DNA of 64,000 nt from an uncultured Chloroflexia bacterium (GCA_963810095.1 CAWEMM010000007.1:448001-512000); one strand, 5' to 3'. Shown: positions 1 to 64,000, counted from the first letter of the stretch. The notes: generated from the sequence alone by a model not told the origin. Numbers and translations: made by a program.

Positions 1-129
1 CATGTTGACCGCCCCCCGCAGCGGGGCCACTTCAACTTGGCCGCGCGCCACCAGGCTCGCCAGCTCATGCAGCGCCGCGTCCCGCACACCCGCGTCGAAG
101 TCGTTCAACCGAGCTTCCAACTCGTGCAC
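1..129 (-). CDS. 5' part of a gene running off the left edge; possibly a PHP-domain protein belonging to the sugar locus
   Basis: Open frame from GTG at 129 reads VHELEARLNDFDAGVRDAALHELASLVARGQVEVAPLRGAVNM to the window edge. GAGGTG lies upstream and the gene is co-oriented with the locus. The family call is recalled resemblance only. Confidence 0.45.
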   Translation of the reverse strand, partial: MHELEARLNDFDAGVRDAALHELASLVARGQVEVAPLRGAVNM

Positions 130-160
130 ATTCGTGTCGATATTGCACCTCGCTTGGGAG

Positions 161-254
161 AATGGCACGCTGATTCAACTGATCGAACGGATCTTCATGA
201 TTCACAAAGGAGATCACGTCAATCAGTTAAATCAGTCCGAATCCGCGTCCTATT
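161..254. repeat. Intergenic palindromic element, family A (AAT(A/G)GGACAC-(CTGATTGAA)n ... (TTCAATCAG)n-GTCC(T/C)ATT)
   Basis: Inverted arms made of ~9-10 bp sub-repeats; similar to the copies at 3593, 48581, 52641, 56867 and 62856. Confidence 0.75.
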
Positions 255-259
255 TCAGT

Positions 260-1759
260 TCAGCATCCTGCGCAGTATCGTCCGTAGGCTTCTTCCCACC
301 GGGCGACGTCCTGCGGTTCGAACGTCTCGACCGGGAAGGAGCGGCGGACGACCTCGCGCCCCTCGCCCAGCGACCCGACCGCGCCCGTCGCCAGCATCTG
401 CATCAGGATATTGCCCGCGGCCGTCGCCTCGATCGGCCCGGTGATCACAGGGCGCCCAATGGCGTTGGCGGCAAACTGGCTGAGCAGGCGGTTCTGCGTG
501 CCGCCGCCCACGATGTTCAGCGCGTCCGTCCGCTTTCCGGTCAGTTGCTCGGTCATGTCGAGCACCGCCCGGTATTTCAAGGCGAGGCCCTCGAACACGG
601 TGCGGGCGAGGGCGCCCTTGTCTTGCGGGGACGCCTGTCCCGTGCGCCGGCACTGCGCGCAGATGCGGGCCGGCATGTCGCCGGGCCGGGTGAACGTTTC
701 ATGGTCGACGTCGATGAACGCGCTGAAGGCGGGCGCGGCCTGGGCCAGCGCCACGATCTCGTCCCACGCCAGCCGTTCACCTTCCAGCGCCCACTGCCGG
801 CGGCACTCCTGGATGATCCAGAGGCCGGTGATGTTCTTCATCAGGCGGATCGTGTCGCAGACGCCGCCTTCGTTCGTGAAGTTGAAGGCCAGCGCGGCGT
901 CGTTGACCACGGGCGCCGGGCTTTCGACGCCGAGGATCGACCAGGTGCCCGAGCTGACAAACGCCCGGTCGGGCCCCTCGATGGGGACTGCGGCGACCGC
1001 GGAGGCCGTGTCGTGACAGCCAACTGCGACCAACTGGAGGTCGCGCGCGCCCGTCTCTTCGGCCACCCAGGGCAGCAGCGGCCCCAGGACGGTGCCGGGC
1101 CGGACGATGTCGCCGAAGATGTGCGTGGGGATGTCGAGGCGTTCGAGCAGGTCGTAGGCCCAGGTGCGGCTGAAGGGTTCCAGGCACTGGCTCGTGCTGG
1201 CGATGCTGTACTCGTTGACCGCCCGGCCCGAGAGCCAGTAGTTGAGCAGGTCAGGCGTGAACAGCAGGGTGCGGGCCTTTTCGAGTGCGGCGCTGCCGCG
1301 GGCCGCAAAGAGCTGGTAGAGCGTGTTGAGGTCCATGAACTGGATGCCGGTGCCGCGGAAAACTTCTTCGCGGGGCACGATCTCGAAGACCCTTTCCACC
1401 ATGCCCACTGTGCGCTCGTCGCGGTAGTGGAACGGATTCCCCAGCAGCTCGCCCGCGCCATCCAGCAGCCCGTAATCCACGCCCCACGTGTCGATGCCCA
1501 CGCTGACCAGCGCACCGCCCGACTGCGAGCCGCTCCCGCAGCACTCGGCGGCCTTCGCGATCCCTGCCTTCACCTGGGCGAACTGGTCGAGGCTGTCCCA
1601 ATGGATGCTCGAGCCCGTGGCGCTTGGCAGGCGCACCGGGCCGTTCGCGAACCGGTGCACTTCCTCGAGCGCAAGCCGCTCGCCATCGAACCGCCCGATG
1701 ACCGCCCGGCCGCTCGACGCGCCGAGGTCCAGGGCCAGGAAGTTACGCGTGGCCGCCAT
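260..1759 (-). CDS. rhaB: Rhamnulokinase / L-fuculokinase (FGGY family)
   Basis: Motifs LALDLGASSGR, GIDTWGVDYGL, HDTASAV, SSGTWS, NEGG, KNITGLW and GPIEATAAGN. ATG at 1759 follows an AGGAGG RBS. Confidence 0.9.
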   Translation of the reverse strand: MAATRNFLALDLGASSGRAVIGRFDGERLALEEVHRFANGPVRLPSATGSSIHWDSLDQFAQVKAGIAKAAECCGSGSQSGGALVSVGIDTWGVDYGLLDGAGELLGNPFHYRDERTVGMVERVFEIVPREEVFRGTGIQFMDLNTLYQLFAARGSAALEKARTLLFTPDLLNYWLSGRAVNEYSIASTSQCLEPFSRTWAYDLLERLDIPTHIFGDIVRPGTVLGPLLPWVAEETGARDLQLVAVGCHDTASAVAAVPIEGPDRAFVSSGTWSILGVESPAPVVNDAALAFNFTNEGGVCDTIRLMKNITGLWIIQECRRQWALEGERLAWDEIVALAQAAPAFSAFIDVDHETFTRPGDMPARICAQCRRTGQASPQDKGALARTVFEGLALKYRAVLDMTEQLTGKRTDALNIVGGGTQNRLLSQFAANAIGRPVITGPIEATAAGNILMQMLATGAVGSLGEGREVVRRSFPVETFEPQDVARWEEAYGRYCAGC

Positions 1760-1774
1760 AAGCACCTCCTGAGC

Positions 1775-1834
1775 AACACAAAGACACAAAGACACGACGA
1801 ATGAAGGGTTTCGGTGTCTTGGTGTCTTTGTGTT
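1775..1834. repeat. Intergenic palindromic element, family B (AACACAAAG(ACACAAAG)n ... (CTTTGTGT)n)
   Basis: aacacaaagacacaaagacac...gtgtcttggtgtctttgtgtt; similar copies at 9651, 54694 and 59459. Confidence 0.75.
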
Positions 1835-1843
1835 AAGAGCGAG

Positions 1844-3565
1844 CTAAAGCTTCTTGCCCAGCATGAGCTTGGCGTTGTTCTCGCCGCCGTTCGCCGCATA
1901 CAGCAGGGGCAGGGGGCGGTCGACGCCCTCGACGTAGGCTGGCCGCGCCGCCCAGTTAGCCTGCGAGAGCACGCAGTTCAGGTCCATCCAGTACTCGAGC
2001 CGCGCCGGCGTCAGGCCCTGGATCATGTGGAAGTGGTTCGCCGGGGGCAGGTGCTTGTATTCGCTCATGGTCGCGTACTTCGGCACGACCCAGGTGTGGG
2101 GCCAGGTCGCATTGGTCAGGCCGGCCAGCGCGGCGGCCAGCGGCCCGGGCACGTCGGCGGTCTCGGCCTCGTCCCAGCTCAGGCTGAAGAGGCCGCTCAG
2201 GCTGCTGTAGGTCAGCCGGCCCGCAATCCCGCTCAGGCCGCCCGGCGAGGTGAACGTGACCGAGTTGCCCATGCCGGGGAAGTAGTCGGGGTCGCCCAGC
2301 GGCATGCTGACGCCCGCCAGCATTTCCTCCACGCTCGCGCCCGGCTTCGCCGCCCAGTCGAACGAAGCGGAGCCCGAGTTGTCGCCGTCGACCAGGCCCT
2401 TCTCGGCCCAGGCCGCGCCCGCCGGCAGCGCCATGCCGATCCCTTCGGCCAGCCGCTTGAGCTCCCACGGCTCCCATACCTTGCGGAAGTCCATGAAGAG
2501 CGGCGGCTGTCCCGCGGTCAGGCTCGAGAAGACGAGCATGGTGAGCAGGCCCTGCACGTCGGCCTCGGTGGCGAAGGGGACCACCTGCTTGCGCCCGGTA
2601 TGGTCGAAGCTCGAGTTGAAGAACGATTCCATCGCATCCGCGACGGGCAAGGGCAGGCCGCGCTTGTCCGAGCCCCATTCGAGCTGGCTCATGAAGCCGC
2701 CGCCCACCGCGTTGAGGTCCTTAAGCAGGTTGCGGGTGATCAGGTACAGCGCCAGGCTCTGGTCGAAGCGGCCCGAGTCGACGTCGTCGCGCAGCTCCAG
2801 CCGCTTGCCGAGATGCCGGTCGACGAACGCCCGCAGCGCCTTGAGTTCCTCTGCGTCGTACGCCTTCTTGTTCAGCATGTCGGCCAGCAGCTTCATGTCG
2901 AGCCGGGTGATCTCGATGCCGAACTGGAGGCGGGTGGGGATGACGTGCGCCAACGCCGTCTCCATGCCCATCGAGTCATGGCCGAAGATGACAACCCGGC
3001 GGCCCTTGAGCGCCTGGGTCGTCAGCGCGGCGTGCGCCCAGTCGACGAGCGCTTGCGCCGTCCCCTCGGTCATTTCCGGGTTCATCCCCGTGTCGGGCCA
3101 CGTGCCGACGTTCAGGTGCGACATCCTGCCGTACTGGGCCAGGGCCCCGTTGACCGCATGGGCAAACACCACGCCCGGCTTGGGGCCCGAGTTGCCGCAC
3201 GTGAAGTTAATCGGGGTGTCCTTGGGGAACTGAGACAAGAGCGAGATCACGCTGAGCTGGGGGAAGGCCCAGGTGTCTGGCGCAGCGACAATCACCTTGA
3301 CGTTCGCATCCTGGAACTGCTTGGCGACGATATCGGCCTCGCGCTCGCCGTCGACCAGGATGGGCGACCACACGACCTTGGCCGGCGAGCCGTCGGGCAG
3401 CTTCACCCGCTCGGCCAGCGTGTTCGCCACCATCTCACAAATGTTGCGGCACCGCTGCCGGCTGTCCTGATCGATACGGGGGTCGCCAGGCAAAAACACG
3501 CCAATGGCCGGCGCGTTCCGCTCGAACGTGCCCACCCCATCCGACAAAGCGATCGCTTGACCCAT
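1844..3565 (-). CDS. fucI: L-fucose isomerase family protein (FucI-like)
   Basis: 573 aa with DPRID, PGVVFAHA, GHDSMGM, QLEWG, ATEADVQG, WPHT and ANH motifs of the fucose/arabinose isomerase family; adjacent to the deoxy-ketose kinase. Confidence 0.75.
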   Translation of the reverse strand: MGQAIALSDGVGTFERNAPAIGVFLPGDPRIDQDSRQRCRNICEMVANTLAERVKLPDGSPAKVVWSPILVDGEREADIVAKQFQDANVKVIVAAPDTWAFPQLSVISLLSQFPKDTPINFTCGNSGPKPGVVFAHAVNGALAQYGRMSHLNVGTWPDTGMNPEMTEGTAQALVDWAHAALTTQALKGRRVVIFGHDSMGMETALAHVIPTRLQFGIEITRLDMKLLADMLNKKAYDAEELKALRAFVDRHLGKRLELRDDVDSGRFDQSLALYLITRNLLKDLNAVGGGFMSQLEWGSDKRGLPLPVADAMESFFNSSFDHTGRKQVVPFATEADVQGLLTMLVFSSLTAGQPPLFMDFRKVWEPWELKRLAEGIGMALPAGAAWAEKGLVDGDNSGSASFDWAAKPGASVEEMLAGVSMPLGDPDYFPGMGNSVTFTSPGGLSGIAGRLTYSSLSGLFSLSWDEAETADVPGPLAAALAGLTNATWPHTWVVPKYATMSEYKHLPPANHFHMIQGLTPARLEYWMDLNCVLSQANWAARPAYVEGVDRPLPLLYAANGGENNAKLMLGKKL

Positions 3566-3592
3566 GACACATCCTCCTGATGCTTAAGGCGG

Positions 3593-3684
3593 AATGGCAC
3601 ACAGATTGAACTGATCGAACCGATCCCCTTGTCTTCGATAAGGATCATGTGAACCGGTTCAATCAGTCCGATCTGCGTCCTATT
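3593..3684. repeat. Intergenic palindromic element, family A
   Basis: aatggcacacagattgaactgatcgaaccgat...ccggttcaatcagtccgatctgcgtcctatt. Confidence 0.75.
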
Positions 3685-4606
3685 AACCTTTCGTTGCTCC
3701 GGAAGCCAGGCCGGCCACCAGTTGGCGCTGGACGAGCGCGACGAAGATGACCGACGGAATGAGCATCATAATCGACATGGCGGTCATCCCGCGCCAGTCC
3801 GACACGAACGAGCCCGTGAACTCGTAGAGCGCCGGCGGGAAAGTACGCGAGGCCGGCGTACGCGTGATCTGCGTGGCGATGGCGAACTCGTTCCAGCAGG
3901 TCAGGAACGCAAAGATGCCGCTCGCAGCCACCCCCGGCATGGCCAGGGGCAAATCCACCCGGATCAGCGCGCCCCACCGCGAGCAACCGTCGATCACCGC
4001 CGCTTCCGCCAGTTCCTCGGGGATGGCGCGGAAGAAGCCGTCCATGAGCCATGCCGTGAAGGGGATGTTGAGCGCCGTGTACGCGATGATCATGCCCGGG
4101 ATCTTGTTGATCAGGCCCACCCGGGCGAAGAGGATGAACAGGGGCAAGCTCAGCGCGACCCCCGGCACGGCGCGCGCGAGCATCATGCTTAGAAAGATGC
4201 CATTCTTCGCCCTGAACGACCACCGGGAGAACACGTATCCTGCCATGGTGCCAAGCACGAGCGAGAAGAATGTGCTGGAGAGGGCGATGACCGTGGAGTT
4301 GCGAGCGTATTCGGCAACGGGGATTTCTGAGCCCATTCCGAACGCGCCCTCGGGCGTCGGCATGCCCAACAGGATTTTGTACGAATCCAGATCAAGCGCA
4401 CGCGGGATCCAGACGGGCGGTCGCGCGTTGATCTCCACGTTCGGCCGGATCGACGTCATCAGGAGCCACAAGACCGGGACGAAGAACAGGAAGATGATGA
4501 AATAAAGCAGGAGGTCGCGCGCTGTGTCGCTCCAGTAGCGCCGGCGACCCGATTTGTCGAACTTGCCTGAAGTCTTAGCAGGGCGGCTGGTCGTGACGGC
4601 GCTCAT
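3683..4606 (-). CDS. Carbohydrate ABC transporter permease (MalG-like)
   Basis: Several TM segments and an EAA loop (ELAEAAVIDGCSRWG); WNEF motif. Confidence 0.9.
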   Translation of the reverse strand: MSAVTTSRPAKTSGKFDKSGRRRYWSDTARDLLLYFIIFLFFVPVLWLLMTSIRPNVEINARPPVWIPRALDLDSYKILLGMPTPEGAFGMGSEIPVAEYARNSTVIALSSTFFSLVLGTMAGYVFSRWSFRAKNGIFLSMMLARAVPGVALSLPLFILFARVGLINKIPGMIIAYTALNIPFTAWLMDGFFRAIPEELAEAAVIDGCSRWGALIRVDLPLAMPGVAASGIFAFLTCWNEFAIATQITRTPASRTFPPALYEFTGSFVSDWRGMTAMSIMMLIPSVIFVALVQRQLVAGLASGATKG

Positions 4607-5541
4607 GCTTTACCCTCCCACCGGCTCTTCATGACGTTCCGGAACAGGTACCATGTAAAGATGAAACTGATCGCTACGGTGACGTAGGACATGGCACTGC
4701 CCAAGGCGTAGTTCTGGCGCTGAAAGGCCAGACTGTTGACGTAAGTCCAAATGAGTTCGGTGCGGTTGCCGGGGCCGCCGTTCGTCATGATCCGCACCAC
4801 ATCATAGGCGCGGGCGAGGTCGAGCGAGCGGATGGCCATGGCCGTGTAAACGAACGGCATAATCATCGGCAGGGTGAGCATGCGAAATTTCTGCCAGCCC
4901 GACGCCCCATCTACTTCGGCGGCCTCAAAAGGCTCCGTGGGCAGTGAAAGAATACCGGCTTCCAGGATGATGACCATAAAGGGCGTGCTCATCCAGATCT
5001 CCGCGACGAGCAGCGAGATGAAGCCCAGCGGCACCTTGACCAGCCAGGGGATAATGACGAGTTGGCCGGTGATTGTCGACAGGAAGCTGTTCACCAGCCC
5101 GACTTCGGCGTTGAACACCCACTTGAACATGAACCCCACGAGGATGGGTGCGAACATCATGGGCATCATGAGGACTGTGCGGAGCCCGCCGCGCCCGCGA
5201 ACGGCCTTAGCCATCAACTGGGCGATTCCCATCCCGATCAGGAACTCGATGTTGACCGCCAGGGTCATGAAGAGCACCGTGCGCCCGAAAGCCTGCCAGA
5301 AAATGGGATCCTGGAGAAGGGTGATGTACTGCTCGAGTCCGACAAAGTGAAAGTTCTGCGCCGTCATGAGCGTGTAGTTCGTAAAGCTCAGGTAGAGCGA
5401 GTAGAGCATGGGGAAGCCGACCACGGCAAGCAGAACCAGGACGCCGGGCAGCAGCAGTGCGACAGGAAGCAGGCGGGTCTCGTTGGCTCGCTTGCTCCGG
5501 CCCTTGTTGACCCTACCCGATGCGAGTGCAGGTGCAGTCAT
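4603..5541 (-). CDS. Carbohydrate ABC transporter permease (MalF-like)
   Basis: EAA loop (FEAAEVDGASGWQKF) and MTNGGPG motif. ATG at 5541 follows GGAGG; overlaps the next gene by 4 bp. Confidence 0.9.
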   Translation of the reverse strand: MTAPALASGRVNKGRSKRANETRLLPVALLLPGVLVLLAVVGFPMLYSLYLSFTNYTLMTAQNFHFVGLEQYITLLQDPIFWQAFGRTVLFMTLAVNIEFLIGMGIAQLMAKAVRGRGGLRTVLMMPMMFAPILVGFMFKWVFNAEVGLVNSFLSTITGQLVIIPWLVKVPLGFISLLVAEIWMSTPFMVIILEAGILSLPTEPFEAAEVDGASGWQKFRMLTLPMIMPFVYTAMAIRSLDLARAYDVVRIMTNGGPGNRTELIWTYVNSLAFQRQNYALGSAMSYVTVAISFIFTWYLFRNVMKSRWEGKA

Positions 5542-5575
5542 AGACCCTCCAGGCGCCATCCCCTCATCACCGGAC

Positions 5576-5624
5576 AGACCTGACAGGTCTCCGCCGCCAC
5601 AAAGTGGCGCAACCTGTCAGGTCT
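5576..5624. repeat. REP-like palindrome AGACCTGACAGGT...ACCTGTCAGGTCT
   Basis: Inverted repeat between the solute-binding protein and permease genes, a typical position for mRNA-stabilising REP hairpins. Confidence 0.65.
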
Positions 5625-5654
5625 TTCGCTATGAGCGGATGGACGAGATACCGG

Positions 5655-7037
5655 TTAGGACTTGTAGTAACCGGCGTCGGCCATCATCTTCTTGGTCTCC
5701 GCCGCGGCGGCATCGAGGCCGGCTTGCGGCGCGACGTCGCCGAGGATGATCTTCTGCATCGTGGGGTAGAACAGGTTGGAGAACGGCAGCCATTCCGCGA
5801 TGAGCGGAGGCGTCCGCAGGTCTTCCTGCGCGGCCTGGAGCACGAGATCCAACCGCTTCTTGTCAAGCGGCACGCTGGACTTGCTCGCTTCCTCGAGGAC
5901 CTTGTTGAACACGCTCTGCCGAGCGACCAGCAGGCCGGTCGCGGCCTCGACTGTCAGGCCTTCGGGGCTCGTCAGCTGCTTGATCAGGGATGCGGCCAGC
6001 TCCTTTTGCTTGCTCGCCTGCGTGATCGAGAAGCCGTGCGCGCCGGCCCAGCCGCCGCGAACCTTGCCGTCGCCCATCGGCTGGCGCTCGTAGTCAAACT
6101 TGCCGGCGACCTTGCTGCTCTTCGGGTCCTGGAAGAACCCGTACCAGCCCGGCCACTCGGTGTAAAGAGCGATGGTGCCGTTGGCGAAGTTCTTGGCCAC
6201 ATCGTCCCAGACGTAGTTCGTCATTTCGGCCGGCATCGCCTTGGCCTTGTAGAGGTCCGCGAACATCGTCGCGGCTTTGACGCCTGCCTTGTCGTTGAAG
6301 ACTGGCTCCCACTTATCGTTGAAGAGGTTGCCGCCTTCGGCCGTGAGGACTTCGTAGAAGCGGCCGGTGAGGGCTTCTTCCTTGCCGGCGAACTGCGTGC
6401 CGTAGATGCCCTTCGCCGGGTCGGTATACTTGATCGCGGTCTCCTTGAACTCGTCGAACGTCGCGGGCGCCTTCAACCCCTCGAGGCCGGTCTGGAACTG
6501 CATCAGCGAGATGTCGTAGTGCCGCGGGATCAGCCACAGCTTGCCGTCCTTGCGGGCGGCGTCGACCAGCCGTGGGATGAAGTCCTTGAGTTCTTCTGCC
6601 GTGAAGTAGCCGTCGAGCGGCTCGAGCCCATTGACCTTCACGTACTCAGAGAAGAAGCTTGTGTGGTCCCAGGCCACGTCGTAATCGACGGTATTCGCGG
6701 CCAGGTCCTGCACGAGCCGCTTGTCCGTCTCGAAGCCGTTGCCCTTGAAGACGATGTTGACCTTGTTGCCGGTCGCTGCTTCCCAGACCGGAATCATCGC
6801 TTCGTACAGCTTTTCGTAGTTGCCGCCGCTGATGGCCAGCATGTTGACGGTCGACCCGCCGGTCTTTGCGGCGGGCGCGGCGGCCGGGGCTTCGGTCGGT
6901 GCGGCCGCAGCAGCAGGGGCAGCCGTCGGGGCCGGGGCCGGGGCGGGCTGCGCACAGGCTGCGAGGGCTGCTGCGCCGCCCACGAGGCCGCCAATCCGCA
7001 GAAAACTGCGGCGGGAGATCTTCTTTTCCTCGGACAT
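5655..7037 (-). CDS. Sugar ABC transporter substrate-binding lipoprotein (Tat-exported)
   Basis: Twin-arginine signal MSEEKKISRRSFLR, lipobox LAAC, Pro/Ala linker and an SBP family-1-like body. ATG at 7037 follows AGGAGG. Confidence 0.9.
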   Translation of the reverse strand: MSEEKKISRRSFLRIGGLVGGAAALAACAQPAPAPAPTAAPAAAAAPTEAPAAAPAAKTGGSTVNMLAISGGNYEKLYEAMIPVWEAATGNKVNIVFKGNGFETDKRLVQDLAANTVDYDVAWDHTSFFSEYVKVNGLEPLDGYFTAEELKDFIPRLVDAARKDGKLWLIPRHYDISLMQFQTGLEGLKAPATFDEFKETAIKYTDPAKGIYGTQFAGKEEALTGRFYEVLTAEGGNLFNDKWEPVFNDKAGVKAATMFADLYKAKAMPAEMTNYVWDDVAKNFANGTIALYTEWPGWYGFFQDPKSSKVAGKFDYERQPMGDGKVRGGWAGAHGFSITQASKQKELAASLIKQLTSPEGLTVEAATGLLVARQSVFNKVLEEASKSSVPLDKKRLDLVLQAAQEDLRTPPLIAEWLPFSNLFYPTMQKIILGDVAPQAGLDAAAAETKKMMADAGYYKS

Positions 7038-7203
7038 GGGTGAACTCCTCCTTGGGTTAGGAACCGTGTCTCGGATTGGTCTTTCTTGAGATTGCTGGCT
7101 GGCCAGTGCGCTGCAATGCTGAGGCACTGCGATACCGGCGTCCTGGCGGAGATGACCGCAACCACCCCCTTTCGTATGCACGATGTCGGTCTTGGCACCG
7201 AAG

Positions 7204-7980
7204 CTAGAACAAGCCGGTGATCGTTACATCACTCGGCGTAGGGCGCTTGGGTCGGGTCAGCAGGGCCAGCTTCTCGACCCATGCATCGACCATGGCAGCC
7301 CACATGCGCTCGCCTGCCTCTTGCGTGGCGCGGCGAGCCTTGGATGCGTCGGTGTGCGTGTACCACGGCGCGTCGATGCCCAGCCGGTCCTGGTCGACCA
7401 ACTCGGGCCACGCGCCGAGCACGAGCGCGGTCTCGTAGAAACCGGCGTGGTCGGCCAGCGTCACGACCTTCGCCGCGGCTGGCAGCACCGAAGGCCATGT
7501 CTGGATGCGTTCGAAGACGTTGTCCGTGATCGGCAGCGGGGATCTTCCCCACCATGCGGCGCCGCGCTCGCCCAGCGATTTCTCGAAGGTGACTTCAACC
7601 GCGGCCTGGCGCAGCGCCAGCGCCTCCGGTCCCTCGAGCTGTTGGTGGTGAATGCAGATCACGATCCACTTGAAGCCCAGGTCCCAGAAGCTGCCCAGCA
7701 CGTCCTTGGCGTGGCGTCCGAAGCGCTCGGTGGAGACGTCGACCGTCCCCATGTCGGGCCCGGTGACGGCATACCCGGTCGGGCCGTACCAGAAGGGCGG
7801 GGCGACCACGGCTTTGGCGCGGGCCGCCGCTCGCCGGCAGAGCTCTTCCACGACGAGCGTGTCGACGCCGAGCGGCAGGTGCGGCCCATGATACTCGACG
7901 CAGCCCGCAGGCACAAGCAGCGGCCAGCCCTCGTCGATCGCGAGCTTGAGTTGGTGTGGAAGCAAATGCTGTAAGTGCAT
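7204..7980 (-). CDS. Creatininase / amidohydrolase family protein
   Basis: PAGCVEYHGPHLPLGVD and DHAGFYET motifs. Confidence 0.85.
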   Translation of the reverse strand: MHLQHLLPHQLKLAIDEGWPLLVPAGCVEYHGPHLPLGVDTLVVEELCRRAAARAKAVVAPPFWYGPTGYAVTGPDMGTVDVSTERFGRHAKDVLGSFWDLGFKWIVICIHHQQLEGPEALALRQAAVEVTFEKSLGERGAAWWGRSPLPITDNVFERIQTWPSVLPAAAKVVTLADHAGFYETALVLGAWPELVDQDRLGIDAPWYTHTDASKARRATQEAGERMWAAMVDAWVEKLALLTRPKRPTPSDVTITGLF

Positions 7981-7992
7981 AAAGGACTCTCT

Positions 7993-8080
7993 GCCACGAA
8001 TTACACGAATTGGGCGAATTTCCCGAAGCTAGACCAAGAAGCAATTCGCTGCAATTCGTTGAATTCGCGCAATTCGTGGC
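7993..8080. repeat. Intergenic palindromic element, family C (GCCACGAATT(N)ACGAAT ... ATTCG(N)AATTCGTGGC)
   Basis: Terminal GCCACGAATT/AATTCGTGGC inverted repeat with internal ~9-bp sub-repeats; copies at 53410 and 54193. Confidence 0.8.
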
Positions 8081-8087
8081 GGCCTCG

Positions 8088-9272
8088 TCAATGGATGTCC
8101 GGGAGGTCCCACTGGCCGAGCTGCAACGGGTAGCAGCCGTACTGGCGGACCAGGTTGACGACGAACTCATAACGCTCGGCGGAGACGTTTGACGGCACGC
8201 TGTGGTCCGACTGCACGATGTAGCCGCCACCCTTCGCGGCGTTGAGCTTGGTGAGCACCATGTCCTTCAGCTCGTCCATCGTCCCATAGGCCCACGTGAG
8301 CACATCCAGGTTGCCGCAAAAGCCGATCCGGTGCCCGTAGCGCCGGCGCAGGTCCACGACGTCCAGGTTGGCCTTGGCTTCCAGCGGATTGTACGCGTCG
8401 ACCTTCGTCTCGATGTAATCTTCGAAGATACGGTTCACGTTGCCGCAGCCGTGGTAGATCACGGGGATGCCGGCATCGTGGCAGACCTTGGTCATCTCGG
8501 TCACGACGGGCTTGAAGTAGCGCCGCCAGTACTTCGGCGAGAAGAAGACGTCCTTGCGATACGCCACATCGCCCCAGATGACCATGCCGTCGATCAGGGG
8601 CCGCCCGTCGGCGGCCATAGCCGCCTTGACCTGTGCCTTGGTCAGCTCCACGCACCATTCGCCCAGCCGGTCGATGAAGCGGCCGATCTCGTCGGGGTAG
8701 AGCCCGATCCACAGCATGACGTTCTCGGAGCCGATGATCCGCCACAGCATTTCGTGCGCCTCGCACGCACTGCCGTACACGGGGATGTCCGGGTGCTTCT
8801 CCTTCACCGTTTCGATCCAGGCCGGCGAGTTGAACGTGAAGCCGTCGCCCACGCCCCCCAGCTGGTTATCGCCGGCGGCAAACCAGCGCCGGTCGTCCCA
8901 CGGGTCGTCGAACTCGAACGCGGCCATTTTCTCGGGCGTGTCCGTTTCGAAGTGCAAGAAGGCGGGCATCGGGTCTTCGAACTTCTTCCGCAAGACCGCC
9001 TCGAAGCCGGTGCGAACCGTGATCTCGCTGTCGCTCTGTGAGATCACCTCGAACGGCTTGATGTGGGGGTCCATGTTCGGCACGGTCACGAGCCAGTCGA
9101 GATCATAGTGCTTGTAGATGTCGGCGTCTGCGGGCAGGCCCATTTCCGTGCGCCAGCGTTCCAGGAAGCTGCCCCAGTAGAAGTCGCTGATCGGGACGCG
9201 GTCGGCTTCTTCGTGGCGCAGTGTCTTGTTAATCCGGTCGAGCTTGAGCAAGCAGTTGGGGGTGCGGTCCAT
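8088..9272 (-). CDS. Uroporphyrinogen decarboxylase-like / MtaA-CmuA methyltransferase family protein
   Basis: DRVP N-terminus, WGDVAY, YHGCG Zn-ligand motif, GFCGNLD, GGYIVQSDHSVP. Confidence 0.8.
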   Translation of the reverse strand: MDRTPNCLLKLDRINKTLRHEEADRVPISDFYWGSFLERWRTEMGLPADADIYKHYDLDWLVTVPNMDPHIKPFEVISQSDSEITVRTGFEAVLRKKFEDPMPAFLHFETDTPEKMAAFEFDDPWDDRRWFAAGDNQLGGVGDGFTFNSPAWIETVKEKHPDIPVYGSACEAHEMLWRIIGSENVMLWIGLYPDEIGRFIDRLGEWCVELTKAQVKAAMAADGRPLIDGMVIWGDVAYRKDVFFSPKYWRRYFKPVVTEMTKVCHDAGIPVIYHGCGNVNRIFEDYIETKVDAYNPLEAKANLDVVDLRRRYGHRIGFCGNLDVLTWAYGTMDELKDMVLTKLNAAKGGGYIVQSDHSVPSNVSAERYEFVVNLVRQYGCYPLQLGQWDLPDIH

Positions 9273-9281
9273 ACGAGCTCC

Positions 9282-9605
9282 TCAGTCCTGGTGGAAGACT
9301 TCGTCGAGATTCGCCCACCATTCGCCCTCGGCGCGGGTGGGCAGGGGACGCTGGAGCGGCATCTGGATGTCCCACCATTCCTGCGTCTTCGGGTGCGCGG
9401 CCATCTTCGCCATGTCCGCGGCGTAATCCTCGCCCACGTACTCGAAGTAGGCAAAGAGCAGGCCGTCTTTGTGATAGATCGAGTAGTTGCGGATGTTGCA
9501 CTGCGTGATCATGTCGGCCACCTCGGGCCAGACGGCCGAGTGCCAGCGCTTGTACTCCTCCAGGTTCTCTGGGGGCATGCCGATGATCTGAGCGACGCGC
9601 ATCAT
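9282..9605 (-). CDS. rhaM: L-rhamnose mutarotase
   Basis: EEYKRWHSAVWPE, NIRNYSIY, LFAYFEY, TQEWW and EVFH motifs. Confidence 0.9.
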   Translation of the reverse strand: MMRVAQIIGMPPENLEEYKRWHSAVWPEVADMITQCNIRNYSIYHKDGLLFAYFEYVGEDYAADMAKMAAHPKTQEWWDIQMPLQRPLPTRAEGEWWANLDEVFHQD

Positions 9606-9650
9606 GTATGACCTCCCTTGGTTGCCGTTCTAGCGATCAGTTACGGACCT

Positions 9651-9719
9651 AACACGAAGTCACAAAGTCACAAAGACGGCTACTCTCTGCCCGCAATTGT
9701 GCCTTGGTATCTTTGTGTT
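9651..9719. repeat. Intergenic palindromic element, family B
   Basis: aacacgaagtcacaaagtcacaaag...ttgtgccttggtatctttgtgtt. Confidence 0.7.
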
Positions 9720-9747
9720 GGCGTTTCTTCTCCGAACGATACCCATC

Positions 9748-10827
9748 CTAACGATACCACCCACATTCTTTGATCGTCTCGTACATGACGATCACGTTCT
9801 CGACGGGGGTCTCCGGCAGCAGGTAGTCGTGGCTGGGCGACGCGATGAACCCCCCGCCCGGCATCATGGTGGTGAGCGTGTCGATGGTCAGCTGGCGGGC
9901 CTCGGCCTGCGTTCCCTCGATCAGGGCCTGAGTGTCCACGCAGCCGAAGAAAGTCATCTGGTCGCCAAAGTCCGCCTTCAGGCCGTCGAGCGCCATCCCG
10001 GTGCAGTAGGGCTGCACGGACTGGATACCGTCGAGGCCCATGGCGATCATATCGGGGATGAAGTGGCGGATGGAGCCGTCGCAGTGGAGGACGACCACCT
10101 TCCCGAACTCGTGCCCCAGGTCCACGAAGCGCTTAAGATGCGGCAGCACGTACGTGCGGAACTGGCGCGGCCCGACCATGGGTCCGTTCTGCGCGCCCAG
10201 ATCGTTCCCGATGAAGAACACGTCGACCGCATCGCCCGAGGCTTCGAAGATGCGCCGCGAGACCGCCAGGTAATAGTCGGCACAGCGGCCGATCACCTCG
10301 TGCGCGATGTCGGGCTGATCGTGCATTGCGTAGATCAGGCCGTCGAACCCGAGCAGATCGATCGCATCGTGCCAGAAGGGGGACCACTCGCCACCCAGGA
10401 TCGCGTATTCCCGGTCGTATTTCAGCGCGTCCGCCCGGACCTGCGACACGTCGATCCACTCGGGGTCGGGCCACCACTCGTAAGCCTGCACTTCGGCTAA
10501 CGTTTGAGCATCCTTCAACGGTTCGTGCAGGGGCATCCCATAACCATAGCCGTAGCGCTCGACGCCGAAGGGCGTGCGGTACGTGGCGTCGGGCCGCGAC
10601 AGATTCCTGCTGGGGTGCGTGCGCTCGGGCCCGGCGTAGCTGCTGAAGACCCGGCGAAAATCGTCGCCGAGGTAGACGGACAGCGCCTCGTCATCCGGCA
10701 GACTCAGGTAGTCGCACGCAATCGCGCGCCATTCGGGCGAGGCGCCGAGCCAGCACGGCACCCGATCCGGCTCGCGGTGCCCAAATGCGGTCAACACGCG
10801 GTCTCGGGAAGAGAGAGTTGGTTTCAC
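9748..10827 (-). CDS. Second URO-D-like / MtaA-CmuA family protein
   Basis: SRDRV..HREPDRVP, GNDLG, LHCDG, FFGCVDTQ, GGFIASPSH and PVENV motifs. Confidence 0.8.
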   Translation of the reverse strand: MKPTLSSRDRVLTAFGHREPDRVPCWLGASPEWRAIACDYLSLPDDEALSVYLGDDFRRVFSSYAGPERTHPSRNLSRPDATYRTPFGVERYGYGYGMPLHEPLKDAQTLAEVQAYEWWPDPEWIDVSQVRADALKYDREYAILGGEWSPFWHDAIDLLGFDGLIYAMHDQPDIAHEVIGRCADYYLAVSRRIFEASGDAVDVFFIGNDLGAQNGPMVGPRQFRTYVLPHLKRFVDLGHEFGKVVVLHCDGSIRHFIPDMIAMGLDGIQSVQPYCTGMALDGLKADFGDQMTFFGCVDTQALIEGTQAEARQLTIDTLTTMMPGGGFIASPSHDYLLPETPVENVIVMYETIKECGWYR

Positions 10828-11937
10828 GACGCCTCCGACAGAGACAGGGGTCGCACATCGCCGGGATCATGGGCGACGGCAGGCTGCGGCGTGACCGCCG
10901 CGGGCGCGAGGGGCAGGGAGAGCGAGCCTTCATCGAGCCGGCTGCCGCAGGAGTGGCGCACGATGAGCCGCGTCGGCAGCATGATGTGTCGCGGCGCCAT
11001 GGGCGTCTGGGCGGCCAGCGTGCCCAGCAGCAAGCGGGCGGCCTCGAATCCCATCTCGTAGGCCGGCTGCTCGGCGACGGTCAGAAACGGGAACAGCTGC
11101 GATGTGGGGGCCAGGTCGTCGAAGCAGACGAGCGCGACATCCTGGGGCACCCGCAGGCCAGCCTCGCCGATGGCCTCTACCGCGCCGAGCGCGATAGCGT
11201 TATTGGCGGCAAAAACGGCAGTGATGTCGGGCCGCTCTTGGAGCAGGGTTTCCATCATCTGCCGGCCCGAGCCCTCGCGAAACTCCCCATAACGCACCAG
11301 CGCCGCGTCGATTGGGAGTCCGGCGTGCATGAGGGCGGCCTCGTAGCCGGCTACACGGTCCTGCGAGGTGGAGGCGTCGGCCGGGCCGGTGATCATGGCG
11401 ATCTTGCGGTGACCGAGCAGGATCAGGTGTCGCACCAGTGCGTGGGCGCCGCCCACCGAATCGCCGCGCACCGTGTCCACGTCCCAGCGGTCGATGCGCC
11501 GGTCGATCACGACGGTCGCTACGCCCCGGTCGCGCAGGAGGGCCAACTTGCCCGGGTCCGAATCACAGGGCGCGATGATGACGCCGTCGACCTGCTGGCT
11601 GACGACCACTTCGAGGTAGCGCGCTTGCTTCTCCGCGTTCTCGTCCGAGTTGCAGAGTAGAACCGAGTAGCCGCCCTTCTGGGCCGCATCCTCGACGCCA
11701 CGCGCGACGGTGGGCCAGAACGGATTGGTGATGTCGGGCAGGATCAGGGCGAGGGAGCGCGTGCGCCGCGAGCGCAGGCTGCGGGCAACCACGTTGGGCA
11801 CGTAACCCAGTTCGGCGATGGCCACGTTGACGCGCTCGCGGGTCGCGGCGTTAACGTTTCGGCGCGCCGTTAAGCACCCGTGAAACCGTCACGGGGGACA
11901 CGCCTGCACGCCTGGCCACATCGGTAATCGTGGTCAC
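10824..11937 (-). CDS. LacI-family transcriptional regulator (one frameshift near 11860)
   Basis: HTH TTITDVARRAGVSPVTVSRVLN starts at GTG 11937 in a different frame from the ELGYVPN...PDITNPFW ligand-binding domain (ORF 10824..11825). Confidence 0.85.
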
Positions 11938-12003
11938 GCCTTGCTCCGAGCCGGAAGTAGATGCGGGGAAGGGTCTGGTACGCATCACACGATAGCGCGT
12001 TTG

Positions 12004-12031
12004 TGATACGCATATCATGGAATCGTTATCA
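12004..12031. promoter_or_regulatory. Tandem LacI-type operators (TGATACGCATATCA and TGGAATCGTTATCA)
   Basis: Two adjacent 14-bp imperfect palindromes of TG..A.CG.T..CA type immediately downstream of the -10 box of the lacI-family gene. Confidence 0.65.
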
Positions 12032-12058
12032 TTATAGTGGGCCGGGTGGATTTGTCAA
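12031..12058 (-). promoter_or_regulatory. Sigma70-type promoter of the sugar locus
   Basis: Minus strand reads TTGACA-16 bp-TATAAT, with both hexamers matching consensus. Confidence 0.85.
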
Positions 12059-12309
12059 GCCTGAGTTTTTAGAGCGAACTATCCAGCCAGGAGGCGGTGA
12101 GGGCCGGCGTCTGGAACCATTTCCCCAACGGTAAGCCAGCGTACGAAGCGGAGCCGCCTGGCAGGCGTATAGAGCTTGTGGTGAATTCGTGATGTTCTTG
12201 TGCGTATGAATCGCGCACGGGGTGTTCGGACCGCCCTCCGCACGCTTTCGGGCGTGAGAGCACAGACCCGGCTCTCACCCAGCGCCAGACTTGTTCGAGG
12301 AGCGAATGT

Positions 12310-14688
12310 ATGAATGAGCGTGATCCGTTGCCGCTGCAGGGCGACCGCGTCCCCCTGGGCGGGGACTACTGGCGTTCTGATCCCGGAGTGCCGCTGTGGG
12401 GCTTTGCCGACACGCACGCGCACCTGATGGCGCACCTGGCGTTTGGCGGCGAGGCCTTCTGGGGCCTGCCCTACCACCCCGAGTATCCGAGTGGGCCGGC
12501 CGGGCTCGAGCACGCGCTGCCCACATGCGAGCCGGTGCACGGGGGCTTGCTCGACATCAACCCGGAGATCGGGCATCCTGCTGCGGGCGGATGGCCAGAA
12601 TTCATCATCTGGCCGCGATTCACGACGCTCGTCCACCAGCAGGTGTACATCGACTGGTTGTACCGGGCCTACCAGGGCGGTCTGCGCCTCATCACGTGTC
12701 TCGCGGTCAACAATGAGCTGCTGGCGACCAAGACCACGCCGGGCGGGCACGACAACGACGACCGGTCGGCCATCGAGCGGCAAGTCAAGGCGATGCAGGA
12801 AATGGGCGCGTGGGTCGAGAAGCACGACGGCGAACCGGGCCGCGCCTGGCTTCAGGTTGTCTACTCGCCCGAGGAGGCGCGGCAGGTCATCGCAGAGAAC
12901 CGGCTGGCCGTCGTCCTGGGGGTCGAGGTGGACTCGCTTGGCAACTGGCGGAGACCCGAGGACCTGGAGGAGCTTTCGGGCGGCGATATCGACCGGGCCC
13001 GGGCGATCATTCGTGCCGAAATCGAGTGGCTCCATGGGCTGGGCGTCCGCCAGATCACTCCGATTCACCTCACCAACAACGCGTTTGGCGGCACCGCGAT
13101 CTACATGCACTTCCTCGAGACCGTCAACATGTTCGTGACGGGCGAGCCGTGGGAGGTCGAGAACCGCTGGGAAACCGGCGTGCGCTACCGGCTCGATCGC
13201 GACGGCGACGACTTGCTCGACGAGTTCGAGCGGGCCGTCGCGGTGATGGGCCGCAAGCGCACGATGAACCGGAAGAGCCTGGTCGACCACATTCCCGGAA
13301 TCAGTGGCCTGCTCGAGGGCAGCCGCATTCCGAAAGTGGGCGGCGGGCACGCGAATGTGCGCGGGCTGAACAAGTTTGGCGTCGTGATGATCCAGGAACT
13401 GATGGCCCGCGGCTTCCTGATCGACGTCGATCACATGTCGGAGAAGGCCCTGGACGCCGCCTTGGCCCTGGTCGAGGCGGTAGACTACCCGGTGATGTGC
13501 TCGCACACCTGGTTCCGCGACCTGCTCTACAGCGCGGATGTGGACATGGACGTGCCCGGCTGGGACAATCAGTATGGCACCGACGACGTCCAAAAGGTGG
13601 CGCACGAGGCCGGGAAGCGCGGGGACCAGGTCGAAAAGATCGCGAAGTTGGGCGGCATCATTTCGCCCATCATCAACCAGGGCGACATGGCCGGGCTGAA
13701 GCGCACCCTGCCCGAGTTGGCGCAGAAAATCCCGGTGCTCTGCACGGGCTCGAGCACCGCCTGGGCCCAGGCCTACCTCTACACGCTCGCCAAGTCGGGC
13801 GGACGAGGGGTTGCGATCGGCTCGGACGTCAACGGTGCGGCGGGACTGCCCGGCCCGCGGTTCGGGCCCTACGCCGCCTTCGGCGCAAAGGATGATGCCC
13901 GGCGCATGGCCGAGCGCCGCCGGGAGATCGACGAGCAGGTGAACGGCGTCGCGTACGACACGCCCATCAAGGATTACCGCTGGCACAGGTTCGATGCCGC
14001 CGATCCGGGCGCCTACGACGAGGAGGAGGAGGATATCTGGCAAGCCATAGCGCAGTACGAAGCCGGGTTCAACCCGTGGATCCTCCATCACCACTCGAGT
14101 GACTATCCCGAACCTTCCGTGCAGCGGGCGATGGAGCTGGCCCGGGTTATCCATGACCAGGATGAAGTGGACGACATGACCAAGGGCTTCATCGCGGCGG
14201 ACCTCCGCATCCCGGTTGCGGACGATCAGATCGACGACTGGTCTCTCGAGCTTCGGGCGGGCTACCTGGCGCGCAAGCAGGGCCTGGGGCCCGCCAAGTG
14301 GCAGAACGAGGCGGCCCGCAAGCTGGCTGCCCGCATCAATGCGATCTGGATCAAGTGGAATCAGATGCACGGCAACAACGCGCCACTGCAGCGGGCGACC
14401 GCGGGCGAGCGCCGCGACTTTGACTACAACATCGACGGCATGGCGCACTACGGGCTGATGCCCGACTTTCTGCAGGATCTGCGGAACGTGGGCCTGAGCC
14501 CGGACGACCTGGCGCCCTTGTTCCGGGGCGCGTACGACTACATTGTTATGTGGGAGAAGGCGGCCGACCGGGCGCAGGCGTTTGCGCAGGCGCGTGAAAT
14601 CGCCGCCGCGCAGGACAACAAGGAGCCGCCGCTCGCCAGGGACATCCGCGAGAACCTGGGCCTGGAGGCCGCGGGCGAACAGGGCTAG
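12310..14688 (+). CDS. Membrane-dipeptidase (M19)-like amidohydrolase-fold protein
   Basis: GFADTHAH metal motif, LGVEVD, PIH, IDVDHMS, SHT, IGSD and GMAHYGLMPDF; carries a large insertion near the C-terminus. Confidence 0.65.
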   Translation: MNERDPLPLQGDRVPLGGDYWRSDPGVPLWGFADTHAHLMAHLAFGGEAFWGLPYHPEYPSGPAGLEHALPTCEPVHGGLLDINPEIGHPAAGGWPEFIIWPRFTTLVHQQVYIDWLYRAYQGGLRLITCLAVNNELLATKTTPGGHDNDDRSAIERQVKAMQEMGAWVEKHDGEPGRAWLQVVYSPEEARQVIAENRLAVVLGVEVDSLGNWRRPEDLEELSGGDIDRARAIIRAEIEWLHGLGVRQITPIHLTNNAFGGTAIYMHFLETVNMFVTGEPWEVENRWETGVRYRLDRDGDDLLDEFERAVAVMGRKRTMNRKSLVDHIPGISGLLEGSRIPKVGGGHANVRGLNKFGVVMIQELMARGFLIDVDHMSEKALDAALALVEAVDYPVMCSHTWFRDLLYSADVDMDVPGWDNQYGTDDVQKVAHEAGKRGDQVEKIAKLGGIISPIINQGDMAGLKRTLPELAQKIPVLCTGSSTAWAQAYLYTLAKSGGRGVAIGSDVNGAAGLPGPRFGPYAAFGAKDDARRMAERRREIDEQVNGVAYDTPIKDYRWHRFDAADPGAYDEEEEDIWQAIAQYEAGFNPWILHHHSSDYPEPSVQRAMELARVIHDQDEVDDMTKGFIAADLRIPVADDQIDDWSLELRAGYLARKQGLGPAKWQNEAARKLAARINAIWIKWNQMHGNNAPLQRATAGERRDFDYNIDGMAHYGLMPDFLQDLRNVGLSPDDLAPLFRGAYDYIVMWEKAADRAQAFAQAREIAAAQDNKEPPLARDIRENLGLEAAGEQG

Positions 14689-15076
14689 CCGCATCGTCCG
14701 TCGTAATGAGGGCCGGTGGAGACCTGCGTCCGCCGGCCCTTTGTTGCCTCGGGATATGTTCGGGGCCGGTAGTGGACTAATGCGTCACGAGCTGTTTCTT
14801 TGGGTTTGCACTCTGTTCATTCGCCTGATACAATCGCCACGGTTAATCGTTCTCCATCATGCTTGGTTGTGACCCACTCCCGCGTACGGCCCGGTTAGGA
14901 AGTCGCCGGGGCGCGAGATCCAGAGAGGAGGTTCCTGCCCACCAGTTCCACCTGACTCGGACAACCGCATTCCCTCATGCAACGCGCGCGTGCCCTGCCC
15001 CTGGTCCATTCGCACCCGCGTGCTGCCGCCGGTCCAATGATTAGTAAAGCCACTTGATTCGGTATGGAGGTCCAAA

Positions 15077-18043
15077 ATGTCCGGTCGGTCCTCGCGAGCG
15101 CGGCTCTCGGTTGCGCTTCGCCTCGCCCTTGTCGTCATCTTCGCGCTCGGCGCCTTTGCACCCCTGGCCAGCGCCCAGCGGGAGTTTCCCTCCTCCGCTG
15201 AGCCCGTCAAGAGCCCCAACGGCATCTACATTGTTCAGCTGACGGGTGCCCCTGTCTCGGCCTATCGCGGCGGCGTTGCCGGCCTTCGCGGCACGGCAGT
15301 CCCGGAAGGCACGCGGCCTGACCGCGACGCCGCGGATGTCCAAGCCTACAGCGCATTCCTGGTCGAGCGCCAGAATGAAGTCATGCAGGCTGTGGGCGCA
15401 TCCGAGAGCGTCTACAACTACACCTACCTGTACAACGGCTTTGCGGCCAAGATGACTCACGAGCAGGCGCTTGCTGCCGCCGCCATGCCTGAGGTCGTTG
15501 CCGTGACGCCCGATACCATCGTCGAGGCGGACACGACCACTACGCCGCAGTTCCTCGGCCTCGATGCGCCCGGCGGCCTCTGGGCCCAGCTGGGCGGCCC
15601 CAGCCGGGCGGGTGAAGGCGTCATCATCGGCGTCATCGACTCCGGCATTTGGCCCGAGAGCGCCAGCTTCACGGACGACGGCAACAACCGGCCGCTCCCG
15701 CGCTGGAAGGGCAGCTGCGTGCCCGCCGGCGAAGAGTGGACTTCCGCACTGTGCAACGGCAAGCTGATCGGCGCCAAGTACTACAATGCGGGCATGGGCG
15801 GCAACGCCGGCATCGACGCGACCCGGCCCTGGGAATACAACTCGCCCCGTGACTACAACGCTCACGGCACGCACACGTCGAGCACTGCGGGCGGCAATTA
15901 CCATGTCGCGGCCAGCGCGCAGGGCAACTCCCTGGGCTACACCAGCGGCATGGCGCCCCGAGCCAGGATCGCGATGTACAAGGCGCTCTGGAGCACGCAA
16001 GACGCTTCGACCGCTAGCGGCACCACCAGCGACCTGGTCGCAGCCATCAATGACGCGGTCGCAGACGGCGTCAACGTCATCAACTACTCGATCAGCGGCT
16101 CCACGAGCAGCGTGACCGACCCGGCCGAGCAGGCGTTCCTGCAGGCCGCCGGCCTCGGCGTGTTCGTCTCCGCGTCGGCGGGCAACAGCGGCCCGACCGC
16201 CAGCACCGTCGCCCACAACAGCCCATGGCTCACCACCGTCGCGGCCGGCACGCACGATCGCGGGTATGAGGCCACCATCACGCTTGGCAACGGTGCCACC
16301 TACAAGGGTGTGTCGCTGGGCAACGGCGCGGGCCCCGCACCACTCATCCTGTCGACCGCCGCGGGTCTGGCGGGCGCGGACGCGACCGCAGTACGGCTGT
16401 GCTACAGCGGCAGCTACCTCGACCCAGCCAAGGTTGCCGGCAAGATCGTCGTGTGCGACCGCGGCACAAATGCCCGCGTCGACAAGAGCCTCGCGGTGCA
16501 GCAGGCAGGCGGCGTCGGCATGATCCTGACCAACGTGTCGCCGAGCACGCTGAATGCCGACATCCACTACGTGCCCACGATCCACGTGGACGAGGTGGCG
16601 GGCGCGGCGATCAAGACGTATGTCAACGCCGACGCGGCCGCTGCGACGGCGACCTTGGGGCCCGCGGTCGTGATCAAGACCGAGGCGCCCTTCGTCGCGT
16701 CCTTCTCCTCCCGCGGCCCGGCCATCGCGATTTCCGGCAACTTGCTGAAGCCGGACATCATGGCGCCCGGAGTCGACATCATCGCATCCGTTTCGCCCTC
16801 GGTCGGCGGCTACAACTTCAACTTTATGAGCGGCACCTCCATGGCCGCGCCGCACATCGCGGGTATCGCGGCCCTGCTCAAGGCCCGCCAGCCCGCCTGG
16901 ACGCCTGACATGATCAAATCCGCGATCATGACCTCGGCGGGCCAGAAGACCAACTGGGGCAACCCCCTGACGGGCAATCCGTTCGGTTACGGCGCGGGCC
17001 AGGTCAACCCCAACGGCGCGATCAACCCCGGCCTGGTGTACCGGATCGCAATGCAGGATTACGTCGCGTTCCTGTGCGGCCAGGGCATCTACCCGAACAA
17101 GAACCCGAACGTCTGCAACATCCGCAAGATCGGCGCCAGCGATCTGAACCTGCCCTCCATCGCCATCGGAGCCATGCCCGGCACGCAGACGGTGAAGCGC
17201 ACGGTCCTCAATGTGACCAACAAGACCTTGACCTTCACGGCGGCCGCGAGCGTGCCCGGGATGACGGTCGAGGTGACGCCCGCGAAGTTCACGATCGGCC
17301 CGTCCGGCTCCGCGACCTTCACGGTCAAGTTCACCCGCACGACGGCTACGTTGAACAGCTACGCGTTCGGCTCGCTGACGTGGTCGAGCGCGGGCTACAC
17401 GGTTCGCAGCCCGCTCGCAATCCGGCCGGTCGCCATCGCGGCGCCTGGCCAGGTGACCGGCGCGGGCGCGAGCGGTTCGGCGTCGTACGGCGTCCAGTTC
17501 GGCTATGATGGCCCGTTCGCGGCGCTGCCGCACGGCCTCGTAGCCTCCACGTCGTTCAACAGCACGATCAGCACGGGTGAGACGCAGTCGTTCTCGGTGG
17601 TCGTCCCTGCGGGAACGAAGCTCGCGCGCTTCTCGCTGTTCGACGCGCAGGTCAGCCAGGCGAGCGACCTGGACCTCGAAGTGTACCGCGGCTCAACCCT
17701 CGTCGGTTCCAGCGGCGGGGGCACCTCCGAGGAAGAGGTCAACCTGGTTAACCCCACCGCCGCCACCTACACCGTACGGGTGGTCGGCTTCGACACGGGC
17801 GCGACGCCGAGCAACTACACCCTCTTCACCTGGGCCGTTCCGGCCACCGACGCGGGCAACATGACCGTGAGTGCGCCCGCGACGGCGACCACCGGCGCGG
17901 CGGGCTCGGTCACCCTCAACTGGGCTGGCCTGACCGCAGGCACGAAGTACCTGGGCACCGTGACCTATCACAATGTCGCGGCGCCGGCCAGCTATGACGA
18001 CGGCCGCATCGGCTCGTCCGTCGTGCTCGTGAACACCGACTGA
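15077..18043 (+). CDS. Secreted S8 subtilase with I9 propeptide, PA, Fn3-like and PPC domains
   Basis: Signal peptide; catalytic motifs GVIDSG, HGTHT and SGTSMAAPH; PA domain GKIVVCDRG; DLDLEVY. Confidence 0.92.
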   Translation: MSGRSSRARLSVALRLALVVIFALGAFAPLASAQREFPSSAEPVKSPNGIYIVQLTGAPVSAYRGGVAGLRGTAVPEGTRPDRDAADVQAYSAFLVERQNEVMQAVGASESVYNYTYLYNGFAAKMTHEQALAAAAMPEVVAVTPDTIVEADTTTTPQFLGLDAPGGLWAQLGGPSRAGEGVIIGVIDSGIWPESASFTDDGNNRPLPRWKGSCVPAGEEWTSALCNGKLIGAKYYNAGMGGNAGIDATRPWEYNSPRDYNAHGTHTSSTAGGNYHVAASAQGNSLGYTSGMAPRARIAMYKALWSTQDASTASGTTSDLVAAINDAVADGVNVINYSISGSTSSVTDPAEQAFLQAAGLGVFVSASAGNSGPTASTVAHNSPWLTTVAAGTHDRGYEATITLGNGATYKGVSLGNGAGPAPLILSTAAGLAGADATAVRLCYSGSYLDPAKVAGKIVVCDRGTNARVDKSLAVQQAGGVGMILTNVSPSTLNADIHYVPTIHVDEVAGAAIKTYVNADAAAATATLGPAVVIKTEAPFVASFSSRGPAIAISGNLLKPDIMAPGVDIIASVSPSVGGYNFNFMSGTSMAAPHIAGIAALLKARQPAWTPDMIKSAIMTSAGQKTNWGNPLTGNPFGYGAGQVNPNGAINPGLVYRIAMQDYVAFLCGQGIYPNKNPNVCNIRKIGASDLNLPSIAIGAMPGTQTVKRTVLNVTNKTLTFTAAASVPGMTVEVTPAKFTIGPSGSATFTVKFTRTTATLNSYAFGSLTWSSAGYTVRSPLAIRPVAIAAPGQVTGAGASGSASYGVQFGYDGPFAALPHGLVASTSFNSTISTGETQSFSVVVPAGTKLARFSLFDAQVSQASDLDLEVYRGSTLVGSSGGGTSEEEVNLVNPTAATYTVRVVGFDTGATPSNYTLFTWAVPATDAGNMTVSAPATATTGAAGSVTLNWAGLTAGTKYLGTVTYHNVAAPASYDDGRIGSSVVLVNTD

Positions 18044-18083
18044 GTGAGCGCTGGCTGACGGCCGACGCTCGGTAGCTAACTAG

Positions 18084-18115
18084 AAGGGCCGGCGGACACT
18101 TGTCCACCGGCCCTT
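18084..18115. terminator. Hairpin between convergent genes
   Basis: aagggccggcggacacttgtccaccggccctt inverted repeat. Confidence 0.55.
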
Positions 18116-18144
18116 GCCGTTTATGGCAACCACCCGCGGCAGCA

Positions 18145-18465
18145 TCACATCGCGGGATATATCTCGTACAGCGTCACCGAGCCGTTTGCGGCCAGGTGGG
18201 GGCAACTCTGGGCGAACCGAGTGGCTTCGTCCAGGGATTCGGCCCGGAGGATGGAGTAGCCGGTCACCGGGGCCGCAGGTCCGGCCTCGGAGACGCGGCC
18301 GTCGGGCGAAATGGTCTTGGCGCCCGAGTTCGTGGGGTTGCCCGGATCGACAACTGCGGGGCCGATCTGCGTAAACCAGTCTACCCACAACTTGGTGACC
18401 GCCGCGCCTTCGGCTGCGCTGGTGGGTGGGTTGCCGCCCGTGTATAGGAGTAGAAAATTGGCCAT
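18145..18465 (-). CDS. YciI/YCII-like protein
   Basis: 106 aa with FLLLY, VVDPGNP, GYSILRAESLDEA and CPHL pattern; AAGGAG RBS. Confidence 0.75.
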   Translation of the reverse strand: MANFLLLYTGGNPPTSAAEGAAVTKLWVDWFTQIGPAVVDPGNPTNSGAKTISPDGRVSEAGPAAPVTGYSILRAESLDEATRFAQSCPHLAANGSVTLYEIYPAM

Positions 18466-18656
18466 CGGAAACTCCTTCGTGCTTGAGTCGCGTCATACTG
18501 GCGGATCTGACGACCTCAGTATCGCGCTCTGCCCCTGTACTACTGTAGGCGAACTTCCGTTCGATTCTTCACGCAGCCTCCCCGCCTGCACTGCACGGGG
18601 GCTCGGGGGTGGGCGATGACAGGCGCCGGCAGACCAGGGGAGCGGGGAAGGGCACG

Positions 18657-19349
18657 ATGAGCGTGGTAAATGGCGGCACGCCGCTGGACGAGCGCCTTTT
18701 GCTCGAGGCCGCCCGGGAACTGGGGGAACGTGATGCCCGGCTCGCAGCCGTACTCCGGCAGTATGGGCCGCCCCCGCTGTGGGCCCGAGCGCCGGGTTTC
18801 CCTACGCTCGTCCAGATCATTCTCGAGCAGCAGGTGTCTCTTGCGTCGGCACGGGCTGCGTTCGAACGCCTGGAGGCGCTCGCGTCTCCGCTCACTCCCG
18901 AGCGCTTCCTGGAGCTGGACGATGTGACGCTGAAGGCCGCGGGTTTCAGCCGGCAGAAGACGCGGTACGGCCGGGAGCTGGCGCTCGCGGTGCTGTCGGG
19001 CCGGCTGGACCTCGAACGCCTGCCCGCGCTTGACGACGACGCGGTGCGGGCGGAACTGACTGCCATTACCGGGATCGGCCGTTGGAGCGCCGACATCTAC
19101 CTCCTGATGGCGCTCGGCCGGCCCGACGTCTGGCCGTTGGGCGATCTCGCACTGGCGGTCGCGGCCCGCTCGGTGCTGGCGCTCGACGCGCTGCCCACCC
19201 ACGCCCAGCTATTGGAGCTGGCGGAGGGCTGGCGGCCGTGGCGGGCTGTCGCGCGCCCGGCTGCTCTGGCATGCCTATCTGAGCGAGCGCGGGCCGGCGA
19301 AGCGGGCGAACGGCAGCCCGCGCGCCGCCGACAAAGCTGGCGGGGGTGA
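18657..19349 (+). CDS. DNA-3-methyladenine glycosylase II (AlkA-like, HhH-GPD); frameshift near 19255
   Basis: ILEQQVSLASA, GFSRQK, GIGRWSA, DVWPLGD, WRPWR; the expected RLLWHAYL continues in another frame. Confidence 0.85.
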   Translation: MSVVNGGTPLDERLLLEAARELGERDARLAAVLRQYGPPPLWARAPGFPTLVQIILEQQVSLASARAAFERLEALASPLTPERFLELDDVTLKAAGFSRQKTRYGRELALAVLSGRLDLERLPALDDDAVRAELTAITGIGRWSADIYLLMALGRPDVWPLGDLALAVAARSVLALDALPTHAQLLELAEGWRPWRAVARPAALACLSERARAGEAGERQPARRRQSWRG

Positions 19350-19367
19350 CGCCGTAGGGGAGGAAGC

Positions 19368-19943
19368 ATGATCACGCACGAAGCTAAGGGTGACGGGGAG
19401 TTCGCATTGGGTGAGGTGGCCGGGCTGCGGATCAGCATGGGCCGTTCGAGCATCGCCGCGTCGCTGCTGCTGTGGGGGCTGGCCGCGCTGGCCGGCCGGC
19501 GGCTGGCGCGCTTCACCGTCCCGACCGCGGCGGTCGGTGGCCTGCTCGCGGTGCTCCTGCATTGGGCCGCAGAATTGGTGCACCAGCTCGGGCACGCGCG
19601 GGCGGCTGCGAGCACCGGCTACCCGATGACGGGCATCCGCTTCTGGGGCGTCTTCGGCCGGTCGGAGTACCCAGCTGACGAGCCCGAACTGCCGGCTGCC
19701 ATCCACGTGCGGCGGGCGCTGGGTGGGCCGCCGGTCACGATGGCCGTGGGGCTGCTGGCCCTTCCGTTTGCGCTGAAGGCGCGGCGCGGTAGCCTGTTGC
19801 AGGCCGTCGCGGCCCTGGTGCTGCTCGAGAACTTCTTTGTGTTCGGGTTGGGCGCGTTCGTGCCGCTGGGGTTCACGGACGGGAGCACGCTGCTGCGCTG
19901 GCTGCCGAGGCTGCGCAAGGAGCGCGAAGAGACGACCGTGTGA
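19368..19943 (+). CDS. Membrane protein, M50/site-2-protease-like with HQxxH
   Basis: TM helices; ELVHQLGH, ALGGP and PLGFTDG resemble M50 motifs, but Q replaces the catalytic E. Confidence 0.55.
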   Translation: MITHEAKGDGEFALGEVAGLRISMGRSSIAASLLLWGLAALAGRRLARFTVPTAAVGGLLAVLLHWAAELVHQLGHARAAASTGYPMTGIRFWGVFGRSEYPADEPELPAAIHVRRALGGPPVTMAVGLLALPFALKARRGSLLQAVAALVLLENFFVFGLGAFVPLGFTDGSTLLRWLPRLRKEREETTV

Positions 19944-19967
19944 TGAGCAGGGGAGCTCGCGCCGGTG

Positions 19968-22391
19968 TCACCGGGCGAGCCGGGCCACTTCCAGGCGCTG
20001 GCCGGCCGCAGTCTCTTCTGCCCATGCGATCACGACATTGCCGGCGGCGTCCACCCCCAGCCCGGGCTGCATGAGCGTTGTTGTCCTGGCCCGGACCGCC
20101 GTCAGCGCGGGCAGCCACTGACCCGAAGGCTGGCGGCGCGCCACGTAGAGCGCGATCCCCGCACCCTCGTATTCCTCCCAGGCGACGTACACGAGCCCTT
20201 CCCGGTCGACCGTAATGGCGGGCAGCGATTCCGCGCCGCCGTCGACGTGATCGGCCAGCATCAGCGGACGCTGCCAGGCTGCACCGGCGGGGCGCTCCGC
20301 GACGAAGAGCTGGCCAAACCCGCCGCCCTCCCAACACGCCAGAGACTCAACCCACGTGGCATAGCTGTTCCCCAAGCTGTCCGTCGCCAGTGCCGGGCTG
20401 GTCAGGAGGTGGGTCGATTGGGCGAGGCGCTGGTTGGCCGCCCACTCGCCGTTGGCCGAACGGTATCCCGCCAGGATTTCCTGTCGTTCGGGCCGCTCGT
20501 CCACCCACACGATCTGCACGTTTCCCGGGCTGTCGATCGCGAGCGCAGGGACGCCGCGACACCAGCGCGCGCCGGGATCGCTGACGCGTTCCACGGGATT
20601 CCAGCGCCCGGGTGCCTGCTCGGACCTGAAGACGAGGTACCAACCGTCCGTCGCGTACTCGCACCAGGCAGCCGCCAGGTGCCCGTCAGGGGCCAGGACC
20701 AATGCGGGGTTGTCCTCCATCGGCCTGTCTACTTCGGGGCTGAGGCAGAAAGGCGGCCCCCAGACGCCGTGATCGCCGCGTCTCACGACCCAAAGGTCGG
20801 GCCATCCCACCCGGCTCAAGGGCAGAACGTCGGATGACCGCGCCCAGCCCGACCAGGCGACCGCCAGGTCATCGCCGCCGGCTGCGAGCGCGGGTCTCGC
20901 ACCCGGACTCGCCGTCCACGCAGGATCGAGCGCTTCGACTGCCCACCGGCCTGCAGAGCTCCAACTGACCGCTGTCAACGTGCACCTGAACCCTAAACCC
21001 ATGCACCCGCCAGGGTTCGAATACACTGCCGCTCCATCGGCCGGCGCGAGGCGCATCATTACCTGCTCGGGCAGCAGGGCGCCCAGCTGGGCCGGGCCGT
21101 CCAGTAGGGCCAACGCCGGCCCTCGCAGGGCTTCGGCTATGATCGTCTGCGCGGCGAGGCCCGTCCGCACGGTGACCCGGAACCCCGCGGCCACGGGCTC
21201 TTCGACAGAGACGGAGATGCCCGCCGCCGCATCGATAAAGACATCACCCGGCGTCCAGGCGGATGCCCCTGCCCCGGTGCGGGTGTCACCGGGGTGGGTG
21301 ACGAGGTGCGCCGGATGCTCCGTGCAGGCCGGATCCACGAGGTGGATGACCACCGCATCGACCGGCAGCGCGGCGTCGTATCCTGTGCGAAGCCGGGCTT
21401 CGACCGTGTAGTAGGTTTGGGCTAAATCGCCGCGCGGGATCACTGCCAGCAGGTAGCCACCACCAGGCGGCTGCGCGAGACGCTCAAGCGTGATTGTCGC
21501 GGTCGCGCCGGGGGCTGCCAGGTAGGTCACGGACGGTGGTATCCAGCCGAGCTGCGCCTTGGCCTGTGCAAGGACGTGTTGCGCGGTGATGCCGTGCGCC
21601 ATGTCGCAGGCACATTCGCCTGCCTCGCCCATCGGGTCCCAATCATCCGTGTACAGGGCGCCTGCCGCGCTCGCCGAATGCTCGATGCCGAAGACGTGCC
21701 CCATCTCGTGGACCCAGTCCGCGAAGGAGCTGAAGGCCCACAGCCACACGGTGTGACCACACCACTGGCCGGCATCTGTCTCCACACACGCAGAGCCGGC
21801 ATAGATCTCCTTGTTGAGCCACTTGTCGAACACGAGAATGACTGCGGGGTACGGCGTCAGGTCCGCCCCTGTCGCGGCTGCGCCGGCGCAATCCCGGGCC
21901 AGACCCTGAATATCCAGCACTCCCTGTGCCTGGAAATAGGCCTCCGAGCTCTTCCCAAGGTCGTGCCACCCCGCGACCCGGCTGCCGGCCAGGCTTATCT
22001 TGCCGTACGAGACCTCGCGCCAGTAGTCGTCCAGGCTGGGGGCTGGGCCGAACAGCAGGTCCTCGAAGACTGCAGGCGAATCGGCCGTTCGGGCAGCGTC
22101 CGACAGGTGACACAACACGACGAGAAAGGGCTGCGCTCCCGATACGACGTGAGGTGCTGGATGAGGCTGTGGTGTGGGGGTTGGCACCAAGCCGCCCGCG
22201 AAAGGTGAGGTCTCAGCACCGAGCAGCAGCAATAACAGCGACACTGCCGCGGAACAGAGGCGGAGCATCAGTTTTGCAGGCGCGGGCACCGTCGGCCTCC
22301 TCGGGTGTGAGGCCGTCGAGCCGGCCGGAACCCGCTCCGCGGGCTGCCTCACACTCCTTGGGGGCAAGTCTAGCAGGCGCGCGTTTGCCAC
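19968..22391 (-). CDS. Secreted M6-like zinc metalloprotease with C-terminal repeat (beta-propeller-like) region
   Basis: YWREVSYG, HEMGHVFGIEH, DPMG, KAQLGWI and YTVEAR; C-terminal PALA.D..G...AW repeats. Start codon uncertain. Confidence 0.65.
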   Translation of the reverse strand: MANARLLDLPPRSVRQPAERVPAGSTASHPRRPTVPAPAKLMLRLCSAAVSLLLLLLGAETSPFAGGLVPTPTPQPHPAPHVVSGAQPFLVVLCHLSDAARTADSPAVFEDLLFGPAPSLDDYWREVSYGKISLAGSRVAGWHDLGKSSEAYFQAQGVLDIQGLARDCAGAAATGADLTPYPAVILVFDKWLNKEIYAGSACVETDAGQWCGHTVWLWAFSSFADWVHEMGHVFGIEHSASAAGALYTDDWDPMGEAGECACDMAHGITAQHVLAQAKAQLGWIPPSVTYLAAPGATATITLERLAQPPGGGYLLAVIPRGDLAQTYYTVEARLRTGYDAALPVDAVVIHLVDPACTEHPAHLVTHPGDTRTGAGASAWTPGDVFIDAAAGISVSVEEPVAAGFRVTVRTGLAAQTIIAEALRGPALALLDGPAQLGALLPEQVMMRLAPADGAAVYSNPGGCMGLGFRCTLTAVSWSSAGRWAVEALDPAWTASPGARPALAAGGDDLAVAWSGWARSSDVLPLSRVGWPDLWVVRRGDHGVWGPPFCLSPEVDRPMEDNPALVLAPDGHLAAAWCEYATDGWYLVFRSEQAPGRWNPVERVSDPGARWCRGVPALAIDSPGNVQIVWVDERPERQEILAGYRSANGEWAANQRLAQSTHLLTSPALATDSLGNSYATWVESLACWEGGGFGQLFVAERPAGAAWQRPLMLADHVDGGAESLPAITVDREGLVYVAWEEYEGAGIALYVARRQPSGQWLPALTAVRARTTTLMQPGLGVDAAGNVVIAWAEETAAGQRLEVARLAR

Positions 22392-22455
22392 CGTTCCGTA
22401 CGCGTTAATCAGCGTCCAGGGGTCCCGAGTTCTGGCGAATGGGCGCGTTCCGGCG

Positions 22456-23244
22456 CTAATCCGGGCGCCTGGGCTGCCCGAGAACGTACGTCAGCCGGCC
22501 GGGGGTGCGCGGGATCTCCTTCTGGCCCACCTGCCACGTGTACCCGGGCGTCTCCGCGGCCTTTGACATGCGCGCCATCTCAGTCGTGTTGTAGGCGCGG
22601 AGCTGCGACACGATGCCGTCCCACCAGCAGGTGAGGCCGACCAGGGGGATGAAGTAGGTCCAGAAGAGGCGGCCCCAGCGGAACGGGCGGATGAGTGGCG
22701 CGGTGAACTGCACCAGGATGGGCGTCAGGAACATGATTCCGAGCAGGCTGGCCGCGCGGCGGTCCGCGGTGTCGATCACCGCAATGGGCTGGCCTGCCGC
22801 CGCCGCGTCCCGCAGGATTGCCTCCGCGTCGGCAGGGCGGAAGTGGTGGAACGCGTTGAAGAGGGTGCGGAAGCCCGGCAGGCCCTGCGGCACCGCGCGC
22901 ATCCACCGGCTCGGTCACGTAGTCGATACTGCCCGCCGAGGCCCGGGCCGCGGCATCGAAGGCGGCCAGGTTCGGATAGCGATCGGTCAGCGTGAAGCGA
23001 ACCGGCAGGCCGTTCGCCGCCAGGTCCTGAGCGAGCGATGGAATGGGGCCGGCCCCGCCCGAGCCGAGATCGACGATCCGTTCCGCACGGGTGGCGCGGA
23101 GCGCGCCGGCCAGAATCTCCGCGATGGGCCGATGCATCGCCATCTTCGCCTCGACAAACTGCAGGTAGTCCGTCGCATAGTCACGGATCCGCGCGGGAAC
23201 CAGGACTCGTCCTCAAGCTCGAACAGGTGCAGCCTTGGGATCAT
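22456..23244 (-). CDS. Class I SAM-dependent methyltransferase (two frameshifts)
   Basis: MIPRLHLFELEDESWFP, IVDLGSGGAGP..LTDRYPN and FNAFHHF..WDGIVSQLRAY are spread over three frames. Confidence 0.75.
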
Positions 23245-23294
23245 CGCGTACCTCTCGATTCGTATAGTCAACTGAGCGCCAACAACACAACGGT

Positions 23295-25206
23295 CTACTC
23301 GCCGATCGATGCCCCGAGAACCACCATTCGCTCGAATGGGTTACCGGCATTATCGCTGCCTCCTGCCCGGACCACGATCGTATACTCGCCAGCTGCAGGT
23401 GGGGTCCACGAGTCAGTGTACTGATCCCCCTGCTGCTGCAGGTCGACAACGTCCGGCTCGGCCCTAAGCGCAGCGTCTCGGATCAGAGCCCGCATGGTTA
23501 CGCCCTGCAGGGGACCGGGACCGCTGAGGCCAGCGGTGATCGAGACCGGCTGCCCGGCCCGTGCGGCCGGTGGGGAGAGCTCGGCCGTCATGCCTAAGTC
23601 GGTATCCATCGTCGCCAGCACGGCGAACGGCCCTCCGCCCGGCGGCGTCTCCTTCGCGGTCAGCCCGATCTCCCACGCTCCCGCCTTCGGACTCACCACT
23701 CCGTACCCCAGCGTCAGCGGCTCGCTCGCGTCGAGCACGCGCTCGAAGGTCACGTTGGGATTCGACTTCGGCGTCTCCTCGGTCAGGATCTTCCCCGCGA
23801 CCGTCTTGATGGTCATGCTGACCTGGCTGCCGGGCGCGAGGAGGATGAAGCTGGCGCTCCGCGCCTGGTCGATGGTCAGGGTCACCGACACCGTCTCTCC
23901 CGCCTTGAGCGTCCCCGCCTGCACCAGCGTGCTCTGCACCTGCTCGGGCTCGGTGAGCGGCGTGGTTTCGTCCACCATGCGGATCGGGTAGTCGCGCGGC
24001 GAGCGGGCGAGCGATGCGAAAATGCGCTGGAAGCTGTCCTGCCGGTTGTTGAGGTCCGAGTGGATGCCCGAGATGTGGTCGGGCGAGACCGAAACGCCCT
24101 GCAGGACGCTGCGCACCGACACGTAGCGGTCCGTGGGCAGCTCAGTGCAGCGGATCGCGATAGCCTGGCGCACGGCGTCGCCCGCAATGGCGAAGAAGGG
24201 CACCCCGCGGCGGTCGCGCACGGTCTGGTTGAAGACCGCGTTCAGGTACTCGGGCGTGATCTGCGTGGAAGCGGGCGAGAAGAGGCTGACAGCCGCCGGG
24301 ATGCGGCCGCACGGCGTCCCGCCGTTCGGGGTGCCCGCCATGAAGAGCTGGTTGGCGGCTGGGACGTCGGGCAGGCCGGGCGAGGTGACCATAGGCATCA
24401 GGTTCTGGACGTAGTCAGCGCGAAATGAGACCACCCAGGCTGTGGGCCACCAGGTCGACCCGCTCCGCGCCCGTGTTGGTGCGCACAGCCTCCACATATT
24501 CGGCCAGGATCTCCGCGTTCTCGCTGATGCTGAAGGTTGGCGTCGTCGGCTTAGACGGGATGCCCGTGTTCATACGCCGCGTGCCGAACTGCTTGTCGTC
24601 GACCGCATAAGGGGGCATCCCGTGCGCCTCCAGGTAGCCGCCGGGCTTGATCCAGTTGATCCAGGAGTTCTCGTCCGAGTTGAGGCCGTGGACGAGCACG
24701 ACCGGCTTGGGGACGACCGCCACCGTCTTCTCAGCCTTCTCGCCGCCAGTAAGAGCGGCCGTCACCGTGCGCGTGCCCACCTGTTTCTGCGCTTCCCACG
24801 CCCAGCCATTGGCTCGAAGGGGCAGTTCGCAACCGCTCGCACCCTTGGCGACGACGCACTCACCCAGTCCCGACGAGCTGTCAGCAAGGGCAAACGTCAC
24901 GGTCACGTCGCTTGCGGCCGGATCACTGAGGGTGGCGCTTAGTCCCAGAGCGTTGCCGTCCACCGTGCGGTCGACCGGCTGGCCCTTCGAGTCCAGGACC
25001 TGGATGGTGAGGTCAGGCGGCGGCGCACCGGTCGAGCCGGCGGTGGCGCTGGGCAGGGGCACGGGGGTAAGGGCCGGCCGGGGGACCGCGTCGGCCAAGG
25101 AGCCGGACCCCGCCGGGCTGCAGCCGGCGACAAGCACCGCGAGGGAGAGCAAGCAAGCGGCGGCTAACAGCCGGCGTAAGGGTGGCATGAGCGACCTCCG
25201 CGACAA
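23295..25206 (-). CDS. Alpha/beta-hydrolase (lipase/PGAP1-like) lipoprotein; frameshift near 24420
   Basis: Lipobox VAGC, PVVLVHG, nucleophile motif AHSLGG, then GTPNGG in the downstream frame and C-terminal beta domains. Confidence 0.75.
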
Positions 25207-25390
25207 ACTACAATGGAGGCGATTCTAACCGAGAATCACATGCAGCGCAAGGGATACACAAGCATGATACAGTACGTTTAGTTACATTGTACTCCCGGTT
25301 TCGCCTGTATGATGCGCAAGCCCGCCTGGCCTGTCCGCGCATAAGAACCCCAGGGGCACGCATCCTTCCAACGCCATAGGAGGCCCACCC

Positions 25391-27678
25391 ATGAAGGTGA
25401 AGTGGCTCACAACCCTTCTGGTCTTCGTTTTACTCCTGGCTGCCGTCGTCCCGTTTGCTTCGGCTCAGGGAACCGTCCAGGGCACAGATGACGTGCCGAA
25501 CGTCGGTGCAAACACCGACAATCCCTCGCATCCACTGGGAGACCAACAAGCGGCCGAGCGCGCCAAGGGCGTCGAGGCGAAGCTGAACGGCAAAGCCCAG
25601 GGCAAGGTCCACGAGGTTGCCCGCGGCCAGTATGTCGAACTGCAGCGCCTGGGCGAAGACAGCATTTGGACGGTGCTGGCCCAGTTCGGCAACCAGGTCA
25701 ATCCCACCTACGGCGGGACGGCCGGTCCTGTGCGCAATCAGATCCCGCAGCCCAACCGGGCGGTCGACAACACGACGATCTGGGCTCCCGATTTCAGCCA
25801 ACCCTATTTCCAGAATCTCCTGTTTGCGGATGGCGCGGGCGCCATTTCCATGCGCAACTTCTACAAGGAGCTTTCTGCCAACCGCTATACGGTGAACGGC
25901 GATGTGACCGATTGGGTCCAGGTGCCGTTCAACGAGGCGAACTACGGGTCGAACTACTGCGGCGGCATCGTCTGCGCCCGCACGTGGCTGTTTGTCCGGG
26001 ATGCGGTCAACGCGTGGTATAACGCACAGATTGCAGCGGGGAAGAGCCCGGCCGACATCGCCGCGTACCTGGCCAAGTTCGACGTCTGGGACCGGTACGA
26101 CTACAACGGTAACGGCAACTTCAACGAACCGGACGGCTACATCGATCACTTCCAGGCCGTCCATGCCGGTGAGGGCGAGGAGACCGGTGGCGGCGCCCAG
26201 GGCACGGATGCCATCTGGAGCCATCGCTGGTACGCCTTCTATAATAACATCGGCTTCACGGGCCCCGCTTACAATCCGCTGGGCGGCGTTAAGATTGGCG
26301 GCACGGATCTCTGGATCGGCGACTACACCGTCGAGCCCGAGAACGGCGGCGTAGGGGTCTTCGCGCATGAGTTCGGCCACGACCTGGGCCTCCCTGACCT
26401 GTACGACACGTCGGGAAACACCGGCGGCGCGGAGAACTCGACCGGCTTCTGGACCCTGTATTCCTCTGGCTCGTACGGCAACTCGGGCAAGCCCGAGGAC
26501 GGCATCGGCACGAAGCCCATCCACATGGGTGCGTACGAGAAGCTCTTCCTGGGCTGGTCCAACTACCAGGTTGTCGCGGCCGGGCAGTCGGCTTCGCTCA
26601 AGATCGGGCCCTCGACGGCCAACACCAAGCAGGCGCAGACGCTCGTCGTCCTGCTGCCCGACAAGCAGATCGAAAGCTTCATCGGCAACCCCTATGCGGG
26701 CAGCTACTTCTACCACTCCGGTTCGGGCAACGATCTGGACAACAGCATGACCCGCAGCGTGACCTTACCCGCGGGCGCAGTGTCGCTGTCGGCGAAGGTG
26801 CGTTACGATGTCGAGCTTGACTGGGACTACGCCTACCTGACGGTCAATGGCGCACCGGTTGCCACCAATCTCTCGTCGGGCACCAACCCGAACGGGCAGA
26901 ACTTCGGTAACGGCATCACGGGCTCGTCCGGCGGCAACTGGGTCGACCTGACGGCCGACCTGTCCGCCTTCGCGGGACAGACGGTGACGCTGGGCTTCCG
27001 CTATTGGACGGACGGCGCGGTGGCCGAGGCCGGCTTCGGCGTCGACGATATCGCGATCACGGGGCTCCCGATCGACGATGCGGAGAGCGACTTTGGCTGG
27101 TCGTATGCTGGCTTCAGCCGGACCACCGGGACGACCGCACAGTCGTTCTCCAATGCCTACTTCGCAGAGTTCAGGCAGTACAAGGGCTATGATGATTCGC
27201 TGCGGACGGGTCCCTACAACTTCGTCTGAACTGGCGACTGGGCCGAGCGCTTCCCGTACCAGGACGGCTTGCTCGTCTGGTACTACGACACCTCGTTTGC
27301 CGACAACAACGTGGGCGACAACTGCGCTTCGGGGCGCTGCGGGGGCCTGATGCTGCCCGTCGACGCACATCCCGACCTGTTGATCCGCCCGGACAACGGC
27401 AAGGTGTGGCGGCCGCGCGTCCAGTCTTACGACTCCACCTTCGGGTTGGACAAGACGGACAAGATCTCGCTTCAGGCTGGCGGCGCGACGGCCAGTACGG
27501 CGGCCTGCCGGCAAACCCGCTGTTTGACGACACGTAAGCTACTGGCGCGCGCCCGACGCGTCGATTGGGAACTTCGGCTGGTCGAGCGTGCCCCTGCCCG
27601 CCACCGGCACGACGATTCGCGTCGTCAGCGTGTCGGCTCAGGGTGGCTTCATGCAGGTCCAGGTAGGCAAGAAGTAAC
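25391..27678 (+). CDS. Immune inhibitor A-type (M6) metalloprotease; frameshifts after ~27225
   Basis: Signal peptide, EPDGYIDHF, AIWSHRW, HEFGHDLGLPDLYD; the C-terminus continues as GLLVWYYD..PVDAHP..RVQSYDSTF in other frames. Confidence 0.88.
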
Positions 27679-27700
27679 GCCCGGCTGCGCCTGACGATGT

Positions 27701-27735
27701 CACGAGGCCGCCCGCACGTGTGAGGCGGCCTCGTG
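27701..27735. terminator. Hairpin between convergent genes
   Basis: cacgaggccgcc...ggcggcctcgtg inverted repeat. Confidence 0.55.
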
Positions 27736-27737
27736 CA

Positions 27738-28244
27738 TTATGGGGGCGCGCTAGCGCAGCGCCTGTGCCAGTTGCGCGCCCCACTTTCGACGCGTTCGAT
27801 CTCCCCGTCCTTCAGCGGCCCGTACCTGTCCTTAACGATGAACTTCTCTGGCCCGCCGGCCGCCGCGTAGCCCTTCTCGGCGAGTGCCTTGCCGATGGAC
27901 TTCGCCGCGCTGCCCGGCGACCACCAGATCCGCGTCTCGAACCCCGCGCTCCGGCCGCTGCCTGCGGGCAGTTGCTCGAGCCAGGCGCGCATGCTCGGAT
28001 GCGACAGGTCGGGTGGGATGCGGTGCTGCATAGGGTTGTTCAGCGACTTGACCATGCTCTCGGTGGGCAAACTGAAGCCGAGCAGCGGCGCGCCGGCCAC
28101 GATCAGGTCGACACCGGCCAGGGCGCCGCCCATTGCTTCGGCCGTCGACATCGCTTGCGCCTCCGGGCCGATCCCTTCCGCAATCGCGCGCGCAATGGCC
28201 GCGGTGTTTCCCCAGTGGGACTCATAGACGATGATTGCTTTCAC
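27738..28244 (-). CDS. Flavodoxin family protein
   Basis: IVYESHWGNTAAIA FMN-binding loop; FETR; GPLKDGE. Confidence 0.85.
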   Translation of the reverse strand: MKAIIVYESHWGNTAAIARAIAEGIGPEAQAMSTAEAMGGALAGVDLIVAGAPLLGFSLPTESMVKSLNNPMQHRIPPDLSHPSMRAWLEQLPAGSGRSAGFETRIWWSPGSAAKSIGKALAEKGYAAAGGPEKFIVKDRYGPLKDGEIERVESGARNWHRRCASAPP

Positions 28245-28339
28245 GATGCTTGCCTTTCTTCACGGGCTGCTGTGTAAGTGGCCTGCCGGCTCGAACTCAC
28301 AAACCTGCCCAACGCCCCATCGAGTCGGTTTGAATGTGC

Positions 28340-29149
28340 TTAAGCCAGCGCAGGCGCCCGCTTCTCGACCGGCTTCCCTGCGTGCTTGCGGTAATAGCGC
28401 GTCGCCAACCAGATGAAGAGTACCATCACGGCGAAGACTTCCAAAAAGCCTAAGGTTGCCAGCACGGGCAGCGTTAGCCCGTCCTTTACCAGCGTCACGA
28501 GCTGGCCCATGGGCTGCAATAAGGGCCAGAGGATGAAGACGTTCTTGGTCAGGCGGAAGACCACGGCATACATGACGCCGACGAGGAAGAGGAACCCGAT
28601 TTCGCTCAGCGGCATGCCGTAGCCGATATGGTAGGCCGCGTAAATCAGCGCGCCGACCAGGATCGCAGGGATGATGCCAAACGCATCTTCCAGCCGCAGC
28701 TGCACCCAGCCACGCCAAAACACCGCCTCGAAGAAGCCGATGGCGAGGGACAGCGCGACGAGCGGCACAAACTGCGTAGGCGCCGGCAGCTGTGTTACGC
28801 GGAGCGTCGGCATGAACTGCAGTGCGGCGAAGACGAGCTGCAGCACAAGGCTCACGCCGAGCAGCCGGGTGGTGATACCCAGATCGGACACCGGCCGGCG
28901 GCGCACCGCAACGGTCCAGTACAGCGGGATGCCCAGGCCAAAGACCGTGGCCGTCAGAACGCCGTAGAGGAAGAAATACCCCATGCCCCCGGCCACGCTG
29001 GAACCGACCACGTTTGTCGCAAGGTACAGCGATCCGGTGACGAGGATCCAGGAGACGGCAACCGCGGCGAGGTCCCGGCCGGGCCGCCAGCGGAAGGTAA
29101 AGATCTGCCTGATGGTGGATGCGAGCGACGGGCCGAACGACTGAGCCAT
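28340..29149 (-). CDS. CPBP (CAAX/Abi) intramembrane metalloprotease
   Basis: FFEAVFWRG and YAAYH motifs, several TM segments. ATG at 29149 follows AAGGAGG. Confidence 0.8.
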   Translation of the reverse strand: MAQSFGPSLASTIRQIFTFRWRPGRDLAAVAVSWILVTGSLYLATNVVGSSVAGGMGYFFLYGVLTATVFGLGIPLYWTVAVRRRPVSDLGITTRLLGVSLVLQLVFAALQFMPTLRVTQLPAPTQFVPLVALSLAIGFFEAVFWRGWVQLRLEDAFGIIPAILVGALIYAAYHIGYGMPLSEIGFLFLVGVMYAVVFRLTKNVFILWPLLQPMGQLVTLVKDGLTLPVLATLGFLEVFAVMVLFIWLATRYYRKHAGKPVEKRAPALA

Positions 29150-29468
29150 GGCGACCTCCTTTGACGATACCAGACCGTAGTAACGTTGCCACAATCGCAG
29201 CGGCGGGGGCCGATGCGTATTATCCGCGGCCTGAGTATGAATACGCTTCCACCATACCCGGGTTGCGCTCGCTTGGAAGCACGGTAATGGGCCGGCAGCC
29301 ACACAAAGGATCGTTCGAATAGGTCCGCCATGCCTGCATTTCGAGATTCGCCGGGTCCGTGATACAATGGGCACTTGGTCACCCATTGCGACCTGTGGTC
29401 CACCGGTGTTCTCGACGGGGCCGCTCTTTGGACGGGTGAAAATCCATGCGATCTGGAGTGATGTGCTG

Positions 29469-29915
29469 ATGAGTGCCGTTGAGACCAAAACCCAACTACC
29501 CAAGGAAGGCCCACGGCCTTTCAGCAAGCAGCCTCTGGCGCACCCCTTTGAGGTTGGCGAGACCTACGCCAATCGTAACGGCAGCTATGAAGTGGTCGAG
29601 ATCGCGCCGCCCAAGATGACGATCCGCTACGCGAACGGCCGGACGGACGTGGCCGATATCGCCATCCTCGCCCGCATCTGGGAGAACCTGCAGCTCCCGC
29701 CTGAGGTGCCGGAGGAGGAGCCGCGCAGGCGGACGCCTGCTAAGGCAGCCGCCAAGACGACCGACGCGCCCGCGGCTAAGACTCCGGCCGCTAAGCCGGC
29801 CAAAGCGCCGGCCGCCCCGCGCACGACCAGGGCCCGCCGGCAGCCGAAGGCCGCGGCGGCGCCCGATCTCCCCGCTTCGCCCGAGAGCGACACGCCGGCC
29901 GTAACGGGCAGCTAA
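29469..29915 (+). CDS. Hypothetical protein with Ala/Lys/Pro-rich C-terminal tail
   Basis: Small N-terminal domain (FEVGETYANRNGSYEV) followed by PAKAAAK-type repeats. Confidence 0.6.
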   Translation: MSAVETKTQLPKEGPRPFSKQPLAHPFEVGETYANRNGSYEVVEIAPPKMTIRYANGRTDVADIAILARIWENLQLPPEVPEEEPRRRTPAKAAAKTTDAPAAKTPAAKPAKAPAAPRTTRARRQPKAAAAPDLPASPESDTPAVTGS

Positions 29916-30220
29916 GTGTCGATCCGAAAGCTCGCCGGGGGCGGTCTCTGACCGTCCCCACTGGCTCCGTTGGGGACTGCCCGAGCATTCCTCGCATAGA
30001 CCCTCAAGCCCTTCTGTCCGGGCTTCACCCCCGGTCCTCCGCTCGTCAACATGCCTTGCCGGCTTGACGCCATGTGTTGCCCTGTGCCATAATCTCCCCG
30101 CGCAGTCAGGGTGACGCGAGCGCAGTGTCGGCACTTCAGGCGTCTCCCTTGCCAGGCCGGATCTTGCGCAACTTCAGGTCTTCCTCATTCAATTTGGGGC
30201 ACACCGAAAGGGGAATTCGA

Positions 30221-33200
30221 ATGCCTCGTCTTCCACCGCGTGTTGTCGATCCTCCTCCTCGTCGTTCTTGTCCTGAGCAGTGCTCTTAACGCGAGCGCGG
30301 CTCCGCAAACGCTGCCGGCGGCTCGAACCGCAGCAGTGGACCAAGCGGACAGCATCCCCGTCCGATTGGCCAATTTCGAGTTTGATCCGCTGGCAGCCGG
30401 TGGGCTGGCTGCTGTGCTCCCTGAGGGCCAGGCCGCGGCCGCGGGCGCCGCTCTGGCGGGCGGCGGCTACTACCTCGTACAGTTCGACGGACCCATTACG
30501 AGCGACAGGCTGGCCGCGCTGGAAGGCGCAGGCGCGGCAGTCTTTGACTACGTCCCCGACTTCACGTTCATCGTCCGCATGGACCCGGCGCAGCGGAGCG
30601 CGGTCGAGGGGCAGTCTGGCGTGCGCTGGATCGGCCCGTATCTCCCGGCCTTCCGGCTCAGCCGCGACATTCTCGCCTCTAGCGTCGCTGCCGAAGGGGC
30701 CGCGCTCCCGGCCACCGCCACGGGTGACGGCAAGCAGTCGATCCCCATGACCCGCACCTCGCCCGAGATCATGGTCGACCTGTTCCCCGGCGAACCCGCC
30801 GCCGGCGTCGAGGCCGCAATCGAGCGGTGGGGCGGCTCGGTTTCTGACCGCAGCACGAACGAGTGGGGCACCAAGCTCAAGGTGAGCGTGGCTGCGGATT
30901 ACCTGGCCGAACTGGCCGCGCTCCAGGGCGTGCGCTGGATCGAAGCCGCGCCGCAGTGGAAGCTCGACAACAACAAGGCCGCCGACGCCATGGGCGTGCG
31001 CAGCGTCTGGAATGCGCAAGCCTTGCGCGGGGCCGGCCAGGTGGTGGCCGTGGCCGACACCGGCCTTGACACCGGCTCAACCGCCCCGGCTCAGCTGCAC
31101 GACGACTTCGAAAATGGCGGCGGCGCCTCGCGCGTCTCTGTCATTTACGACCGGGTGGGCGATGGCGGCAGCGACGTCAACTCGGGTCACGGCACACATG
31201 TGGCCGGCTCGGTGTTGGGCAACGGCAGCCGGTCGGGGTCGACGCCGGCCTCACACACCTACCCCGCGACGTCCTACGCGGGCGTGGCCCCCGAAGCAAC
31301 CCTCGTCTTCCAGGCCGTCGAAAACAACAGTTCGGGCGCGCTCTCGGGCATCCCAGCCGACCTGAATCAGCTGTTCTCGCAAGCCGAAGGCGCGGGGGCC
31401 AAGATCCACACAAACAGCTGGGGCAGCGCCACGGCTGGCATTTACACCGACAATGCCGCCGAAGTGGACCAGTATTCCTGGAACCACAAGGACTTCACCA
31501 TCCTCTTTGCCGCGGGCAATGAGGGCGTCGACCAGAATGGCGACGGCGTGATCGACCGCTATTCGATTGGCTCGCCGGCCAGCGCCAAGAACGCGATCAC
31601 GGTCGGCGCGAGCGAAAACAACCGGCCCAGCGGCAGCTCGCCCACGCCCGGCTACAACACACCGTGGGGCACAGGCAGTTGGCTGCGAGTATATCCGGCC
31701 AACCCCGTGCGCGACGATCACGTCTCGAACAACATCAACGGCATGGCGGCCTTCAGCAGCCGCGGCCCGACGGTCGACGGCCGCATTAAGCCGGACATCG
31801 TCGCGCCGGGAACAAACATCATCTCCACCTTTTCGTCGCTCGCACAGCCGAACGAGAACTGGGGCGCGGTCAACGCTTACTACGTCTACCAGGGCGGCAC
31901 CAGCATGGCAACGCCGCTGACCGCGGGCGCGACGGCGCTCGTCCGCCAGTTCTACACCGACGTCAAGCATGTCACGCCGTCGGCCGCGCTGCTTAAGGCG
32001 ACGCTGGCCAATGGCGCCACCAACATGGCGCCGGGCCAATATGGCACGGGCGCAACGCAGGAGATCGGGAACGTGCGGCCGACCAGTGCGGCCGGCTGGG
32101 GTCGCGTCAACCTGGAGAACAGCCTGTTCCCGACGAGCCCGCGCGTCATGCAGTATGCGGACGAGAAGGCGGGCTTGACGACGGGCGGCAGCAAGACGTT
32201 CTCCTACGACGTCACCAGCTCGGCGCAGCCGCTGCGTGTGTCGCTCGCGTGGACGGACTATCCGGGCTCCGCGGCGGCCGGGGGCGGCCTGGTGGACGAC
32301 CTGGACCTGCAGGTGGTGGCCCCGGGCGGCACGACCTACTACCCGAACAACGCCAACTCCCGGGCTCCCGTGCAGCAGCTCTCGTACAACAACGGGTTCG
32401 GGACCGCAGACAATTACTGGAGCGCGGGCAAGCGGGTCGCAGTCCGCTTCACCCCGACCAGCTACCCCGCCGACCTGCAGCTGGCCCGGATGCTGATCGG
32501 CGCGAAGCTCACCTCCGACTTCCCTAAGACGTTCAACTGGTACGTGTGGAGCGGCACGGCCAGCGGACCCACGACGCAGCTGGCGACCGGCACTGCGACC
32601 ATTCGCGACTATGCCTGGCTGACGCTCGACCTGGCGTCGAAGAACATCCGCATCAACAGCGGCGACTTCTTCGTCGGGTTCCAGCTTCCCGATGCAAACA
32701 TGGTGTGGGCCACCGATGGCAGCGCCCCGGTCGACGGCCGGAGCTGGGATTTCGACGGCTCGAGCTGGGCGAATTGGACGCAAGACGACTATATGATCGA
32801 CGCCGTCATGACGGGCACGATCCCGAGCACCCCGCACGACCGGGTCAACAACCTGCAGGGCATCGACATCGCCAGCCCGGCGGTAGGCAACTACAAGATT
32901 ATCGTCAGCGGCTACAACGTGCCGCGCGGCCCGCAGCCGTATGCCCTTGTGGTGTCGGGTGCGATCAAGGCGCCCCCGCCGCCCGTCCTGGGTTACAAGC
33001 GCTTCCTGCCACTCGTCCAATACCAACTGCCGCCTTTGCCCGATGCGCCGGCGCTGAACCCGATCGACAATGCGGGCAACGACGGCAATTACACGGTGAC
33101 GTGGAATGTGGCGCGGTTCGCGACGGGTTACACGCTTGAAGAGGGCACGGACCCGTCCTTCTCGGCGCCGTCCACGGTCTACGATGGGCCGAATCTCAAC

Positions 33201-33971
33201 TGGACGACGACCGGCCACACGCCGGGCACCTTCTTCTACCGGGTGCGGGCCAAGAACACCGCCGGGAATGGCGGCTGGAGCAACACGCAATCGGTGACTG
33301 TCGCCAACCTCAATCTGCCGACCCGCCTTAACTCGGCGGCCGACGCGACCGTGCTGTCGAGCGCCGGGGGGACGAATTACGGCGCCTTTTCCGACATGCT
33401 GGCCGGGTACAACGACTGCATCACCTCGCCCCCGCCCGGCGTGTTCCGCTCGCTTGTCAAATTCGATCTCAGTGCAATTCCGGCCAATACGCCGATCACC
33501 TCGGCGCGATTGTCGGTGTACCTGATCGAAAGCTGCGACTTTCCAGACAGAACCCGCACTGTGACGCCCTATCGGGCCGGCGCTTCCTGGTCTGAAACGG
33601 GGGTCACGTGGAGCAGCCAGCCCCCGATTGGGGAGTCGTACGGCAGTGTGGACGTGCCGAGCCGCATCTGGCAGCGATACTCGATGGACGTGACGGGGCT
33701 CGTGCGCGGGTGGATCAACGGGTCATTCCCGAACAACGGCCTGGTGCTGCGCTCGGTGGAAACCGTCAGCAGCGACAGCGGTTCGGTCGGCTTTGGCACC
33801 CGCGAGGGCAGCGCAACCTACATCCCGTACCTCGACATCACCTATCCGGGCGGCAGCCCTGCGGTGACGGCGGAACAGCCGGTGGCCCCGGCAAGCTGCG
33901 GCAACACGGTGTTCGAACTGTTCGCTAAGTCGGATACGGCTAAGTCGTCCCGGGGGTGCGTGACGCCGTAA
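30221..33971 (+). CDS. Large secreted S8 protease (KP-43-like) with Fn3 and C-terminal DNRLRE-like domain
   Basis: VADTG, HGTHVAG, AAGN and GTSMATP motifs. The probable ATG at 30221 is one frameshift away from the long ORF 30111..33971. Confidence 0.88.
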
Positions 33972-33999
33972 ACGCCGGACGGTTCCTGCGTTCCCTGTG

Positions 34000-34034
34000 A
34001 GTGGCAGGTGCGGGCGAAGCCCGCACCTGCCACT
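34000..34034 (+). terminator. Hairpin after the S8 protease gene
   Basis: agtggcaggtgcgggc-gaa-gcccgcacctgccact perfect stem. Confidence 0.65.
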
Positions 34035-34116
34035 CCTTAATTTGGGATAAAGTTTGGGAAACGAGTTGCGAAATTATGTGCTAGGATAGACCGGCGAGAC
34101 CATTCCTGGGGAGACC

Positions 34117-34361
34117 ATGATGCCTGAGGCTGACAAGCCGCTCACGTTGGATGACCTGCCGCCCAAGATACGCCAGGACTTTCTGGACCAGTGTGCCAGG
34201 CTGCCCCCGAGTTCAAATACGGGAACCTGCGCGAGACGAAGTACGGTTGGGCGCTCTCGATCTACGACGCGAGCGGGAACTATGGCGGCGAGATTGGCAT
34301 CCTGCGCGACCAGCCAGAGAACCCTAACCCCCCCTGGCTCCACCGCAGCAGCCCACTTTAG
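34117..34361 (+). CDS. Small hypothetical protein (probable frameshift in a C-run near 34208)
   Basis: GGGGAG RBS; MMPEADKPLTLDDLP... can continue as EFKYGNLRETKYGWALSIYD... to TAG 34361. Confidence 0.35.
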
Positions 34362-34495
34362 GCACAGTCAGGGCACGGTCGCAGGCCGGCCCTCGCATTC
34401 GGATGTTGCGATGCCCCTCAACTCGAAGCAACCTGCACAAACTCCGTGCGTAGTAGTCCGCAAGAACACAGTTCAGGGAGAGGAGAGGGCGAGAG

Positions 34496-35101
34496 ATGAG
34501 CCACGGGATTTTGGTGGCCTACGCCAGCAACGCCGGCTCGACGTCGGAAGTGGCGAAGGTGATCGGTGAAGAACTGGGTCATGCGGGCGCCGCCGTCGAG
34601 GTGCGGCCTATCAGCGAGCTGAGCGCCGCGGACGTGAGCAAATACGCGGCCGTGGTCGTGGGTGCGCCGATGATCCTCGGCTGGCACCGGGACGCCGAGC
34701 GCTTCCTGAAGAAGAACCGGAACGCGCTGGCACAGGTGCCCACCGCTATTTTTGCCACTGCGGCCACGCTGACCAAGACCGACGAGCCCAAGCGCGGGAG
34801 CGCGCCGATCTACGTGGACCCCAAGCTGCCCAAGCCGCCGCATAACCCCGGTCGCCTGGGGCTCAAGGAACGTTACGCACGGCTCAACAACTACGTCGGG
34901 CCGATCCTGAAGAGCGCAGGGCCGGTGCGGCCCGTCAGCATCGCCTTCTTCGGCGGCAAGATCGACTTCGGCCGTCTGAAGTTCCTGCAGATGCTCTTCG
35001 TGATGCTGATCGTGGGGGCACAGCCGGGCGACTACCGCAACTGGGAGGCCATCCGCGGCTGGGCTCGTGACGTGCGCCCAAAGCTGATGGGGCAGGAATA
35101 G
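34496..35101 (+). CDS. Flavodoxin-domain protein (HemG-like)
   Basis: ILVAYASNAGSTSEVA, VVVGAP, FFGGKID, GDYRNWEAIRGWA. Confidence 0.85.
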   Translation: MSHGILVAYASNAGSTSEVAKVIGEELGHAGAAVEVRPISELSAADVSKYAAVVVGAPMILGWHRDAERFLKKNRNALAQVPTAIFATAATLTKTDEPKRGSAPIYVDPKLPKPPHNPGRLGLKERYARLNNYVGPILKSAGPVRPVSIAFFGGKIDFGRLKFLQMLFVMLIVGAQPGDYRNWEAIRGWARDVRPKLMGQE

Positions 35102-35115
35102 CGCACAGGCAGGTC

Positions 35116-35156
35116 AAAAAAGCCCCCGGCTTCTCGAAGAAGCCGGGGGCTTTTTT
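35116..35156. terminator. Bidirectional intrinsic terminator
   Basis: AAAAAAGCCCCCGGCTTCT-CGA-AGAAGCCGGGGGCTTTTTT between convergent genes. Confidence 0.85.
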
Positions 35157-35158
35157 GT

Positions 35159-35632
35159 TTACTTGGGGCACTGGCCGATCATGCGTGCGACGAAGCCATG
35201 CATCTTATGGAAGAACGGCGACTGGGGTAGGAACATGTAGGGGCAGTAGCCCGGGACGACAGAGATGCCGTGCTCCTGGCAGTACGCAATCGCGGCCGCG
35301 TTCTCGTTCGAGCGGTCGCTGACCCCGTAGAACCAGACGTGCTTCACACCGGCCTCGGCGCAGTCGTGCACGATCTGCTCGTTAAGGCCCGGCGCGGTGA
35401 GCAGCAGCGCCGCATCGACGCCCGGCTCGATCTCCTTCACGGTGGCATACGCCCGCACGCCGCCGATCTCGGTCGCGTTCGGGGTGACCGGCACCGCGTC
35501 ATACCCCCACTGCCGGATATCCGTGAACAATCGCTGGCCGAATTCTTTGGGATCGCGCGACACGCCGACGACGGCCAAACGGGGCGCGGCCCAAAATGCG
35601 TCAATTTCCTGGCGAACTGGTGAAGTGCTCAT
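35159..35632 (-). CDS. CoA-binding domain protein
   Basis: LAVVGVSR, PVTP, GVKHVW and GYCPYMFL motifs. Confidence 0.85.
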   Translation of the reverse strand: MSTSPVRQEIDAFWAAPRLAVVGVSRDPKEFGQRLFTDIRQWGYDAVPVTPNATEIGGVRAYATVKEIEPGVDAALLLTAPGLNEQIVHDCAEAGVKHVWFYGVSDRSNENAAAIAYCQEHGISVVPGYCPYMFLPQSPFFHKMHGFVARMIGQCPK

Positions 35633-35716
35633 TGGGTTCTTCCTCCTGCTTAACCTCTACGCAGGACGGGCCCGCGTGTTGCATCCGATGCGCGCGCGGG
35701 TGGTCTCCTCGCGGCG

Positions 35717-37027
35717 TCATGGCGCCGGGATCGGGGATGTCATCAGGCTCCCGAACGTGTTTGACGTGTAGAACGGCTGGCGGATGCCGGCGGACCACGC
35801 CTTCGCCGACTCAGCCGTCTCAAAGCGCCAGTCGTACGCGCCGTCCTGGAAATGATAGTAAACCTGCGCCCGCACCTGCGGATAGCGCGCGGGCAGCTGG
35901 ACCGTCAGCGCATCGGTGAACCAGTCAGCCCGCCGGCCCGCACCGTCGACCGAGCCCCATTCGCCGATCATCAGGGGCTTGGTGTGGCCGGCGTCGATGA
36001 CCTGCGACGTGACGATCTTGTCGTAGGCGTAGCCGAAAACCTGGTCGAAGGTCAGCCACGGCTCATTGCGGTTGTACCCGTCGAGACAGGTCCAATCCAC
36101 GTAGTCGTCGCCGGGCCACAGCGACTCGAAGCTCGGCCACGTCGAGCCCTGGTAATCCACGTTCGGGCACCAGATAAAGGTCGCATTCGTCGCGTTGATC
36201 TCGGGCCGGCGGAAGATATCCACGATGTGGCGCCAGGCCTTGACGAAATCGCCCGACTTGTTGCCGTTCTGCGACTCCTGCCAGGGATAGCTCCAGTTGC
36301 CGTTCATCTCGTGCATCAGCCGCAGAAAGACGGGCGCGCCGCCCTGCCACGCCTTCAGGCCCTGCGCAAAGCGGATGATGTAGTCGTCGTGCAGGCCGTT
36401 GTAGATCTCGCTGAGCTGCCATTTGAAGTTGCCCTTCTCGGGCGTCCACGAAATCATCGGAATCGAGCCGTGGGCACGGATGTTGTCGAGCGGCGCCACA
36501 GACCAGGCAAACTCGCGGTAGCCGGTGCTCGAGCCCGTGTCGCCCCAGAAGTGGCCGTAGTTCACGATGCTGGCGTGCTTCTTAAGGCCGGGGTCGACCT
36601 CCGGATAGAGCGCAACGTTGGCCTCCCAGTTGTCGAGGATCGACATGTCCCAGGGGACGCCGGACAGGTTAACGCCCCAATAGATCGACGGCGCCGAGCC
36701 CGGAGGAGGCGTGCCGGTCGGGGTGGGCGACGGGCCCTCGGTGGGTGTATCGGACGGCACGGGGGTATTCGTCGGCGTCGCAGTATCCGCCGGCGTCGGA
36801 GTCAGCGTGGGCGTGCGGGTGGGAGCCGGCGTGCGGGTCGGCGCGGCGGTTTTGGTGGGTTTCGGCGTGTTCGGGCCGGGCTTGGCGCCCTGAGCGCCGG
36901 ACCCAGCCGAAGCTTCAATCACGGCGGCCTGGACAGCGCTGCCGTGTGGGAGGAGCGGACCGAGCGCGGGCCATCCCAGCAGGGACAGCGCGAGCAGGGT
37001 GAGCAGGAGGCGGGTCTTCGCCTTCAT
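35717..37027 (-). CDS. Secreted glycoside hydrolase family 26 with Pro/Thr linker
   Basis: Signal peptide from ATG 37027, PTxTP linker, RLMHEMNGNW, WPGDDYVDW and KPLMIGEWG. Confidence 0.88.
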   Translation of the reverse strand: MKAKTRLLLTLLALSLLGWPALGPLLPHGSAVQAAVIEASAGSGAQGAKPGPNTPKPTKTAAPTRTPAPTRTPTLTPTPADTATPTNTPVPSDTPTEGPSPTPTGTPPPGSAPSIYWGVNLSGVPWDMSILDNWEANVALYPEVDPGLKKHASIVNYGHFWGDTGSSTGYREFAWSVAPLDNIRAHGSIPMISWTPEKGNFKWQLSEIYNGLHDDYIIRFAQGLKAWQGGAPVFLRLMHEMNGNWSYPWQESQNGNKSGDFVKAWRHIVDIFRRPEINATNATFIWCPNVDYQGSTWPSFESLWPGDDYVDWTCLDGYNRNEPWLTFDQVFGYAYDKIVTSQVIDAGHTKPLMIGEWGSVDGAGRRADWFTDALTVQLPARYPQVRAQVYYHFQDGAYDWRFETAESAKAWSAGIRQPFYTSNTFGSLMTSPIPAP

Positions 37028-37493
37028 GGGGGAGGGACCTCCGGCGCGCCGTGTGGGCGGCGCGCGAGAAACCGGGGCTCTCCCAAGGAGCTGACGCAAT
37101 CGGTGAAGGGTGCGCGATGAGTAGGGAGCGCCGTGTCGGCAACCGCCCCGCGATGCGAGACTGGTTACCGTCGACTGCAGATCGCAGGTCGCAGCACCAT
37201 GTCTGTGTGGGAGGACGGCTCGGCGCGAACGGTGGCGGGCAACCCGACCGGGCGTGTGCGCCCGAGCAACTCACAGATCGATGGGCGTAGGCAGGTCGTG
37301 CCTGCGTGCGGCAAACTGCGAAGGACCAGTATTCTCTTGAGTTCTAAGGTTTGCAGGAGCTCGGCCGGAATGAGGGTGCGAGCTTAGGTAAATCTGATCC
37401 TACTGTAGCACCGATGGACCACATTTGCAAATGTTGTGCGCCAGGTTGTTTGCATAATTCGCGGAGCGAGTCAAGCGCGTATCCGGCGTGCGG

Positions 37494-37530
37494 CGGGGTC
37501 GAGCGGAAGCAACGCTTCCGCTCGACCCCG
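37494..37530. terminator. Hairpin downstream of the amylopullulanase gene
   Basis: cggggtcgagcggaagc-aac-gcttccgctcgaccccg. Confidence 0.65.
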
Positions 37531-37545
37531 GAGCGTCTCAAGCGG

Positions 37546-41788
<4,243 letters not shown>

Positions 41789-41927
41789 ACATTACTCCTC
41801 GTTAAGTAACATCGGTGGCAGGCGGTCATTGGGGTATGTGCTGGAACAGTTATATCTCACAAATGTGCAGGAAGCAAGGGCGCACGCGTAAGTGCAAACA
41901 CAGTTAGCCTGTTGAGCATGACGCTCG

Positions 41928-42040
41928 GCACCCTTCGACTGCGGGCGCTCCTCCGGACCGCCCTCCGCTCAGGCTGCCTCACGGGCAGGCATCCTGAGCG
42001 GAGGCACCAGCGCAGCTGGCGTGCCGCAGTCGAAGGATGC
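41928..42040. repeat. Palindromic element, family D (CCTTCGACT..CGCTCAGG / CCTGAGCG..AGTCGAAGG)
   Basis: Two inverted nested hairpin modules; same family as the copies at 46610 and 51595. Confidence 0.8.
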
Positions 42041-42163
42041 GAGCCGACAGAATGAGTGTGCTTGTACTCAGGCGCTGCCCCTTTGGCGTACGCCTTGACG
42101 CCGGCGGCGCCATGGGGGAGAATGCCCCATCACACGAGCCGTAGCCCAGTGGGAGGATTGCCC

Positions 42164-42781
42164 ATGAGTCAGACAGTCTCGCCGTTTGAGGGCGCGGGGC
42201 GGGAGTTCAGCGGCGAGGACTTCAAGAACCTCGACCTGGCCCGGGCGCGGCTGGCAGGGCACACGTTCGAGTCGTGCACCTTCACCAGGTGCACGGTGCG
42301 CGAAGCCGTGTTCGACAAGTGCCGGTTCGCGGGCTGTACGTTCCGCAAGTGCGACCTCGCGCTGGTGCACGTGGAGGGCTGCACGTTTGCCGATACGACG
42401 TTCGAGGATTGCCAGCTGGCCGGGGTGAACTGGAGCGAGATGGCCGCGGCAAAGAGTCTGCTGCGCCCGCCCTTCTATTTTGTGGGCTGCGCGCTCAGTC
42501 ACTCGCTCTTCATGGGGCTGAAGCTGAAGGGGATCAAGCTGGCGAAGTGCGTCGCGCGGGACGTCGATTTCTCCGACTGCGACCTGACGCGGGCCAACCT
42601 GAGCGGGACCGACTTCGACGGCAGCCGCTTCTCGCACACCAACCTGACCGAAGCCGACTTCACCGGCGCGACGAACTACGCCATTTCCGCCACGCTGAAC
42701 ACGCTCAAGAAGACCAAGTTCTCGCTGCCCGAGGCGATCTCGCTCCTGCACAACCTCGACATCATCCTGGAAGACGAGTAA
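42164..42781 (+). CDS. Pentapeptide repeat protein
   Basis: Continuous (C/A)xFxx pentapeptides. ATG at 42164 follows GGAGG. Confidence 0.9.
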   Translation: MSQTVSPFEGAGREFSGEDFKNLDLARARLAGHTFESCTFTRCTVREAVFDKCRFAGCTFRKCDLALVHVEGCTFADTTFEDCQLAGVNWSEMAAAKSLLRPPFYFVGCALSHSLFMGLKLKGIKLAKCVARDVDFSDCDLTRANLSGTDFDGSRFSHTNLTEADFTGATNYAISATLNTLKKTKFSLPEAISLLHNLDIILEDE

Positions 42782-42982
42782 GGCCCGAGAGCGCCGAGCC
42801 CCAGTTCGGCACAAGCGTGGGCTGCTACCCCGGCATCCCAGGACCAGCACAGCGAGCCAATCAGCCCATCAAGACGTATGCTGCTGTGCAACTCCTTGGA
42901 TGCGCCTTACAGAACACCTTGACGAATGACAGTACGATATCAACAGCACTGAGTGAGTCGGGACGAGTGGAGGAGTTGAGGA

Positions 42983-43726
42983 ATGGCAGAAGCACTGATC
43001 GCCCTTGTGACGTTGACGGTTCTCGAGATTGTGTTGGGGATTGACAACATCGTTTTTATTTCGATTATGGCAGGTAAGCTGCCCGCAGCCCAGCAGCCAA
43101 AGGCGCGGCGATTGGGCCTGGCGATGGCGCTGATCACGCGCGTTCTACTCTTGCTGTCGCTGGCCTGGGTGGTCCGCCTGACGGACCCGCTCTTTGCGGT
43201 GCTCGGTTTTGAGATATCGGGGCGAGACTTGATCCTCATCGTCGGCGGTCTCTTCTTGCTGGCAAAGAGCACGCACGAGATTCACCAGCGGCTGGAAGGC
43301 GGCGAAAGCGAGCATAAGGTGGCAGACAAGGCTGTCACGCTCTCGAGCGTGGTCATCCAGATTGGACTGCTCGACATCATCTTCTCGCTCGACTCGGTGA
43401 TTACCGCGGTCGGCATGGCCCAGCAGGTTTGGGTAATGATTACGGCGGTCGTCATTGCGATCGGCGTGATGATGCTCGCGGCCGGCAGAATCAGCGCGTT
43501 CGTCGACTCGCACCCGACGGTGAAGATGCTGGCGCTGAGCTTTCTGCTGTTGATCGGCTTTTCGCTGGTTGCCGAGGGGCTGGAGGCTCACATCCCGAAG
43601 GGCTACATCTACTTCGCGATGGCTTTCTCGGTTTTTGTCGAAATGCTCAACCTGCGGGCCAAGAACCGCAAACCGGTGCAGTTGCACCAGCCCTACGTCG
43701 CGAGAGCGGAGAAGGAAGCGGCCTGA
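42983..43726 (+). CDS. TerC family membrane protein
   Basis: LEIVLGIDNIVFI, LDIIFSLDSVITAVG and KGYIYFAMAFS. Confidence 0.92.
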   Translation: MAEALIALVTLTVLEIVLGIDNIVFISIMAGKLPAAQQPKARRLGLAMALITRVLLLLSLAWVVRLTDPLFAVLGFEISGRDLILIVGGLFLLAKSTHEIHQRLEGGESEHKVADKAVTLSSVVIQIGLLDIIFSLDSVITAVGMAQQVWVMITAVVIAIGVMMLAAGRISAFVDSHPTVKMLALSFLLLIGFSLVAEGLEAHIPKGYIYFAMAFSVFVEMLNLRAKNRKPVQLHQPYVARAEKEAA

Positions 43727-43727
43727 C

Positions 43728-43762
43728 CCCGGGAACGCCAAGCCCCAGCTCGGCGTTCCCGG
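43728..43762. repeat. REP-like palindrome (GCC(G/A)AGCCCCAG(C/T)TCGGC core)
   Basis: ccgggaacgccaagccccagctcggcgttcccgg; a related core lies at ~42789-42811. Confidence 0.55.
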
Positions 43763-43779
43763 AGTGACGGCGCCCGCCG

Positions 43780-44241
43780 TTACTCTGCCGCCATCCAGCG
43801 CCGCTCGTCGAACACCAGCCCGCTCCCCAGCAGCTGCTGGCGGATCGTCTCGGGGCTGACGTCGCCCACGATGCCGCGTTCGATCAGCTGCACCCGCAGC
43901 CGCTTGAGCGACCAGGCGTCGTATTCGAGGCCCAGCGAGCGCGGCTCGGTGGTCGCCAGCCCCACGATGGCCTCGCGCTGCTGCTTGCTGAACAGCTTGG
44001 GCCGGCCCGGCGAGCGCCGGGGCTGCAGCCCCTTGAGCCCGGCCTGGTCGAACCGGTGAATCCACTTCCGCACGTTGATCGGGTGCAGGTCGACCGCCGT
44101 GCCGATCTGGTGCACGCCCGTGCGCTGGGCCGACAGCAGGACGACCCGCGCCCGCCGTGCCAACTCCTCGTCCGAGCTGCGGGCGAGTTCTTCCAACTTA
44201 GTCTTTTCATCCGCCTTGAGCGGCCGAACATACAGTGCCAT
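43780..44241 (-). CDS. IS630-type helix-turn-helix protein lacking a DDE domain
   Basis: RARVVLLSA, VRKWIHRF..GL.GL..SPGRP, WSLKRL and SPETIRQ match the IS630 N-terminus; the ORF stops at 153 aa. AGGAG RBS. Confidence 0.75.
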   Translation of the reverse strand: MALYVRPLKADEKTKLEELARSSDEELARRARVVLLSAQRTGVHQIGTAVDLHPINVRKWIHRFDQAGLKGLQPRRSPGRPKLFSKQQREAIVGLATTEPRSLGLEYDAWSLKRLRVQLIERGIVGDVSPETIRQQLLGSGLVFDERRWMAAE

Positions 44242-44524
44242 GTCACGTCTCCTGACAGTCAGCTTCGTTTTTGCTGGACCAACCCGGCGCTACTTACTGC
44301 GTGCTGCGCCAGTACACCTATCAAGACGTCGCGGCGCGACCAAAAGATACGGTATTATTCGTGAATTTCACACGAATTACGAAAATAGCTTATTTTTAAT
44401 GTCGGGTTTGCGCGTTCGGCCCTGCCGCCAGGTGTGTGGGACGGCCGGTGGGCGGGCCGGTTGGCGACCCAGCGGGCGTGTGCTAACATCGCGAGTCACC
44501 AATCCAACAGCGAGGTGCCGAACC

Positions 44525-45289
44525 TTGGATCACGATATTCTTGCGTTTCCCAAAGACCGGGCCGTCATTGTCGACGCGGGCCGGCTGGCCAGCCGGCGGC
44601 ACGTGGTGCATGGCTTGCTGGAAGTGGACGTGACCGCCGCCCGGGAACGGCTCCGTGCGGCCAAGGCGCGGGGTGAGGACCTGTCGTTTACCGCGTTTCT
44701 CGTGGCGTGTTTCGCGCATGCCATCGGCGCTAACCCGCGGGTGCAGGCAGTTCGCGACTGGCGGGGCCGGCTATGGCAGTTCCACGATGTGGACGTGTCG
44801 ATCCCGGTCGAGGCGGTGGCGGGGAGCGCGGCCATCCCACACATCGTGCGGGCGGCGAACCGCAAGACCCCCGCGGAGATCAGCGCGGAAATCCGGGCGG
44901 TGCAAGCCAGGCCGGAGAGCAGCGCACAGAAGGGCGGGCTCGTGGCAGTGGGTGCACACGCGCCCCGTGTGGCGCGCGACCTCTTCTACTGGGCCATCCG
45001 CCAGAACCCCGCCTGGCTGAAGCAGACCGCGGGCACGACGATCGTGACGTCGGTGGGCATGTTCGGGCAGGGCGGGGGCTGGGGATTGGGCTTCCTGCCC
45101 ATGCACACGCTCGGCCTGACCGTGGGCGGCATCAGCCAGAAGCCCCGGGTGGTGGCGGGCCAGGTCGTCGTGCGTGAGGTGCTCAACCTCACGCTGAGCC
45201 TGGATCACGACGTGGTCGACGGCGCGCCCGGCGCTCGGCTGGCCCGCAGCCTGGTCGAGAATATCGAGAGCGCCGCGCTGCTGGAGTAG
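44525..45289 (+). CDS. Stand-alone 2-oxo-acid dehydrogenase E2-type acyltransferase catalytic domain
   Basis: EVDVT, SFTAF, TSVGMFG and LSLDHDVVDGAP. TTG start follows GAGGTG; no lipoyl domain. Confidence 0.8.
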   Translation: MDHDILAFPKDRAVIVDAGRLASRRHVVHGLLEVDVTAARERLRAAKARGEDLSFTAFLVACFAHAIGANPRVQAVRDWRGRLWQFHDVDVSIPVEAVAGSAAIPHIVRAANRKTPAEISAEIRAVQARPESSAQKGGLVAVGAHAPRVARDLFYWAIRQNPAWLKQTAGTTIVTSVGMFGQGGGWGLGFLPMHTLGLTVGGISQKPRVVAGQVVVREVLNLTLSLDHDVVDGAPGARLARSLVENIESAALLE

Positions 45290-45424
45290 GCGCGCGGCAG
45301 GCGGGTGGGGCCCGTCAGGCGCCCTTGCGGGTTGTCGCACAATCCAGGATGCGCTAGAATCCTTCCGGCGCAGGAATCGGTTCGACTGTTCCAGCGCCGC
45401 ATGTCGTTTACGCAGAGAGGCCCC

Positions 45425-48400
45425 ATGCCCGCACCTCAGTCCATCGTCGAACTTGTCCGGCTCTTCGATCTCCACCGGGACCAATACCGCAGCGGTGCAT
45501 TCTCGGAGGTCGCCGCGCGCCACCAGTTCATCGACCCGTTCTTTGCCGCGCTCGGCTGGGACGTCAACAACAGCCAGGGGTTCGCCGAGCAATACAAGGA
45601 GGTCGTTCACGAGGACAAGGTCAAGGTGGGCGATGCCACGAAGGCGCCGGACTATTCCTTCCGCATCGGCAAGGAGCGCAAGTTTTTTGTGGAGGCCAAG
45701 AAGCCCGCGGTCGACATCAGCCACGACGTCGAGCCGGCCTACCAACTGCGCCGCTACGCGTGGAGCGCCAAACTGCCTCTCTCCATCCTCACCGATTTCG
45801 AGGAGTTCTCCGTCTACGACTGCCGCAGCAAGCCCGACCAGCGGGACAGGGCTTCCAACGGGCGCATCCTGTACCTGAATTACCGGCAGTACGTCGAAAA
45901 GTGGGACGAGATCGCCGGCGTATTCGGCAAGGCCGCTGTGTGGCAGGGCGCGCTCGACCGGTTTGCGGAGGCGAAAGCGGGCAAGCACGGCACGGCAGAA
46001 GTGGACGACGAGTTCCTCGCCGAGATCGAGCGGTGGCGCGACCTGCTGGCACACAACCTGGTCCTGCGCAACCCCGCCTTAAGGGGCCGGGATATCAACT
46101 ACGCGGTCCAGCAGATCATCGACCGCATCGTCTTCCTGCGCATCTGCGAGGCGCGCGGCTCGAGACGCTCGAGCAGCTGCGCGGCCTGCTGAACGGCGGG
46201 GGCACCTACGCCCGGCTGCAAGAGCTGTTCCGCCGGGCCGACCAGCGCTATAACTCCGGCCTCTTCCATTTTGAGGCCGAGAAGGACCGGCGGAGGCGCC
46301 CGACACCCTCACGCCCGGCCTGGCCCTCGACGACAAGGTGCTCAAGGATATGATCGAGCACCTCTACTACCCGGTCAGCCCCTACGAGTTCTCGGTGCTG
46401 CCCGCCGACATCCTCGGTCATGTCTACGAGCGGTTCCTCGGCAAGGTCATCCGCCTCACGCCGGGCCGGGTGGTCAAGATCGAGGAAAAGCCCGAGGTGC
46501 GCAAGGCCGGCGGCGTTTTCTACACCCCCACCTACATTGTGGACTATATCGTGCGCGAGACGGTCGGGCCGCTGCTGGAGGGGAAGGCGCCGCTGCAAAT
46601 TGGCCCGAAGCATCCTTCGACTCCGCTGCGCTCCGCGCAGGATGCCATTGGAGCGCAGGCGAAGCATCCTGAGCGGAGTGGCGGGGCTGTTTCCGCCACG
46701 CAGTCGAAGGATGCGCCCCAGCCCCTGCGCATCCTGGACCCCGCGTGCGGCAGCGGCTCATTCCTGCTCGGCGCGTACCAGTTCCTGCTCGACTGGCACC
46801 TGCAAGCGTACCTGCAGGACCCCGAGCGCTGGCTGAAGGGAAAGCAGCCGCCGCTGGAGGCAGCCACAGGGGGGAGTTACCGCCTGTCCATTGCCGAGCG
46901 CAAGCGCATTCTGATGAACAACATCTACGGCGTGGACATCGACCCGCAGGCGGTCGAGGTGACCAAGCTGTCGCTGCTGCTGAAGGTGCTGGAAGGCGAG
47001 GCGGCGAAGGACCAGATGTCCATGCAGTTCGAGCGCGTGCTGCCCGACCTGGAGCGGAACATCAAGTGCGGCAACTCGCTGATCGGGTGCGATTTCTACG
47101 AGGGGCGGCTGCAAGGCGTGGACGAGGACGCCGAGCGCCGGGTCAACGCGTTCGACTGGGAGGACGAGTTCAAGGACGCCATGGCGAGTGGGGGATTTGA
47201 CGCGGTGATCGGCAACCCACCGTATGTGCGGCAAGAGGAGCTGAGTGAGTTTAAGGGTCACTTCCAGCAGCACTACGAGACATTCCGGCCCACAGCCGAC
47301 CTTTATGTTCTGTTCATTGAATTAGGGCACCGTCTACTCAGGGACGGTGGGCTGTACGGCATGATTGTTTCTAACAAATGGTTGCGAGCGGCATACGGCG
47401 AGCCTTTGCGTCGGTATCTCACAACTCAAGTGACAATTCGGGAAATTGTCGACTTTGCGGGCCTTCCGGTTTTCGAGGGAGCAACCGTACGCACGATCAT
47501 CATTTTGTCTGCAAAGCATCCCGGTACGGGCACGAATGTCCGCTACCTGGCCCCCCTTACAATGGAGGACTTCGCTTCGGTTCGTTCAGGTTCGCGTTTA
47601 CGCGAGTTCGTGGAACTGAAGTCGATTGCCCTGCCTCCTGCAAGCCTGTTACCGGCGGGCTGGTCGTTGTCTGAGCATGCTGCATCCGAGCTAGTGCAAA
47701 GACTGCTCGCGCAGGGCACGCCTCTCAAGCGCTACCTCCCCGGAGGGAAAACGTACTTTGGAGTGAAGACCGGTCTTAACGAAGCATTCGTGGTCGATTG
47801 CGCAACGAGGGATGCGCTAATTGCCGCAGACCCGAAGAGTGCGGAGATACTTCGCCCACTAGTGGCGGGGAGAGACGTCCAACGGTACCACATCGAGTAC
47901 AAGGACAAGTATCTCATCCTGACCGAAATCGGAGTACCGATTCACCGATATCCTGCGATATTTGCCCACCTGAAGCGGTATCAGAGTCAGCTTGAGAAGC
48001 GCTGGGATAAAGGTAACATTTGGTGGGAGTTGCGTCCTTGCGACTACTACGAACGCTTCTCGCAGCCGAAAATCATCTACCCCGACATTGCCGCCACCTG
48101 CCGGTTCACACTTGATCGTAATGGCTACTTCGGTGTAAACACGACCTACTTCCTTCCCGGCGACGACTTGTACCTCTTGGGCCTTCTTAACTCCAAACTG
48201 GCAGTCAGATACTTCTCACATGTCTGCGCTGGCCTAGAGGGAGGCGGTACCGTCTACTTGCGGTTCTTCGGCCAATACCTCGATAACTTCCCGGTCCGCA
48301 CCATTGACTTCGCCGACCCCGCCGACGTCAGCCGGCACGACCGCATGGTGACGCTCGTGACCCAGATGCTCGACCTCCACACGCGGCTCGCCGCCGAATC

Positions 48401-48524
48401 CGTGCCGCAGGAGAAAACCAGCCTCCAGCGGCGCATCGACCAGACCGACAGGCAGATCGAACGGCTGGTGTATGAGCTGTACGGGCTGACCGAGGCCGAG
48501 ATCAAGGTGGTCGAAGGCAGCTAG
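45425..48524 (+). CDS. Fused Type IIG restriction-modification enzyme (endonuclease, N6-adenine MTase, TRD); frameshifts near 46158 and 46295
   Basis: PD..EAK nuclease motif (KAPDYSF..VEAKKP), YNSGLF, GVFYTP, DPACGSG, GNPPY, TaqI_C-like TRD region and VYELYGLT..EI C-terminus. Confidence 0.9.
46610..46714. repeat. Family D palindromic element inserted in frame in the R-M gene
   Basis: 105 bp (35 codons), gcatccttcgact...agtcgaaggatgc, between GVFYTP and DPACGSG. Confidence 0.85.
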
Positions 48525-48580
48525 GCGGCCGCGGTGCGCGCGGCCCGGGAGTTTCGTCGGGCGGTTCGTGACCTGAGCAA

Positions 48581-48677
48581 AAATGGGACACGGGTCGAAC
48601 GGACAAGGCTGATTCACTCGATCCGTACACCAAGGATCATGCAAATCAGTTCGATCCGTTCAATCTGCGTCCCATTT
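48581..48677. repeat. Intergenic palindromic element, family A
   Basis: aaatgggacac...gcgtcccattt terminal inverted repeat. Confidence 0.75.
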
Positions 48678-48706
48678 TCCTCCCGCGTCGTCCGGCAGTG
48701 CCGCCC

Positions 48707-49156
48707 CTAGTGCCTCGTGATCGGCCGCACCATCAGCACCGGCACGCCCGCGCCGCGCACCACCCGGTCGGCCACGCTGCCCAGCAGCCAGCGCGACGGG
48801 CCCGTGCGGCCGTGCGTCGACATCACGACGAGCTCGCCGCCCTTGTCCTGCACGAACCCGATGATCGTGTCGGCGATGGGCCCGGTCGCGACCACGGCGT
48901 CCGCGCTCACCCTCAGCCCCTCGTCCTGCAGCCGGTTCGCCAGCGGCTCGAGGTAGTTGCAGGCCTCTGCCTCCATCTCCTCGCGCAGCCCCGCCGACAA
49001 CTCCGGGTCGGTCACCAGGTAGTCGTAATTGGGATACGTCATCACCCGCATGAGGACGATCTCGCTGCCCAGGCAGTGGGCCAGCGCGCGGGCGTGCTCG
49101 AGCGCCTGCTCGGCCAGCTGCGACCCATCCAACGGCACCACAATCTTGGCGTACAT
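48707..49156 (-). CDS. Universal stress protein
   Basis: KIVVPLDGS and VMSTHGR..LGSVADRV..PVLMV motifs; ATG at 49156. Confidence 0.92.
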   Translation of the reverse strand: MYAKIVVPLDGSQLAEQALEHARALAHCLGSEIVLMRVMTYPNYDYLVTDPELSAGLREEMEAEACNYLEPLANRLQDEGLRVSADAVVATGPIADTIIGFVQDKGGELVVMSTHGRTGPSRWLLGSVADRVVRGAGVPVLMVRPITRH

Positions 49157-49193
49157 GATTCCTCCCTGATTCTGCCCGCGCTCAGCGCGCCGC

Positions 49194-50911
49194 CTACTCT
49201 GCCGGCGCCACCGGACGCGCCCGGCGCTGGCTCGTGTTGGGGATGAACAGCGAGCTGAGCGCGCCCAGCAGCACGAAGATGCTGGCCACCTCACCCGCCC
49301 GCCGCGCGCCGTCGACAAAAGACTGCTTGATGATGGTCGAGACTTCCTTGCCCGCCGCCGAGTTCTCGAAGCCCGCCGGCGCGCCCTGCATGGTCGCACC
49401 CTCGCCCGCACCGCCGCTCTGCTCCAGCCCCTTGACGATGGCGGTCTTGACGAACGGCGGCACGGCCTTGCTGGCATTGAGTTGCGTGGTGGCCGAGCTC
49501 GCCAGCGTCGTCGTCAGCACCGCGCCGATGATCGCGATGCCCATGGCCGCGCCCAGCTGCCGGACGGTGTTGTTGGCGCCCGACCCCGCACCCAGCTTGT
49601 CAAAAGGCACCTCGCTCAACACCACGCTGGTCAGCTGCGCAATGGCCAGGCCCACGCCGACGCCGTAAACCATCAGGATGGGGATCAGCGCGCCGACGCG
49701 GCGCGGTGAGGGAGATCACCCGGCTGAGCGCGAAGATGGCAATCGCTTCGATGAGCATGCCCGACGTCACGACCCACTTCGGGCCGAAGCGGGAGGACAG
49801 GATGCCGGCCGTCGGCGCAACGATCAGCGTCGTCAGTGCGAAGGGCAGCAGCACCAGGCCCGTCTGGAACGCCGACAGGCCGAGCACGCTCTGCAGGAAC
49901 AGCGACAGCACAAACACGAGGCCGAATTCGCCCAAGCGCGACGATGGCGACCGTGATCAGCCCGAAGCGGAAGCTGCGGAACCGGGTGAGCGTGAAGTCG
50001 AAGAGCGGCTCGCCGCCCCGCCGCTGCAGCCGCAGCTCCCACCAGACGAAGACGGCCAGCAGGATCGCGCCGATGAGGAACGCGACGGGCGTCGGCGAAA
50101 TGTCTTTGAGCGGCCAGGTCCAGCCGCCGATCTCGAACGGCTGCTTGACCTTCCACCAGCCGTAGCTCGTGCCCTCGATCAGGCCGAAGACGATCGCGCC
50201 GATGCCGAAGCCGACCAGGATGATGCCGGGGACGTCGAAGCTGAGCTTGCCCGTCCGATGCTCGCGCGATTCCTGGATGACGAAGATCGCGCCGAGGATC
50301 GCGGCCAGGCCGATCGGCACGTTGATGTAGAACGCCCAGCGCCAGGTCGCATTGGTGGTCAGCCAGCCGCCGATCAGCGGACCGAGCGCCGCGGCCGCGC
50401 CCGCCACCGCGCCCCAGATGCCGAACGCAATGCCGCGCGCCCGGCCTGTGAAGGTGCCCGACACGATGGAGAGCGTGGAGGGCGAGGTCATGGCCGCGCC
50501 GAAGCCCTGGAGGGCCCGGGCCGCGATGAGCATTTCGATGGTGCGCGAGCCGCCGGCGAGGACCGAGCCGATCACGAACGTGGTGACGCCCGCGATGAAG
50601 ATGCGCTTCCGCCCCACCTGGTCGCCGATGCGGCCCCAGGTGATAATGAAGGCCGCAAAGATCAGCGAGTAGACCGAGTTGACCCACTCGAGCTGCTTGA
50701 ATGAGGCGTTGAACTCCTTCTGAATCGAAGGGATGGCAACGTTGACGATCGTGCCGTCGATGATGACGATGGCCAGGCCCAGGCTGAGCACCAGCAGCGT
50801 CAGCCACTGGCGCCGGGTGATCCGGTTGCCCTCCTCCGGCCCGCCTGGCGCCGGCCGTGGGTTCTCCCCGGCGGGCCGCTGGGCCGCGGTGGGGGTCGAT
50901 GTTTCGGTCAT
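49194..50911 (-). CDS. MFS drug:H+ antiporter (DHA2, 14-TMS); frameshifts near 49935 and 49705
   Basis: DGTIVNVAIP, GRIGDQVGRKR, GPLIGG, WRWAFYINVP and RQLGAAMG spread over three frames. Confidence 0.88.
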
Positions 50912-51489
50912 ACTGCGTTCCTCCGTGGTACACCATTCAGGAAAAGTGCGACCAGCCGCCGGGCAATCTCCTCGGGCGGGATCGCGAGCCGCTCCGATTT
51001 GCCGACAAACGTGTTGACCAGGCCCAGGTACGCCCAGGCCAGGAACTCGGCGGCGGGGCGGTCGGCGCCGTCCAACTCGGCCCCCAGCGCGCTCGCGAGG
51101 GGATCGAACACCTCCTCGCGAAACGCCTGCTGCACCGTCTCCCGGTGCCCCTGGTCCTTCACGTGCGCCATATCGCGCATCATCGCGGAAATGTCCGTCG
51201 CAAAGCTCGTCAGCATCGCGGTGGCCAGCGCGGTGAGCCTGCCGGGCAGCGGACCGTCCGAGCCCAGGATCTCCCGGTACCCGCGCAACTGCCGCAGGAT
51301 GACGTGGACAAACAGCGTTTCTTTGTCGTGAAAGTAGTAATACAGGGTGGGCTTCGTGATGCCGCAGCGCCGGCACAGCTCGGCGACGGACGCGCCCCGA
51401 TAGCCGCTCTCCTGGAAGAGCGACCACGCCTCGCGCACGATGCGCTCGGCATTCTCGTTGCTCGGGACGGGACAGACTAGCTCGGCCAT
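50908..51489 (-). CDS. TetR-family regulator
   Basis: GYRGASVAELCRRCGITKPTLYYYFHDKE HTH; overlaps the MFS start by 4 bp. Confidence 0.92.
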   Translation of the reverse strand: MAELVCPVPSNENAERIVREAWSLFQESGYRGASVAELCRRCGITKPTLYYYFHDKETLFVHVILRQLRGYREILGSDGPLPGRLTALATAMLTSFATDISAMMRDMAHVKDQGHRETVQQAFREEVFDPLASALGAELDGADRPAAEFLAWAYLGLVNTFVGKSERLAIPPEEIARRLVALFLNGVPRRNAV

Positions 51490-51504
51490 ACCGGGGCTAC
51501 TTTA

Positions 51505-51552
51505 TATACCAAACGGTATACGCGTCCGTGGGCCAGTATACCAATCGGTATA
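51505..51552. promoter_or_regulatory. Two TetR-type operators, TATACC-N4-GGTATA
   Basis: TATACCAAACGGTATA (51505-51520) and TATACCAATCGGTATA (51537-51552), 32 bp apart, just upstream of tetR. Confidence 0.8.
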
Positions 51553-51594
51553 GAAGCAGGGAGAGAGGCGTGTGTGGGAGCGTCTGCGCGCACC

Positions 51595-51943
51595 CTTCGA
51601 CTCCGCTCGCTGCGCTCGCGCCGCTCAGGGTGCTCGGTGATGTGAAGGCATCCTGAGCGGAGGGCTTTGCGAAGCAGGGCCCGCAGTCGAAGGATGGGCT
51701 CGCGCGCCGAAGGGCTCCTTCGACTCCGCTCGCTGCGCTCGCTTCGCTCAGGATGCTCCGTGATGTGAAGGCATCCTGAGCGGAGGGCTTTGCGAAACAG
51801 GGCCCGCAGTCGAAGGATGGGCTCGCGCGCCGAAGGGCTCCTTCGACTCCGCTCGCTGCGCTCGCTTCGCTCAGGATGCTCCGTGATGTGAAGGCATCCT
51901 GAGCGGAGGGCGTGGCGGAGCAAGGCCCGCAGTCGAAGGATGC
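51595..51943. repeat. Tandem array of three 123-bp family D palindromic units
   Basis: Units start at CTTCGACTCC 51595, 51718 and 51841; near-identical, with no unique spacers. Confidence 0.9.
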
Positions 51944-51962
51944 GCTCGCGCCGCCTTGCACT

Positions 51963-52619
51963 CTACGCGGCCCGGCTCCGCAAGCCGGCCTCGATCCGTG
52001 CCAGCCGCTCCTCGATGCCATTCAGGACTTCCGCCTGCTGGCGGAGGGTCTTCTCGATCTTCCCATACCCGTTCATCAAGCCGGGCAGGAGGAACGCGGC
52101 GCCGGCCATCGCGGGAAACTCCATCGCCACCTGGGCCACTGCAACCCGGTGGGCCAGCGCGACGGACCGTCCGCTGGCGTACGCGCGCAGGAACTCCACA
52201 TCGTAGACCACCGCGGCCCGGTCCTCCACCCCCACCCACATGCCCACGCACGTGATGCCCGAGTGGCTGAGCGATTCGGCGAGCGAATGCAGCGAATCGT
52301 CGCGGCTGCCCGACCAACACGCGCTCAGCAGCACCACGCCGGGCGGCGACTGGCGCATCATGCACGCCAGCCACTCCGCGCTGACCGGTCCATCTGCGGC
52401 CATCAGCCGGCCCGGCCCGCCGTGGCCCGACCACAACACCACGTCCCACGCCTCGCCAAGCCGGCCGCTGACCGCCGCCCGCGTCGCCCGGCCCCCGCCG
52501 CACACCACGAGCTCCACGTCCGCCAGCTCCGACACCTGCACCAGTTCCTCGGTCCACGCCAGCGCCGGCAGCCCACGCGCCTCGGGCGCAATTAGCAGGA
52601 TTCGCATGCGATCGCTCAT
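51963..52619 (-). CDS. CHAT (caspase/HetF-like) domain protein with C-terminal coiled coil
   Basis: RILLIAP, VVLWSGHG (His) and VVLLSAC (Cys) dyad motifs, CVGM..VEDRAA, F.RAY; heptad-like tail. Confidence 0.7.
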   Translation of the reverse strand: MSDRMRILLIAPEARGLPALAWTEELVQVSELADVELVVCGGGRATRAAVSGRLGEAWDVVLWSGHGGPGRLMAADGPVSAEWLACMMRQSPPGVVLLSACWSGSRDDSLHSLAESLSHSGITCVGMWVGVEDRAAVVYDVEFLRAYASGRSVALAHRVAVAQVAMEFPAMAGAAFLLPGLMNGYGKIEKTLRQQAEVLNGIEERLARIEAGLRSRAA

Positions 52620-52640
52620 TTCTCGTCCGATCTAGCCCGG

Positions 52641-52734
52641 AAATGGGACACTGATGCAACTGATTGAGCTGATCTGCACTGTCCTCTGGGTAGGAAGCGT
52701 GATCATCAGTCCGATCCGTTCAATCAGTGTCCTA
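52641..52734. repeat. Family A palindromic element inside the phage-like operon
   Basis: aaatgggacactgatgcaactgattgagctgat...atcagtccgatccgttcaatcagtgtcc. Confidence 0.8.
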
Positions 52735-52742
52735 GTCTCCCT

Positions 52743-53396
52743 TTACCCTCTCAACACATAGCGGGCGTCCGCCGTGCGCCGGTTCAGCGCGTGCGTGTCT
52801 GCCGTTGCATCCGCTACGTCCACGGCCCCTCGGGTCCACAGGTTCCCGTTCCCGTCGATCGTCAGCACGTTCCGCCCCGTCCCTACCTGCACCAGCACCC
52901 GCGAGCCATCCACCCCCGCACTCCGCTCTGTCACCAGCCGCAGGCGCACCGCCGCGCCCAGGTCGCCGTCGACGAACAAGTCCAGCTGGGCCGGGTCGCC
53001 CGCCAGGTCGGCCCGCGGCGCCCCGATCTCGAGCTGGTGGCCCCAGGCGTCGGTGGCGGCGAGGTAGGCAATATCCTCGCCGTCGGCCCCGATCCAGCGC
53101 AGGCGGTCGTCGGCCGAGTCGCCGCCCAGCGTCGACAGCCGGCCCCGCACGAGCAGCTCGGTCCCCGTCCACTTAAGCCAGAACGCCGGGCCGCCCACGG
53201 AGAACCGGGCGACCTTGCCGGCCGTGACCCCCAGCCAGAACCCCGCGTGCCCGTCGTCGTCCGGCCCATCTTTCCCGTAGCGGATCACCCCGCCGGGCAT
53301 CACGCTCAGCACCGTGCGGATCACCTGCGAGAAGCGGGGCGCCGGCTCCGCGCCGCCCACGTCCCACCCGCCCTTGCCAATTCTCCCCCAAGCCAT
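52743..53396 (-). CDS. Putative phage fibre/spike-like virion protein
   Basis: Gly/Trp-rich beta segments (GFWLGV..RFSVG..LKWTG..L.VRG) and C-terminal ADATADTHALNRRTADARY resemble tail-fibre modules; position in the operon fits. Confidence 0.45.
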   Translation of the reverse strand: MAWGRIGKGGWDVGGAEPAPRFSQVIRTVLSVMPGGVIRYGKDGPDDDGHAGFWLGVTAGKVARFSVGGPAFWLKWTGTELLVRGRLSTLGGDSADDRLRWIGADGEDIAYLAATDAWGHQLEIGAPRADLAGDPAQLDLFVDGDLGAAVRLRLVTERSAGVDGSRVLVQVGTGRNVLTIDGNGNLWTRGAVDVADATADTHALNRRTADARYVLRG

Positions 53397-53409
53397 AGCA
53401 GACCTTTCC

Positions 53410-53486
53410 GCCACGAATTTAGCGAATGCGTCACGCCAGCCGTGCGAGGTTTTCGTCCAATTCGCCTAATTCGTGTAATTCGTGGC
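53410..53486. repeat. Family C palindromic element
   Basis: gccacgaatt...aattcgtgtaattcgtggc. Confidence 0.8.
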
Positions 53487-53495
53487 AAACCTCGT

Positions 53496-54176
53496 CTACA
53501 GCCCGTACGGGCCCCAGTTGGGCTCGGCCGCGCCCAGCGCCGTGGCTCCCAGCCAGGCCAGCCGGTCCATGACCTCTTTGTACCGGTTCCACGCGCGCCG
53601 GCTCTCCTCGCCGAGCTGCGCCAGCACGATCGTGCTGCCGTCGGTCACCAGCGCCTCGTCCGTCTCCAGCTCGTAGTGCGCCGCGAACTCGACATACGCG
53701 CTGAGCGCCTCCAGGTGCTGCGGGGGCACGGTGATCACGGCGTCGTCCGCGCCGGCCGCCGGTTCGGGGTGCGGGCCCCAGTACTCCACGAGAGCGGTCT
53801 CGCCGTCATGGACCGCCGCCGCAAAGACGATGGTCGCATTCGCTGCGCTCTCCGACTCAGCCGCGCCGCGCAGTGCGTAGCAAGCGTCGCCGGCAACAAA
53901 CCGGTCTGACCACTCCGCCGTGCACGCCAGGAACCGGGGCGGGAGGAGGCCCACCGGGTGCTCCACCGCGATGATGCGGCCCGCGCCGAGCCCGCCTGGC
54001 AGCGCGTAAGCCTGCGTGCCGGCCGACAGCGCCAGCTCTGCCCGCAGCCGGCGGGGGAAGTGCGCCGAGTAGAGCCGCACTGCCCCCTGCACCCACCGGT
54101 CGAGCGTTGCGTCGGGCCACGCCGTCGCGTCGGAGAGCGTCAACCTGAGCAGCGCCCTCAATTCTCCAAGCGTCAT
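53496..54176 (-). CDS. Putative phage head-completion / head-tail adaptor protein
   Basis: MTLGELRALLR..LSD...W.DA.LD.W...AV pattern typical of adaptor N-termini; lies after the capsid genes; AGGAGG RBS. Confidence 0.6.
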   Translation of the reverse strand: MTLGELRALLRLTLSDATAWPDATLDRWVQGAVRLYSAHFPRRLRAELALSAGTQAYALPGGLGAGRIIAVEHPVGLLPPRFLACTAEWSDRFVAGDACYALRGAAESESAANATIVFAAAVHDGETALVEYWGPHPEPAAGADDAVITVPPQHLEALSAYVEFAAHYELETDEALVTDGSTIVLAQLGEESRRAWNRYKEVMDRLAWLGATALGAAEPNWGPYGL

Positions 54177-54192
54177 AGCCACCTCCTAGGCC

Positions 54193-54279
54193 GCCACGAA
54201 TTGCACGAATTTGACGAATGTGCACGAAGCTAGAAGTCGGTAGTTCGTAGAATTCGTGTTCATTCGTGCAATTCGTGGC
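54193..54279. repeat. Family C palindromic element
   Basis: gccacgaattgcacgaatttgacgaat...attcgtgttcattcgtgcaattcgtggc. Confidence 0.8.
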
Positions 54280-54288
54280 ACAATCGTC

Positions 54289-54648
54289 TTACCCTTCCAG
54301 GAAGGTCATCACGACCGAGCAGTTCTGTGCGGCCGTGCCGCTCGTGCCGTCAAAGTCCACCGTGACAAGCAGGACCGTGCCGGCCGGGATGTGCGGGTAC
54401 TCGCCATCCACGAAGTCCGCCCGCCCATACTCGGCCGCGGTCTGGTCGCCCACGTCCTTCAGCGCCAGGTAGTCGTCGTCGCCGTTCGTCCCCGTGTTGC
54501 CGATCTTCACCTGCGCGTTCGTGTCGACCGACGAGGCCAGCGACACGTGCGTCAGCGTCAGCGCGCACGGCGTCTTCCACCGGAACGTGCCGTTCGCCGC
54601 CATCGTCCCGTGAAAGTGCACCGGGACCACCACCCTCATCCCATCCAT
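54289..54648 (-). CDS. Small beta-rich protein after the major capsid gene (putative capsid decoration protein)
   Basis: 119 aa with an AGGAGG RBS, immediately downstream of the capsid gene. Function inferred from position only. Confidence 0.55.
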   Translation of the reverse strand: MDGMRVVVPVHFHGTMAANGTFRWKTPCALTLTHVSLASSVDTNAQVKIGNTGTNGDDDYLALKDVGDQTAAEYGRADFVDGEYPHIPAGTVLLVTVDFDGTSGTAAQNCSVVMTFLEG

Positions 54649-54693
54649 GCTTCCTCCTGATATTTGCGTTTGGCACAGGCACGATGCTCACAA

Positions 54694-54769
54694 GAAGAAC
54701 CGAAGGACCAAAGGTTCACAAAGGTTAACTAGGAGCAGCCTTCGTGGCGCTTGGGTTCTTTGGTTCTTC
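54694..54769. repeat. Family B-like palindromic element
   Basis: gaagaaccgaaggaccaaagg...ttgggttctttggttcttc. Confidence 0.6.
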
Positions 54770-54784
54770 CTGTGACGCCACCTC

Positions 54785-56797
54785 TCACCCGCCGACGTTG
54801 GCCTTGTACATTCCGCGGTAGTCCTGGGGGCCGACGGCGAAGAACCAGCGCACCTTCACCGGCATCACGTCGTTCGAGAACATCAGCCCCGACGACGGCG
54901 ACGCGACCGAGAAGATTTCGGGTGTCTCGCCATACCGGAAGCCCATCCCGATGGTCGGGTAGAGACGCGGGTCGGCAACCGCGGCCCAGTTGTTCGTGTC
55001 GGTCCACAGGTCGACGACGATGATGTGCCGCCGGGCCGCTTCGAGCCGGGCGTCGAACGTGCTGCCGCCGGTCGAATACGGGTTAATGTCGTTGTTGGCC
55101 GAGCCCAGCACACCTTCGCTGGCGAAGATCGTCAGCGCGGTGGCTTCGAGATCGGGCGGCACCAGCAGGTACTTGGGCGACGTCAGGCCGCCCAGCCGCT
55201 CGCCCGACCCCAGCTCCGCCTGCTTGCGCATGGCCAGCTTCGCCGCGCCCCAACTAGCCGATGACAGCGCGGTCGTGCCCAGGTTGCCGTGCCCGCTCGC
55301 GTCGAAAAGCGCAACCCCGTCCGACAGGGTCGGACCCACGCCCGACGCCGCAGTGAAGATGCTCGACACGGCCTTGTTCAGGGTGAGCCAGGCGCTCTGC
55401 GCCAGCGCGGGGCCGACGCTGCGGATGCGGCCCGTGTCGTCCTTGTCCATCGCCTCCAGCGTCAGCCCGAGGTAGCCGCCGCGCTTCTGCCAGCTCGCGG
55501 TCTGCGCGGCGTCGGTCCAGTCGAGCTCGGTGTAGGCCGCGCCTTCGGCCACGGCCGGCAGCTCTCCGACGCCGCCGAGCGTCGTCCACTTCACCGTTTG
55601 CAGCGTCGCGAATGACTCGCGGCGCACCACCGGCTCCCACCAGCGCGGGTACTGCTGAAACTCGTTGACCACGACCTTGTTCAGCACGTTGGCGACGATG
55701 TTCGCCATCGTGGTCGAGTTCACGTTCGCCAGGTAGACGCGATCCTCGTGGAAGCGGCCCGTCATCTCCAGGTCGCCCGACAGCAGGTGGTAGAACTCGC
55801 GCAGCCCGCTCAGCGGCCGCACCCCGCCCCGGGTCGGCCGCCCCTCGGCCAGCGCAGTGAACGCCTCCGTCACCTGGTCCAGCCCGTTCTGCATGCCGCT
55901 CAGGCGGATGCCCTGCACAGTGCGGGCCGCCTCGTCGCCCGCCCACGCGGCCTTGACCCGGCTGATGCCGGCGTCGAGCTGGTCGACGGTCCAGTCAGCC
56001 GCCAGCCCTGCCCGGACCACGGTTCGCCACCGGGCAGGCAGGCCCGACACGGCCAGGCGTGCCTCCAGCACCGACTCCCGGGCCGCGCCCATCAACTGCG
56101 ACAACTCGACGCCGGCCCCGGTGTCACCCCGCTCTACCGCGTCAACCTGCCCGCTGGCCGCCGCGTCCCGTCCCGTAGTTTCCTCGCCCATCGAATCCCC
56201 TCCTGTGAACCGGTCGATTGGCTCGACCGCGTCGAGCGCCTCAACCCCATTGAGCACGTGCAGGAACTCGCCGCCTGCCGCGGGCCGGTACACCGCATCC
56301 ACCTGGTCGACCCGCACGATTTCACGCACTTCCCGCATGCCCGCCCCATCGGGCGGGCCCACCCGCACCCACGGCACCGCGCTGAGCCCAATGGCCGGCA
56401 CCGGCCGGCCCTCGGCCCTGGCCTGCAGCCACCCGTCCACCAGCCGCCGGAACCCGTTGGCCACATCTGTGTCCGCCAGCCGGTAGTCCGCGACGACCGC
56501 GCCTGCCGTGGTTCCGCCCGGAAGCGGCGGAACCGAATCGTCCCAGTGGGCCTTCTCCGTCATCCCCAGCAACCTCTCGAGCATCGGGTGCCCGTGCTGC
56601 CCGGGCTGGGGGGCCGGCGGATTCAGGAACGACGCCAGCCCGTCAAACTTGTGCGCGTCCTGCCTGAGCACCGCGGCCGGGCACCGCAGCCCCTTGCCGA
56701 TCCATTCGCCCGGCCGGATCAGCACGGCCCGGTAGACCCGTCCGGCCCGGGGCTCCAGCTCTGCATCGCAGCACACCCGCTCGATCTCATCCTCCAA
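54785..56797 (-). CDS. Prohead protease/scaffold-major capsid fusion (Mu gpT-like, HK97-fold capsid)
   Basis: N-terminal protease-like region ending IGLSA...VDAVYRPAAGGEF; C-terminal capsid motifs LPAVAEGAAY, GLTLEAMDKDD, LFDASGHGNL, PKYLLVPPDLE and DYRGMYK. TTG start follows GGAGGTG. Confidence 0.8.
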   Translation of the reverse strand: MEDEIERVCCDAELEPRAGRVYRAVLIRPGEWIGKGLRCPAAVLRQDAHKFDGLASFLNPPAPQPGQHGHPMLERLLGMTEKAHWDDSVPPLPGGTTAGAVVADYRLADTDVANGFRRLVDGWLQARAEGRPVPAIGLSAVPWVRVGPPDGAGMREVREIVRVDQVDAVYRPAAGGEFLHVLNGVEALDAVEPIDRFTGGDSMGEETTGRDAAASGQVDAVERGDTGAGVELSQLMGAARESVLEARLAVSGLPARWRTVVRAGLAADWTVDQLDAGISRVKAAWAGDEAARTVQGIRLSGMQNGLDQVTEAFTALAEGRPTRGGVRPLSGLREFYHLLSGDLEMTGRFHEDRVYLANVNSTTMANIVANVLNKVVVNEFQQYPRWWEPVVRRESFATLQTVKWTTLGGVGELPAVAEGAAYTELDWTDAAQTASWQKRGGYLGLTLEAMDKDDTGRIRSVGPALAQSAWLTLNKAVSSIFTAASGVGPTLSDGVALFDASGHGNLGTTALSSASWGAAKLAMRKQAELGSGERLGGLTSPKYLLVPPDLEATALTIFASEGVLGSANNDINPYSTGGSTFDARLEAARRHIIVVDLWTDTNNWAAVADPRLYPTIGMGFRYGETPEIFSVASPSSGLMFSNDVMPVKVRWFFAVGPQDYRGMYKANVGG

Positions 56798-56866
56798 TTT
56801 CGCACCTCCTGCGCCGCGCCTGTTTGCCTGTTCGACAATCACCCCGCTGCGCCATACAAGGCGAGA

Positions 56867-56968
56867 TGAAATAGGACACTGATTGAACTGATCCGACTGA
56901 TTGCCACGATCTCTTTCCCGCAGGACAGTGCAGACCAGTTCAAGCGGTTGTATCAGTGTCCTATTTCA
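56867..56968. repeat. Family A palindromic element
   Basis: tgaaataggacactgat...atcagtgtcctatttca terminal inverted repeat. Confidence 0.85.
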
Positions 56969-56970
56969 GA

Positions 56971-57249
56971 TCAGTAGTACCCGATCGTCACGGCGACGTC
57001 GCCGCTCTGCGACCCGACGTTGATCCCGCCGCCGATCACGAACCTGCCGTGCCAGCACACCGTCTGCCCCGCGACGACCGAGACCGTGAGGTACGTCCTG
57101 CTGTCCTCCGCATCGGCGATCGAAATCACTGCGGACGCAGCGCCGGTCAGCTCGGTCACGATCAGGTCGGTGAGCACGCACGGGCCCGTAATGACGTCCT
57201 GGTCCTCGCCCATCGACAAGGTGACCATCACCGGTAGACTTGCAGCCAT
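56971..57249 (-). CDS. Small beta-rich hypothetical virion protein
   Basis: 92 aa with an AAGGAGG RBS, between the portal and capsid genes. Confidence 0.55.
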   Translation of the reverse strand: MAASLPVMVTLSMGEDQDVITGPCVLTDLIVTELTGAASAVISIADAEDSRTYLTVSVVAGQTVCWHGRFVIGGGINVGSQSGDVAVTIGYY

Positions 57250-57288
57250 CTGGTTTCCTCCTTTCTCCAAGTTCTATGCCATCCCGCG

Positions 57289-58653
57289 TTAGCGGCCCCG
57301 TTCCGACTCTCCCAGGATCTCCGCCAACTCCTCCTCGTCCGGCGTCTCGCCGGCAAACTTGAGCACCGTCCGCACCACGAGCCGCCGCCAGCGGCGTCCG
57401 CCGACACCCTGCCCGCTGACCGAGGCCAGTGCTGCGGCCACCTGGGCCGCCGAGCTTCCCAGCTCCGCATTGTCGGCCGGCGAGATGTCGGGGACGCCCG
57501 TGCGGATGTCCGCGAGCGTGGCCGGCTCGCCCGCCACTTTCCCCAGCCGCACCGCCCGGTTGTACGCGGCCAGCCCAGTGGTCGCCAGCGCCCAGGCGAA
57601 GTACTGCTGGCGGGCCCGCATGAAGCGCGAGCGCTGCTCGCCCATGGCTTTGGCGGTCGCCAGGTTCGCTTCTTCGCCTTCCCCCATGTCGACCAGCCCG
57701 ACGCCGGGTCCACCGGCGACGATCATCCAGCGGATGGCCCGCCCGTCCGCCTGCGCGTCGTTCGCATGCAGGGCCGGCGCCACCGCCTGCCATTCCTCAC
57801 TGTCCTTGTCGAGCACCAGCACCGAGCCTGGTTCCGGCGCCCGCGCCCACTGCAGCTTCTTCTCCTCTACCCGGGCGCCCGGCACCTTGACGACCCACAG
57901 GAAGGCCCGCACTGCCGCATTGAGCATGGTCCGGTCCTCGAGCCACCTCGAGTACCGTTTCAGCCACACCAGCACCGGCGCCAGGTCCGACTCGCCGCGC
58001 ACGCACCCCACGGGGCGGTTGACCGCGAAGTGCAGGCACACGGGTGCGGGCGCATCGACCCCCAGAGCCGCAGAAGCGTCAGCTTCTGCCAAGCCGGAGC
58101 CGAAGGCTCCGGCCGCCGCCCACACCCGCCCGTCCGGATAGTCCGGGTCGTCAAGGCCGACCATCTCGTGATAGGCGATCTCCGTCTCGTAGTCTCCCGG
58201 AGCCGTGATCACCCGGTCGATGTTCGAGGCCGGCAGCGCCCGGACGTACGACATGCCGTCGGCCGGGTTCATGTGCAACGTGATGAAGAGCTCGCCCGAC
58301 CGGCTGAGTTCCTCGCACAGGCTGTATTGGCGCAGCGCCATCTGATTCTGCTCGTGCGCCCAGAAGGCCCGGAGAAAGGCCGCCAGGTCGGTACGGTCCG
58401 ACGTCAGCGTGATCCCGTCACCGCAGACGAACGACGATACCAGCGACACCAGCCGCCGGGCCAGCGCATTTCGCCGCCACGCCTCGCGGGCATCGGTGAA
58501 CTCCTGTGACAGCACTTCCCACGGCTTGTCCAGGCCGGTGCCCGACGACTGCACCAGCCCGTCGTTCTTCTGTCCCGGCGCAACCGGGTCGACGCGCGCC
58601 AACGCCAACACGGCTGTCGACGCACGGAGCAAGAGCTTCTGCACCCAAGTCAT
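57289..58653 (-). CDS. Phage portal protein
   Basis: Follows TerL; AWRRNALARRLV, L.AFW...NQM, ELSRSGELFI, RGESDL..VL.WL.RY..WLEDR and ANLATA motifs. ATG at 58653 follows GAGGGAG. Confidence 0.8.
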   Translation of the reverse strand: MTWVQKLLLRASTAVLALARVDPVAPGQKNDGLVQSSGTGLDKPWEVLSQEFTDAREAWRRNALARRLVSLVSSFVCGDGITLTSDRTDLAAFLRAFWAHEQNQMALRQYSLCEELSRSGELFITLHMNPADGMSYVRALPASNIDRVITAPGDYETEIAYHEMVGLDDPDYPDGRVWAAAGAFGSGLAEADASAALGVDAPAPVCLHFAVNRPVGCVRGESDLAPVLVWLKRYSRWLEDRTMLNAAVRAFLWVVKVPGARVEEKKLQWARAPEPGSVLVLDKDSEEWQAVAPALHANDAQADGRAIRWMIVAGGPGVGLVDMGEGEEANLATAKAMGEQRSRFMRARQQYFAWALATTGLAAYNRAVRLGKVAGEPATLADIRTGVPDISPADNAELGSSAAQVAAALASVSGQGVGGRRWRRLVVRTVLKFAGETPDEEELAEILGESERGR

Positions 58654-58680
58654 TTGATTCGCTCCCTCGATAGAAATCGC

Positions 58681-58773
58681 ACGCAGATGATGCAGAGCCG
58701 CTGCGATGGGCGCTGATGAGCCAGACTGGGGTGATGCATTCTGGCAATCCCTCGCACCGGCGTTGATCTGCGT
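58681..58773. repeat. Degenerate family A palindromic element
   Basis: acgcagat...atctgcgt ends, between TerL and portal. Confidence 0.5.
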
Positions 58774-58778
58774 CCTGT

Positions 58779-60466
58779 TCACCACCCACCCGTTTCCCCT
58801 GAATCGATCTCCCAGGCCGGCGGGATCACGGCGCTCTCGCCGCTGCCCGTCCGGCAGTATTTCGCCGCCGCGGCCGCCAGGCACCAGGCGATGCAGCGGT
58901 CGTCGTGATCCCCGGGCGGTGCGGCGAGTGCCGCGCCGGTGAATGCGCTCAGCTGGCGCAGCGTCTCAGCGTCACGGACCCTGGGCGCACGCCCGCCGCC
59001 GCTGCTCGAGGCTGCCGTCCCGCAGCAGGTCGGCCGCTGCATCGACCGCCAGCGCCTTGTTCTTCGCGGTCGTCAACCAGCCCGGCTGGCCGTCGAGCCC
59101 GCGCAGCACCGCGGCGCGGCTGCCAATCCCGTCGACGCCCTCGCCAACGCTGTTGGCGCTCTCGCGCAGGGCTAGGAGCACCGCATGGCCGTGGTTGTTT
59201 CGCTCGACGAGAACGCCCGCCTGAGCCCCGCCGGCCGCGATCCACCGCCCTAGCGCCGCCAGCCCACCCGCGAATGTCGCAGGCTCGAAGCGCCCGGCCC
59301 AGACTGCAACCTGATCCCCGGTCACCGCATCGAGCACGCACGCGGCGCTCTCGTCCGACTGCGGGTTGCCCCCGGCCGGGTCCGCCCCGATCACGTACCA
59401 CCGGCCGGGCCGAGGGCTCTCCCAGACCGTCAGACCGTTCAATGCCGGAAGGCCGGTTTCAACACAAAGGCACGAAGACACGATGTTGTCGGCACCATCT
59501 CCTGGTGACTTTGTGACTTTGTGTTGAGATCTGTTGGTCATCGGAGCAGTCCCGGTATCATCTGCCCCCGTGCACCACTCGGCGGCGAAGCGGGCATCGC
59601 TCGACCGGGCGGCCAGCGCCTCGACATCCGTCGCCGGATACTCCGCATAGAGCGAGTCAAGCGACCCAGAGCGGGCCCAGATGTCGCGTTTCACCGCTTC
59701 GTACCACTCGACCGTGCGGTCGGGCCGGGCCGACCAGGGCAGAAACACCGGAGCGTAGCCGTTCTCGCTCACTCCGGAGGTGCTCATCCCGGAGGTGCTC
59801 ACCCCCGAGGTGCCCGCGCCCTTCGCGGCCTGGTAGATGCGCTTGAACGTGCTGCCCGGCGCGCCCTTGTCCACCGTCGACAGCAGCACCATCTGCCCGC
59901 CCCCGTCGATGGTTGGCTTCACGGCATCGAGCAGGCTTTGCAGGTCCCGGTTGCCCGCCGAGCGCGCAACGTAGTCTGCTTCGTCCACGAGGGCGAATGT
60001 GCCCGTGTAGGACCGCCCGCCCGTGGTAGGGAAGGCCAGGGCCGCACTGCCGTTGGAGAGGCGGAACTCATGCAGGTTGTTCACCAGCACCTCCCGGGCC
60101 TGCATGGGCTCCGGCAGCCGGGCGTACATCCCGACGAGGCGGAACGACAACAGGTGTGTGGCTTCGGCGTCGCGCTTGGAGAACAAGCAGCGCCGTCGCC
60201 GCGGGACGGAAGAGCATCAGCCACAGCGCATAGGCCGTTGTCAGCCAGCTCATACCCAACTGACGGGCCTTGAGCATCACGACCAGTCGCTCGCTCTGCA
60301 GCACCTCCGCGACCTCGACCTGGCACGGCCACAGGTGGAATGGCCGCCATGACCGGCTCGAGGCGTCGTACACTTGCACCCAGCGGTCGCACCAGTACGG
60401 GAAGCTCTTGGCACATTTCAGCCGCTCTTCTCGGATCTGGGCGTCTCGGCTCCCTCGTCGCTGCAT
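58779..60466 (-). CDS. Terminase large subunit (frameshifts near 60186 and 59000)
   Basis: Q-motif LWPCQ, Walker A KARQLGMS, Walker B ALVDEAD, coupling motif LLST, nuclease motifs IGADPAGG, VERNNHG and HDDRCIA. Confidence 0.88.
59459..59527. repeat. Family B palindromic element inserted in frame in the terminase gene
   Basis: 69 bp (23 codons), tcaacacaaag...ctttgtgttga, in the ATPase-nuclease linker. Confidence 0.8.
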
Positions 60467-60837
60467 GGCTCATCCTCTTGGGCGAACCGGCGTAGCTGCT
60501 CGAGCATGTCGTCGGCCGAAGGACCGGCCTTGTCTCGCTTTCGCTCTGCCCGGGGCGCCTGGCGGGCGGGCAGCCCCTCCGTGTAGTCGGCAATGAAGCG
60601 GGCCGCGCCGCGATCGCCGTCGAGCGCCATCGTCCACAAGACCCGCAGCAATCGCTCGAGCCGCGTGTAGGTCGCAGTCTCCGTGCGGCCTTCCCCCGAA
60701 CCGTCCTGCGCCCCCGCCTCGACGTCGGTGAACTCCACCCGCTCGCGGCCGATGGCCCTGCCCAGCGCAGCAATTGTGCTGCCGCGGCGCGGCCGTCCGT
60801 CCGGGTTACCACTCTGCCCCACCTTCCATCGTGCCAC
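60418..60837 (-). CDS. DUF5681-like putative terminase small subunit
   Basis: WKVGQSGNPDGRPR signature and A.DGD..AA.FI.DY.EG.P; directly upstream of TerL. GTG start follows AGGAGG. Confidence 0.75.
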   Translation of the reverse strand: MARWKVGQSGNPDGRPRRGSTIAALGRAIGRERVEFTDVEAGAQDGSGEGRTETATYTRLERLLRVLWTMALDGDRGAARFIADYTEGLPARQAPRAERKRDKAGPSADDMLEQLRRFAQEDEPCSDEGAETPRSEKSG

Positions 60838-61153
60838 TGCCGTATACCTCCTGTAGCTCTGCCAGCGTGACAATCCCGTGCGCCACGCACCAGCCCACCA
60901 GCCCCGCCTGCGACCGGGCGCCGGTCTCCTCGTACAGCCAGCACAGATGCCGCCGCACCGCCTGCTGCCCGATGCCCAACCGCCGCGCCAGGTCTTCCAC
61001 CGTCTCCCCCAGGCTGATGCCGCGGGCGATCTCGCGGCGGCGCTGGCCGGATGCGTGCATTACCCGTGCCTCGTCCGGCGCGGTCCGGCCGCAAACCGGC
61101 TGCCGCTTCGTTCCGAGGGCGTGCTGCTGTGAACAGGGTCGATCTTGAGTCAT
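60806..61153 (-). CDS. Stand-alone LuxR-type HTH regulator
   Basis: GETVEDLARRLGIGQQAVRRHL..LY..TGARSQAGLV.W...HG matches a LuxR C-terminal HTH; no receiver domain. Start uncertain. Confidence 0.7.
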   Translation of the reverse strand: MTQDRPCSQQHALGTKRQPVCGRTAPDEARVMHASGQRRREIARGISLGETVEDLARRLGIGQQAVRRHLCWLYEETGARSQAGLVGWCVAHGIVTLAELQEVYGSGTMEGGAEW

Positions 61154-61181
61154 GGTTGCCGCTCCGGCCGCACTGGCCGCC

Positions 61182-61245
61182 AAACAAAAGGGGTCGCCGC
61201 CGCGACCAACGCCTCAAAAGGGCGCTGCTCGCCTGCGACGACCCC
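61182..61245 (-). terminator. Long GC-rich hairpin with U-tract between the leader gene and the head operon
   Basis: GGGGTCGTCGC..GCGA..AGCGCC-loop-GGCGTT..TCGC..GCGGCGACCCC followed by TTTTGTTT. Confidence 0.7.
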
Positions 61246-61268
61246 GGGACTCTTTCACCGCCGGCAGG

Positions 61269-61421
61269 TCAACTGCTTGATTCGGTTATCTTCTCGTCGA
61301 CGCTCCAGATAACACGAGCGACGCGACCTTTCTCGACGACGACGGTGACGCTGCCCCAGCCGCCCGCCTGCACGATCTTCTCGACCAGCCAGCGGATGTG
61401 TTGGGCCAGGCGCTCAGACAT
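61269..61421 (-). CDS. 50-aa leader protein, YezD/DUF2292-like (below the ORF-track cutoff)
   Basis: GGAGGTG RBS; MSERLAQHIRWLVEKIVQAGGWGSVTVVVEKGRVARVIWSVDEKITESSS*; G(W/Y)GSVT.V...G.V pattern. Confidence 0.65.
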   Translation of the reverse strand: MSERLAQHIRWLVEKIVQAGGWGSVTVVVEKGRVARVIWSVDEKITESSS

Positions 61422-61474
61422 GGAGCACCTCCGGTTTTCGGGAGTAGGGTTTCGGGGCCGCCTTTGTTTGATCT

Positions 61475-61509
61475 AGAACATATATACTACTGGATCAGGG
61501 GAAAGTCAA
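61475..61509 (-). promoter_or_regulatory. Sigma70-type promoter overlapped by a putative LexA (SOS) box
   Basis: Minus strand TTGACT-17 bp-TATATA; AGAACATATATACT (61475-61488) resembles the GAAC-N4-GT(T/A)C LexA site. Confidence 0.55.
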
Positions 61510-61689
61510 GACATATTTGTAGCATCAGAGGCACCAATTTGGGGACTTCGACTCAGTTGCTCCGCGGCCGCGGTCATGCTATGATTCAACCTGCTACAGT
61601 CTGCAGATCGATATCACGCCGGTCGCGCTCGCGCTGCTCGGCCACCCCGCACGTCGCGTGCCGTGCATGCGACTGACTAGGAGCACGAT

Positions 61690-62850
61690 TTGGGAACAGC
61701 GACAAAAGCCGCGCCGAAAGGGGCGGTCAGAAGCATCCAGTTCAGCCAGCAGCATGGCTTCCGCAAGACGCTCAACGACCGCGTCGATGCGTACCTGCGC
61801 GACAATAACATTCCCGCCCGAGGCTTGCCCAGGATGTACGTCAAGACGGCCATCGTCCTGACCTGGTGGCTCGGCGTGTATTTGCTCTTGCTTCTCGGGG
61901 GCTTCCCGCCGTTGGTGAACGTGGTGCTCTGCCTGGTGTGGGCGCTCGCCTTCGCTTCGGTCGGGTTCAACGTCATGCACGACGCCAACCATCGCGCCTA
62001 CTCCGACAGCCCGCGCGTCAACCGCATCATGGCGCTCAGCGCGGAGATGTTGGGCATCAGCGGTTTCCGGTGGCGCACCAAGCACAACGTCTGGCATCAC
62101 ACTTACACGAACGTCGCCGGCTACGACGACGATGTGCAGGCATACGGACTGATGCGGCTGACCCCCCGCGAGCCGTGGAAGCCGCTGCACCGCGCACAGG
62201 CCTGGTACTTCCCGGTGATCTACAGCTTCATCGCGTTCGACTTCATCCTGCGGGACTTCATGATGGTGTTCTTCGGCAAGTCGGACCCGGACCATGTGTA
62301 TCCGAAGCTGAGCACGTCTGATAAGGTCACGTTCTGGCTTGGCAAGCTATTCTTTGTGACAGTCATGTTCGTGCTGCCGTCGCTGGTCTTTCCGTGGTGG
62401 CAGGTGCTGGTCGGCTTCTTCCTGGTGTTCCTGACGGTCGGGCTGGTGCTTGCGGTGGTCTTCCAGCTTGCGCACATCAACGGCGATCTCGAGTTCCCCG
62501 TGCCGGTCGGCAAGCCGCCCCACATTGAAGATGAGTGGGCGATGCACCAGGTGCGGACGACGACGGACTTCGCGCCCAACAACAAAGTGCTGAGCTGGTA
62601 CGTCGGTGGGCTCAACTTCCAGGTCGAACACCACCTGCTGCCGCACATCTGTCACTTGAACTATCCGCGCCTCAGGCCCATCGTCCAGGCGACGTGCGAA
62701 GAGTACGGGCTGCAATACCACTGCTATCCGACGTGGCGAGAGGCGCTGGCCCAACATTGGCGTGAGCTGCGGGCGCTCGGGCGGCCGGGCCCCAGAAGCC
62801 ACCCCGGCCCCGAAGGCCGCTCTGCGCTGATCTGTCGACGGGAGCCCTGA
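61690..62850 (+). CDS. Membrane acyl-CoA (fatty acid) desaturase
   Basis: His boxes HDANH, HNVWHH and QVEHH; TTG start follows AGGAG. Confidence 0.92.
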   Translation: MGTATKAAPKGAVRSIQFSQQHGFRKTLNDRVDAYLRDNNIPARGLPRMYVKTAIVLTWWLGVYLLLLLGGFPPLVNVVLCLVWALAFASVGFNVMHDANHRAYSDSPRVNRIMALSAEMLGISGFRWRTKHNVWHHTYTNVAGYDDDVQAYGLMRLTPREPWKPLHRAQAWYFPVIYSFIAFDFILRDFMMVFFGKSDPDHVYPKLSTSDKVTFWLGKLFFVTVMFVLPSLVFPWWQVLVGFFLVFLTVGLVLAVVFQLAHINGDLEFPVPVGKPPHIEDEWAMHQVRTTTDFAPNNKVLSWYVGGLNFQVEHHLLPHICHLNYPRLRPIVQATCEEYGLQYHCYPTWREALAQHWRELRALGRPGPRSHPGPEGRSALICRREP

Positions 62851-62855
62851 ATCTG

Positions 62856-63050
62856 AAATAGGACGCTGATGCGACTGATTGAACTGATCTGCACTGTCTT
62901 TTTGAAAGAGATCAGGCGAATCAGTCTCATCAGTTCAATCAGTGTCCAATTTTAGAGCGGGACACTGATCCGACTGATTGAACTGTTCTGCACTGTCTTT
63001 TCGAAAGAGATCAGGTGAATCAGTCTCATCAGTTCAATCAGTGTCCAATT
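62856..63050. repeat. Two tandem family A palindromic elements
   Basis: Near-identical ~95-bp copies (62856-62952 and ~62960-63050) between convergent genes. Confidence 0.85.
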
Positions 63051-64000
63051 CTATCCCTCGCCCGGCTTGGCCGGCGCCGATAGCAGCCCCGCCAGGTCCT
63101 CTTGCGCCAGCGACTCGAACGGGTTGCGCCCTGCTTGCAGTTCCTCGATCCACTGTCCGCGGACCTGGCGCGCGTCCTTGGCCAGCGTGTCGTCGAGCCG
63201 CAGCGCCAGGGCCACGTCGCGGGCCGCACCCGCGGTATTTCCGCCGGCGGCCCGGCTAATGGCCCGCCCGTACAGGTTCGGCACCTCGACAGGTGCTTCC
63301 ACCGCGGCCGCGTTGCAGGCATCCGCCACCTGAGCGACGGCGCCGGCGAGCACGCCGGCCCGGCAGAGCGCGAACATGACCGCCGGGGGGACCGTGACCT
63401 CCGGGTAAGTCCGGCGCGCCTCGTCCAGTGCGGCCAGCCCGCCCGGCACGTCCGTCGCGGCCAGCTTCCCGGCATGCGCCACCAACCCGCCCGCGATCAG
63501 CTCCTGCGTCCTGCGCTCGGGATTGCTGCCCAGGACACGCCCGTCCGATGCGCCGGCCTGAGCAAGTTCCGCACGGCCCTTTTCGATGTCTCCGTTTTGC
63601 AGGGCAAACGATGCGGCAGTCAGGTGCTCGTGGGCGGCCAGCCGCTTCAGCTCGGCTTCCGGCCCGTCGGGCATGCTCTCGGGATCCCTCGCGTACGCAT
63701 CCCTCAGCAGGGCCAGCGCCTCTTCCCGCTGCGCCGGCTGGACGGACATGGGGCCTGCCATCGACTGGAGATCGCTCGCCACGAGCAGCGCGACGTCTGC
63801 TTCGGGTGTCTGGCTGGCGCCCGAATCCCGCAGCAGTTCCACGGCAGCGTCGTCCTCGACCGACATGACCAGCAGCGACGCCCGGTTGAGCATCGAATCC
63901 ACGAAGTTCGGGTTGACTTCCACGTCCGGGCATGTCTCGTGGTAAGGTTGCCCGGCGAAGAAGCGGCTCCACTCCAACTCGTCGAGATTGCGGCCCGCGG
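63051..64000 (-). CDS. 3' part of a large gene, probably WD40/STAND-type with a helical (TPR-like) tail
   Basis: Begins ..GRNLDELEWSRFFAGQPYHETCP, resembling the motif that typically follows WD40 propellers; then Ala-rich helical repeats. The 5' end lies outside the window. Confidence 0.55.
   Translation of the reverse strand, partial: AGRNLDELEWSRFFAGQPYHETCPDVEVNPNFVDSMLNRASLLVMSVEDDAAVELLRDSGASQTPEADVALLVASDLQSMAGPMSVQPAQREEALALLRDAYARDPESMPDGPEAELKRLAAHEHLTAASFALQNGDIEKGRAELAQAGASDGRVLGSNPERRTQELIAGGLVAHAGKLAATDVPGGLAALDEARRTYPEVTVPPAVMFALCRAGVLAGAVAQVADACNAAAVEAPVEVPNLYGRAISRAAGGNTAGAARDVALALRLDDTLAKDARQVRGQWIEELQAGRNPFESLAQEDLAGLLSAPAKPGEG

Follow-up and report, generated by a model that had tools for sequence, protein, structure and literature searches.

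In the window, a 64,000-nucleotide stretch of DNA from an uncultured Anaerolineae bacterium (genome G000, contig C7), a ~9.5 kb block of co-oriented minus-strand genes (51963–61421) encodes a head-and-packaging module, which we tentatively read as a chromosomally fixed capsid-forming element derived from small temperate podovirus-like phages and resembling a hybrid of the capsid-forming satellites (cf-PICIs) and the gene transfer agents (GTAs). Because sister species have kept the block intact, it may encode a particle of the gene-transfer or satellite-like type and need not be dead phage DNA. The block comprises a leader ORF, a weak HTH protein, a TerS-like protein, TerL, a portal, a protease/capsid fusion, two small proteins, an adaptor, a fibre-like protein and a CHAT peptidase (Table 1); family matches for the CHAT, adaptor, capsid, portal, TerL and TerS-like proteins confirm the head and packaging run that an earlier note on this DNA had picked out. 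The same note took the flanks for ordinary host genes, and these are indeed TetR, MFS, Usp and FA_desaturase genes; it also credited most genes with ribosome-binding sites, and Shine-Dalgarno-like sequences precede about 7 of the 11 starts. With TerL and the end of the fibre gene excepted, all 10 ORFs of the block reach the full length of their homologues.

Table 1. Features of the block, in order of transcription (window coordinates).
Feature	Coordinates	Strand	Evidence and remarks
Leader ORF, 50 aa	61269..61421	-	GGAGG Shine-Dalgarno; DUF2292 sub-threshold (E 0.073)
Small HTH protein	60806..61183	-	LuxR/GerE-like by eye; sub-threshold HTH_5, HTH_20, HTH_23 (E 0.002-0.007)
TerS-like DUF5681 protein	60418..60873	-	Pfam DUF5681 2.9e-10
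TerL, N-terminal piece	60187..60466	-	phrog_5989 6.6e-12; Walker-A-like KARQLGMS
TerL, remainder	58972..60186	-	+1 frame; Walker B ALVDEAD and nuclease domain
Portal	57289..58884	-	phrog_10963 1.6e-31
Small protein s99	56971..57270	-	no family match (Pfam, PHROG)
Dispersed MITE-like host repeat, ~95 nt	56872..56967	.	between s99 and capsid gene
Protease (supported by fold) + linker/scaffold + HK97-type major capsid, single ORF	54785..56842	-	protease ~aa 35-195; capsid domain aa 376-681
Small beta-rich protein s119	54289..54648	-	no Pfam or PHROG match
SU10-type (podovirus) head-to-tail adaptor	53496..54182	-	SU10_adaptor PF24175 5.5e-11; phrog_399
Fibre-like protein, 223 aa	52743..53414	-	alignment; lacks conserved C-terminal ~30 aa
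MITE-like host repeat	52640..52734	.	stands where fibre gene 3' end belongs
Stand-alone CHAT (caspase-like) peptidase, 218 aa, last gene	51963..52619	-	Pfam CHAT 8.8e-8; C-terminal coiled coil

In sister lineages the block persists vertically under purifying selection. Two pairs of sister species carry it at an orthologous site, where block and flanks have diverged to the same degree, and no broken ORFs occur in their block copies; for instance, loci L031 and L032 are colinear on both flanks, with 91% nucleotide identity across the block and 82–94% in the flanks. The dN/dS values, measured in these sister lineages and not on the window copy, are 0.05–0.54 for block genes at dS 0.10–0.38 over the two pairs, 13 of 15 genes lying at or below 0.23 and TerS accounting for the two above it (0.26 and 0.54); flank genes give 0.08–0.25 at dS 0.19–0.38. 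Moreover, capsid and RpoB diverge in step in all 15 genome pairs that exclude G012. These results agree with the earlier view of a vertically kept system, which is nevertheless qualified by the patchy occurrence of the block and by genomes that hold two lineages at different loci.

Upstream of TerL, small ORFs resembling the leader sit ahead of the block in L029 and G005:C10, and homologues of the HTH protein occupy the equivalent place in G001:C25 and G005:C10. Both ORFs proposed in the earlier note are present; however, the leader is tied to a family only by a sub-threshold match, and the LuxR label of the second gene only by sub-threshold matches to generic HTH families. The true start of the HTH protein probably lies further in, at 61153 or 61060. 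The TerS-like assignment is upheld by the DUF5681 match and the position directly upstream of TerL, with the probable start being the GTG at 60837, downstream of an AGGAGG. The portal, whose start is probably the ATG at 58653, belongs to a cluster found in 62 out of 81 clustered loci. In another lineage the place of s99 is taken by a lipoprotein-like protein of 227–254 aa. The capsid ORF matches Phage_capsid_4 (3.8e-31, aa 376–681) and phrog_29592 (3.5e-53). Its N-terminal domain matched no family at the sequence level; the AF2 model (pLDDT 87) has T4 gp21 (5jbl) as its best Foldseek hit (prob 1.00, TM 0.55, E 4e-3), followed by herpesvirus proteases, and H49 and S120 are invariant in 7/7 sequences. 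Since this fold resembles the T4 gp21 and herpesvirus assemblin proteases, the modelling supports an HK97/T4-gp21/assemblin-fold prohead protease and, with it, the protease-capsid fusion recognised earlier. The protein s119, present in 27 loci, has viral hypothetical proteins as its Atlas neighbours (score 0.96) and a cement family at 0.78 only; it is possibly a decoration or cement protein. The adaptor scores 43.7 bits against the PF24175 gathering cut-off of 27, and its cluster occurs in 51 loci.

The fibre-like protein of the window matched no family, whereas one of its longer relatives matches PB4_spike below threshold (9.5e-4). Of 7 aligned sequences, 6 keep the C-terminal ~30 residues that the window protein lacks. 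The repeat near the capsid gene corresponds to C7:504872-504967 and yields 84 BLAST rows genome-wide. In all, three host-specific repeat insertions lie in intergenic regions of the block and none in the blocks of relatives, which therefore points to long residence.

TerL, described earlier as intact with all of its motifs, is not so in the assembled sequence: pieces matching phrog_2, phrog_5989 and phrog_38407 are broken between frames at ~60186–60188 by a 1-nt frameshift. If real, this would mean that packaging is dead; it is probably an assembly error, because the base at 60188 is absent from an independent 228-nt short-read contig (4 mismatches) and because this assembly splits rpoB as well, although the 25 relatives with one uncut match have it as a single ORF. 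All 5 relatives examined read through the junction in frame, and the neighbouring MFS gene is split across three frames. An in-frame repeat of three 15-nt units lies within the TerL remainder (59767–59811).

Consistent with the absences listed in the earlier note, recognisable integrase, replication, lysis, tail-tube, sheath or tape-measure genes were not found in the block. Pfam and PHROG family searches recognised in it no tail or holin gene and no second head-tail connector besides the one adaptor, and no ORF for a primase-replicase lies between the flanking host genes. The closest PF00589/PF00239 recombinase on G000:C7, the contig of the window, is ~385 kb away; likewise, no direct repeats of at least 11 nt are common to both block ends and no tRNA occurs in 40000–64000, in line with the reported lack of att repeats. 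The suggestion that tail genes might reside at another locus found no support: the rest of G000 (88.5% complete) contains nothing homologous to the post-adaptor, lysin and tail clusters that relatives have, searches of this genome with PF10145 and PF05065 gave no match, and the one sheath gene found belongs to an eCIS-type contractile cluster 97 kb from the block, a poor partner because such a cluster does not fit a podovirus adaptor.

Genome records of Chloroflexota contain relatives of the capsid at 364 places, and in a subclade the order TerS-TerL-portal-capsid-adaptor-fibre-CHAT is repeated, between differing flanks, in G001:C25, G005:C4, G005:C10, G024:C5 and L029–L037. Sporadic distribution, named earlier as a sign of prophage decay, is borne out insofar as the block is patchy (9/24 family genomes, 6/33 genera), although it persists vertically in two sister-species pairs. 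A second such sign was that the closest homologues should lie in complete prophages. An intact tyrosine integrase adjoins one of the five long-flank copies (G005:C10), and the relatives further removed look like phages that carry lysins, integrases and big post-adaptor proteins (550–900 aa); yet the other four long-flank copies have no PF00589/PF00239 recombinase nearby, the nearest being ~135 kb away in G024:C5, and none occurs anywhere on the contigs G001:C25 and G005:C4. Fuller relatives carry an M23 or amidase lysin with a holin-like gene, and a beta-helix gene, all missing from the window copy; fuller relatives with lysin, holin-like, spike-like and fibre genes and no integrase directly abut host genes. 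Two remnants lie in the genome of the window too, of which the first has a broken integrase and the second an HTH/DnaC-like gene; an HTH_36 gene and an IstB-like AAA gene precede TerS in remnant C12 only. Truncated copies occur elsewhere (L035, L226), and the remnants C15 and L226 retain (adaptor)-fibre-CHAT, with the head genes gone. L226 is possibly a chimeric metagenome contig.

Patchy distribution and common remnants are the pattern expected for decaying prophages. The block could thus be an inert prophage remnant, i.e., a head module that stayed behind when the integrase, regulatory, lysis and tail genes disappeared, with few mutations yet and no present function here. We regard this as rather unlikely, because neutral decay would not leave sister copies intact with low dN/dS, and the integrase-less sister-pair copies are so at dS 0.1–0.38. 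The window copy itself offers evidence both ways: TerL is frameshifted in the assembly, the fibre 3' end has been replaced by a host repeat, a second repeat has been inserted upstream of the capsid gene, and the lysin, holin and beta-helix genes that fuller relatives have are lacking, but its ORFs are otherwise full-length, an independent contig does not show the frameshift, and the assembly breaks rpoB too. The further remnants in this genome, the truncated copies and the integrase in a close relative also fit decay.

The vertical signal has a different potential explanation in a true GTA, host-controlled and vertically inherited, which would package random host DNA for the benefit of the host and be released and delivered by the fibre, CHAT or unlinked loci. 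We consider this quite improbable, given two lineages per genome, different loci in congeners, integrases and remnants among relatives, and carriage by only 6/33 sampled genera, even though much would suit it: in sister species the block keeps an orthologous position, diverges like its flanks and is under purifying selection, the capsid tracks RpoB, host repeats have colonised the block, and integrase and replication genes are absent. Fuller relatives that pair a lysin with holin-like, spike-like and fibre genes, lack an integrase and abut host genes lend it further support; against it, the window copy has no nozzle, tail or lysis gene, the rest of its genome encodes no homologue of the post-adaptor proteins that relatives possess, and the only tail-like locus found is the unsuitable eCIS-type cluster. 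Finally, the fibre-CHAT pair might be the selected unit, e.g., for defence or abortive infection by way of a caspase-like effector, on which the head genes hitch-hike. CHAT (32.4 bits against a cut-off of 24; 60 homologous clusters of ~125–263 aa) is the best-conserved gene of the block, with 73–83% DNA identity to relatives versus 66–81% for the others; it has the lowest dN/dS in L031/L032 (0.066) and an H66/C101 dyad invariant in 14/14 sequences, and the pair outlasts the head genes in C15 and L226. However, the head genes themselves have low dN/dS, this CHAT family was seen in this element type only, L226 may be chimeric and the fibre partner in the window is truncated, which makes this account very improbable.

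The capsid-forming-element reading, which we prefer, would place the block, perhaps a little short of an even bet, in a lineage of compact phage-derived capsid-forming elements of Anaerolineae, of which the window copy, without integrase or replication gene, may be the most reduced and a partly eroded form. The HTH protein would turn on a single leftward operon; the protease-capsid fusion would assemble around the portal and process itself; the DUF5681/TerS-like protein and TerL would carry out headful packaging of DNA from the chromosome; and the SU10-type adaptor would shut the portal and bear a short fibre. The predicted product is a DNA-filled particle without a tail of its own. As the window copy lacks nozzle, lysin, integrase and replicase, release and delivery would have to come from outside, most simply from a co-infecting relative that provides post-adaptor tail proteins and lysis, while CHAT may have a part in release or in manipulating the host. 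Because the adaptor family is common to the larger phage-like relatives with 550–900 aa post-adaptor proteins, one can conceive of a compatible helper. Re-establishment in a recipient would proceed via homologous recombination, making the system GTA-like in effect and capsid-forming-satellite-like in its use of a helper. Such particle formation and helper dependence are deduced from gene content, and the lost fibre C-terminus, the missing lysin and holin, and the lack of the family's helper-type tail genes in the genome count against them. A bolder form of the idea, distinctly unlikely in our estimation, is an undescribed class of tail-less, integrase-less capsid islands in Anaerolineae, selected through host speciation, which would package chromosomal DNA in situ, borrow tail and lysis functions or depend on CHAT for release, and re-enter by homologous recombination; if true, Chloroflexota would in effect gain its first GTA/satellite hybrid, and a caspase-like gene would for the first time figure in the core of such a system.

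Among known systems, RcGTA-type GTAs are phage-derived head and packaging clusters that occupy a constant place in the chromosome and carry neither integrase nor replication genes; GTAs combine head genes with tail and lysis functions in the genome, package random pieces of host DNA too small to hold the cluster, and are host-regulated. The block is similar in lacking integrase and replication genes and in its fixed site and purifying selection in sister species, but differs in having no tail module, in the absence of a lysis gene from the window copy, in the multiple lineages and remnants per genome, in its patchiness across genera and in close relatives that still have integrases. As the earlier note supposed, no characterised Chloroflexota GTA appeared in the portions of the literature covered by our search. 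Single-ORF protease-scaffold-capsid fusions are found in lambdoid podoviruses (Stx phage 933W / VT1-Sakai, mEp043) and Microcystis phage Mae-JY22, with 29–30% identity in the capsid domain; the Mae-JY22 match covers 81% of the window capsid ORF and extends to the portal. However, each of these phages is complete at 41–60 kb and has its own tail, lysis and replication genes. Cultured phages are all distant, as none of the 75 capsid matches reaches 60% identity. The adaptor shares PF24175 with SU10 (Kuravirus), in which a nozzle, a needle and long and short fibres lie behind the adaptor, whereas in the window only the 223-aa fibre-like protein does; as the adaptor is of this podovirus type, a tail taken from elsewhere would assemble directly on the capsid instead of being attached ready-made.

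In the available text of the SatelliteFinder study (PMC10085698), cf-PICIs are defined by an integrase at one end, a primase-replicase and an AlpA/MerR/Stl-type regulator, with TerS, TerL, portal and protease/capsid genes and no tail or holin genes inside, by matches to cf-PICI HMM profiles and by induction and transfer that depend on a helper; its satellites come mostly from Proteobacteria and Firmicutes, and 'Chloroflex' occurs 0 times in that text. The integrase and primase of cf-PICIs, which the earlier note found missing here, are absent from the window block, although the relative G005:C10 has an integrase; as to an AlpA-type regulator, the small HTH protein gives sub-threshold matches to generic HTH families. 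Without integrase or replication gene, the block falls outside the definition of a satellite. It differs further in that a second head-tail connector was not found in it, in its SU10-type adaptor, in its extra fibre and CHAT genes and in its host phylum, Chloroflexota. Nevertheless, as far as the accessible parts of the sources go, it shares with cf-PICIs the form of a ~10–14 kb island with its own TerS, TerL, portal, protease/capsid and adaptor and no tail or holin, the fusion of protease and capsid seen in some of them, and the possibility of several copies per genome (PMC10085698; He et al. 2025, 10.1101/2025.02.11.637232). Tail-less DNA-filled capsids are likewise predicted for the window block, and by analogy with both systems the label of a GTA or cf-PICI hybrid may, provisionally, describe it.

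The block is a co-oriented run of minus-strand genes, read from window position 61421 to 51963, that was recovered in both the ORF listing and a GC3-based gene call. Pfam and PHROG searches assigned domains to most of the larger products (see the table) and gave no family match for the small proteins s99 and s119, the 223-aa fibre-like protein or the 50-aa leader. The gene that an earlier note had called a LuxR regulator has HTH matches that all stay below threshold. On one flank lie genes for a TetR regulator, a frameshifted MFS pump and a Usp protein, and on the other a fatty-acid desaturase gene; a defence or variable region also adjoins the block. Rfam returned no matches over the examined sequence, and a promoter and terminator scan gave signal no higher than in shuffled sequence.

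Features of the block and its surroundings, in window coordinates
Feature	Coordinates	Strand	Match or content
DUF5681 protein at the TerS position	60418-60873	minus	Pfam 2.9e-10
TerL, two pieces	60068-60466 and 58972-60186	minus	phrog_5989, phrog_2, phrog_38407
15-nt x3 in-frame tandem repeat, TerL ATPase-nuclease linker	59767-59811		GVSTS-like pentapeptides
Portal	57289-58884	minus	phrog_10963 1.6e-31
Capsid ORF, 685 aa		minus	C-terminal half HK97-type capsid; Phage_capsid_4 3.8e-31; phrog_29592 3.5e-53
SU10-type adaptor	53496-54182	minus	5.5e-11
CHAT peptidase, 218 aa	51963-52619	minus	Pfam 8.8e-8
~95-nt repeat, three copies	52640-52734, 56872-56967, 62855-62997		two inside the block
AATTCGNNNAATTCG motif, 9-nt-periodic	7997-8076, 53459-53482, 54197-54275
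123-nt unit, 2.9 tandem copies	51594-51951		between TetR and CHAT
MFS (EmrB-like) gene	49194-50920	minus	three frames, switches near 49700 and 49940
Defence or variable region, left of Usp/MFS/TetR	43780-48524		Eco57I/MmeI-type restriction-modification methylase, HSDR_N protein, transposase-like HTH fragment

Relatives of the capsid ORF were found in 12 of 41 related genomes including the window's own (G000); leaving the latter out, it is present in 9/24 family genomes, 5/7 genus genomes and 6/33 genera. A wider scan of one genome per species recovered 364 encoding stretches, of which 80 were kept, 77 of them labelled Chloroflexota, Anaerolineae or Ardenticatenaceae. Relatives also occur on 315 IMG/VR contigs; none of the 80 of these loci inspected has direct terminal repeats, and no complete circular relative was obtained. 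The nearest cultured phage is the Microcystis phage Mae-JY22, at 30% identity. Clustering of the genes from 80 loci and the window (81 in all) revealed a core of TerL-portal-capsid-(s119)-adaptor. Loci of the distant clades extend this core with early genes, integrases (Phage_integrase 2.3e-28), lysins of the GH25, M23 or amidase type and post-adaptor proteins of 550-900 aa; their IMG/VR contigs reach 27-45 kb, and they are ordinary temperate podovirus-like phages.

In the window's subclade (the window's own locus, loci L029-L037 from the capsid search, and the copies G001:C25, G005:C4, G005:C10 and G024:C5), nothing but the fibre and CHAT genes lies between the adaptor gene and the host genes downstream, and the flanks vary between lineages. 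Its fuller members also encode a 308-aa protein resembling a beta-helix, a membrane protein resembling a holin (sub-threshold match to Holin_SPP1) and either an M23 or an amidase protein, and its most reduced forms are the window copy and the G024 lineage. An intact tyrosine integrase adjoins one of the five copies with long flanks, G005:C10. There (L022:4534-7671) two further copies of the last ~50 codons of the integrase lie in the next 3 kb downstream (72-100% identity), flanking host-like genes; they may be att-like duplications or may record tandem integrations. Another locus, L037, bears between adaptor and fibre (14128-15196) a Vut_1/YhhQ-type transporter (8.6e-9) and a 212-aa protein suspected to be DpdA-like; the two could represent a candidate 7-deazaguanine DNA-modification cargo. 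Partial copies occur as well. G000 itself holds one with an HTH_36 gene and an IstB-like AAA gene, a DUF5681 gene and a truncated TerL (C12:719371-723426), and another with adaptor-fibre-CHAT, a HicB/DUF433 gene and a broken tyrosine integrase (C15:53792-58502). The CHAT frameshift in the latter may also be artefactual, since the protein database has an intact 215-aa protein (P0036) whose aligned C-terminal part matches the fragment. L035 is without TerS, TerL and CHAT, and L226 retains only the adaptor 3' end and fibre-CHAT, beside a host flank that it shares, at 99.6% identity, with the full copy L227; L226 could be a chimeric contig.

The absence of an integrase and att repeat from the window copy, claimed previously, was borne out: by searches with PF00589 and PF00239, the closest recombinase on the contig is ~385 kb away, no k-mer of at least 11 nt is common to the two block ends, so that no terminal repeat or att site was found, and no tRNA lies within 40000-64000. 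DNA homology with relatives ends at the coding ends of the block. Contig joints (e.g., 50212>59046 and 56902>48638) were rejected as excision traces, their short sides measuring 20-34 nt and several ending in repeats. Comparison with empty sites was uninformative: congeners are too diverged, the desaturase being 69-73% identical on other contigs and TetR giving one weak match. The block has no lysin or holin, and a whole-genome search with the recurrent proteins of the 80 loci found no homologue elsewhere in G000 of the relatives' post-adaptor proteins, lysins or other clusters; PF05065 and PF10145 likewise had no match in G000. The suggestion that tail genes reside at another locus found no support in this 88.5% complete genome. 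The one sheath gene found (C7:402309, Phage_sheath_1 1.2e-9), 97 kb from the block, lies in what looks like a contractile-injection-type locus (C7:400349-423199, ~46-97 kb before the window and block) in which tube-like, gp5/VgrG-like spike, PAAR-like and large baseplate-size proteins and a SARP-like regulator were recognized by reading alone. As no capsid gene lies near it, this is probably an eCIS, and as a tail source it does not fit the podovirus adaptor.

Two block proteins merit separate consideration. The N-terminal ~160 residues of the capsid ORF have no Pfam or PHROG match, and their PDB profile match (E 0.4) is at chance level. Their AF2 model is confident (pLDDT 87), and Foldseek matches it best to T4 gp21 (prob 1.00, TM 0.55, E 4e-3) and next to herpesvirus assemblins; one His and one Ser are invariant in 7/7 homologues. 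On account of this predicted fold and these residues, the proposed protease-capsid fusion stands. The CHAT gene, the terminal and best-conserved gene of the block (73-83% nucleotide identity to relatives), has an invariant His/Cys dyad in 14/14 sequences and ~60 homologous clusters whose length is similar; some relatives have it placed after an amidase gene. Its retention in remnants points to an independent function, for which release or host manipulation is our guess.

The earlier description of TerL as intact is contradicted in the sequence as assembled, where the gene is spread over two frames with a switch at ~60186-60188; the junction is in frame in 5/5 relatives. A 228-nt independent metagenome contig with four mismatches to the window lacks exactly one base at 60188, and its omission restores ...ATALLFSKRDAEA..., in agreement with homologues. 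Outside the window, rpoB too is in two frames (G000:C14:146935-150808) and forms one ORF of 1143-1391 aa in the 25 relatives with a single uncut match. G000 is a 16-contig, 88.5% complete assembly, and rpoB is also split in G008 and G043, likewise few-contig relatives of low completeness, which suggests long-read indel errors that touch every frameshift call in the genome; the breaks in the MFS gene reflect either a pseudogene or an assembly indel. Given the contig, the split rpoB and the three-frame MFS gene, we think that the TerL frameshift is probably an assembly error. That contig, from a slightly different strain, is the only one to cross the site, and runs X1-X4 cover the block in fragments. 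In the tblastn comparison with relatives, the alignment has a gap where the tandem repeat in the TerL linker lies.

Repeats of the host genome have spread into the block. The ~95-nt MITE-like repeat, with inverted ends and 84 BLAST rows genome-wide, has one in-block copy between s99 and the capsid gene; the other occupies the missing 3' stretch of the fibre gene, which stops ~30 codons short of 6/7 aligned homologues (an AF2 model of the fibre from seven sequences was unusable, pLDDT 39.6). The AATTCGNNNAATTCG motif, found in the two intergenic regions upstream of the adaptor and fibre genes, has 10 matches in the window against 0.26 expected and 52 exact matches at 26 loci genome-wide against ~0.1 expected. 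With no copy at zero mismatches in the loci of 12 relatives, it was ruled out as an element operator; it is host-specific and may represent either a small repeat or a site for a host regulator. The 123-nt unit (88 BLAST HSPs in 28 genome bins, weak matches in G024) was similarly rejected as an element end, being a genome-wide repeat of a dispersed palindromic intergenic family. That the window copy is an eroding remnant is a serious rival, favored by its truncated fibre, missing lysis genes and repeat insertions.

Against this must be set the copies in sister lineages, which bear on the earlier proposal of vertical maintenance under selection. L031 and L032, from different species of one genus, are colinear across both flanks at a site also common to L030, with 91% nucleotide identity in the block and 82-94% in the flanks; L033 and L034 share the upstream flank and block. 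By Nei-Gojobori estimates, block genes show dS 0.16-0.38 and dN/dS 0.07-0.26 in L031/L032 (flank genes 0.22-0.34 and 0.08-0.11), and dS 0.10-0.47 and dN/dS 0.05-0.54, highest for TerS, in L033/L034 (flank genes 0.19-0.38 and 0.11-0.25); the L032 fibre and L034 portal, missed by the gene caller, were left unscored. No stops or frameshifts were seen in the block genes of either pair; by inference, many would be expected at such divergence under neutrality. Across seven genomes, capsid identity drops with that of RpoB (93.5% at RpoB 98.1%, 91.8% at 95.7%, 65-68% at 90-92% and 61-65% at 87-89%), except in G012, where the protease is unfused and the capsid is 44% identical at RpoB 88-89%. However, two lineages occur at separate loci in each of G005 and G006, and the block is absent from closer genera yet present in more distant ones, which argues against simple vertical descent. 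The selection part of the proposal is supported in these sister pairs, and strict verticality across the family is not.

Together, the data on the block fit neither a freshly dead prophage nor a classical single-copy GTA. What they match is a family of compact elements that arose from small temperate podovirus-like phages and includes mobile forms with an integrase, resident forms without one, and plain remnants; the resident forms are apparently kept by selection for at least the span of species divergence. By gene content, such forms should be able to build a capsid, mature it, load it and close its portal with an adaptor; no nozzle or tail genes were found in them. Lacking an integrase, they would need helper functions and homologous recombination to spread, a mode that shades into the behaviour of a GTA.

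Anaerolineae, which abound in digesters, sediments and soils, are barely cultured, and we know of no gene-transfer vehicle for them. If the block is a recurrent, selected head-only island, capsid-forming satellites or GTAs would reach a new phylum and podovirus-type connectors, virome and particle-DNA data could be searched for a concrete locus, and the role of a conserved stand-alone CHAT protease within a virion-gene operon would come into question. If it is a mere remnant, the survey still documents a sizeable group of Anaerolineae phages that has no name (364 genomic places, 315 IMG/VR contigs).

By title and opening of the abstract, none of the papers listed on Anaerolineae prophage capsids and Chloroflexota/Chloroflexi GTAs describes such an element, which is no proof of absence. 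In function, the resident forms come closest to the capsid-forming PICI, which is reported to make tail-less DNA-filled capsids and to take its tails from phages (10.1101/2025.02.11.637232; definition in PMC10085698). Unlike these satellites, the block has neither the integrase nor the primase-replicase that the definition (PMC10085698) treats as defining; its adaptor is of the podovirus type and it carries two extra conserved genes.
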